Below are positions 1-64,000 of a DNA stretch of 64,000 nucleotides, one piece after another. This stretch comes from Microbotryum violaceum (lineage: Eukaryota). The stretch covers positions 2,371,591-2,435,590 of the forward strand of contig LN717261.1 in the NCBI GenBank assembly GCA_001244265.2, written 5' to 3'. The stretch's first letter is position 1. Each line of letters begins with the position of its first letter. The position numbers and the translations under genes were made by a program. Below the pieces are notes generated by a model. The model worked only from the letters and a program-made list of their open reading frames with translations, was not told the DNA's origin and made no database searches.

Positions 1-933
1 ACAGATTCCGTCACAGGTGAGTCGACCGACCTGGAGTAGATATTTTCCTATCTCCATCTTGCTTGGCGACGAAGCGGACCGCTTGCCACACTGCTGCCGA
101 CGGTCAGGCGCACGTCAGGCGCACGTCCTTCCTCGCTCCTCTCGCTCCACCTGGTCTCCTGTTCCATCACGACCTTCATATACTCCAACGAAGCTGAACC
201 GAAGAACCTTATATCTTTATGTGATCCTACAGCCAAACGAGCTTACCTCACCCTCCTGGGCAACCCCCCTGCTGCCTTTCAACCAACCAAAGAACACACC
301 CCGTCGCTCACGCCTTACTCGGGTCCAGAAGCCAACTCGATCCTGGCAGCCGTCGCGAATCGACCTCGGTCCAGAAGTAACGCCGGGTCTGCGAACGGTG
401 GTCACTCGAGGAAAGGTTCGTCGATGGGTAGCGGAAGTGGATTTGCGCTCGGCGCAGGCGGACCACCGGTGCCCCCACTTCCTATCAATATCGGCAATGG
501 TACTGGCTTCGGCTCGCGGGGTCGGAGTCCATCCTTCACTCGCTCAGATGGGCAGTCACTGCCGCCATCTTCGACGAGTCCCATGCCCGCCGGTGGGATG
601 ATGGGCTCGCCTTCGAGGTGGGGCAACGGCGATTCGAGTGGCGGGAGAACAACCCCGTCGGGGGCGGGGGCGCCCCGTGCCAGTTCTGCTGGACCGGATA
701 CCCACGACCCGTCGTTGAATAGTCCCAATCGCGGGGGGAGGAGCAGTCCAGAAGTGGTGAGAAGGGCGATGGAAACAAGTGGAGGATCCTCATCGCCCCG
801 ACATATGAAAGCGGGTCAGTTATGCTCTCATCATCTCACCTGGGCCACTTTACTGACGATCTAGCTGTCTTGTTCGTTCTGTGACAGGAGTCGAAGTCGT
901 AGCAAACGCGGTCGAAGGTCTAACAATCGATGA
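1..933 (+). CDS. 3' exons of a host gene, Ser/Gly/Pro-rich low-complexity protein of unknown function
   Basis: Donor gtgagt at 17; ORF 424-864; probable intron gtcagt...gacag (~815-887) followed by a short last exon ending in tga at ~933. No recognisable domain. Confidence 0.45.
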
Positions 934-1908
934 GGAAGGCGCGTCGGGTCGTGCTGCATGATCTGCCATCCCATCAATGTGCATCGCCCCATCTTCTTCT
1001 CCCTCTTACAAGTCACGTACGATATATAATGGTCCTTTTTTCTTCTCTGCTCGTTTCCTGCACATGGTAATATTCACGTCCGTTCTAAATTCGGTCGGAT
1101 CTCCTCTCTCGTCAGTCTTCCGCGTATCTCCCCTTTTATTGATTGTAAACAAGTTCCAGGCTACGCAGCAGCCCGCATTCGTTCACTTCTCCGGAAACAT
1201 CATTCTAAAATGTTGCAGGTATACGTAACCCATCTTGCCGCGCTGTTTACGCAGGAGTAGGGCCTTCCGGACGGACACGCTTCTCGCGGCCCGAAAGGGA
1301 CTGGCAGTAAAATGGTTCAAGTTCAGCTCGCAGCGTCAGTCGACGGCGGGTACTAGTTTAGTCACCGTACTTCTCAGGGTCACAGTGATAGATTTGTCTG
1401 TTTTCGTACTTAGTGCAGTTTCATGCTCTACAAGCCAGGCATTGCTGAGCGCCACGCTGTCGCTAGGCAGGGGTGGGCATCTACAGAGGGGTACGTCACC
1501 AGTCAGAATCCTCGTCGACAGCCCGCTGAATGACCAAACACAGCTGCAATCAATCTTACCTCTCGTTGGACGTTACATGTATACCATGGCCACGTTAAAT
1601 CATAGTCAAAGAGGTAGGCAGTAAGTGCAGGTGAGGAGCCCTCGGCGAAGCAGAACCGAAACGGCTGACGCGCGCGCGGGCTCCAGCGATTCGGTCCGGG
1701 CGAAAAACGTCCGGACGGCGTTTTCGCGATTTTTGAAGATGTTTTAGAGCACTTGAAGCAATTCTAGAGCTATTTTTCGAGGCGCGTAGATAGACTGGAC
1801 ATTTTGGGGACCTTTTTGGCCGAAACATCCAAAATTTGGTGGACAAATGAGGTCCAAAATCGGGGATTTTGGCGGATTTTACCTACGCGCCTCAGGCTGG
1901 GCTTTCGG

Positions 1909-3506
1909 GTAAGCTCGACGCCCCTCCCTTTGGGAGGGGCTTGTGAGTTATCCGCGCGTTTGGCCCAGTTGCCCTCCGAAATTTTGGCCCTGAAAAGTGC
2001 CCCCTTGCTGTAGCATGGCATATATTGGTGCTATCTGAAAACTGGAGGGATACTTCTTTACTTCATCATTATTGATGAGGCTTCACCGAAGCTTGAAGTC
2101 TAGGAACGCTTGATCATCTTGCTACAGCAGCTTGAATCAACTGATTCCGAACGGACGCAGGTTGGCACACGGACCAGTCGTAGTTCAGTCCGCGTCGAAG
2201 GCTGCATAGATCCAGGTAACGTAAGCCCGGCTGCGCCTCACGCATTGCTCTCTCTCCTCCACTCAACATCGCACCTCCCCTCATGATGAGCCATGTCGGT
2301 ACAAACACCGAGGCCAGGGGGCCGCCCCGTCGACATCCATCATTTGAGTTCAGGGCCTCTCCCTTGCGATCAGCTTCAAGCCTCAAGGGCCAGTCCTACG
2401 ACCCCAGCACAGAATCGTTAACCAAACCAACAACCGTTCTCGGTCACTGGAGGCCACGTTTGACTCACGAATGACGCAAGAAGGTCAAAGTTATTCTGGG
2501 CGAAAGTCTTGACGACTCGGACGGAGGACGTGACGTTGCGGTAAAGCTGCGGCCAGCGTGTTGATTTTTGGTGTCAGTTCTCTGCGATACCCAGCCGAGC
2601 TAGGGTCAGAAACACTCACGCTTCATCTCTTTAATGCTGATTGAGTCGGCCTGCAGGCGAATAAGGCAAGTATTAAGTAGCTTTATTGGATCCGGAGAAT
2701 CAATCCAAGAAGTACGAAGTGTTGCCCACCTGCTCCAAGTCGGCGATCCAGTCATTGATTTGGCTTCTTGACTCTGCGCCATCCTCGCGTGCAAGTCGTA
2801 GAATGAGATCAAGTACACGCTTAAAGTTGAACGGACTGATCCAATACAGAGCCAAACATCAGAGTTAATCATTTAACACATTGAGGCATGAATACGCGAA
2901 GTACACACCTGATCTGATGCAGAGCCAAACGTGAGGAAAAGACCCAGTTTGTCATGCGCGGGATCAGGCCTATCAAATTCTATTCAGGCCCTCTTGCACT
3001 CGCGCGTACGCCGCACAGACCTCCTCGCGCGTACGCCGCACAGACCTCCTCGACCGCTCGTTGCTCCTTCCAACTCTTAAGGCTGGACCAGTTGTTGTTG
3101 AACAGCTTTGGTCGGTGTGTTTGAACGCCTTCAAATTGTATGGGCTGAAGTACTACGACAGGTATTGACATAGCGAGATATCGCGGCTACAAAATCGAAG
3201 CAGGCTCGCCGATGATGAGAGCGCCAATTACACGATGCGCTCGGACCATCTGGGGCCCGATCGACCGAAATCGCAGACTTCGGATTGCTGGAGCGCCACC
3301 CACATCTTATGAAAGCTCTCGTCACTTGGGTAAGTCATTTTTAGAGCATAAAGAAAAATAGGGTCCCTCACTTTTGCATGAATGCGCCTACTTGCCAAGT
3401 TACAGAGAACCAGCCCACAATGGCCCTGAAATTTCGGAGGGCAACTGGGCCAAGCGCGCCGATAACTCATAAGCCCCTCCCAGAGGGAGGGCTTAGTTGA
3501 GCTTAG
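1909..3506. repeat. Pair of ~80-bp degenerate inverted repeats, possible DNA-transposon relic
   Basis: 1909-1986 (taagctcgacgcccctccctttgggaggggcttgtgagttatc...ccgaaattt) is the approximate reverse complement of 3428-3506. No transposase seen between them. Confidence 0.45.
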
Positions 3507-3778
3507 ACAGCTCCCAAATCTCATTGATCATCGGCTTGGCGCAGCTCCAAGGAGAGAACATCTGGCTCTATGGTAGCACAGCTGTAATACACCCCGTTGG
3601 AGTATACACCTGAGCAGTGACAACAAGGATCACAGGACCAAAGTATGTAGAATTGACACTGGACACTCATATCAGTCGCTAGTATGACAATGCCTTCTGA
3701 TCCACCTTGTGCTCACCTGGACACTCATATCAGTCGCTGGAGAGAGACTAAGAGTGCCCAGGCGCGCGTCCCCTCCTC

Positions 3779-8327
<4,549 letters not shown>

Positions 8328-8907
8328 TTAGAGTGCCGGCGGTGGTTGGGCTGTCGCCTTCTTGGCACGCGCCATGGTCGTCGTCGTTCGTTCGTTCTTG
8401 TTCGTTTGTTTGTTCCGCAAAGGTGTCGCTGGCGCACGTGGCAGCGTGCGTCTTTGACCGATGTGAAAAAAAAAGTGAGGGAGAGGGCGGAGGGGAGGGT
8501 GTAGAGAGGGGAGGGGAGGGAGTTTGGTTCAGGTGGTGGAGAGTGTAAGGCCCGTAAGGCCCGTGCGCCTGGGCCTTATGAGAAGGGAGCGCGCGCCTGG
8601 ACACTCTTAGTCTCCCCTCAGCGACTAACTCGAGTGTCCAGGTGAGCCTATGGTGGGTCAGAAGTCATATTCATTGTAGCAACTAACACGAGTGTCCAGT
8701 GTTAATTCCACATACTTTGGTCCTGTGATACTCTCGTTGTCGCTCTCTGGTGTACACTCCTATGGGGTGTATTACACTTTTTTTTTCACAGGACCAAAGT
8801 ATGTGGAATTAACACTGGACACTCGTGTTAGTCGCTACAATGACTATGACTTCTGACCCACCATAGGCTCACCTGGACACTCGTGTTAGTCGCTGAGGGG
8901 AGACTAA

Positions 8908-16677
<7,770 letters not shown>

Positions 16678-17326
16678 CCCGATTTTTTTTTTTTTTTTTT
16701 TTTTTTTTTTGGTAGAACTTGTTCATCATATTGCCCCCGATTCCTATTCCCCCTGATTGGCCTACGGAAAAACTAGATGGAAGTCGACGATGATAACACA
16801 AACCCCTCGCAAGATGCGAGAAACGGGCCGGTGTCCACCAATCCGATACTTGGGATTCAAGTGCCCCAGCCAAGCGGTTGCTCCCCCCCAGGAGACAAAT
16901 GAGAGAGAGAAAGAGAAAGGAGTAATAAAACAATTTACTAAGCGACAAGAGGCCCACCCCGCCGTCACTTCCCGGTCAAGACGAAGACTGGAGAGCGACT
17001 GTGCAGCTACCCTGACCCACGAAGTCCTAAGTCTATGCTTGGTCACAACAAGACGCGGTGGAGGCCCCTCAAAACCTCCACCTCAGCGGTCCCTGGCCCC
17101 TCAAAGCCGACTTTCTGCCTGTGTCTGCTGATCCTCCCTTGACTCAGAACCCCGAAGCCAAAGAGCGCGAGTCACCGTCGAGTCAATCTCAAATCGCGAG
17201 CTGGTCCATGAGCAACGAAGGCAGACCTGTAATAGATGAAAGATGAAAGCAAGATATTTAGTATACAGTTTTTTGTTGGAAGATGAAGTGTGATGGTGTG
17301 TGTGTGGGGGGAATCGAACCCAGCCT

Positions 17327-20300
17327 CTACTGCCCTCGCCCGCCCCTTGCTCCTCCCGTCCTCAACTTCATCCTCTCCTCCAGTACCATTCTCCTCCTCT
17401 CCACGCTTTCCATTCTCGTCCTGTGCTTCTGCATCCTCCATCTCCCACTGCTGATCATCTCCAAAACCATCCCCGTGAACATCTCGATCATCCTGCCCGC
17501 CCCTTCCTGTTCGCTGAGCTTGGCCTTGAGCTTGGGGAGGCCAAAAAGCCGTTGCAGTGTCGTGTACTGGGCGTCCTCGATCGTGTCGCACCCGAGTGCG
17601 TCGCAGAGCACGCCCCTTGCCGCGATCCAGACGTTCCGCGAGTCAACGCAGCCGAAAAAGTAGTGGTCGGTGTCGTCCACCGGCGCTTCGCAGACAAGGC
17701 ACGCGGGAGAAGTGTCGTGCTTTTGTTGATGTTGCAGCTTGCGCGTCGGGGTGAAGCGGAGAATCAGCTTGAACCAAACTTCCCTCTCCCTCGCCGTCAG
17801 TGCCTTCGAGTTGACCACCTTCCAAAAGCTCCTGAGGTCGTCCGGCTGCGGTGGTCCCTTGAGCCCGAGCGTGTTGGTAAAGCCCTTCGCGTTCAGGACC
17901 CGGCGGATGCGACGGATGGTGTACGGTCGAGCCATGTTCAGCAGCTTGTACTGGCTCGCCTGCTGTGGAAGAACCGGGTCCGGAAGGCGCTGCTCCATTG
18001 CGAAGCGGGCCATGGGCTTGGGAAGAATCGCCTCGAGCGGTGCGCTGGTGCCAATCCGGGGGGCACGTTGAGCCGTCCTGCCGCCACCGCCACCGCCAAG
18101 GGCGTGTTCTTGTGTCGATCGACAGTGAACCGGTACCAGGCCGCGATTGCCAGTCGCTGCGGGAGCCCGCGTCGATCGTACTCGCTGTTGTCGCCGAGCA
18201 CATCCGCCGGCGGCGTCCAAAGGTGAAACCCCCCACCCGCATACAACTCGCGCCGGTAGAGATCCGCCACCTTCGGGTAACCCTAGAGACGAAGGTAGTC
18301 AGGTATATGAACCGCGTCGATGGTCTGTCTCCCTCTGATGGGGGTGTGGAGGCTGCCGAGCAAGGTGGGAAGCGCGAGCAGGTTCGCGGTGGTCAAGGTC
18401 CTCGGGTTGACCTGCGCGTCTTGCTGTTTCGGAACCCCAATGCTGCTCGCCATCGGGGATGGAGGTCGCTGGGGATGGGAGTGGATGGATGTGGCCAGAG
18501 ATCGGTGGCCAGGTCGAGGTCGGACTGAGCTCGCTGGAGTGCCGCGCGCGCAAGTCCTTGCCAGATCGCGCCCGAACCGCCGAGAAGAACGTCCTAGATC
18601 CGTGCCGCAACCGCGTCCACGACGTCCTGCATCCTGATCACCCCGAGTCCCCCCTTGAGCTTGGCTGTGAACACGATATCTCTGCCGTAGCTGGTCCTGC
18701 CCTTGCCCCCACGGACGAAATCGACGAGCATGTCATCGAGCTTCTTGACGACTTCGGGCGGCGGGATGTCGGCTGCAAGGAAGTGCAGGATCTTGGGGAT
18801 GGCGTACCGATTGACGTAAAAGGCAAGGGTGTGGTGTGTGAGCCAGCGATGCTGAACCCCTTCCAGCGTCGCCTCGAGGCGTTCGATGAGATTCGCGTAG
18901 GCGAGTTCGGTGTCGCCGCTCGGGTCGAAGGGAGGCCAATCCACTCGAGCGACTCGCCTGCGGCCTTGACAACGAGCGGGCGTTGCCCCGGGTCCCAGCG
19001 GCGTCCGATCGGTAGGACGACCGTCTTGTCCGTGTTGAGCCGGCCATTCGTTGCATGCCTCCAGTCGAGCGCCAGGTCATCGAGCAAGTTGAGTGACCCC
19101 AAGCCCGCGACGGCGACGACAACGTCATCGGCAAAAGCAAGCGATGTAATGGCGCGGCTCTGTGGGTACGGATGAAGTGCAGGTATGGAGAGATTCAGCG
19201 CGATGTTTCGACGGTGTAGAGCATCCAGAAACGGCTGAAACACGATGTCCCAGACCGACGACGACGCCGGGTCCCCTTGGCCGAGCCCACACGTCAGTCG
19301 TACCGGCGCCGTCAAGAACCCATTGATGATGTAGCGGGCCGAGGTCGAGTCACCCGAGTAGAGCATCCTCAGCACGCGAAGAAAGGTGGCAGGAGCGCCC
19401 AGAGCGTCAAAGATGGCAAAGATCCAGTCATGCTCGACGAGGTTGTAGGCGGACAATTGGTCAAGAGATAAGAGTGCGGCCGCGGGGAACTCGGTCCTGC
19501 GCGCGCCAACTTCCTTGAGCAGGAGACGAAGGTGTAGTGCAGCGTCAGCCGATCGGCGGTCCTTGACGAATCCGTGCTGCTGCGGCGGGAGGAGATCCGG
19601 TAGAATTTGGTTCAAACGGGCGACATAGACCTTGGTAAAGATCTTGTAATCGCACTTGCGCAGGGTGATTGGCCGGTACGACGAAAGTTTGGCGCAATCA
19701 GCATTCTTCTTGTGTCGCTTGAAGATGAGGCGCACGAGTCCTTGGCCCTGCGGGAGAGAGTGAGCCTCGCTCTATCATCGCGTTGTAGGCCTTGGTCAGC
19801 ACCTTGGCCCACGCCTTGGGTGCGGTCTGGTAGAGTTTGTAGGGCACGCCCAACGGTCCCGGCGATCGCCCGGGTGCATCGTCCCGATCGCGGCCACGAC
19901 CTCGTCCTCGGTGATTGGTCGCTGGAGTAAGTCGATCTGCGATTCCAAGAGTTGGCGCAGAAAGAGAGGATCCGAGCGCGGGTCGTCGCAAGTCCGCGCC
20001 GCCCTGATCGGCGCAAGGAATTCGTCCCGAAGTCGGTCGACGCGGTCCGGGTCACGAGGCTCGATGTGGTAGAGGCGCTGGAAATGCGCCTGCATGTGGT
20101 CAAGAGCGACATCAATGTCATGCGTTAGCTCTCCGTTGCTCAAGCGCAGTGCTGTGATCTTGGAGTCCGAGTTCCGCGCCGCGAGCTTGGCGTGGACCGG
20201 CCGCGACAGTCGTTCCTCGGAGGCGATCTCGGGTACGTGGGCTCGGATCCGGAGTAGGCGCGCGCGCTCCTCGACCGCCCGCTTGAGTTCCTCGGACGTC

Positions 20301-21340
20301 CTTGTCCATTCTGCCGTTTCCGCCTCCCCCCATTCCGGTATCGCCTCCAGATCCTGCACCCTCCCCACCAAATACTCCATCCGTTCCGTCCGCTCCCGAT
20401 GCAACCTCCTCGCCATCTCCCCACCCCTATCCCTGCACGCCTTCAGAATGACCTCGAGCTCCCCCACCGGTTCCTCCCCGCTTGCCCCTTCCAACCATCC
20501 TTCCATCATCCGCTGGAATTCCACCGTCTTAAAGGTTGTGGTGTTGATTCGATGTAGTTGGTTTGATGTGGTAGGTAGGCTGAGCTGTGGGAGGGTCGCA
20601 TCAGGATCGTCTGAGAGAGCCAGCACAATCAAGACCGGTCGGTGATCGGAAAGCTCCTTGGGATAGTCGTAGATCGTCGAGGCCTGATCGAGTCTTTTTT
20701 GGTGTGTCCGTTGCAGGAGAAAGTAGTCAAGCCGGGAGAAGGAGTTGGGTCGCTTGCGATTGGGATTAGGTCGAGTGAAGGATGGGGTGATGGGGTGTTT
20801 GTAGCGGATGCAGTCCGTGTAGGCCGAGTCAAGCTTGCCGATCAGGATTGGCCAGTGGTGGCCGCGCCGACTTTGGTTCCGCCGATCAACTTCTGGGCGC
20901 GGGCAGTTGTTGAGATCACCGCCAAGGAGTCGGAGGTGGGATTTCTGTGTTTTGTGAAATAAGAGTTTTTCAAAGAATTTCGCTCGTTGCTTTGGGTCAA
21001 CGGGCGCGTAAACGTTGTTGATTTCTAGAATTTTGATGTCGCCCCGCAGACGAAAGGACGTGACGAGGAGCCGGCCGTCGAGTGCCGAGTGGGTGCGCAA
21101 GAGCTCGGTGTCGATCAGGGGGGAGTCAGCCGGAATTAGAGTCAGACAATGTTGGTTGATGAAGAGCTTGCCCTCGTACTCGTCCTTGATGAGTTGCCAG
21201 AGGTGCGGTCTGATGAAGTGCTCTTGTATGAGAATGGCCGATGCTTTGAAAAGGGATAGGTAGTTGTAAATGTCACGTCGTTTCTCCGGGACCCCCATGC
21301 CCCTCCTCACGTTCCAGGTGATGATGGTGTGCTTAATCAT
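17327..21340 (-). pseudogene. LINE ORF2 (endonuclease, reverse transcriptase, zf-RVT), frameshifted
   Basis: Consecutive ORFs 19796-21340, 18638-19735, 18594-18944 and 17327-18220 carry consecutive domains. Confidence 0.9.
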
Positions 21341-22456
21341 TAATGGGTAGTTGAGGTCAAAGCGCTCTTGGCGGTGGTGACGTCCTCAAAGAGGGGGAGG
21401 GCAGGCAGGACATCGTCCTCGGGCTCGTGGTCGGACCATCTTTTCTCCTCGGCTACCCGCTTTGCTCTCCCTTGGTCCACTTTCGTCACGCCAACCGGCA
21501 TCGCCGCCGCCGCTGACATCGACCTCGTCACCCTCCGCCCCTCTGTTCCATCCTTGACAACGACGCGGCTCTTCCCTTTGATGATCACTCGCTTGGCGTT
21601 GGTCGGTTCGTCACTCGGGTCACTGAGGTCCGCCGCAGTCTGCGACCTCTTCATTACCGGCTTTTTGAACTTCGAAGCGGTCCCCCTGATATTGATGGAA
21701 CGTATCTCACCGTCCTCATCCCACGTGGCAAAGTTGTGACGCACCAAAGGGGTTTCAGCGTTGAGCCTCCTCTCGATGCTTTGGTCCCGCTCGAGTCGTG
21801 CCTGCTCAACCCAGTTAGCTCTGATCCTGTCCCAATCCTCCCCCTCGCGAAGCGACTTGGCAAGAGTTTCGGGTGACAAAGGTGGGGTTGGTTTGTGGGG
21901 TGTCGATTCGCGGGAAGCGGTGGCGGCGGTTGCTGTTGCGTCGCTGTCGTCATCATTGTCCAGCCTGTTCGTCTCCCCTAAGTCCGTCGCTTCCGCGTTC
22001 TCCGCTTTCGTCGCTCCCCCTGCCTTGTCCACATCGTCCACCTCCGTCGCCACCTCCCTTTCCTCCTTCTACGTCGCCACCTTGCCTTCTGTTTCGCCCC
22101 TTCCATCCGCCATCACCTCATCCTCATCAATCACCTCTCCATCGGATCCTCCGCAGTCCTCTAATACCGACTCGTCCTCGCTCTTAAGTTTGATGACCTC
22201 CGTTTTCGCGGTCGCCTCTGATTCCATCTCCGAGTCCTCCGAGTCCTCGTCATCCGCCTTATCACCAGCGTCCTCCTCCCCCGATTCCTCTGGCCCCTGT
22301 CCGCTCTGGCCAGTTACCGCTTCCTCCTGTCCCTCCTCAACCTCGAGCCCGGCGAAGCGATTCTGTGATGCGATCCTGTTAACAACGGCATAGGAATGGG
22401 GGCCTCGGCCTCCACAATGTTGGTGTCGTTGGTGATGGTGTTCTTGTTGGCGTTGG

Positions 22457-22457
22457 T

Positions 22458-22533
<76 letters not shown>
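22457..22533. repeat. (GTTGCC)n hexanucleotide microsatellite in LINE ORF1, encoding (GN)n
   Basis: Directly visible tandem run. Confidence 0.95.
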
Positions 22534-23789
22534 TGAGCCTCCTTTCGCTTGCTCTCCTGATCCAGTCCGCAGGTTCCCACGTGACCAACGAAGTGGCACC
22601 TACCGCAAGCCGCCTCCTTCTCATAGTCATGGCGAAGGGCGGTGACCGGGATGCCTCGAGTGGGAAGGCCGATTCTCGAAGGTAGGATCTCTTTCAAGGT
22701 CGTGTTAGGGCGTTTGAACAGGGAGTCGTCATCGAAGTGTAGGAAAGCTGAGTAGTCTCCGGCAACGTGGGCAAAGGCCGAGGCGTTGTCCACGCTGATA
22801 ATGCGCAGAACCTGCACAAGTTGGCACGAATGTCCCTTGCCTGACAAGTCCTGCACTAGTAATTGGAACGATTTGATGATGGCATCCATGGAAGGGACTC
22901 CTTGAACACCGACGTTGATTCGAAGCTCGACCATGTTATGGTGGAACCTGTGAGATTTCGCGAAGCGGGCCTTCGCCGATCGCCAAGTGAGAGCAGGGGG
23001 CGTCGTAAGCGCAGCGTCACGTGCCTTGCTGGTGACGAACCCAACCGTAACGCGATGGTGAGCCGCCCCATTACGCAGGATTGATGAATGTTGTACGCCT
23101 AGGATCTGTGGTCGATAGGCTGCAAGGTGGTCCGGCAGAGGAACTCCAGGCTCAAAGCAGATAGGAGAGATCGGCAATAACAGCCTCGTGACGCAGGCCA
23201 CGAGATCGGTCTTGTCGGCATGAGACGCTCGCGAGGCGCTCTGGTGAGACAGAGTCACTTCAAGGGCGTAATCAAAGATGTTCTCGACAGACCGGTTCGC
23301 GTTCAAGGCCGAGAATTTCAGCGATGTGGCGGTGGCGACGGGGTAGAGTTCGGCAAAGTAGATGGCCTGGACCCAACGATCCATGCGGTTTCCGGGTACA
23401 GCACCCATGGCTTGTAGGAGGCTGCCCAGAGCCTTGGCACGCTGTTGTTGTTGTTGCTGTTGTTCAGGTGACTGAGTCGCCTGACTCGCAGCGGCGGCAT
23501 AGTTGGGTGCGGCGGTGGCGGGGCCCGTGGCTTGCGTCTTCTTCGAGCTTATCGGGATCTGGTCGCGGGGTGGCTGGACGCTGGTGGCGGTGCCGGCGGT
23601 GGGGACCCAGGGTCTCCTGTAGACATCTTGTCGGTGTATCACTTGTTAACTCGAGTATCGAAGACTGCGGTAGGGCGATTTCGAAGTGAAGTGAAGTGAC
23701 TGTAAGGCAAGTTTGCATTACGCACCTTATGTGGCACCCGGTATTTGAATTACATCAATTCAAATTGCTTTACTTTTGGATCAGGCGTT

Positions 23790-24560
23790 AGGGTGCCGCG
23801 CTTGCCTTTCACCGACCTGCCCGAAGTGCCTGCAGCAAAAGACCTGATAGCCGAGCGGAAGGCAGTACTGGTGGAGGTGAGGGATGCGTTGGCTGCGGCC
23901 AAGGTACAACAAGTGGAGCAGGTTAATCGGCATCGCCGGCCAGAACCGGAAATTGCGGTGGGAGATCTTGTTATGGTGGATACCCATGACCGTCGACTTC
24001 GATTTAAGACGGGACAACGCAAATCCGCCAAGCTTTTTGATCACTCTGAAGGACCCTACAAGGTTCTTGCCACCAATGTCGCCACCTCCAATTACACACT
24101 CCAGCTAAATGAGGGTGACCATTTGCATCCTACATTCCACGTGAGCAAACTTCGTCCTTACCGAGCCAACAACCCAAGCTATTTCCCAAGCCAAGACCAA
24201 CCCAGACCAAAGCCGGTTATAATTGATGGGCAGGAAGAATGGGTTGTGCAAGAGATCCTGGAGGAGACCACAATGGGAAAGAAGCGCTTTCGTGTGTGGT
24301 GGGAAGGATATCCGCAGCACGAAGCCACCTTGGAGCCGCGCGAGCACTTGGAGGGGACAGAGGCGCTTCGGTGTTGGGAGCTGAAGAAGAGGACGGAGGG
24401 GAGGGTTTGATTCAGGAGGGGGAGAGTGCAAGGCCCGAGACCTTTTGCCCGGGAGCCGGAAGAAGGTGATGGAATTTTGGGGCTTAGTTGGATAGCTTGC
24501 GCGCACCTAGAACCTCTCTTGGCTTTCGCCAGCTGACTGCCTCAAGGTTCTAGACTTGAA
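23790..24560 (+). mobile_element. Gypsy 3' end: integrase tail, chromodomain, PPT and LTR start; probably continues the 8962-16677 element
   Basis: GPYKVL and EEWVVQEIL...VWWEGY motifs; purine tract ggagggggagag then tgcaaggccc at ~24427. Confidence 0.8.
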
Positions 24561-26122
24561 CTACGACTGTTTGATCCTGTCTATTGTTCTTGGAGCATGG
24601 CTGCACGCGGTGCTTCCATAATGGTGAGGGAAAGACCATTATGGGAGTAGGCATGGCCTGCGTTGAAGACAAGAACGGCAAGAGGTACAACTTGGTCAAC
24701 AGCATCTTCGTCCCTAGTGCCCCCGCCAATCTCTTCGCCAGGCATTGAGCCAATCGTGATAGTCGCAAGATCACCATTCAAAACGGGTGATTCACAGTGG
24801 CGGGAAATGGCGACATTGTACTCACGGGACAGAAGCTCAATTTGGGGTTGTACCGTCTGGACCTCAAGTTGGTTCGAAGTCGAAGTGCACCCCTTGACTG
24901 TGCGTCAGCCACAGCTCTGACAGCAGTGCCTCTCCACATCTGGCACGGACGTTTCGCTCATCTGCACTGCCGTTCCCTTCACCAGCTGTCCAAGTCTGAC
25001 GCTGTGATAGGTTTGAACATGAAGTCTCGCAGTGACTTGAAATGTGAATTGTGTCTGGCCGGCAAAGCTACGCACAAGCCGTTCCCAAACTCCGAATCAC
25101 GAGCCGGAAACCCCCTCGATCTCGTCCACATCGATCTTTTGTCCTTTGACGGCGAGCTGTTACTCGCAAACCATCGCTACGCGCTAGTTATCGTCGACGA
25201 TTGTACGCGGTACATGTGAGTGTTGACAATGCCGCGGAAGTCAGACTCCTTTGAAAGGTTCAAAACATGGAAACTACGGGTTGAGCTGTCGTCAGGGCAC
25301 ACTTTGAAAGTTGTCCGTTCGGACCGCGGTGGCGAGTTCCTTTTGACGGAGTTCAAGCGGTGGTTGGACAACACGGGTTTGTCGCGACAACTCACGATCC
25401 CCAGCACACCCGAGCAAAACAGTGTCGCCGAAAGGGCCAACCGCTCGATTTCGGAAGCAGCTCAAACAATGCTGTATGAATCCGGTCTGCCCACGGTGTT
25501 TTGGGCCGAAGCCGTGGCTACATACGTGTATGTGAAGAATTGTTCCCCACACTCTGCCCTTGGTGGCAAGGTGCCATTTTGGGAATGGACTGGGAAACCT
25601 GCTCACGTTCATCACTTACGGGCCTTCGGATGTCGAGCTTGGCACACAGCAAATACCGAACAACGTAAGAAGCTCCAGCCACAGGGCCTTCCGATGATCT
25701 TCCTCGGATACGACCTAGAATCCAAAGCCTACTGCCTATGGGACCCGGTGAGGGCGCGGTTAACGTTATCGCGAAGCGTAACGTTCTTCGAGGACAAGTT
25801 CCCGGCCCGTGAAGGCACGCCAGGACCGAGGACACCGACAACTGAGGCGATCGAAGTAGTCGTACCTCGACCAGTTGCGACAAATCGCCATGAAGCTGAG
25901 CAACAGCCGTTTGCCGCGGCCCCGGAGGTCGAGGTACACGCCCAGGAGGAAAATCCGGTTGATGACGTTGACCCCGCTGAGCAACGCGGACCAGTTGTGG
26001 AAGATGTACTAAAGGAGCTGCGGTTTGAAGCTCCCGGACCTGCTTGGGCAGCACCGGTCGGAAAGCGGGATCGTAGGGCACCTGAGCGTTTCGAACCGGA
26101 GGCCTTCGCAGCCGTCCATCAG

Positions 26123-26640
26123 TTTTTATTTATTTATTTGATAGACTTCATTAACAGCATAATTATATTAATACCTAGAAATCTTCGGAAAAGTCGGAGG
26201 GAATGCTGTTACGCACACTGGCAGAAGCCAGTAGTGTAGGACTCATTGACCCTGAACCAGGATCAACCATACCCACTAAAACCCCCTTTGGTGTCTTACA
26301 GAGACACTAGGCGACCCTTGGACTCCTGGATAGAGGCTCGAAGCCCCTCGAACTCCGTTTCGGTGATCGGTTCCAAAAGATCCGACGAGAATCGACGACG
26401 GCGACAGAGCTTCCAGATCGAGTGAAAGAAGAGGACTCGTAGTTCGACAAGTCGACGTTCCGAGCGAGACACGACCGGGCATACCAAGTCCACAAAGACT
26501 GGGTGGGGGTCGGGGACAGAGCAGACCAGAGGCGCCGGGCAAATGGGCAGCCGACCACGAGGTGAACCAGGCACTCGGGTGCTTCCGAGAGGCACATCAC
26601 ACAGGAGGTAGATCAATTGTTGGGATGTGGGCTGGTTGGG
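26123..26640 (-). mobile_element. 3' fragment of a second LINE family
   Basis: zf-RVT-like C...E...HLVVGCPFARRLW; A-rich (AAAT) tail at ~26123-26140. Confidence 0.65.
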
Positions 26641-26659
26641 GAGGCGACTTGGCTTTCCG

Positions 26660-26937
26660 GATAAGGATTTGCCCGAGATTACGCGCGCTTAACGGTGCAT
26701 AAGATACGCATAAGGACGCATACGCGCATAAGAGCGCTTACGGACCGCTTTGTGTATGCAAACGAAGCGCGCCGTATGCGCGCCGTAAGAGTCCCTTATC
26801 TAGGGTACACTTAAGCGACACTTAACACGCGCGCGGCTTAACGAGTGGTTAAGGGCGCTTAAGAGCAGCTTTAGGCCGCTTAACGACTGCTTTACAAGGT
26901 TTTGCGCGCTTACGCGCGTTTGGCCATTTTGCTGATG
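26660..26937 (-). mobile_element. MITE family A, partial copy
   Basis: Reverse complement of 39386-39720; ends in the TIR attttgctgatg. Confidence 0.8.
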
Positions 26938-28850
26938 TCGCCAATTCCGAGAGGAGGACGGTCCGTTTGTTCTGCCGACTAGTGATCCCACGACTTGGAA
27001 GGCAACCATGGCCCACCACAAGTCTCACAAATGGGCGCAAGGTGCAATCAATGAGTTCGAGTCATTGCGTGATGATTACTCAGTCTTTATGATTATGAAA
27101 CAAGACAAGCTTCCCATCGGCGCCAAGGTTCTCGGGTCGAAGTTCGTTTTCCGAACAAAACGGGACAAGGATGGTTGGCCAACTTCGTACAAAGCTCGAC
27201 TTGTTGCACAAGGCTTCACGCAACGGCCGAGAATCGACTTCAAAGAGACGTTTGCAGCGACAGCAAAGTTTGTCTCGATTCGTACTCTCATTGCGTTGGC
27301 GGCGGCCCGGGGTTACCATATCATCCAAGCGGACATTTACAAGGCCTATTTGCATGGCGAACCTGAAGAGGAATTGTACATGCGCATACCGGAGGGAATC
27401 CGACTGCCCGACAATGTCTGTCTCAAGTTACACCGCTCAATTTACGGTCTCAAGCAGGCCGGCCGGGTATGGAACGAGACAATCCATAAGACCCTCGTCA
27501 AGCTTGGTTACAATCGTCTTTGGAGCGAAGAGTGTGTCTATCGTCGAACACTTGGCAAAGACGATTATTACATCGCGGTTTACGTCAACGACATGCTGTT
27601 AGCCGGTCCCGACTTATCCGAAATTGATCGCGTGCTCAACGGATTGGATTGACTGTACGGAGTCAAACATCTTGGCAATGCAGAGTACATCCTTGGCGTC
27701 CAGCTAATTCGTCAAGCGGACGGGATTGCGTTGTTGCAACGACAGTATTTGCTCAATGTACTTGCAAGGTTTGGCATGGCGGATGCTAACAAAAGTGTAT
27801 TACCAATGCAACCGGGTCTTCAGCTCAAACCCTGCGACACTCCGGATCCATCGTTACAGATGCAGTTCAGGTCGGCGATTGGATTGTTGATGTACGCTGT
27901 CATTGCAACTCGGCCTGATCTTGCATACCCGGTGTCGTACTTGGCAAGATCCACGAACAAGGCGGGCAGCGACCATTGGGCGGCAGCTCTGAAGAGCCTA
28001 CGCTACATCAAGGGAACTCTCAAACTCGACAATTGTCTACAAGGCGAAACGTGATTCGTTGGTTGGATACGTGGGATACTCGGATTCAGACTGGGGTTCC
28101 TGCATCAACACATCCCGATCTACAATGGGGCATGTCTTCAAGCTGGCTGACGGGCCAATTTCTTGGAGTTCTCGGATCCAGAGCCGAGTGGCGACGTCAT
28201 CAACGGAAGCGGAATACATCGGCCTTACTCATGCGTCTTGAGACTGTCAGTTCTTGAGAAATCTGCTCGCGGAATTGGGAATCACAATCTGTGGGCCGAT
28301 CGAGCTGAAAGGCGACAATCAAGGCACGATAGCTCTCACAAAGAACCCGGTGTTCCACAATCGAACTAAGCACCTACGCCTGACGGAGCATTTCGTTCGA
28401 GAACGGGTACAAGAAGGTGACATTGTCGTTAACTATCTTCCAACCGCCGAGATGCTCGCCAACATGTTTACGAAGGCGTTGCCAAGACCGGCACTAGAGC
28501 AGTACAGGGCGGCCATAGGGATGGGAATCATGTAGGCCTTAGAGCGAGGGGGGGTGTTGAGTTGACACTTGAGGAGTACACTCTGCAGGCTACATGAGTG
28601 CAAGCGCGCATGGGCTTTCTCTTAGCTTCCTTCTGATTCGAGGGTTCTAACGTATTGAACCGCCTCGAATCAGACGCCAAAATTCTAGACATCAACGGAG
28701 ATGTGATCCAGTGCGGGACAAAATCCGTTGCTCAACGACCGAGGGGGCTTAGTCGGTGGCCCTGTGGTAGGGAACAGCCGTTTGAAGCAGTCTGGACAGA
28801 GTGAGCACTGAAGCGTGTTGTTCGTGGGTGAGAATACGCGAGCTGATGGA

Positions 28851-29699
28851 TTAAATCGCTCGGTCAATGGAGACGTCAGGGATGGATGAGTGCGCCCTGT
28901 CAAGCTGAAACTCCGCAAGTCGGAGGTCCGTCCGTAGTGTAGAGTTGGTTAATCTCCTCCAAATCCCTGATTCCTCACGCTTGATGTCATCTTCAGGCCC
29001 CGATCGTACGTTATGCCCGAAGACTCTCTCGGAACACACCAGGCAGCAGAAGAGATGGGAACGAGCGTTAGTGAAGTAATCATTCCATTCAGAACGGTTC
29101 TCGGTCTTCAACTGATCGGATGCTGGCGCAAAATGCGATGGCACTTTACCGGGAGGTTCTTGTGCGGGTTTGGGATGCAGTGGTGGACGTCTGTGCAGCA
29201 TTTGTTTAGAGTCAGTCGCTGAGATGTTCTTGCGATTCTTCTGGACTTCCTCGTTCAGTCGGGCTTGAAGCACGTCAACAGGTTTTGATGCGTATGCTCT
29301 GTGCTCGGGGAAGCAATGACGACGTGGCAGAGTCATGGGACTTGCCGCTTGTTCCCTTCTGAAAACATACCCATTTGAACAAGCATTACAGTTGGGATTG
29401 CACGACCAAAGGAGCGCTTGTAGGGATAGCTCTTTCGCAAGCGGGTTCCTCCTGGAGTATCCTTCCACATGGTGCACCCAAAAATGCTCCTTTGGGAGAT
29501 CCATGCTGAAGTTGATGCTGCTGCACACAAGCTGCCCAAGACTGCATTTGACAACCACATCATTGAGTGTTGACACTGGACTGTTGCGTAAGAGCGGACC
29601 GGAATACACATACTGCGCTTGATTGGTGTGGCGGGAGAATCGGCTGTCGCTACTAGTGGTGGACGCGAAGCTTAACATGTTGCCGAAATTGTTGTGCAC
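28851..29699 (-). CDS. Cys-rich ORF of unknown function, probably internal to TIR family B
   Basis: 282-aa ORF with CNPNCNAC and CCLVC, plus CSLCPDC in an adjacent frame; lies next to a family B terminus. Confidence 0.3.
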   Translation of the reverse strand: MHNNFGNMLSFASTTSSDSRFSRHTNQAQYVYSGPLLRNSPVSTLNDVVVKCSLGQLVCSSINFSMDLPKEHFWVHHVEGYSRRNPLAKELSLQALLWSCNPNCNACSNGYVFRREQAASPMTLPRRHCFPEHRAYASKPVDVLQARLNEEVQKNRKNISATDSKQMLHRRPPLHPKPAQEPPGKVPSHFAPASDQLKTENRSEWNDYFTNARSHLFCCLVCSERVFGHNVRSGPEDDIKREESGIWRRLTNSTLRTDLRLAEFQLDRAHSSIPDVSIDRAI

Positions 29700-29989
29700 T
29701 GCAGTGGGCTGACCTTGGTGGTGCGGAGGTGTACAAGATCAGAAAGCAGTGACATGACGGCGGTTGTGTGATAGCCTGTCTTAGAAATGTGAGGAAACTC
29801 GGTCCAAGTTAGAACAAAGCAGTATGTAATGATTGGCACGCTTAGCCGGGGTCCTCCTATCCGGGGGAGCATTGTTCAAACCGATCGGCGCTGAAATTGG
29901 GCTCTCCTATGGGACTTCAACAGCCACGCGCGTGCGGGGTATTTCGGCCATTTCGTCCAATAAAATCTCAGAATAGCATCATTTTCGAG

Positions 29990-30420
29990 GCTGGGACCCC
30001 CCCAATTCGCCATTTTTCGAAACAAAACCTTCAGCTCTAACGAGCTTCAGGGATTGAAAAAAATCTGATTTTTGGAAAAATCCAAAAAGCGCGTAATTTG
30101 AGTAGGTTGCGCGCGCATGAGCGCGCTGTAGCGCGTGTAATGCCCTGTTTGTGCGCGGATACGGCGGGGCGAGCGAGTCTAACAGTGAGTGAAAAGCGCG
30201 CGACCGCCAATAGGGGCCAGAAACAGATGTTTTTCCTGGAAAGCGCGCAACTCCACAGATTCCAGAGCGCGTTAGAGACCAAAAGTGCAAGAGTGAATGA
30301 CGCGCGTATGAAGGACCTTTGGCGCACAATTGCACAATTCCGGTGCGCGTACAAACAAATTGTAACACGCAAGTAGCCCCGGGCACGCAAATCCATTTGT
30401 TGCCCAAACGGCGGCCCATA
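29990..30420. mobile_element. Terminus of TIR element family B
   Basis: Highly similar to 50270-50735; ends in ccatttgttgcccaaacggcggcccata. Confidence 0.8.
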
Positions 30421-31745
30421 ACACAGCTTCAAAAGAAGGTCCTGGAACAACGAGTTGTCAAATTCACGACCATTGTCCGACCTGACCCTTTTAATTTTGT
30501 GACCTGTCTGCCGCTCAGCCTCAGCTTGAAACTTTGTCCATGCTCCAATGATCATCTCCGCCCTCTTGTCCTTCAGCACGATTGTCCATTTAGCCGTTGA
30601 ATACTGATCCACAATTGGGAGATAGATGGTATCACCATGGTGGTTGGAATGTTTGACGAAACCAAGGTTGATGAAGACACAATAGAGAGGGTGAGGCACT
30701 TTGGTACTCTTGGCGGAGAAGGGAGATCACTTTGACTTTGCCTGGATGCACAAGTAGCAGGGAATGACCTTTTCATCCTTTAAAGTGATGCCAGTAATAG
30801 CCCCAGACTTGACGGCCAAAACGATTGCTGCAGGAGATTGATGGCCCAATTGCAACTTCCGATGCACCTCCATCAACTTGCACGTTCCAGTGAGACAATT
30901 GGCGGTGAAGATGACAGGATAAGCTGAACTGGAGCAGCAATCCATGATAAAGCCTCAACCAGGATGCGAGTGAAGGATTGACTTGTTGCGGACGCTGAAG
31001 ATGAGGTTGCTTTGAGGACCCACAACGTACCTCATTGATTCCAACAGACAATCAATTGAGATGAAGCCACATTGAGCACCGGGCATGTAGTAAACCTTTT
31101 TCAAGGTAACACGACAGCCATAGGAGGTAAGGAATGTCACTGAGCCATGGCCTGGATAGTCTATTTGAGATTGGTCGGCGACGGAGATTCCGAGTGGCCC
31201 AGAGATGAAGTCCGAGATCACCGACTTGTCACCAATGCAATGGTCTTTGGCACCCGAATCAATGATCCATGGAAAAACAGGCATAGCCTTCGAGTAAGGG
31301 AAAGTGTAGGTCATCAATGCAAGTTTGTCTATACCAATGGCAGCAACATTCAAGTTTGAGTTTGAGTCCGAGGGAGGAGCGGAGACATTCACATTGTTGT
31401 TCCTGCTTGGACAAAGACACCAACCACATTTGTGACCGTGGGCCTTGCAGCGAGAACAATACAACTTGGAGTAGTCCTTTGGCGCGGTAGTAGAAATATG
31501 AGCGACAAGGCTGCTATTGTCAACAATTCGATCAGATAGCGATGCTTTCTGTCTGTTACGAGACTCGGGCAACTCGTTGTTCATAAGGAGCTTAGGATAG
31601 AACATGTTCCAGTCCATGTGGATGTTGACATTGGACGCAAGGTTGCCAACGATCGAGTTGTACTGGTCAGGAAGTGAGCAAACAAGCATCACTGCAAACA
31701 ACCAGTTTGGATGCGGAACACCGAGGTTTTTGAAGTCGATCATGG
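30421..31745 (-). mobile_element. Copia fragment (gag, protease, integrase N-terminal half)
   Basis: CSRCKAHGHKCGWC knuckle, WIIDSGA protease and RVRSDNGREF integrase motifs; truncated at the family B TIR. Confidence 0.88.
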
Positions 31746-31830
31746 CAATCTTGACCTTTACTACCTCTTTACCCTAACTAGTAAAAAAAAAATGTGAGTT
31801 AAGGAATGTACCTAAAATCGCTGTTTTTAA

Positions 31831-31860
31831 CTAGGTGGTGGCCCGGAGGGCCGCCTGTGG
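31831..31860 (-). mobile_element. Helitron-type 3' terminus
   Basis: Minus strand reads ggccctccgggcc hairpin, then accac, CTAG, then T. Confidence 0.5.
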
Positions 31861-32329
31861 TGGATGCACCAGCATACTGTTGTGTCTGCCGCACCTGCCT
31901 GTGGTGTTGGGGTTCCGATCAGAAGTCATGTACAAGCCCTATGGTGACTTTTGTATTTTCCGCGCCGTTCCAACGAATCTACAGCGCTCCCAGTATTTTC
32001 TTTCTTTTCTTCGCTGACATAAACCAATGCTTCCACTCATATTGCATTTAATGAACCGCAAGCGCGTGGCTTTGCATGATATTGCTTCTACAGCAGAGCT
32101 CCGCCTGACGCGCGAGGCGAGGGCTGGCGTCTGACGTCTGTGTCGTCTGTCACGTGATGCGGCGCGCTGGCGGTGTGAGTCTGTGTCAGTAAGTCTCGGG
32201 CGCGAGCTACACTCGCGCCCTGCTGCTCGATTCTCCTCTTCGTCCCGCTCCAATCAACAGAATCAGCTCCCCGTGCGTGATTAACAACAACTCAACCGAT
32301 CTTGGTGTTGCGACCCGAATGAGCGCCCC

Positions 32330-35300
32330 CCGTACAGCTTTGTAGAATGGGCAGCACGTTGAGCTCACCCCACCACTACATCCTCCTGCGCAAAGGCGCG
32401 CAAAGGCGAGCGCGCAGGCCTCGAATTGCGCTCGAACCCCTCAAGCCCCACGTTTTTGCAGGGCAAGGTGCAGCTACCTCCCCTCTCCGGCACAATCCCG
32501 AGTGTCGACAGCTACGTGAAGGCTCGGATAGCGGTCAGTTGCTCCGTCCAACAACCGTCGTCTGCAGTAGACCCACATGCTGAACTGTGCAAGAATCTTC
32601 CCACGCACACAGAAGCTATTGCATTGCGCGAGAACGCCCGGTCGTACAACAACGCGTTGTCGTTGACTCTGCTCGCTGCTCACTTTGACCAGACTCGACT
32701 GGGCATTCTAGGACCCCGCGTGTTTCGCGTGCTTGATCGGCTTTACTCCTCGACTCGGCGTCCAGATCCCTGTCGTCAATCAACGCTCCAGCCTTTGCTC
32801 AAACGTAGCTGATTGACCCAGCCGCCACCAACACTCAACTTGGACTCAACGGCGCAGGCAGTCGCATACAAAGGCCTACTTTGACCAAGCTCGAGTCCGC
32901 GTACCGGAAACCGCTTTGTGAAGGAGTTTGCATCAGCCAAAGCTTGCGCAGGCTGGGGATACGGCCAAAGAGTGGGTCCTGCGCCTCTGTCTACCACCAG
33001 GCCGAGACCGACGCACCCACAACCTTCCTCTGCCGAGCACGGAAACGACGATGCTTATCTGCGATTCCGACACCAACACGGGAGATTGTGGACCGCAAGA
33101 ACTTATTGTCCAGGTGCGCAGTCATCAATGTCCCAATGGTCGACCCAAGTACCAAGTCATCAGCTCGCTCCATCCGTCTGCAATGCCTCTCCGGTACCCA
33201 ACACTCTTCGCCGCAGAGGAAAATAGCTCCCACCTCAACACTCCTCTTTGCGGGTTCCACCAAGCCGGGCCGCCCATTGCCAGAAACCGAGAGCAGATCG
33301 ACAATGGTGTCCAATTGCGCGAGGGACTTCCGGTCTCGGTCTGGATGACGAACAAGGAGGATGAAGACCGCAAGGAAGGGGACAAAGAGGATGGTGATGA
33401 AAGGCACAAGATCGCTCTCGAGCCTCACTGGCAACCTAGCTGACAGGTGCAAGTTATATGGATTGCAACTAGCTTCTGGTGTCAGCCCAATGGGGAGGGA
33501 ACTGAAGAAGCTAGGTGCGCGCGATCTCTATTTCTAATACCTGTGGCCCGTAGTAAGGCGCACGCCTTACACTCTCCCCGCCTTGAAACAAATCCCCTCC
33601 GGTCAAAAATCCTACTCCTCATTCCGACGCTCCCACCTATCCAATGCCTCCGTATCCTCCAGTGCCTCGGCAGGCTCCCATGAATTGCTGTCTGACGGCC
33701 ACGAGAGCCACGAGACGAGGTATTGCTGCTTGCCAGCACGGATCCTCTCGTCGACAATGTCTTCAATGATGTACTCCGGCTCGCCACCTACATCCACTGG
33801 GCCCAGTCTCACAGGTTCACGGTTGGGGAACAGGGCTGTGTCGTTCTTGCGGTAGGTCTTGAGCTTACCTGTGTGAAAGAATAGTACCGCTGCATCATCC
33901 CCGTTCAGTTGCAGGGTGTAGGACGAGATTTCCGGTCGGGCCTTGACAATGCAACAGTGACCGTCGAAGCGGTCCATGAGCTTGGCTGTGTGGCGCTTGC
34001 GGGTGTGGAGCCATTTTCGGCGATCACTTGAGTCGAGAAGAACAAGATCCCCAACAGCCCAAGAGGGCTCATCCTGGCGCTCCTTGTTGGACTGTGCTGC
34101 CTGCTGAACCGTGGAAATGGTGAACTGGTCCCGGACGTCTTCACAGGCTTGGAATCGAAGGGCAAGCAACTCCTCAACGGACGGCAAGTCATCATTACTG
34201 TCGACGCGGGCAAGCGGGGCGAGGGAGGGCGTGTAGCCAAGCACAAGCTCGAAGGGGGTTTTCCCGGTAGCGACATTGAGAGACAAGTTGATGGCATACT
34301 CACAGACAGCAAGGCACTCCGCCCAGTTGGATTGCTCCTTGTTGACGAGCGCTCGAAGAATCTGGAAGGCAGTCTTGTTCGTTTTCTCGCTGCAACCGTC
34401 CGTCTCCGGGTGAAACGCTGAAGAGAGCTGGAGCTTGATATTCAGGCGCTTGTGCAGGGCAGTCCAGAACTTGCTTGTGAACAGCTTGTCCCGGTCCGAG
34501 ACAATGCTTTGAGGGAGGCCAAAAAGGCAGTGCCATCCTTCATGGAAGCGCGCGGCAACCTCCGCTGCGGTGTCAGCTTTGCGGGCAGGGAGCAAACGGA
34601 CGTATCCCGACAGGCGGTCGGTGATTGTCAACATGCGGTCAAAGCCTTTGTTGGCGGGCAGCGGTCCGACAAAATCGATGGCAATGTTGGCCATGGGTCG
34701 CGTCGGGACAGGAAGCGAGTGGAGTTTGCCAGCGATGCAAGTGGTACGAGCCTTGGTCCGCTGACAAGAATCACATTGTTGGACGTAGTGCTTGACGTCC
34801 CGGGACATGTTGGGCCAGAAGTATGCCTGCTGAATGGTTCGGTACGTTTTCATATCACCTAGATGCCCCTGCGCATCATGAGCATTGTGAAGGATGGACT
34901 CACGGAGCGGGGCTAGTGATGGAATGATAAGCCAGCCCCGTAAATACAGCAATGCATCAACAATCTTGAAGTCCGATGTGACCGAGCCAATGTTAGACAT
35001 GGCTTGCTGGCAGAATGGGTCGGTCTCGTACGCGTCGAGGATCTGCTGCTTGACAGCATCCAAAAGCTTGACATGGGAGACAGCGGCCACTAGGGTGGGC
35101 AGTGGGTCGGTGAAAGAGTATCAACTCATGGCGTCGGCTACAATGTTGTCCTCGCCGGGCAGGTATCGAAGGTTGTAATCAAATTTGGCCAGGGTGTCCA
35201 GCCAACGGGCTTGTCGGCAAGAGAGAACGGTGCGCTGGGTCTGGAAGTGCTCGAGTGTGGAGTGATCAGTGAGGATGTGGAAGTGGCCGCCAAGCAAGTC

Positions 35301-38300
35301 AATGCGCCATTCCTTGAGTGCTTCGACAATGGCAAGGAGTTCCTGCTCGTGTGTGGGGTAGTTGCGTTCAGCGGGTATGTATTGCCTGGACCAGTACGCA
35401 ATGGGGCGCACCACCTTCCACTCCTGACCCTGGAGGAGGACACCACCAATTCCCTGATTGCTTGCATCAGTCATCACCCAGAACGGAGCAGCATTGGCAG
35501 AGTGGTCGGGCGGCCGAAGGCAGTCAAGTGAGGTGACAATGGCCTTGATGGCTTTGAAGTGGCGGCCCTCGTTGGGTGTCCAGAGCGTGGCAATAGATGA
35601 GAGTCCTTGGCGCATCAAGGGAGTCAGTGCAGCGGTGTGCTCAGCAAGGCCAGGGATGAACTTGCGAAGATACTGCACCAGCCCAAGGAAACCCTTGAGT
35701 TCCTTGACCATCTTGGGTAGTGACCAGTCTTCAATGCGCTGGATCTTCTTGGGGTCCCCATGCACCCCGGCGTGGTTGATGATGTGGCCAAGGAACGAGC
35801 ACTCCGCAGTGGCAAGGTTGGTTTTGGTTGACGAGCAATAGAGTTTGGCACAGCGCAGCGCATCCAGGACTTGGCAAACACGGGCCTCGTGCTCCTCCAG
35901 TGTATCCGCAAAGATGGTGAAGTCGTCGAGGTAGACAAAGCAGATGGTGCCAAGCAGGCCTTGGAGCGCCTCATTGACACGTTGTTGGTGGGTGGCAGGG
36001 GCATTGCAGAGGCCCATGGGCATGACGGTCCATTCGTACAAACCCCAAGGTGTGGACACGGCCGTCTTATGGATGTTGTCCTCCGCCATCTTGGTCTGAA
36101 AGAAGGAGTTGGTCATGTCAATCTTGGCCCAGAATTGCGCATTGGAGCACGTCGAGAGAATGTTGTCCGGCAAGGGCAGAGGCGTGCGGTCTTTGATGGT
36201 GTGCTTGTTGAGCTTGCGGTAGTCGTTCACCCAGCGCGGGGCGATTGTGGGATCCACGTCGCAGCCCTTCTTTGGGATGATGAACGAGGGTGATGAGTAT
36301 GCCGACTGAGAGGGGCGGAGGCGACCGGCCGTGAGATGTTCCTGTAGTAGTAAGTACCATGCCTCGCAATACTTCTTTGGGAGGGGGTATCCTCAAAGGT
36401 TGACAACAGTGGACGGAGTGTCAAGCTCAATATGGTGTTGCACCGGGGATTGGTACGAGTGTACAACCGGGATATCCGCAGGAAAACGGTCGGCAAACTC
36501 CGCTCGGAGGCAATGGTCAAGCGCGGCAAGGCGGAGCTGCTCCTTGTCGTCAGAAACCGGAGCAATTGCGGCAACCCGCGCGGCAGCACACGGCTGGGAC
36601 GACAGCGCCAGCAGGTCTATAGCGTGTATGGGGTTGGCTTTGCAGGTGAGGTGTGGCTGAGGGAAGAGGCCGAGCTCCATCTTGTGCCAATAGATGAAGT
36701 TGCCTCCCAAGATGATTGCAAGGTCCTTCCCAAGGGGCGCTACCTCGGCGTACGTTGGTCCTGCGGCCCAGAGCCCATTGGCCAGCTCGAGCGAGATGTG
36801 GTCGGCGTTGAGAGTGCGGCAGCAATAGCATCCGTGGTTCTGGTCCAGGTACGCGCGCTCGTCGACGGTGAGTCGGGCAACGGGGCGGGGGCCACCCGTG
36901 ATTGGGGAATGGCCGGTAGCAGCTGTCGCAACGTGGGGTGCAGCCGAGGCTGCAGCGGGTTGCGAGTACGTGGGGCGCTGTTGTAGCGCACTGACCTGGG
37001 TCGCAATGGCTTGGCGTTGCTGCGCAATGACACTCCATTCCTCGCGACCAATCCTCTCAAAGACTTGGTAATCGAACTCAAGAGGTTGGTCCGTGTGTGC
37101 ATCACTAAAAACCTCAGCGGCCTCCGGACTGGTAGGGACCACCGGAGCGTCGAGGGCAAGCTTCTTGAGCGAGAGGTCCGACCAGCCAGCCAGCGATGAG
37201 ACCATGTGGGTGCGGAGGATCCGGCAGAGTTCCGGATTGGTGCCCAGGAGAACCAGCTTGGCCACTTCTTGGTCGGAGACGACCTGGAAGCCAATCTCCA
37301 TTTGCAGTGAGCGCATCTGATCGGAGAATTCCTGAAAGGTGTTGATGTTGTGGCCGGGGGCTTGGCGTAGACGGTGGAGTTCGGCGAGCTGGGTCCAGAC
37401 GAAGTCCGCTGGTACAGCCCGGCGAATCAGTTCTGACTTGAACTGAGCGTATGGCTTTGCAAGGTGCTTGCTCAGGCCCTGGGTGAACCAGGTCTTGAGC
37501 GCAAAGACCTGCAACCCCATACCGGCCCCCTCAATCTTATCGTAGTCGCTTGTGATGAGTGTACGGGCAATGCGACGGTTGTAGAAGTCCAGGGGCATGA
37601 AGTATTTGCGCAAGGCCTCCATCGAGGTGCTATGGAGTTGGGGAGGGTCATTGGGTTTATACGTGGGGCTGTGGCTGGGGGCGGTGGGCGTGGGCATGGT
37701 GCGCGGGGACGGTGCGATGTCGGCTGGTGAGGCGTGCGAAGGCGGTGCGTGTGTGGGCGCTGTGCTGGGGCTGGGAGTCTGCGTGCTATGATTGTGGGAT
37801 TGGCTTGCCTCGACAGATCTGGGCTAGTCGATGGGTTCGATGGTTCGACTACGGCCGGGCCTGATGAACGTAGGCCGTATCGTCGGGGTACCAATGAACT
37901 TGACGTTGTCAAAAAAAAAGTGAAAGGCACGAGATCGCTCTCGAGCCTCACTGGCGACCTAGCTGACAGGTGCAAGTTATATGGATTGCAACTAGCTTCT
38001 GGTGTCAGCCCGATGTACGAGAGTGCTGAGATATGGAACACCAGTACTCACCTAGCTTCTGGTGTCAGCCCGATGGGGAGGGAACTGAAGAAGCTAGGTG
38101 CGCGCGATCTCTATTTCTAATACCTGTGGCCCGTAGTAAGGTGCGCGCCTTACAGGTGATGGCGAACGTACGCGTCTTCGGCTCTTTCTCTGATGTTCCA
38201 TTCTGTTTAAGGCGCAAGCACAGACTGACATTGAACTTTTGAACACCTAGGACGAAGGTCAAGTAAAGGGGTCGAGGTGGCAAGTCTCGCGTTCACAATT

Positions 38301-38740
38301 CTTTGCGCACTATTTGCCAAACGCACGAGTACTTCTCAATCCCGCATTGCACCCAACGTCCCTTCCTGGAGTCTGTGATTTATGGATATACTTCAAGTCG
38401 AGACCGATCGACTCTACACATCCGGTTGCATCAAGAGAACCTACGCCTTACCACGACCCAAGGCATCAACGGCTTGACCCCGAACCAAATTGGACGTTCG
38501 ATGACCTTGGGCTCGATGTTCAAGAATAGACCGCGCGACATCACGTGGCAGCGATACCAGGATGCGATGGCGTGCGTTGTCAAACATGGAAAGCCTCCGC
38601 TGCTCATCACGATGATGTACGACCCCGAAACACCGGAAATCAAGGCTGCACTGGGGCCAAATGACAAAGCATGCAACCGTCCGGATCTCATTGCACAAGT
38701 GTTTGAAGCCAAGTCCGGCAACAAGCGACATGCAGGCTGT
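32330..38740 (+). mobile_element. Helitron Rep relic interrupted by a gypsy element
   Basis: ARSYNNALSLT...GPRVFRV (32600-32750) and QRYQDAMACVVKHGKPPLLITM...RPDLIAQVF (38500-38710) match the Helitron_like_N region. Confidence 0.85.
33398..38154 (-). mobile_element. Ty3/gypsy chromovirus-type element with two LTRs, degenerate
   Basis: LTRs 33398-33571 and 37921-38154; TSD ggtga on both sides; gag 36393-37697, RT/RNase H 35121-36257 (YLDD), integrase-chromodomain 33612-35090. The protease DSG motif is missing, consistent with an internal deletion. Confidence 0.96.
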
Positions 38741-38870
38741 TTCGGGGATGAATATAGGATGAATGGATTTGGTTTTTTGGCTGTACTTCGTATTGTGTTT
38801 TCTTAACCTCTGCGCTGAGATCATGTAGACTGTGCGATTATCCTGCTATTTTTTGAATTTGATCCTCCCG

Positions 38871-40085
38871 TTAATTTAACGGGTTCCCACTGGTGTTGAC
38901 GAACTCCTTGAACGGGATATCACTCGTGTATGGTTGCATCAGACCACTGAGCAAATCCATGGTACGACTCGATTGACTGAGAGAGTGGATCCCCTTCAGC
39001 GTGTCCCAAATGTCCTTCGCAGAGTCGAGATGTTCGCAATGGCCCATCTGTTCCTCGGAAAGCGCATTGGCGAGGAACTTGCATGCTAACTCGTTCCGGC
39101 GGTTGGCTTTATCGCGGAATGCCGCGACTTTGTCCGCAATTTGGACGCTGGTGAGAGTGGGCAAGGCGTCCGCTAAGGCGCGGAACCAGATCTCCCCCCG
39201 GAGCCCACTAAAGCTGGGGAGGCTGGTTCAACAGGCGCGGCGGACGCAGTTGCATTGGCGGAAACGAGGGTGGACCGATAGTCCGCAACGAGGGAGTTTA
39301 CCGAGTGGATAACAACGTCCCATAGTGCGTCGCCTCGTAAATTTAGATACGCCTTTCAAGCGACGCCCAACTCTTGTACCCTTTGCATCAGCAAAATGGC
39401 CAAACGCGCGTAAGCGCGCGAAACCTCGTAAAGCAGTCGTTAAGCGGCCTAAAGCTGCTCTCAAGCGCCCTTAACCACTCGTTAAGCCGCGCGCGCTTTA
39501 AGTGTCGCTTAAGTGTACCCTAGATAAGGGACTCTTACGACGCACTTACGGCGCACTTACGGCGCGCATGCGGCGCGCTTGCGGCGCGCTTAAGACTCCT
39601 CGTGCGCTTTGTTTGCATACGCAAAGCGGTCCGTAAGCGCTCTTATGCGCGTATGCGTCCTTATGCGCATCTTATGCACCATTAAGCGCTGTTAAGCGCG
39701 CGTAATCTCGGCCGAATCCTTAAGCGGGTTCGCGCGCGTGACCATTTTGCTCCTGTGGTGTCCTTGAGGTACCCCCATTGTGGGAATCGGGTTCGCTCGC
39801 TGAGCTCATAACCTTTTACAGATAAGGACTAAGAGGTACTCCACAACTCAGTTCCGAGATACACGAGTGGGATGATGAGAATAGCGTGGCTTTGCAGTAA
39901 CTAACCTAAGAGGTACTCCACGACTCAGCTCCGAGATACACGAGTGAGATGATGAGAATAGCCGAGCGTGGAGAAGAAGACCAGAAAAGAAAAAAGACGC
40001 GAAGACAGAGATAAGCGCGCACGCAGAATAAAGAATTAACAAGGCTAATAGAAAAGAGTTAGGCTTTCAGACCCAACTTCTAACA
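38871..40085 (-). mobile_element. Copia 5' fragment: LTR, PBS and gag start
   Basis: LTR 39814-40085 starting tgttag; PBS ggttatgagc at 39804-39813; gag-like SAKDIWDTLKGIH. Confidence 0.8.
39386..39751 (+). mobile_element. MITE family A, near-complete copy of ~365 bp
   Basis: Ends catcagcaaaatgg...ccattttgct; rich in ttaag/gcgc; other copies at 26660 and 45270/50864. Confidence 0.85.
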
Positions 40086-40683
40086 CATGTCTAATGCCCA
40101 AGCTGGCAGTGCTTGTATCAAGGTTAGCCTTACCCACGGGACAATCATCTGTTCGCCTCCACCTGACCCACTATTCTTGTGTGTCCACTGTCCATGAACC
40201 TCAGTCTTGGCCCGATCGTAAAGGCACCGCCAAAGACGCCGGTGGCGGATCGGGCTACGTCAAGAACATCATGTTCCAAAATTTCGTGAACAAAAATGTG
40301 GACCAGCCTCTAGTGCTCACCTCTTGCTATATGCACACTGAGGAGTACTGCGCCAAGTTCCCCTCGGAGTCGAAGATGACGGTCTCGGATGTGCACTACA
40401 TCAACGTCACCGGAACCTCCACTGCAGTGGAAAGTACAAGGGTGTGGTCGCCCTGCTCGATTGCTCCACGGAGTGCACTGGTATCACTGCCAACGGGACT
40501 CACCTGAGCTTACCTACGCCCAGTACTCCTCCCGTGTACATCTGCCACAACATCGACTCCGAGAACCAGGTCAGTTTGGGCAGATGGGGTCTCCCGATTC
40601 AAGCTGATAGTGCGTTCACCATCCTGACGAAGTTTTCATATTCTCCTCGTTCACAGCTCGACTTCCATTGCACCAAACTGTGA
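40086..40683 (+). pseudogene. GH28 polygalacturonase/rhamnogalacturonase-like gene, 3' relic
   Basis: MSNAQAGSACIK, intron, SWPDRKG...GGGSGYVKNIMFQNF...SDVHYINVTGTS; frameshift near 40425; 5' part replaced by a copia LTR. Confidence 0.8.
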
Positions 40684-41057
40684 TTTCAGGCGGTTACCTC
40701 TGCATCTAGTTTCACACAGTTGACGCCGTGACGTCTACCAGAGGACCTGGTGTCTGTGGCTTTTATTCTTTCACGTGTCGGTGTTTGTCAGCTCATCCTT
40801 ATCACTGCCATGAGTGCAATACTTCGACGGTTTAATTCGGAAAAATCTTACTGGAGAAGAGTCTGTTGGAATCGACAAAGATTCCAAATGATCAACAAAG
40901 AAGAACGGTTGGACCAGGAGTCGCACCTGGGTCGCTTCCATTCCTTGAAAAAACTTTGACCAACTAAGCTATCCGACCCCTGATATCAGTGCAGGGTCTA
41001 CTAACACCTTCAACAGAGTTGCTTTAGTGATCCGCATAGTTCTTCGGCTTGCGCGGG

Positions 41058-41632
41058 AAAAAAAAACTGTATACTAAATATCTTGCTTTCATCTTTCATC
41101 TATTACAGGTCTGCTTCCGTAGCTCATGGACCGGCTCGCGATTTAGCTTTGACTCGACAGTGGCTCGCGCTCTTCGGCTTCGGGGTTCTGAGTCAAGGGA
41201 GGGATCAGCATACACAGGCAGAAAGTCGGGTTTGAGGGGCCAGGGAGTGCTGAAGTGGATCTTTTGAGGGGCCTCCACGGCGTCTTGTTGTGACCGAGCA
41301 TAGACTTGGGGCTTCGCGGGTAAGGGTGGCTGCGCAGTCGATCTCCTGTTTTTGTCTCGACCGAGTTGGGAAGTGGGTGCGGGGTGGGCCTCTTGTCGTT
41401 AGTACGCCAGGTCTTTTTCTTTTTCTCTCTCTCATTCGTCTCCTGAGGGGGAGCAACCGCTTGGCTGGGGCCCTTCGGATTCAAGTATCGTATTGGTGGA
41501 CACCGGCCCGTTTCTTGCATCTTGCGGGCGGTTTGTGTTATCATCGTCGACTTCCATCTAGTTTTTCCGTAGGCCGAATTGGGGGAACATGAACCAGGCG
41601 CAATATGATGAACAAGTTCTACATTAAAAAAA
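41058..41632 (+). mobile_element. Solo 3'-UTR copy of the 16.7-23.7 kb LINE family
   Basis: Reverse-complement similarity to 16711-17275; short A tail at ~41626-41631. Confidence 0.85.
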
Positions 41633-42021
41633 GGGAAGAAGGGTGTCATTTGAAGACCGTCTCAAAGTTGCCTTGAGCTCGGCTCTGTATTTACAACGCT
41701 CGTTGAAACCTCCCAACGCTTCCAAGACTACGCCGACATGTTGATGGCAAAAGCGGCAACACTTGGCATTGTCTGACGGGCTGGTGACACCTCAGAAAAA
41801 CAGAGGGGATGAAGAAGAATATGGCCGACACATCGTTTACACATGGCTGACGCAAGTGCGGAATCGCGCGATTGTTGAAGCATATCTATATGACCTGCCT
41901 CGCCCCGACAGTTTTTGACTTGGTGTTTATGTCACGAAAATTTGACCGCTCGGGCGCACGTGCGTCATCATTACACAGAGTTACGATATACAAGGGAACT
42001 TTCAGAGGGTTTGATGCCACT

Positions 42022-44754
42022 TCACTCGTATTTGGCCGTCCCGCCTTTACCGTTCGCACCCGCCGGCCCGCTACTCCCACCCATGAGAAAGGCACCCCCT
42101 CTCCTCCCCAGGCATTGTCGCAGGAACCACCATCCGGCCAACCACGATGAGATGATGAAGAAAATGAGGGCGAAAGGATGGGAGGAGAAGTACGACTTGA
42201 ATGACGAGTCGGTAAGAAGCGCGAGGCGCTAATCGAAATGAATCAGTCGCCGGGGCAGGAGGGGAACGTTTGAACTCGACAGAGTTCAGGCTCACATGTG
42301 CTAGTCGATCAAAGAATGATCTCGAGCTCAGAGGTTTCAACTGGTTGGTCAGAATCCCTCGCTCGATCGTCTCGTACACGGTGTCCGACGTGATGGGCTC
42401 GGACGAGAGATCGCGGTTCCAATAGGCCAGTTCCTGTGTGAGAAGGGGCAGGTACAATGCCCATCAATAACTCGACGCGAAAATCCAAGAAAAGGCTGGA
42501 CAACCTACTTTTGGGTCCGAGACGACGATTCCCGGTCGCTTCCCCCAGTTGACCGAGTACATCCCCTTCAGCCACCCCATCCACCGGTCCGCATCGACCC
42601 AAGCCCAGACCACCTCCCTCGCCAACTTGTCCCCTTTACTCCTCCGCTCTGCCCACCCCTTGGCCAAGGCTTCGAACGCGGTCTTTTGATCCTCATAATC
42701 CTTGCCCATCTGTGATTTGGAAAACAAACCCAAGACAACAAGAGGGACCTCGTCACCCATCGCGGGCAGGACATCATGGATCGTCGCTGAGTTCAGTTCG
42801 ACCAGAGCGGGCAACTTGGCCCATCGCATCCAGTTCGAGATGTTCTCAATCCTCGCTTCGCGGTTCGCCAGCCCTGATGTAGATGCAGAGGGGAAGACAT
42901 GTCTCGAGCTCGGTTGAAGGTGTTGGCCCTTCAAGACGAGGAAGACGGCGTCCTGTTGGACCGAGTACAGGGAGAAGAGGTCCGGCGACGTCGAGGTGTA
43001 GAATGAGAGTTCGCCTTGCAGGTTCCTTGCTGCGGTCGTAGTGATCTTGAGATCGTCCTTGGAGAGCGAAGGCGAATACAGGAACAGCATGACCACGGGT
43101 TCGGCGGCGACGACGCGCTTGAGTTCGTACTCATTGGCCAAAGGCTTGACCTGGCTCAAGTTGACGACGCGAGTGACGAAGCGACGCATCGTTTCAACGT
43201 CACGAGGCCCGTTGTATTCGACCTTTTGCCCCTGATGGTAGAGCATCAATGTCGGGTACGATTGGACCTTCTCCGCCGCGCAGGTCTTGCTGGTCGATTT
43301 CTGGTCGCAGTCCATCTCGTACACAGCGACTCTGCCCTTGAGTTGCTCGGCCAGGTCGACCCAGCGCGTTTGCAGCGCTTTGCAATGCCCACACCACGGC
43401 GCATAGAACTTGACAAACGAGGGGGGTGCATCGTCAGCGTTGAGAGCGTTGATCTGCGTCGGCTCGAGGATGTGGACCTGACCATCGGGCAAGGGGTGGT
43501 TGTTGCGCTTCTCGTCGATTTGCTGATGTGGCTGGGCGACGAACAAGGGCGGCGAGTCGGAATTGGCGGAGCCTTTGCCCAGTCGAGCAATCCCGCCTTT
43601 GGGCGCTCGACCGTCGGCGGTCTTGTCGGACTCAGAACCCACGGCGGCGTCCAGCAACTCCTTGCTTATCTTGTCCGCTTTCAACAACGGTGGTGAAACG
43701 ACGACGGGTGCAGCCTTCTTGGCCCCTTCAAGGATGACTTCAAGCGCCGATGGAGAAGCCTTCTCCTCTTGTGCATCTTCGTTATTCAGATGCAACTTGG
43801 CCTCCCGCGTCGATCCCATGTGTTTCGCAGCGCTCGTGTCTGATTCCCCCGTCTTTCCCTTGATCGCCGCCGCCAGCCTGTCTGTCTTGACCTGACCCTG
43901 AGGCCCATTGTCGAGCGCATCTGATTGCGTGCCGTTCTCTTCGGCACTTTCCTCGTCCTCTTCTTCCTCGCCCTCGGCTTGATCCTTCTTGGGAGCCGTT
44001 TCGACCTTGACCTCGGGTGGCGCTACGGCCTTCTTGGCTTCAAGCGCTTTGGCCTGCTTATTCTTAAGCATTTGCCTGTCGATGTACTGATCGAGGTCAA
44101 AGACGGCACGCTTGCCGGAATACTCTTCGACAAAGACGCCGTGGTGGTAGAGGAATATGGAGGGGTAGTATTTGACATTGTTGAGGTGGCAGAGGTCGCC
44201 GTTGGCGGCGCAGTCTACTTGAGCAAAGTAGAAGTTTTGCGAAGTCGTGGGCACACGCTTGAGGTCGTACACTGTGTATGGGGCGTCGTGGGCCGGTTGG
44301 GATGGTAGAGGAGGTTTGGACGGTGAGCTACCGGTTCCTTCAGGTGGGAGGGTTGATTGATAGAGCGCGTCAGGGTCGACTTACGTTCTTTCCACTTGGG
44401 AGCAAATGACCGGCAGTGGTGGCAATATGGTCTGTCACGCCGAATAGCAAACGTCAGTGCCCCTCTTGCACGTCGTCTCTTACCCGAAAGGAACATGACG
44501 TACGAATAGTGCTCGACCAGCCTGTGCGATGAGGACGAACAGAGGGCAGTCAGTCCACGTGTTTCACCTTCACTTTGATGTCCATGATCCTGCGCATGCC
44601 TCTATACTTACCAGGTGCCGTTGTTGACGGTGTTCCACGTCTCGGCAGTCAAAGACTCGCCGGCCATTTCCATGGGCGTGATGGGTGCGGCCCCAGAGAG
44701 CAGGACCAACGCCGTCATCACCAGCTGCGACAAAGGCAAGCCTATCCGTGTCAT
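42022..44754 (-). CDS. Membrane-anchored ER protein disulfide isomerase-like thioredoxin-domain protein (Eps1/TXNDC5-like), multi-exon
   Basis: Signal peptide MTRIGLPLSQLVMTALVLLSGAAP; PYCHHC and APWCGHC thioredoxin motifs; main exon 42464-44272; C-terminal TM segment HPFALIFFIISSWLAGWWFL; ends ...AKYE*; GT-AG introns. Confidence 0.9.
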
Positions 44755-47656
44755 GTTGATTTCGGTTATGACGATAGACAAGGGAAAAGGAACACGTGGT
44801 CGCTGTTCGGCTGATTGGCGGCGCTGAGACGGCGCAGGCTGGCGGCAACTGAAACCCCAGAGAGCGGCAGCGGGGGCCTCGGGCGTGCGTTGGTTGGCTC
44901 GAGAAAGGCCGAAAGAACGAGTCACCCGCTCCGTAGACTTTCAAGCTTCCAAAGGATGAGGTGCTGACCGTCACGCGTCGCCGGCTCGTAGCGAGAATGA
45001 GCTCTCGAGTCTGAGGCAGGGGCTCGCCCGTCGAACCACTGTCGCGAGCTGTCGCAGCCCCCCCGAAAGCTAACCTCAAGGAAATTGGGTTAAACCGCGC
45101 GCAAATGGTGCAATTACCAATTACGCGCGCGCGTTTACACCCGAAGCTTGACCCATCTAGGTAGTAAGGTGCAAAGTTCACTTACAAATGGTGCATTCTT
45201 CGCGCAAGTTTGGTGCGTTTGCCCCGGAAGAAAGGTGCGTTTACCAATTAAGGATGGTGCATCTACCAGCATCAGCAAAATGGCCAAACGCGCGTAAGCG
45301 CGCGAAACCTCGTAAAGCAGTCGTTAAGCGGCCGAGAGCTGCTCTTAAGCGCCCTTAACCACTCGTTAAGCCGCGCGCGCATTAAGCGTCGCTTAAGTGT
45401 ACCCTAAATAAGGGACTCTTACGGCGCGCTTAAGACTCCTCGCGTATGGGGGGCCGCCGTTTGGGCAACAAATGGTTTTGCGCGCCCGGGGCCTCCGCGC
45501 GCCCAGAAATATGGATATGCGCGCCCCGCCGAACGTTTCTGCGCGCCCGCGACTCGTCTAGCCTCGTTCATGCGCGACACACGCGACCTCACGCGCTCAC
45601 GCGCGACACTCGCGCGGACTCGCGCGGCCGCCTTTTTTCACACACACACCGTCCCCACGTCAACCTTGTCCAGTTATTCCCCGCTTTCATAACAACTCTG
45701 TTTCACTCAACAGGCTTCAACTGCTATCATGAGAAAAGTAGATGGTATCATTCCGACTTGGGAGAGGGAGTTGGCCGCCAAGGGTGCAAGTACGTTGCAA
45801 GCTGGGAGCTCTTTCAAGTTGAGCATCAGCAACTTTGCCACTTTGCTAAATGGCACTAAATAGATCTCGAGCCGCTAAACCGCTAAAGTGCGCAAAATGG
45901 CACAAAATGGCACTCACATTGGCACTGTTTGATGAACTTAGCAAAGTTTGATGAAGTTGACACTTAAAATTTGGAGGAGTGCTGTGGTGAGGTGTCACAA
46001 TGTCAAGACCTTGGTTGCTAATCTTCCTATTACCAACTCTAGGTATCAGTATACCAAGTACTCGACCTGCAATAGATACATAAAGACATGATTTGCTCTC
46101 GACACATGTTTGCAGTATTGCAAAATATTCTCCCACCAGAACTGAAGCTATACTGATAATTCAATTGAGCACTCATGACAGGGGCTATTCTGACAGATCC
46201 ATTTGCGGCGCCCTCCCTTTCCCCTTCCCGCGACTCTGAGGCGTTCTCGGATCACGTAGAATTTTGATGCTAACTACCCTCCCAAAGCGATCACAAGTTA
46301 CAGTCAACTGGTTGTTCCAGATGTCCACAACATTCTGGATATTCCATGCTCGTGTGATCTGCATTTCTCAAAATAGCACCTGCCCAAGATCCGATCGTAA
46401 AACATCCTCAACCGAGTGTCGTAGATTGCAGTAGTCGCTGTGCGGCGACGTAAAAAGGAAATGCGCCTCTTGCGCCTACGGACAGAGTAGGACTTAGACA
46501 CATTTTGGGAGCACGGCGCGAGTCGCCGCGCGCGGCGCGCCGACTCAACTGGCGCGCAAATCGGGCCTTCGCCAGGACGTGGGCGCAAGCGCCGTCACGG
46601 CCAAGTGACTCGCATTAGGCCACGGCCGCGTGTTGTTTACCAAGTCCACGCGCCGTCGCGAGCCTCCTTTTCCTTCCTCCCACTCACTGCCACCGCTCGC
46701 GATCCCCATCCCTTGTTCCCTCTTGCCTCCACCATCACCTTTCAATCTGCCCCTGGCTATTTCCGAATTAGTCGACCGTATGGCACAGTCATTGAAAGGT
46801 ATGGCTGAAGCGTTACAAGCCGCCCGCAAAGACACCGCCAGCAACCGGCGGGACCAATGCGCGGTCAACCAAACACGAAGCAGACTGAGGCGCACGTCAC
46901 ATCTTGGCAACGCTGACGATCTTCGGAGGGGTTCTTGGAACTTCGCTGTGGCCACACTTTTAGGGTGATCTTGAAGAAGCTATACCGTTGTCCAGAGCAG
47001 GAAATGGTTAGTAAGTATTTGCATTACTGCAGAGAGATTTCCAATTCGGCCGGAAGTCAGACGACCTGTCAAACTCACTGTTGAACGATCTCGTCGCCGT
47101 GTTCGGAGCTTGCGCCAAGAGCCAAAAGGTGGCCTCCCTCAATGCGGCGCAGCCGGACAACCAACCCCTGGCTTTTGGTCTAGTATCTTATGCTTAAAGG
47201 TGTGGTGAGTCGAGAGATTTTCCGCGGATATCGTTTTCATCCCTGTAACATTCGACCTAACGTTAGTCTACTGGTCCCATCAATAGGCTCGTGTGTCTGT
47301 TGAAAAGGTGATGCCCCCGATTGCGGAATTCTCAGGTGAGCCTCAATCACCAGGTGTTGCGACATACACGAGTTGTTTCCGGGTGGGGGAGGGGGGCGGT
47401 TATGCTTCCGTTTTCAGGTGGCGAAGCAGTGGCCAAAGACTCGCTCGAGGCAGGCCTGGTACTTAGGCACAGGGCACAGTTGGTGCCGAATGATACGTAA
47501 GAAGAGGACTCAGAATAGATTTGTTGGCTGGCAGTAGCCTAGTACTTAGCACTGTGATTATGAGTGGGAATGCAAGCATGTACCAGTACTACCAGGCATC
47601 GATTGCTCAAGCGCGCTTATACAGCACTGAAATCAGGTTGCTGTTGCAAAAGCACT

Positions 47657-47900
47657 ATAAGTGCACTAAATGGCACGGAAGCCACTAAATGGTACAAAGT
47701 GCACAAAGTGCACTAAATGGCACAAAGTGCACAAAGTGCACTAAATGGCACAAAGTGCACTAAATGGCACAAAGTGCACTTAAGTGCCTTTTAAGTGTCA
47801 TTTAGTGACCCACCGGAGATTATAGAAAGTGCACTAAATTTCACTAAAAGTGCGCTTTTGGCACTAAAGTGCGCTAAATTTCACTAAATTTCACTAAAGC
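47657..47900. repeat. Degenerate tandem array of aagtgcac / taaatggcac units
   Basis: Directly visible; related motifs at 45845-45920. Confidence 0.85.
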
Positions 47901-48062
47901 GCGAGTGGCAAAGTTGCTGATGAGCCTTCGTAGTAATGCAGGCTGGAGCAGATGCAGAGATTCTTCCAGTGCCGATGTTCGATATACGATTCTGCTGCTG
48001 CATACCAAGACTCTTGGCCGGGAGCACCGGCGCAGGATTTGTCGGCCCACCCCGACAAATAA

Positions 48063-49859
48063 GTGCGTGTTCGGCTGCACTTTTAAGCACTTTTAAGACC
48101 GCTTTTAGGGAAATCCTCAGCCATTCTGAAAGCCTCCCTAAAAGTGCTAAAAGTGCCTAAAAGTGGCGTGTACGGTTGCGTCGCTAAAAGTCCCTAAAAG
48201 TCACTTTTAGGGACCATTCCTTAAAAGTGGTCCGAGGGCACTTTTAGCACTTTTAGGGACGCACTCCGAGCTTCGACCCCCTTAGGCTGGCAGGTTGCTG
48301 GGACGCGCTCGGACCGCTCAGGCCGCCTCGGTGGCAGCATTGGCTCACGTGCGTAGATAACCGAATATGTGAAATCTAATCAGGCTTGATACAAAAAAAA
48401 AAATCACGGATGCGTCGGTTGGCCTTCGTCGCGTCACGTCGTGCAGTGCGCTGTCCACCATGGCCAAGAAATCCACCTTATCACACTCAGCAAGCGACGA
48501 CGACAGCAAGAACGACTCCGCTCACTGGAACACTTTGTGCAAAAAGAACAAAAGCAACACAGGCAAGGGCAAGAGCAAAAGCAAGTCGAGAGGGGCCGGG
48601 ACGCGAGCGGAGAACTGGTCCGTTGCGCAGACCACCTTTTTGGTCCATCTCTATGGCAATAACATGCTGTCGCCCGAACCTCCTCTGAAGCTTCCAGCCT
48701 GGAACATCATTGTTGCTGCGATGGTGAAGCAACACCCCGAGCGCAAAAAGAGCTGTAGCCAACGCCAAGTGAATGCTCTCTGGCTCATGGAGCACGCTCC
48801 CGTACCTTTGTCCATGGTCGGACCATTGGCATCACGAGTGTACAAGATACAAAACCCATGTCCTACAACAGTGACTTGCCCATTTTTACCCAGTAGCCAT
48901 TCTTTGAGGTGGTACCGAACGTTTGTGTACGGTGCCATGCACTCCTCGCTGGTTGCAAAGCCTGCATCACCAAGATACCACTCTAGTATTTACCTTCGGG
49001 GATGAGGAGGTCCCGTTCGCGGGCCCAATCCCACGCTTGCTGATCGTGAGCAGAACCTTTGCAGCGGGTCTGAAGATAGCAGAAGCGAAGTTCGAAAGTC
49101 ATAGCCGCGAGTATGTCTTGTGTCTTGTCTCCTTTTCGATTGATTGATCATTTGGCATCGTTGGCCGCTGAGTACAGGGGGCGTGCGTTCCGTCGATGGC
49201 GTCGATGCAATTGCCGAAGTATCGTGCAAACCGAGGTTTGTCGGTGATAACGCTCGATGTGGGCGTGTCTGCCGTAGGCTGAACAACGTACAGCTTTCTG
49301 AGGTCGCTGTACACAAGTAATCCAAGTGTTTCTGGCAAATGACTGCGACGCAAATAGGAAGGTGCATGAGTACTAGCGCTCAGGCTTGGAGTTAGGAGGA
49401 AAGCTGCGGACCTGTTCTGTCATGAAGTAGGACATGAGAGCAGGAACTACTAACCGAGCGATGATATCCAACAAGCTTTGACAAACCTCGTCGATTTTGC
49501 GGTAAGACTCGGCGCCCCGCTGCCAGTACAGCAACATAGCAAGTTTCTCCTTGACGGTCACGTGCTTCGAGGGGACGATCCGATGCAGCGATGCGCATTG
49601 CAGAAGCAAGACACGCATCTCCTCGTGCCGGATGTTGCGATTCGAATTTCGACATGCCGGGTTCAAACACGTGACCTGAACTCGTCCGGTGAGCTCTCTC
49701 ACCCGTCATATATCAGATCGCTCCCGGCTGTTCGCGCCTTGAAAGTGGTTCCTAAACGTGAGGTGTTCGGCTGCTAAAAGTGGACCTTAACCGCGGCGCG
49801 CGCCGCTTTCAGCTAAAAGCGAGAAGGTCCTAAAAGTCCTTTTCCAGCCGAAAACGCCC
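48063..49859. mobile_element. PIF/Harbinger DNA transposon, internally deleted
   Basis: TIRs gtgcgtgttcggctg / cagccgaaaacgccc; TAA TSD; Myb/SANT-like ORF 48460+ (NWSVAQTTFLV...W); convergent transposase relic 49000-49700 (VKEKLAMLLYW, FGNCIDAIDGTH). Confidence 0.9.
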
Positions 49860-51347
49860 TAATTATCTGGAACGAGCCCTACTAGTTCTCTGGAACTCAA
49901 TGGAGCCCGACTCGGAGTGCCCAGCCCTGAGCCTCGAAAGCTCGAACGCTTTCAACAGCCACACCACCAACCCTATACACCATAGCAATGTCACTATTTG
50001 AAAATACATAAAGCTTAGCATTCGGAGCAAACGTCCTCCTGCCATGAAAATGAGTTCCATACCGCGGAGTATAAAGGCTAACCTCCTCCGAGTGGTGTCG
50101 GTTCCCGCGGAAGAATAGAAAAAGCCGCGAGCGTGTGAGCGTTTCCGGTCGCGCGCATCTGCGATTCTGCGAGCGTGAGAACTGTTTTGGGAGCGAGTGT
50201 AAGCAGCTTCCGAGGCGCGCAAATCGTAAAGAGCGGGGTGTGCGGGTATGAAAATTAAAAGAAATAAAATCATTTTTCGGATTTAATTTTAATTTTTGGA
50301 AAAATATCAAAAAGCGCGTAGATTGAATAGGTTGCGCGCGCATGAGCGCGCTGTAGCGTGTGTAATGCCCCATCCGTGCGCGGATACGGCGGGGCGAGCG
50401 AGTCTAACAGTGAGTGAACAGCGCGCGACCGCCAATAGGGGCCAGGAACAGATGTTTTTCCTGGAAAGCGCGCAACTCCGCAGGTTCCAGAGCGCGTTAG
50501 AGACCAAAAGTGCGTCCAAGAGTGAATGACGCGCAGGCCCTTTGGCGCGCAATTGCACGATTTTCGGCGCGCGTACAAACAAATTGTAACGCGCAAGTAG
50601 CCCCGGGCGCGCAAATACATTTGTTGCCCAAACGGCGGCCATAATGAAGGCCCTTCGGCGCGCCTACAAGCGAATTGTAATGCGCAAGTAGCCCCGGGCG
50701 CGCAAATCCATTTGTTGCCCAAACGGCGGCCCATACTCGCGCGCTTTGTTTGCATACGCAAAGCGTTCCGTAAGCCCTCTTATGCACATCTTATGCACCG
50801 TTAAGCGCGCATAATCTTGGGTGAATCCTTGAGCGGGTTCGCGCGCGTGGCGATTTTGCTGATGCACGTAGCGGGGCAATCCGCTGTATCTCGTGTAGTA
50901 TGTCATTTATCACCTTGAAACTTGACAAGCCCTTTTACATGATCACCAAGTACGTCCACCTTCAGTAAGGAGCACTCTCATCAGGATCCCATGTAGTTGG
51001 AAATCGTGTGTGCACCCGGGCCGGCTCTCGTCCACGCCGCGGCCGAGTCGTCTGGACCCCGGACCGAGTAGCCCCCCCCCCCCCCCCCCACCCTAGGCTG
51101 CAATACAATGACTAAGACAATCAATCTCGGAGCTGCGGGATGTGTCCATATGGAGTGGGACACCTTGTATAGCATTCCTCGCCATATTTCCTGCCTCAGC
51201 TTGAACTTGGACAAGGAAGATCATTGACTGCCTTTCCAAACCATCCGTGAACATGTCCTAACAAAGCTAGTAGCACATCACCAAGTGTTCTCGCAAATGT
51301 CACTAGCCATGATCATTATCTCATTATCTACTATCTACTATCTTCTA

Positions 51348-54300
51348 TCTATATAAATCCTTAAAACTTAAAGAATAAAAAACATCGTTGAGACAAACCA
51401 CGTGGTGTGACGTCATAGGCAGCTCTCGGTCCAGCGCGTCCCAGTTAGCTAGCGCTGTTTCAGCATCGGCGAGACCGCTTCGTCTACCTTCGCCGAGGTT
51501 CCATTTCCCATCAAAGCGGCCTGGCATATGACTCTCTGCTTCCCAGACGACCTGTTTTGCGTGCTTGCCACGTCGTAGTGTAGTCCCTTCAACCATCCAG
51601 TTCTGCTACTGCCGAAGAGTCATCTGCAGGCTTTCACATCCCGTCTCCTGTACAACAATCTTCACAGAGAGCAGCAGGGCATCAGAGACGTCGGCAGCTG
51701 CTCGCGTTGCTCCTCCGCGCAATCCGACTCCTCCCGACTCCCGCTCTAATCGCACAGACATCGCCGCCAGCAACCTCGAACAATCGCCGAAGCTCAGCGA
51801 CAACGATGCCTTCGCCAGAAGCAGCAGCGCGAAACCGATCAACACGACATCGCGCAAACTGGTTTGTCAATTCAACCTGCACCGGCAGCAGGCAGCCTCA
51901 GTGTTGCACGGCAAGTGCAATGGGCCCGCAGTTCTTCATCTCCAAGCCTGACATTCGTTCGTCCACTTGAAGCGGTTCCAGACCTCGGGTAGCGTCGGCC
52001 AGTGCGCCAATTCCGCCGTTAGGGGCCCGCCAGCGTGTCATGGGGCTTCACTCCACGGCGTTCCGCGACATTCTATGAGCCCGGTTTAAGCTGAGACACA
52101 GGCTCCTCCGTCTTTCTCCCTCCTGCTCTTCACACCTTGCCCATCGCATCTCATCCCATCGCCACCTCGAACTTGCGACATCCGAAGCGGTCGTTGTGGA
52201 AGCTCTGCAACGAATACGGGATCAAGAAATGGCTGCCACATGCAGCATAGCTACGAATTCGAGTACGTAACTTCATAAACTGTGCTCTTGGTGTGGGATT
52301 GTTCAGAAGCTAATGGAACCCTACCAAGCAGAAATCTCCTTCAACGCGTCCTCTTTTGAATGTCAACCCTCGAGATGTTCCTTCACCGTCAGCTGGTGAT
52401 ACTGCATGTGTGAGTCATCCCTTGACATGGCTGTGTAGTCTTAGATATGACGGACAAACTGATACAAAAAAACAGACATTGGACGTCAGTGATACAGCGG
52501 AAGGATTGACTTCGTACGGTTGACAATCCGGGTTCATGGGACACAAAATGTGAGTCTTCACTGCCATTGCTACAGATGGACAACAGCAAGAATACTGATA
52601 GTTCCATAGGACGAATCACGCAAAAAAAACAGGTTCCGTGAATTGCGGCTCACCATCCGTGGCAGATCCTCAACGACTCGGTTCGGTGGGGTGACCATCA
52701 CGTTGGCAGGTGTGTGCAAAACTTTCAAAAGCAAAACGCAGGGCAGCATGACTAATGACCGGTTGGACTGTAACATCACAAGGGATCCGAAGCAACGCCT
52801 TCCCGTTATTCTCACAAATTGTCAATTTCGTTGATGCTCCGGGAGGGACAGGCAAAACGTTCTTGGAAGAAATGGTCCTTGCTCGGATTGTGAGAGGGAA
52901 CATACGCTCTTGCCGTTGCATCATCGGGTATTGCTGCACTGCTACTGCCAAAAGGCAGAACGGCACAATCGTGGTTCAAGATCCCGATCATCGTCTTCGA
53001 CGACTTTACGTGCAACGTTCCGAAACAGGCACAGCTCGCCGAGCTTTTTGGGATGTGCGACTTGATCGACCGGGACGAGGCACCGATGAAGCACCGTCGA
53101 TGTTTCCAGCTGGTGGACAGGATGTTGACATGTGCAATTGTCAACGGCTCGGGTTGGTGGACTGACCGTCGTGTTGGCAGGTGTGTGCCAATCTTTCAAC
53201 AGCACAGCGCAGGCCAGCATGACTAACTGACCGGTTGAACTGCAACATCACAGGGGACAAGTTTTCTCAAGATGCCTTCCCGCAATTTCCAGGTCATCAC
53301 CTGCACAAATCGTCTACGCTTGCATCATGGAATGCTGACTTCTGGGGGAAGTTGAGGGTGCTGCATGACTTCGTACGGTTGAGAATCCGGGTCATTGGAA
53401 CACTGAATGTGAGTCTTCACTGCCATTGCTACAGATGAACAACAGCAAGAATACTGATAGTCGAATCACGCAAGAAAGCAGGCTCTGATTGCGTGAATTG
53501 CGGCCCACCATCCCATGGCAGATTCTCAACGGCTCGGTTTGGCGGAGTGACCGTCGTGTTGGCAGGTATGTGCCAATCTTTCAAAAGCAAGGCGCAGGGC
53601 AGCATGACTCACTGACCGGTTGGACTGTGACATCACAGAGGATCCGAAGCAATGCCTTCCCGTTATTCTCAAGTCATTGCCTACACAAATTGTCGACGCT
53701 TGCATCATGAATGTTGACTTCTGCGGGGATCTCTCTGTAAGTGGTAGTCCTTGCCTGACCTTTAGACCCTATACTAGGCTAACAATGGCACAGTGCGAGC
53801 GCAGACAAACATGCCTCTTCTGGCCGCTGCAAACCGCATGACCGAAACGGAACAGGCAAAGGCACAGGGCTTTGCAGGTTGGCTTTTCGGAGTTCGGAGT
53901 TGGAGACGGGTCGGCGAACGAAACAGAAGACTATCGCGCTCCCACGTGAGCTTCTCCTGCCGGCGACCACGAGGAACAGATCCGGGTTGATCAGACACGT
54001 TTATCCCGTCCCGCGCTCAAACTGGACAATATATCAATAGGCGAAAAAGTCGAATACTTCCGAGAGCGAGCAAAACTGACGCCCAAAAATTTGCAGGTGG
54101 ATCACATCAACGACATGGTGCTCGACCTGCTGCCGAGTGACGCTCAAACCTTCTACAGCGCGAATTTGGACACCTTTGTTGCGGTGGATGTCGCCGCACA
54201 GTCACCGATTGCACTGCGTCCACTGCCCGAGGATCAACTTCGTCCAATGGATCCACCGCCTGTGAACGCTGCGATCTCTCGAAGGTCTCAAGGTCAGCAA

Positions 54301-54409
54301 AGATTGCGCATAGATGGAAGCAGTATAGAACCGTAGCCATCTGCAATAAAGTAACAGAACTGCTGATTCTCAATGTGAGGTGGCGCGCGGAGCGCCCCGC
54401 CAAACCTAG
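51348..54409 (+). mobile_element. Degenerate Helitron with PIF1-helicase fragments and internal duplications
   Basis: A|TC start at ~51348; FVDAPGGTGKTF, FKIPI, DEAPMKHR and VDHINDMVL motifs; duplicated blocks at 52540-52810 and 53140-53720; 3' hairpin ggcgcgcggagcgcc then CTAG|T at 54406-54410. Confidence 0.85.
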
Positions 54410-54465
54410 TCTTACAAGAACAACTACATCAATCCCGCATTTTGTCCCGTCATCCTCGCTATCCC

Positions 54466-55148
54466 CGCACGGTTTCGATGTAGTAGAGGAGGTTTTCGCT
54501 GTTGCCCCCGCAGGACGCTGGTGTATAGAGTGCGAGGAACGGCTGTATGAGTTGTGGGGATGTTGGCGACGCCTTGGTATAGTCGTGATTCGTTCGATCA
54601 GAGGTTCAATCACAGGCTCGACGCATGATTTTCGTCTCGGGAGTAGCTCGGCACCCGCACGGTTTCGATGTAGTACAGGAGGTTTTCGCTGTTGCCCTCG
54701 AAGGACGCTGGTGTATCGAGTGGTGGAGGAGGGGCTGAAGGCGGTACATTACAACAGTACCGCAGGAGGATGTGCGGTAGGTGGTTTCCCCCCGGGGGAA
54801 TCTTATGAACGACACTCCGAGGGGTGTCTTGAAGCGTCCCCCGGGGGAATTTCATGAACGACACTCCGGGGGGAGACTTGTGAGCTTCCCCCGGGGGTAT
54901 TTGCTCAATGCTCCCCCCGGGGGACGCCTCAAGACACCCCTCGGAGTGTCGTTCATGAGATTCCCCCCGGGGGGATCCTCAGGGTACGCGCGGAGTTGTA
55001 CAATGTCTTATCCCATTACAGCACGCTGGTGCATCAGGTGCATGAGTGGTGAGGATGATGGTGGCGACGCCTTGGTGTAGCGGTGATTTGTTCGGTCGAT
55101 CGTTCGGTCAGAGGCTCGATCACAGGTTCGACGCATGATTTTCGTCTC
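54466..55148. repeat. Imperfect direct repeats flanking the dyad array
   Basis: cacggtttcgatgtag...gacgctggtgtat at ~54468 and ~54658; ggcgacgccttggt...gcatgattttcgtctc at ~54565-54638 and ~55063-55148. Confidence 0.85.
54787..54975. repeat. Dyad-symmetric array of CCCCCGGGGG motifs (candidate origin or protein-binding array)
   Basis: Arms 54787-54848 and 54912-54975 are near-perfect reverse complements; the motif recurs every ~25 bp. Confidence 0.9.
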
Positions 55149-55215
55149 CATTTCCGCTACCCAGTCGTCATTCAATCGACAGTTCACGGAAATGAAGTTC
55201 AAGAATCAATATCAT

Positions 55216-58200
55216 TTATTGCAGGCGCGGTAGCAGTTCATCGACATCGCCTTCACCTTCGCCAGCCTCATCCTCCACGTCCTCTACGTCCTCTACGTCC
55301 ATGGGCATGACATTCGAGTGTGACCACTCGTCCAAGATTGCCTCAGCCCTCTCGACGGCACAGTCCAGATCGTAGCTCCTTAGCATATGCCAGTCCTCGA
55401 TCAGGGAATCTTGGCGTGTGGCTAGCAACGCAAGAACTGTGCAGTTCAGATAATCGCTAGACCAAGTGGCGCCGCTGCCGTCCGCGGAGCGCCGCAGCGG
55501 CACACCGCAACCCAGGTGATAAACCCTCTTGATAAACTTGTACGCTGTGTTATATACGCCCTTATCCCCCGCGACGATTTTCTTCTGGTTCGTCGCATTC
55601 CACAGACGATATTCAGCACTTTGTGGATTCGCGCAACGCAGACGGAACTCCATGATCCTGCGTTCATCCTCGGAGCCCTCGGACAAGTCTATCGTGTCGC
55701 CAGGCGCGATAATCCCGAGATCGCGATCGCCATCGATGGCGAAATCAGTGTAAAGGAATTTTTGCATCGCTCGTAAGAGCTCTGACCCAGCCAAGGCAGA
55801 GGCGTGCCTTGAAACGCCCCCAATCGCTTTGCTGCGCCACTTCCAGGGGTCCTTTTTGAGCCCCGTCTCAAAAAGCACCAGTGAAAGCCAACGGTCGAAC
55901 GCGAAAGCCCCCAGCCATGGGGCGTGGTGAGCGGTGCATTCATGTTGCAAGCGAACAGCCACGTCACGTAAGATGTCGTGCTTGAAACGATTGCTGCGTA
56001 TGAGGGCGTCCATCAACATGTCGGCCTTGATGGAGGCCTCAAACAGGACCTGTGATGCCACCTCCGCGTGCAGCTCCCCATCTGCCACGGCCCGTAAATC
56101 GGCAAGCGGATCTTCCAGATGCCAATTTGCCACGCAGATGGAGCGATTCCTGACGTATTTATTGAGCACAGCCAGAAGATTCGCCCGCTCGGCCTCCGAC
56201 GACGTGATGGGCACTTCGGCACCGCCAATCTTCACCAGTACGTGGCCATTGTACCGTTCTTGCCACAACCAAGCGTGTCGATTCCGGGAATCAGCAAATT
56301 CCGCGGCGGCCTCGGCTTGGATTTTCAAACGAAAGCTTCCCGCACCACCCAGGCCCAAGCCCATGCCAGCGTCCGTGCGAGCGGTACTGACAAGTGAGAA
56401 GTACATTTGGGAGAGCCGTTCTTTGGACGCCAGATTTTCGTCGCCGCACCCCTTTTCGATGTAGGCGTATACGTAGGCATGCATTTCATCAGTGCGTGCC
56501 TGGTGTCGGAGTCGCTGAGTCATTTGATATTCAGCGTCATGTGCGATGATGCCCTTGTGCAGAAAATAGAATCCCGCTGTGTAGTGACAGTCGAGCGAAA
56601 GACCCGCCGAGAGCACAGGACTGGCGAACACAATATCGGCTCCGGACGTTTCCGCATTCGGATCCTTGATAAAACCTTGGACCCAGTCGTCTTGGGCGCA
56701 GGTATCTCGGGTCACGAGACGAATACCTGGGCGCTGCTCGGGCGTACAAAAGCCCTTGAACATGGCGTATAAGGAGGCTGCAAACGTTTTCTGGGTACAA
56801 AATACGAGCGTCGGGAACCTTGCTCGAGATCGGCGTGGATCCCAATTTGATTTGTAGAAATGCTGAAGTTGGGCAAGAACGACGCCAAGATCATCGGACG
56901 AAGCCATTGGGTAAAGCCTTCGTGGTGTCATAATACAGGATCGTTGGACGAAGGAGCGGTCCTCTGCATCCACCATGCAAAGGTCGGAAGCCCAAGTGAC
57001 GACATCTTGAGACAGGTCGGACTGCAGCAGGATGACAAGCGATGCCGAGCGCATGATACCGCAAAGACGTTGATACACCTGGAAAACGCCAGTTAGTTAG
57101 CAGATTGGATTGCTGAACTACAGACATGCACTTGCACTCACCAAATGGTACCGCCTGTCCATGGTTGAATCGCCCAAACTCATCCTAATTGCATCCGCCT
57201 CGTCCAGAACGACAATGTCGTACGCCATATGCGTCGGTATTCGCGTAATCGAATGGATGCAGGTCGAGATCCGCGCTACATTGTGCTCGGTGAATGCCCC
57301 ATCCTCTTTATAGTTCGTCAGATTCCATTCCTGAGCCTGATACTTGGCAATGGACTCGCGGTAGGACATTGCGCATACAGTGGCGCGCAGCCTGTCGTTG
57401 AGGATACTGCGAATGAAGGTCGACTTTCCCAACCCTGTGGCGGCCGAAATTGCCAACAGACGAACGCCCGCAGCAACACTCAGGTCGGTCCGTCCGTGAG
57501 AATTGATACGCCACGTGGGGTCAGTGAACACGATGCGTTCATTTGGCAGAACTTCCATGGGGTCACGTTTGAAGGTAGTGGCGGCAAACAACGTCGATCG
57601 GCAACTGAAGCAATGGAGGGCTCGATCGCCCGCATCGGTTGGGAAAACTCGCGCACTCTGAGAGTAAGAAATTGCTGCATGGTCAGCATACCGCCGCGAG
57701 GTGTATGGAGAATTCGGAAAAGGCGCGTACAGGGTCTCCAATACCTCGGTGGCCCTACGGTGTGTCCTTGGATTCGCATCGCGGACAGTAAACCGTTGAC
57801 CCAAACGTGATCAGATTGAATTGTTTGGTGGTGGTACCGTCAGCAAGTACGATCGCCGCTGTGTCCTCGAGAATATGCGAATTCACCTCTGCATCAACTT
57901 CCCTTCTGCGAGCGCTGCGAGCCTGTACCTGGTTGCCTCGGTCCGTGTCCCTGCGACGTCTTGCACGTTCAGCAAGCCGTTCCGCAGTTGCGGAATCCAT
58001 TGCGCCGACATCAGCCCGCACCAGGATATTGCAGCCGGCATTGGCGACGTCAGTTGACCAAGGGTGTGCCGGGTGGAAGCTGATGGTGAATGGCTGGTGG
58101 GTCTCGTTCAAGATGATATCCATCCCTCCGACTGGACAAATGTTCGATACCATGTGGTGTACGTAGGGAAGACGTAGGGAAGACGTCCTTAAATCGAAAC

Positions 58201-59162
58201 CGCATATCGTTGTCACCGATGATTCGAGTCGCCTGATCTGGCATTAGTACAGGCCGGAGTGGTCTTCCTTGCCGCGCTTTGGAGTTGCCACCGAGTCGAT
58301 AGAGCTGATGTTGGCCGTAAGGAACAAGATCAAACACGTACGATCCCTTTCCTTGCCCTGTCAGCTGCAGAAATAGGAGCGATGGCGAAATGGCGATCAT
58401 CCGATCCGGTATGTTGTCTTTGATCATATCGGACAAGGATTGAATGCAAAATCCGCGAATTGCTGAAGCGAGCTCGAACGAGAGTGCCGCGGACGATGTA
58501 AGATGTGAGTCCATCCCGATTGGGAAGACAATGTGAAACGACAATTTCGAGGATGTGGAAGCACTAAGGACGGTGATTGGCCGTCCCGCGAGGTCGACGC
58601 CGAGACGCCGGCGAAGTGAGACACGAATCTTGTTCAGCAGGTCGGTAAGAACTCGTTCCGCGTAAAGTTCTTCGAACAGCGTGCCCGCGGTGGAGAGTAG
58701 AACTGCGATTATTCGCTGGCGCTGAAGTGGAAAAACAACGAAAACGAAAAGCAATGAATGAGATAACTCAGCACTCCTGACCTGCCAACGCAAAACCGCA
58801 AGGTCCGAGCTGACCACATCTTCAAGCTCAGCGCCAGGGAAATACGACGCTGCGTTACGCGTCAACAACGCCATTTTGGCTGGATTGTCAATTGAAGGAC
58901 GCTTAAATTCGACATCGATATAGTAGCAGCTTGGCAGCGAAGCGTCGATGATTTCATAGTAGCAATTCTCGTTTTGGGCTGAGTCGCTTGCCCACAAGCG
59001 TTGATATAGTTCGCGTGGAGTGCCGACCACGTATTGCTTCACGCCCGGAACAGGCACTGTGCCTGGTGGCCAGTACAATTTGTCGCGTGCAAACACTCGA
59101 TGTCCTTTGTCTTTCGCAGACGCCAATGCTGGTTGTAACTTGGCATGAATGGCTAAAGGCAT
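55216..59162 (-). CDS. PrimPol-like AEP primase, Zn module and UL9/origin-binding-protein-like SF2 helicase fusion (~1270 aa; 2 introns, 2 frameshifts)
   Basis: AEP motifs CYYEII...YYIDVEF, KLSFHIV, FDLVPYGQHQLYRLGGNSK; CPRC...LHCFSC; helicase motifs AATGLGKST, SYRESIA, IHSITRI, YDIVVLDEA, LVFCTQK, SPVLSAGLSL, YQMTQRLR. Introns at 57079-57141 (gtgagt..gctaac..cag) and putatively 58722-58781. Confidence 0.85.
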
Positions 59163-59199
59163 TGGGTGATTGGGTGATGGCGTGGGTGACGCGGAGCGG

Positions 59200-59332
59200 A
59201 TCGGGGGGATTTCGCAGGGTATTTTATGTTTTCGCTTCGGCTGAGCCGAAACAGCGCACCCCCGGGGGACTTCGCACGGGGTTTTTTTTTCGCTTCGCTG
59301 GGCCAAAACAGCGCATCCCCGGGGGATCCCTC
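59200..59332. promoter_or_regulatory. Tandem ~57-bp repeats with CCCCGGGGG motifs in the divergent intergenic region
   Basis: Two units ggggga(t/c)ttcgca...ttttcgcttcg...aaacagcgca.cccc followed by gggggatccc; mirrored at ~62168-62300. Confidence 0.7.
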
Positions 59333-59479
59333 TCGTCCCCTCTTTCCCTCTTACCCCTCACTGCTCTGGGCATCACCCACAAACGCCTTACGACGGCCTT
59401 CTTTCAGACGTCGTGCATCTCTACCGTTGCGTCTGGTCTGGTCGATCCGAGTCGGCCCTCCCGCAACTCTCGCCGCACA

Positions 59480-60970
59480 ATGGCTCCTCGCGCCCAGGGG
59501 CCTCGCGCCCAGGAGCTGCCCCTGGAAGGCGATCTCGCATGGCTGGATGTCGACTCGCACCTGGTCCGCGCCCCCTCCGGCGAGTGGCGCATGCGGTGTC
59601 GATTGTGCATCGGTGATTACAAGCTGCCTGGGGGTACACGTCCCCAACGCCCCCACTGTAGCGAAGGTTCACGCCCTGGAAATGGTCCGAAACATCAAGA
59701 AACATTACCGGGACAAGCACAACTGTACCTTCAAGGCGTCGGACACTCGGTACAGGGGCAACGAGGTGGCGTTTCCCTTAATCGGTACCGACCCTGAAGT
59801 CCAAGCGGTAAGTCGTAAAATACTTCTATCAATATGATTTACGTCATTTGTGGACTTTGGCTCACGTTGTCTCAATATTCATTATCTGATTAGGGTTTTG
59901 GCAACCTGAAGAGGAGATACCGCAAGACTGTCAAGGCCAGACTCGACGCATTGGAGGCGCAGGTGAAGGCGAACCGTGCGACCCACGACGAGTGGGAGGC
60001 ACGAAAGGCGGATCGACTGGCGTGCGAGCCCGAAGATATCCTACGGGCGTGGGGTGAGGAAGATCCCCCTCAGGAGGACGAGGACTGGGACTATGCGACC
60101 CAGGGTGACCTCCGGAACCTCATGCCTCCGAACCGCCATGAGCTTTGGTACGCCCACAAGGGATATCAACGGCTGCCTCAGAGCCTTTTGACCCTTCTCA
60201 TCAGTTGGAGGGACGTTCTAATGGAAGGATACCTACGGGAGAAGGCACGGGAAGGTGGGGCGGACGCCACACTGTTGAGGGAGTGGAGGGTCCGCCTCCA
60301 GGACTATGACGACACCATCGCCGGACTGATACCCATCCCCGTCAACGTCGACCTGAAGCGTCACCAGTCGGAACTGATCAGCGAAGTCGTTCGACCGCTC
60401 TATGAACAACGGCGACGCCCCCTCCCTTCCGTCGACATGTTGCCCCAGACGTGCCGAAACGACATGGAGCGCAGCCTTGCTCGCGTCGAGAAGGCCTACA
60501 AGCCCTTAGACGGTGCGAAGCGGCGAGCCTACGATCGGTACTGGGATATGCTCGCCTCCGACCACAGCACGTTCCGACGATGGTTAGGGTTCCCAGCGAT
60601 TGGGTTGAAGAACTTTGTCCACAGTCGCGAACCCCCCAAGCCACTCAGCGATGCGGACGTCAAGGCCGAAAGGAAGAATGTCTTGGACGCGTGGATTGTC
60701 GAGTGTGCCAACAAGTGGTTGACAGAAAACGGAGGCCCGCTTCCACGGTATCTATCCTTTTCCTCCGCGGACAGTGTCAACCACTTGTTGGCACACTCGA
60801 CAATCCACGCGTCCAAGACATTCTTCCTTTCGGCCTTGACGTCCGCATCGCTGAGTGGCTTGGGGGGTTCGCGACTGTGGACAAAGTTCTTCAACCCAAT
60901 CGCTGGGAACCCTAACCATCGTCGGAACGTGCTGTGGTCGGAGGCGAGCATATCCCAGTACCGATCGTAG
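59480..60970 (+). CDS. BED-like C2H2 zinc-finger protein with an unknown helical C-terminus, truncated by the fold-back
   Basis: W...CRLC...NIKKHYRDKH; frameshift in the C-run at 59642; intron 59808-59893 (gtaagt..ctgat..tag) splices in frame to ORF 59951; the ORF runs through the palindrome centre. Confidence 0.65.
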
Positions 60971-62020
60971 GCTCGCCGCTTCGCACCGTCTAAGGGCTTG
61001 TAGGCCTTCTCGACGCGAGCAAGGCTGCGCTCCATGTCGTTTCGGCACGTCTGGGGCAACATGTCGACGGAAGGGAGGGGGCGTCGCCGTTGTTCATAGA
61101 GCGGTCGAACGACTTCGCTGATCAGTTCCGACTGGTGACGCTTCAGGTCGACGTTGACGGGGATGGGTATCAGTCCGGCGATGGTGTCGTCATAGTCCTG
61201 GAGGCGGACCCTCCACTCCCTCAACAGTGTGGCGTCCGCCCCACCTTCCCGTGCCTTCTCCCGTAGGTATCCTTCCATTAGAACGTCCCTCCAACTGATG
61301 AGAAGGGTCAAAAGGCTCTGAGGCAGCCGTTGATATCCCTTGTGGGCGTACCAAAGCTCATGGCGGTTCGGAGGCATGAGGTTCCGGAGGTCACCCTGGG
61401 TCGCATAGTCCCAGTCCTCGTCCTCCTGAGGGGGATCTTCCTCACCCCACGCCCGTAGGATATCTTCGGGCTCGCACGCCAGTCGATCCGCCTTTCGTGC
61501 CTCCCACTCGTCGTGGGTCGCACGGTTCGCCTTCACCTGCGCCTCCAATGCGTCGAGTCTGGCCTTGACAGTCTTGCGGTATCTCCTCTTCAGGTTGCCA
61601 AAACCCTAATCAGATAATGAATATTGAGACAACGTGAGCCAAAGTCCACAAATGACGTAAATCATATTGATAGAAGTATTTTACGACTTACCGCTTGGAC
61701 TTCAGGGTCGGTACCGATTAAGGGAAACGCCACCTCGTTGCCCCTGTACCGAGTGTCCGACGCCTTGAAGGTACAGTTGTGCTTGTCCCGGTAATGTTTC
61801 TTGATGTTTCGGACCATTTCCAGGGCGTGAACCTTCGCTACAGTGGGGGCGTTGGGGGACGTGTACCCCCAGGCAGCTTGTAATCACCGATGCACAATCG
61901 ACACCGCATGCGCCACTCGCCGGAGGGGGCGCGGACCAGGTGCGAGTCGACATCCAGCCATGCGAGATCGCCTTCCAGGGGCAGCTCCTGGGCGCGAGGC
62001 CCCTGGGCGCGAGGAGCCAT
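60529..62020 (-). CDS. Mirror copy of the BED-like zinc-finger gene
   Basis: Reverse complement of 59480-60724. Confidence 0.6.
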
Positions 62021-62337
62021 TGTGCGGCGAGAGTTGCGGGAGGGCCGACTCGGATCGACCAGACCAGACGCAACGGTAGAGATGCACGACGTCTGAAAGA
62101 AGGCCGTCGTAAGGCGTTTGTGGGTGATGCCCAGAGCAGTGAGGGGTAAGAGGGAAAGAGGGGACGAGAGGGATCCCCCGGGGATGCGCTGTTTTGGCCC
62201 AGCGAAGCGAAAAAAAAACCCCGTGCGAAGTCCCCCGGGGGTGCGCTGTTTCGGCTCAGCCGAAGCGAAAACATAAAATACCCTGCGAAATCCCCCCGAT
62301 CCGCTCCGCGTCACCCACGCCATCACCCAATCACCCA

Positions 62338-64000
62338 ATGCCTTTAGCCATTCATGCCAAGTTACAACCAGCATTGGCGTCTGCGAAAGACAAAGGACAT
62401 CGAGTGTTTGCACGCGACAAATTGTACTGGCCACCAGGCACAGTGCCTGTTCCGGGCGTGAAGCAATACGTGGTCGGCACTCCACGCGAACTATATCAAC
62501 GCTTGTGGGCAAGCGACTCAGCCCAAAACGAGAATTGCTACTATGAAATCATCGACGCTTCGCTGCCAAGCTGCTACTATATCGATGTCGAATTTAAGCG
62601 TCCTTCAATTGACAATCCAGCCAAAATGGCGTTGTTGACGCGTAACGCAGCGTCGTATTTCCCTGGCGCTGAGCTTGAAGATGTGGTCAGCTCGGACCTT
62701 GCGGTTTTGCGTTGGCAGGTCAGGAGTGCTGAGTTATCTCATTCATTGCTTTTCGTTTTCGTTGTTTTTCCACTTCAGCGCCAGCGAATAATCGCAGTTC
62801 TACTCTCCACCGCGGGCACGCTGTTCGAAGAACTTTACGCGGAACGAGTTCTTACCGACCTGCTGAACAAGATTCGTGTCTCACTTCGCCGGCGTCTCGG
62901 CGTCGACCTCGCGGGACGGCCAATCACCGTCCTTAGTGCTTCCACATCCTCGAAATTGTCGTTTCACATTGTCTTCCCAATCGGGATGGACTCACATCTT
63001 ACATCGTCCGCGGCACTCTCGTTCGAGCTCGCTTCAGCAATTCGCGGATTTTGCATTCAATCCTTGTCCGATATGATCAAAGACAACATACCGGATCGGA
63101 TGATCGCCATTTCGCCATCGCTCCTATTTCTGCAGCTGACAGGGCAAGGAAAGGGATCGTACGTGTTTGATCTTGTTCCTTACGGCCAACATCAGCTCTA
63201 TCGACTCGGTGGCAACTCCAAAGCGCGGCAAGGAAGACCACTCCGGCCTGTACTAATGCCAGATCAGGCGACTCGAATCATCGGTGACAACGATATGCGG
63301 TTTCGATTTAAGGACGTCTTCCCTACGTCTTCCCTACGTACACCACATGGTATCGAACATTTGTCCAGTCGGAGGGATGGATATCATCTTGAACGAGACC
63401 CACCAGCCATTCACCATCAGCTTCCACCCGGCACACCCTTGGTCAACTGACGTCGCCAATGCCGGCTGCAATATCCTGGTGCGGGCTGATGTCGGCGCAA
63501 TGGATTCCGCAACTGCGGAACGGCTTGCTGAACGTGCAAGACGTCGCAGGGACACGGACCGAGGCAACCAGGTACAGGCTCGCAGCGCTCGCAGAAGGGA
63601 AGTTGATGCAGAGGTGAATTCGCATATTCTCGAGGACACAGCGGCGATCGTACTTGCTGACGGTACCACCACCAAACAATTCAATCTGATCACGTTTGGG
63701 TCAACGGTTTACTGTCCGCGATGCGAATCCAAGGACACACCGTAGGGCCACCGAGGTATTGGAGACCCTGTACGCGCCTTTTCCGAATTCTCCATACACC
63801 TCGCGGCGGTATGCTGACCATGCAGCAATTTCTTACTCTCAGAGTGCGCGAGTTTTCCCAACCGATGCGGGCGATCGAGCCCTCCATTGCTTCAGTTGCC
63901 GATCGACGTTGTTTGCCGCCACTACCTTCAAACGTGACCCCATGGAAGTTCTGCCAAATGAACGCATCGTGTTCACTGACCCCACGTGGCGTATCAATTC
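62338..64000 (+). CDS. Mirror copy of the primase-helicase gene, running off the window
   Basis: ORFs 62194-63450 and 63284-63745 are identical to 58050-59306 and 57755-58216. Confidence 0.85.

What the first reader, a model, noticed from the sequence alone, without database searches (positions are those of the whole stretch)
57500..64000. Near-perfect palindrome of at least 6.5 kb with a 50-nt asymmetric loop
Seen: the arms appear identical except for one homopolymer base, and the loop 60725-60774 continues the ORF in frame on the plus strand. Established: such junctions arise from fold-back priming or breakage-fusion-bridge, origin-dependent inverted amplification, replicative dimers of hairpin-ended linear replicons, or chimeric reads. 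Inference: its position on a replication module suggests a product of the element's own replication, but a centre inside an ORF argues for a fold-back accident rather than a native telomere.
Basis: partly seen in the sequence, partly recalled or inferred. Interest (0 to 1): 0.72.

Follow-up and report, generated by a model that had tools for sequence, protein, structure and literature searches.

The report
Fold-back duplication of a fungal transposon
One strain of the anther-smut fungus Microbotryum has lost the right end of a rare 7-kb mobile element and replaced it with a mirror copy of the rest, making a large, very recent palindrome that looks like a real repair or replication accident of a known kind, not a sequencing artefact or a natural hairpin end.

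Summary
The palindrome is real in the sequence. Arms 57500-60724 and 60775-64000 differ only by one C in a C-run, the loop is 50 nt, and the window end cuts the right arm.

It sits on a ~7-kb element with inverted ends. The element encodes a PrimPol-type primase fused to a UL9/origin-binding-like helicase.

Short-read contigs of four public runs were laid on it:
- In 3 of 4 runs (X5, X6, X10) the element is intact. The sequence runs past 60724 into the reverse complement of 60743-60774, then about 300 nt absent from the window, then an inverted ~90% copy of the left end. So 32 of the 50 loop bases are the element's own next bases, and 18 nt (60725-60742) are unexplained filler.
- In X1, the best-matching run, the contig ends exactly at 60724. 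No right-end branch shows at 54463. The left end has the same depth as the arms.

I read this as a genuine, strain-specific fold-back duplication reaching the element's left terminus (predicted 54410-67089). It is not an adapter artefact and not a telomere dimer. The junction itself was not seen in raw reads. The scan noted other palindromes in this genome, on other pieces.

The parts
57500..60724 (+). Left arm as visible in the window (arm 1). By inference the arm starts at the element's left terminus, 54410.
   Evidence: X1 contigs 54411-54798 (depth 62.9) and 54963-60724 (depth 57.2) have like depth.
60775..64000 (-). Right arm (arm 2), the reverse complement of arm 1, cut by the window end. 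Predicted to run to about 67089.
   Evidence: The extent beyond 64000 is inferred, not seen.
60725..60742 (.). 18-nt filler at the junction (GAAAACGGAGGCCCGCTT). It is not the native continuation seen in X5, X6 and X10, and no template was found for it.
   Evidence: In one search the alignments of X5, X6 and X10 stop at 60743. Unique in the window. One 9-mer match in 54000-60718 against 1.13 expected.
60743..60774 (-). 32 nt of the loop that are the element's own next bases after 60724, kept in arm-2 orientation.
   Evidence: contigs of X5, X6 and X10 join 60724 to 60774 on the opposite strand, with 32 letters on the short side.
54410..54463 (+). Outermost 54 nt of the element, apparently shared by both native ends (terminal inverted repeat). 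Proposed site of the homology-guided switch.
   Evidence: contigs of X1, X6 and X10 leave the window sequence before 54410. X10 contigs match up to 54463 and then run on with other letters. X1 crosses 54463 without a break.
54464..55215 (+). Left subterminal non-coding region. It holds direct repeats (54464-54545/54654-54737 at 89%; 54544-54638/55039-55148 at 76%), an inverted repeat 54783-54978, and five CCCCCGGGGG sites. Candidate origin or protein-binding region.
55219..59195 (-). Primase-helicase gene: PrimPol-type AEP domain, zinc finger, UL9/origin-binding-like helicase. Annotated in a public strain as two models (MVLG_06887 partial, MVLG_07232). Complete in arm 1.
62305..64000 (+). Mirror copy of the primase-helicase gene, cut by the window end (primase frame 62143-63450).
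   Evidence: plus the mirror arithmetic.
59894..60724 (+). Open frame of unknown status (277 codons up to the junction) cut by the palindrome centre. Its mirror lies at 60775-61605 on the minus strand, so the two stubs converge on the loop.
   Evidence: No relatives found.
59265..59320 (.). 56-nt second copy of an imperfect tandem unit in the divergent-promoter region. Present in the window and X1, absent in X5, X6 and X10.
   Evidence: (joint 59264>59321).
54382..54409 (+). End of a high-copy repeat with a Helitron-like 3' end (stem GGCGC/GCGCC, then ..CTAG) that abuts the element terminus. Proposed native right flank of the element.
   Evidence: Depth of hundreds to thousands in 52000-54400. 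The Helitron assignment itself is from recalled end features, not tested.

Best explanation
This is a genuine, very recent, strain-specific inverted (fold-back) duplication inside a chromosomal copy of a ~6.96-kb element with inverted ends.

In the intact form, read in window orientation, the order is: flank A (the repeat ending ..CTAG at 54409), right end, body, left end, flank B. In this strain the right-most ~645 nt of the element are gone. In their place lies a second, inverted copy of the left 6,315 nt (54410-60724). The locus now reads A, X, 18-nt filler, 32 native nt, reverse-complement of X, and by inference reverse-complement of flank B. That is a predicted 12.7-kb palindrome with the element's left terminus at both outer ends.

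Most likely origin (inferred): a break or stalled fork near the right end. The end carrying the 54-nt terminal repeat paired with the identical but inverted repeat at the other end of the element. It copied inward to the break, and the two ends were then joined without homology, leaving the 18-nt filler.

Consequences (inferred):
- two copies of the primase-helicase gene;
- no right end;
- two convergent stubs of the plus-strand frame, which would give hairpin RNA if transcribed. The fungus has expressed RNAi genes.
For: Shown:
- The palindrome is in the sequence.
- In 3 of 4 laid runs (X5, X6, X10) contigs pass 60724 into the reverse complement of 60743-60774. They then hold about 300 nt absent from the window, then an inverted ~90% copy of 54570-54716 or 54486-54533. 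This is the ancestral intact state.
- X1, the best holder (0.95 of the sampled words), carries the window's 56-nt unit. It differs from the window by 1 letter and 4 gaps over 54963-60724.
- X1's 5769-nt contig ends exactly at 60724. That is what a 31-mer graph does where two continuations exist.
- X1's contig 54411-54798 crosses 54463 with 0 mismatches, while X10 branches there into right-end sequence. So X1 shows no native right end.
- X1's left-end contig (depth 62.9) and arm contig (57.2) have like depth. So the duplication reaches the terminus.
- X1 still carries the flank-B letters that X6 and X10 have before 54410, and those letters are not in the window. So the mirror stops at the element edge (all).
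- CTAG lies directly next to the terminus in flank A and 3 nt from it in flank B. This is compatible with a 4-bp target duplication around one insertion site.
- The loop is not sequencing adapter. The adapter-like stretch lies within the 32 native nt, and its score is reached by 3 of 1278 100-nt windows.
Against: - All read evidence is from assembled contigs, not raw reads.
- No X1 contig that bridges the 18-nt filler was shown. The depth of the last bin in X1 (37.1) implies that only about 32-62 further letters of 60725-60850 are covered.
- One search lists only part of its rows: 2196 pieces and 217 loose ends are not shown.
- No single-copy depth baseline was available, so a 2:1 depth for the arms is not shown.
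- The outer end of arm 2 lies outside the window.
- Only 1 of the 4 laid runs shows the derived pattern. It may be the strain the window was assembled from, so it is independent of the long-read library but not of the strain.
- A perfect palindrome with a 50-nt spacer is expected to be unstable. Zero substitutions between the arms fits an artefact as well as a very recent event.
- Palindromic long reads are a known source of assembly errors (PMC6218980, passages).
- That flank A is the native right flank rests on parsimony and on the CTAG.
Confidence: 0.58

Rival explanations
1. Assembly artefact: one or a few palindromic long reads (missed hairpin adapter, or an in-vitro snap-back molecule) were used to extend the contig. 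Arm 2 would then not exist in the genome.
For: A perfect multi-kb palindrome with a loop of about adapter length (50 against 45 nt). The only arm difference is a homopolymer length, typical of long-read consensus. Missed-adapter reads with this structure are described (PMC6218980, passages). Part of the loop resembles the SMRTbell adapter in 16 of 18 positions. The right arm runs off the window, so a contig end nearby is not excluded.
Against: The adapter-like stretch lies inside the 32 nt that contigs of three other runs carry next to the arm, so it is native. In X1's contigs, which I take to be a short-read assembly, three things fit a real structure and none is expected if X1 held only the intact element: the contig stops exactly at 60724, there is no right-end branch at 54463, and the left end and arms have equal depth.
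Confidence: 0.14
2. Real, but made during the element's own activity. Either the primase-helicase-driven replication of an excised or replicating copy turned back on the nascent strand (a snap-back defective copy), or repair synthesis after excision switched templates (abortive gap repair).
For: The element encodes its own primase-helicase. It has candidate binding sites: 7 of 7 CCCCCGGGGG sites of the window lie inside it, against 0.11 expected. The duplication ends at the element terminus, which suggests end recognition. Filler DNA at junctions is known from abortive gap repair of plant transposons (recalled).
Against: Nothing shows that the element replicates or excises. No transposase or integrase was recognised. 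The copy is chromosomal and keeps flank B at the same place as intact copies. The boundary at the terminus is equally explained by homology between the inverted ends.
Confidence: 0.2
3. Replicative head-to-head dimer of a linear replicon with hairpin ends. The centre would be the telomere-resolution site.
For: Inverted dimer shape and a self-encoded replication protein.
Against: The centre lies about 645 nt inside the intact element, within an open frame. Intact copies in 3 of 4 runs read straight through it to an ordinary inverted-repeat end. Arm 1 is joined to chromosomal repeats.
Confidence: 0.02

Closest known systems
Fold-back (inverted) duplications made by break repair or replication template switching, as described for yeast palindromic amplification and human fold-back inversions (recalled; for fungi see the bioRxiv preprint 10.1101/2025.01.14.632981, passages)
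   Same: Two inverted copies joined through a short asymmetric spacer that is native sequence on one side, a junction without homology, and loss of the sequence beyond the break.
   Different: Here the outer boundary coincides with the terminus of a mobile element, and the switch is proposed to use its 54-nt inverted ends. There is no sign of a terminal, chromosome-scale palindrome or of breakage-fusion-bridge. An 18-nt filler is present.
Mu killer (Muk) of maize, an inverted duplication of a partly deleted MuDR element that makes hairpin RNA (recalled; also named as closest known by earlier notes e1-7164812 and e1-7164966 for other palindromes of this genome)
   Same: An inverted duplication of one end plus the inner part of an autonomous element with inverted ends. 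Geometry that would give a long perfect hairpin RNA. The host has an expressed RNAi machinery (PMC4469406, passages).
   Different: No transcript or small-RNA evidence here. The element family is unrelated. Both full copies of the main gene are kept.
Palindromic long reads from a missed SMRTbell adapter or from amplification chimeras (PMC6218980, passages)
   Same: The arm-loop-arm shape with a loop of tens of bases.
   Different: The loop is not adapter, and an independent set of contigs (X1) shows the break and the loss of the native right end.
For the carrier element: AEP primases fused to UL9-like superfamily 2 helicases in bacterial and phage mobile elements (All3500 family; PMC5862659, passage)
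   Same: A primase domain followed by a helicase whose nearest named family is the herpesvirus origin-binding protein. PHROG replication families match at E 2.4e-14 and 2.1e-09, and the Atlas neighbours are cyanobacterial and phage clusters.
   Different: The host is a basidiomycete fungus. The primase domain is closest to human PrimPol. The gene has introns and sits in a ~7-kb unit with inverted ends.

Membership tests
Long-read assembly artefact (missed SMRTbell adapter) | The loop is the 45-nt adapter, placed symmetrically between the arms. | tested here: not met
   Best local match is 16 of 18 positions (score 25, reached by 3 of 1278 windows). It lies in the 32 nt that other runs hold as native sequence. 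The remaining 27 adapter bases are absent.
Long-read assembly artefact (any chimeric read) | The junction is absent from independent sequencing of the same genotype. | tested here: inconclusive
   X1's contigs break exactly at 60724 and lack the right-end branch, which argues against an artefact. No contig or raw read across the 18-nt filler was seen.
Fold-back inverted duplication (real rearrangement) | An ancestral, non-duplicated arrangement exists, and the spacer is native sequence on one side. | tested here: met
   3 of 4 runs carry the intact element. 32 of the 50 loop bases are its next bases.
Fold-back inverted duplication (real rearrangement) | The arms are at twice the single-copy depth. 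| not testable with these tools
   Only contig mean depths were available, and there was no single-copy baseline in the laid stretch.
Hairpin-telomere replicon dimer | The palindrome centre coincides with the end of the unit genome. | tested here: not met
   The intact element runs about 645 nt beyond the centre.
Muk-like hairpin-RNA silencer locus | An inverted duplication of part of an autonomous element, including one terminus. | tested here: met
Muk-like hairpin-RNA silencer locus | Read-through transcript, small RNAs and silencing of intact copies. | not tested
   No RNA run held the stretch: 0 of the 20 holders are on record as RNA.
AEP primase / PrimPol (carrier gene) | AEP fold with the three catalytic motifs. 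| tested here: met
   A profile of 12 sequences hits human PrimPol 5l2x/7jk1 at E 4.5e-08. The Foldseek top 10 are all human PrimPol, E 4.7e-05 to 1.8e-04, from a model with pLDDT 61.5. Motifs YYIDVEF, SFHIV and DLVPY..LYRLGGNSK are read; their assignment is recalled.
Helitron (left flank) | 3' hairpin followed by CTRR and insertion before T. | tested here: inconclusive
   Stem GGCGC/GCGCC and ..CTAG|T at 54382-54410. No Rep/helicase frame or 5' end was examined, and the end rules are recalled.

The most novel reading that the evidence does not exclude
The carrier is an undescribed kind of eukaryotic mobile element that copies itself with its own PrimPol-UL9-like primase-helicase from iteron-like CCCCCGGGGG sites near its inverted ends. 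On this reading the palindrome is a snap-back by-product of that replication, a chromosomal 'defective copy' that records the element's replication mode.
Probability: 0.12. Interest if true: 0.8.

Novelty: new member of a known kind. Interest (0 to 1): 0.42.

Why it matters
If real, this is a clean before-and-after pair. Intact copies in sister strains and a zero-divergence 12.7-kb palindrome in one strain let the two junctions of a fold-back duplication be read directly. One junction appears guided by the element's own inverted ends, the other is homology-free with an 18-nt filler. The locus is also a natural candidate for a transposon-derived hairpin-RNA trigger in a fungus with active RNAi.

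The larger prize may be the carrier. It is a rare fungal element built around a primase-helicase of a type known from phage and plasmid replicons. I found no description of it in the two literature searches made.

Tried and rejected
1. Loop as SMRTbell adapter, my first guess. The adapter sequence was taken from PMC5218489 (passages). The match scores 25 and ranks among the top 3 of 1278 windows, but it lies in native sequence. Rejected.

2. Template for the 18-nt filler. It is unique in the window. One 9-mer match in 54000-60718 against 1.13 expected. The unseen native right end could still hold it.

3. Native right end elsewhere in the window: none. In metagenome contigs: 0 matches to a 45-nt pattern. 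No relative of the helicase there either: 23 pattern matches, none confirmed.

4. Relatives of the plus-strand frame 59894-60724: none in the word-indexed protein search at 152-485 aa, none in Pfam or PHROGs, no usable Atlas hit. Its status as a gene stays open. Longer and shorter lengths were not searched.

5. Test of 'flank A is the native right flank' through a public short-read assembly. The thioredoxin-domain gene of flank A (42464-44380, MVLG_06987) lies on a 27,646-nt record. The primase lies on a 35,749-nt record and the helicase on a 2,768-nt record. There is no linkage either way, so this is inconclusive.

6. Whole-genome look-up: no genome is held for this window, so neither the contig end nor the mirror beyond 64000 could be seen.

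7. Earlier notes of the scan: nothing near or like this stretch.

8. PDB sequence searches of the three minus-strand frames singly: 0 hits each. Only the profile worked.

9. The AcademH paper (PMC7165386) is not held. A link to AcademH helicase transposons was considered from recall and passages of PMC10799480 and was not pursued. No DDE domain was seen.

10. Depth arithmetic on the last bin cannot separate a 110-nt loop contig at reduced depth from a 62-nt piece at half depth.
Full report
**Observation.** The window ends in a near-perfect palindrome.
- The repeat finder reports 57500-59654/61846-64000 (2155 nt) and 59642-60724/60775-61857 (1083 nt), both 100% complementary, with 50 nt between the inner ends.
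- The two pairs are offset by one base. Arm 1 has C4 and arm 2 has C5 at 59641/61858.
- BLAST gives 99.969% over 3226 columns.
- The right arm is cut by the window end.
- The frame 59894-60970 crosses the loop without a stop.

**Setting.** The window is fungal and rich in transposons.
- It holds Gypsy- and Copia-type polyproteins, an endonuclease frame and a thioredoxin-domain gene.
- Earlier notes of the scan name the genome as the anther smut Microbotryum.
- Two proteins of the region are identical to models of M. lychnidis-dioicae p1A1 Lamole.
- No whole genome is held for this window, so nothing beyond base 64000 could be read.

**The carrier element.** From 54410 rightwards lies a unit that occurs once in the window, apart from its mirror.
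- Its main gene runs on the minus strand from about 59195 to 55219.
- The 3' part is MVLG_07232, 759 aa with one intron.
  - It has Walker A and DEAD-type motifs.
  - It matches PHROG replication families 4913 (E 2.4e-14) and 3712, 'replication origin binding' (E 2.1e-09).
  - Its Atlas neighbours carry the herpes origin-binding-protein family in 13-15% of members.
- The 5' part is MVLG_06887. It has 15 relatives at E <= 0.001 among 1.84 billion representatives.
  - One is a 1120-aa fused form on a 7.5-kb record. Another is a Cryptococcus wingfieldii protein.
  - A profile of 12 of these sequences hits human PrimPol at E 4.5e-08.
  - A model with mean pLDDT 61.5 has human PrimPol as its ten best Foldseek matches, followed by poxvirus D5/E5 primase domains.
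- So the gene encodes a primase-polymerase, a zinc finger and a UL9-like helicase. This architecture is described for bacterial and phage mobile elements (PMC5862659, passage).
- I found no paper on such a fungal element in two searches.
- The non-coding left 800 nt hold direct repeats and an inverted repeat. All 7 CCCCCGGGGG sites of the window lie in the element, against 0.11 expected.

**What other genomes show.** Twenty public runs hold most of 54400-60800. Contigs of four of them, from four studies, were laid on 52000-60850.
- In X5, X6 and X10 a contig runs through 60724.
  - It continues on the opposite strand from 60774 down to 60743 (32 letters).
  - It then holds about 300 letters that are not in the window.
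  - It then holds a piece about 90% like 54570-54716 (X5, X6) or ending at 54533 (X10), in inverted orientation relative to the left end.
- The intact element therefore has inverted ends and extends about 645 nt beyond the palindrome centre, for a total near 6.96 kb.
- It follows that the centre is not an element end. It also follows that 32 of the 50 loop bases are simply the element's next bases, kept on the arm-2 side.
- The remaining 18 nt (60725-60742) are in none of these three runs. They have no other copy in the window and no visible template in the element.

**X1 behaves differently.** X1 is the best holder (0.95 of the sampled words). It shares the window's 56-nt tandem unit, which X5, X6 and X10 lack. 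It differs from the window by 1 letter and 4 gaps over 5.76 kb. In X1 (all):
1. The 5769-nt contig ends exactly at 60724, the last base of arm 1. In a 31-mer assembly this marks a place with two continuations.
2. The contig 54411-54798 crosses 54463 without a mismatch. In X10, contigs leave the window sequence at 54463 for right-end sequence. So X1 shows no native right end.
3. The left-end contig (depth 62.9) and the arm contig (57.2) have like depth. So whatever is duplicated includes the left terminus.
4. A contig carries, before 54410, the same flank letters as in X6 and X10. Those letters are absent from the window.

Together these fit one structure: flank A, X (54410-60724), loop, reverse complement of X, reverse complement of flank B. 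None of them is expected if X1 held only the intact element. I take this as independent support that the palindrome exists in DNA and that it ends at the element's edge.

**Limits of the read evidence.**
- These are contigs, not reads.
- Most rows are not shown: 2196 pieces and 217 loose ends.
- No contig across the 18-nt filler was listed.
- There is no single-copy depth baseline.
- X1 may be the strain from which the window was assembled.

**Artefact hypothesis.** My first reading was a missed hairpin adapter, because the loop is close to adapter length and missed-adapter reads are palindromic (PMC6218980, passages).
- The adapter sequence printed in PMC5218489 aligns to the loop at 16 of 18 positions. 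That score is reached by 3 of 1278 windows.
- However, the matching bases lie within the 32 native nt, and the rest of the adapter is missing.
- With the X1 pattern added, I put an artefact at about 0.14.

**Mechanism (inferred).** The simplest history needs two junctions.
- Flank A ends ..CTAG directly at the terminus. Flank B has CTAG three bases from it.
- If A and B are the two sides of one insertion site, the intact locus in window orientation is A, right end, body, left end, B.
- The derived locus then differs only between the shared 54-nt terminal repeat and the point 32 nt past the centre.
- A break or stalled fork near the right end would leave an end carrying the terminal repeat.
- That end can pair with the identical, inverted repeat at the far end of the element and copy inward up to the break.
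- Joining of the two ends without homology, after loss of 32 nt on one side and gain of 18 nt, gives exactly the observed asymmetry.
- Rivals are template switching during the element's own replication or during gap repair after excision. Nothing here speaks for element activity, and nothing excludes it.

**Consequences (inferred).**
- The primase-helicase gene is duplicated.
- The right end is lost.
- The two stubs of the plus-strand frame converge on the loop. Read-through transcription would give a perfect hairpin RNA.
- The species has expressed Dicer, Argonaute and RdRP genes (PMC4469406, passages).
- This resembles maize Mu killer (recalled), which earlier notes named for other palindromes of this genome. 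No RNA data were available: 0 of the 20 holding runs are on record as RNA.

**Verdict.** The 'fold-back accident, not a telomere' reading is supported. The link to the element's own replication is untested. This is a new member of a known kind of rearrangement. Its main value is as a dated before-and-after example, and as a pointer to an apparently undescribed primase-helicase element in basidiomycetes.

Noticed in passing
window 54410-60774 (mirror to 64000): The carrier looks like an undescribed fungal mobile element of about 7 kb. It has inverted ends and one large gene for a PrimPol-type primase, a zinc finger and a UL9/origin-binding-like helicase, and no recognisable transposase. Only 15 relatives of the primase part were found among 1.84 billion representatives, including a Cryptococcus wingfieldii protein and a 1120-aa fused form on a 7.5-kb record. 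No paper was found.
   Followed up: partly
window 54789-54973, 59259-59268, 62232-62241: CCCCCGGGGG occurs 7 times in the window, all inside the element, against 0.11 expected. Five sites are clustered in an inverted-repeat block near the left end and one lies in the divergent-promoter region of each arm. They are candidate binding sites for the element's protein.
   Followed up: partly
window 59265-59320: A 56-nt second copy of an imperfect tandem unit is present in the window and in run X1 but absent in X5, X6 and X10. It serves as a marker that separates two haplotypes of the element.
   Followed up: partly
window 54382-54410: A high-copy repeat ends here with a short GC stem and ..CTAG directly against the element's terminal T, which is Helitron-like. 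The other flank seen in runs X1, X6 and X10 also has CTAG, 3 nt from the terminus. This is a possible 4-bp target duplication.
   Followed up: partly
window 60750-60766: Native element sequence resembles the start of the SMRTbell adapter in 16 of 18 positions. This is a chance likeness that could mislead adapter screens.
   Followed up: yes
window 55219-59195, compared with public models: In the public short-read assembly of strain p1A1 Lamole the one gene is split into two models on different records: MVLG_07232 on 2,768 nt and MVLG_06887 (partial) on 35,749 nt. The fused relative P0008 shows they are one protein.
   Followed up: partly
window 56325 and 56362: Run X6 carries two changes in the helicase that alter the protein (K to Q, M to I), so the element varies among strains.
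   Followed up: no
window 3779-8327, 11443-14613, 19796-21385, 33612-37823, 42464-44380: The rest of the window holds two Gypsy-type and one Copia-type polyprotein frames, an endonuclease/exonuclease/phosphatase-domain frame (a domain also found in LINE elements) and a thioredoxin-domain gene (MVLG_06987). Its M. saponariae orthologue is on a record labelled Chr7.
   Followed up: no
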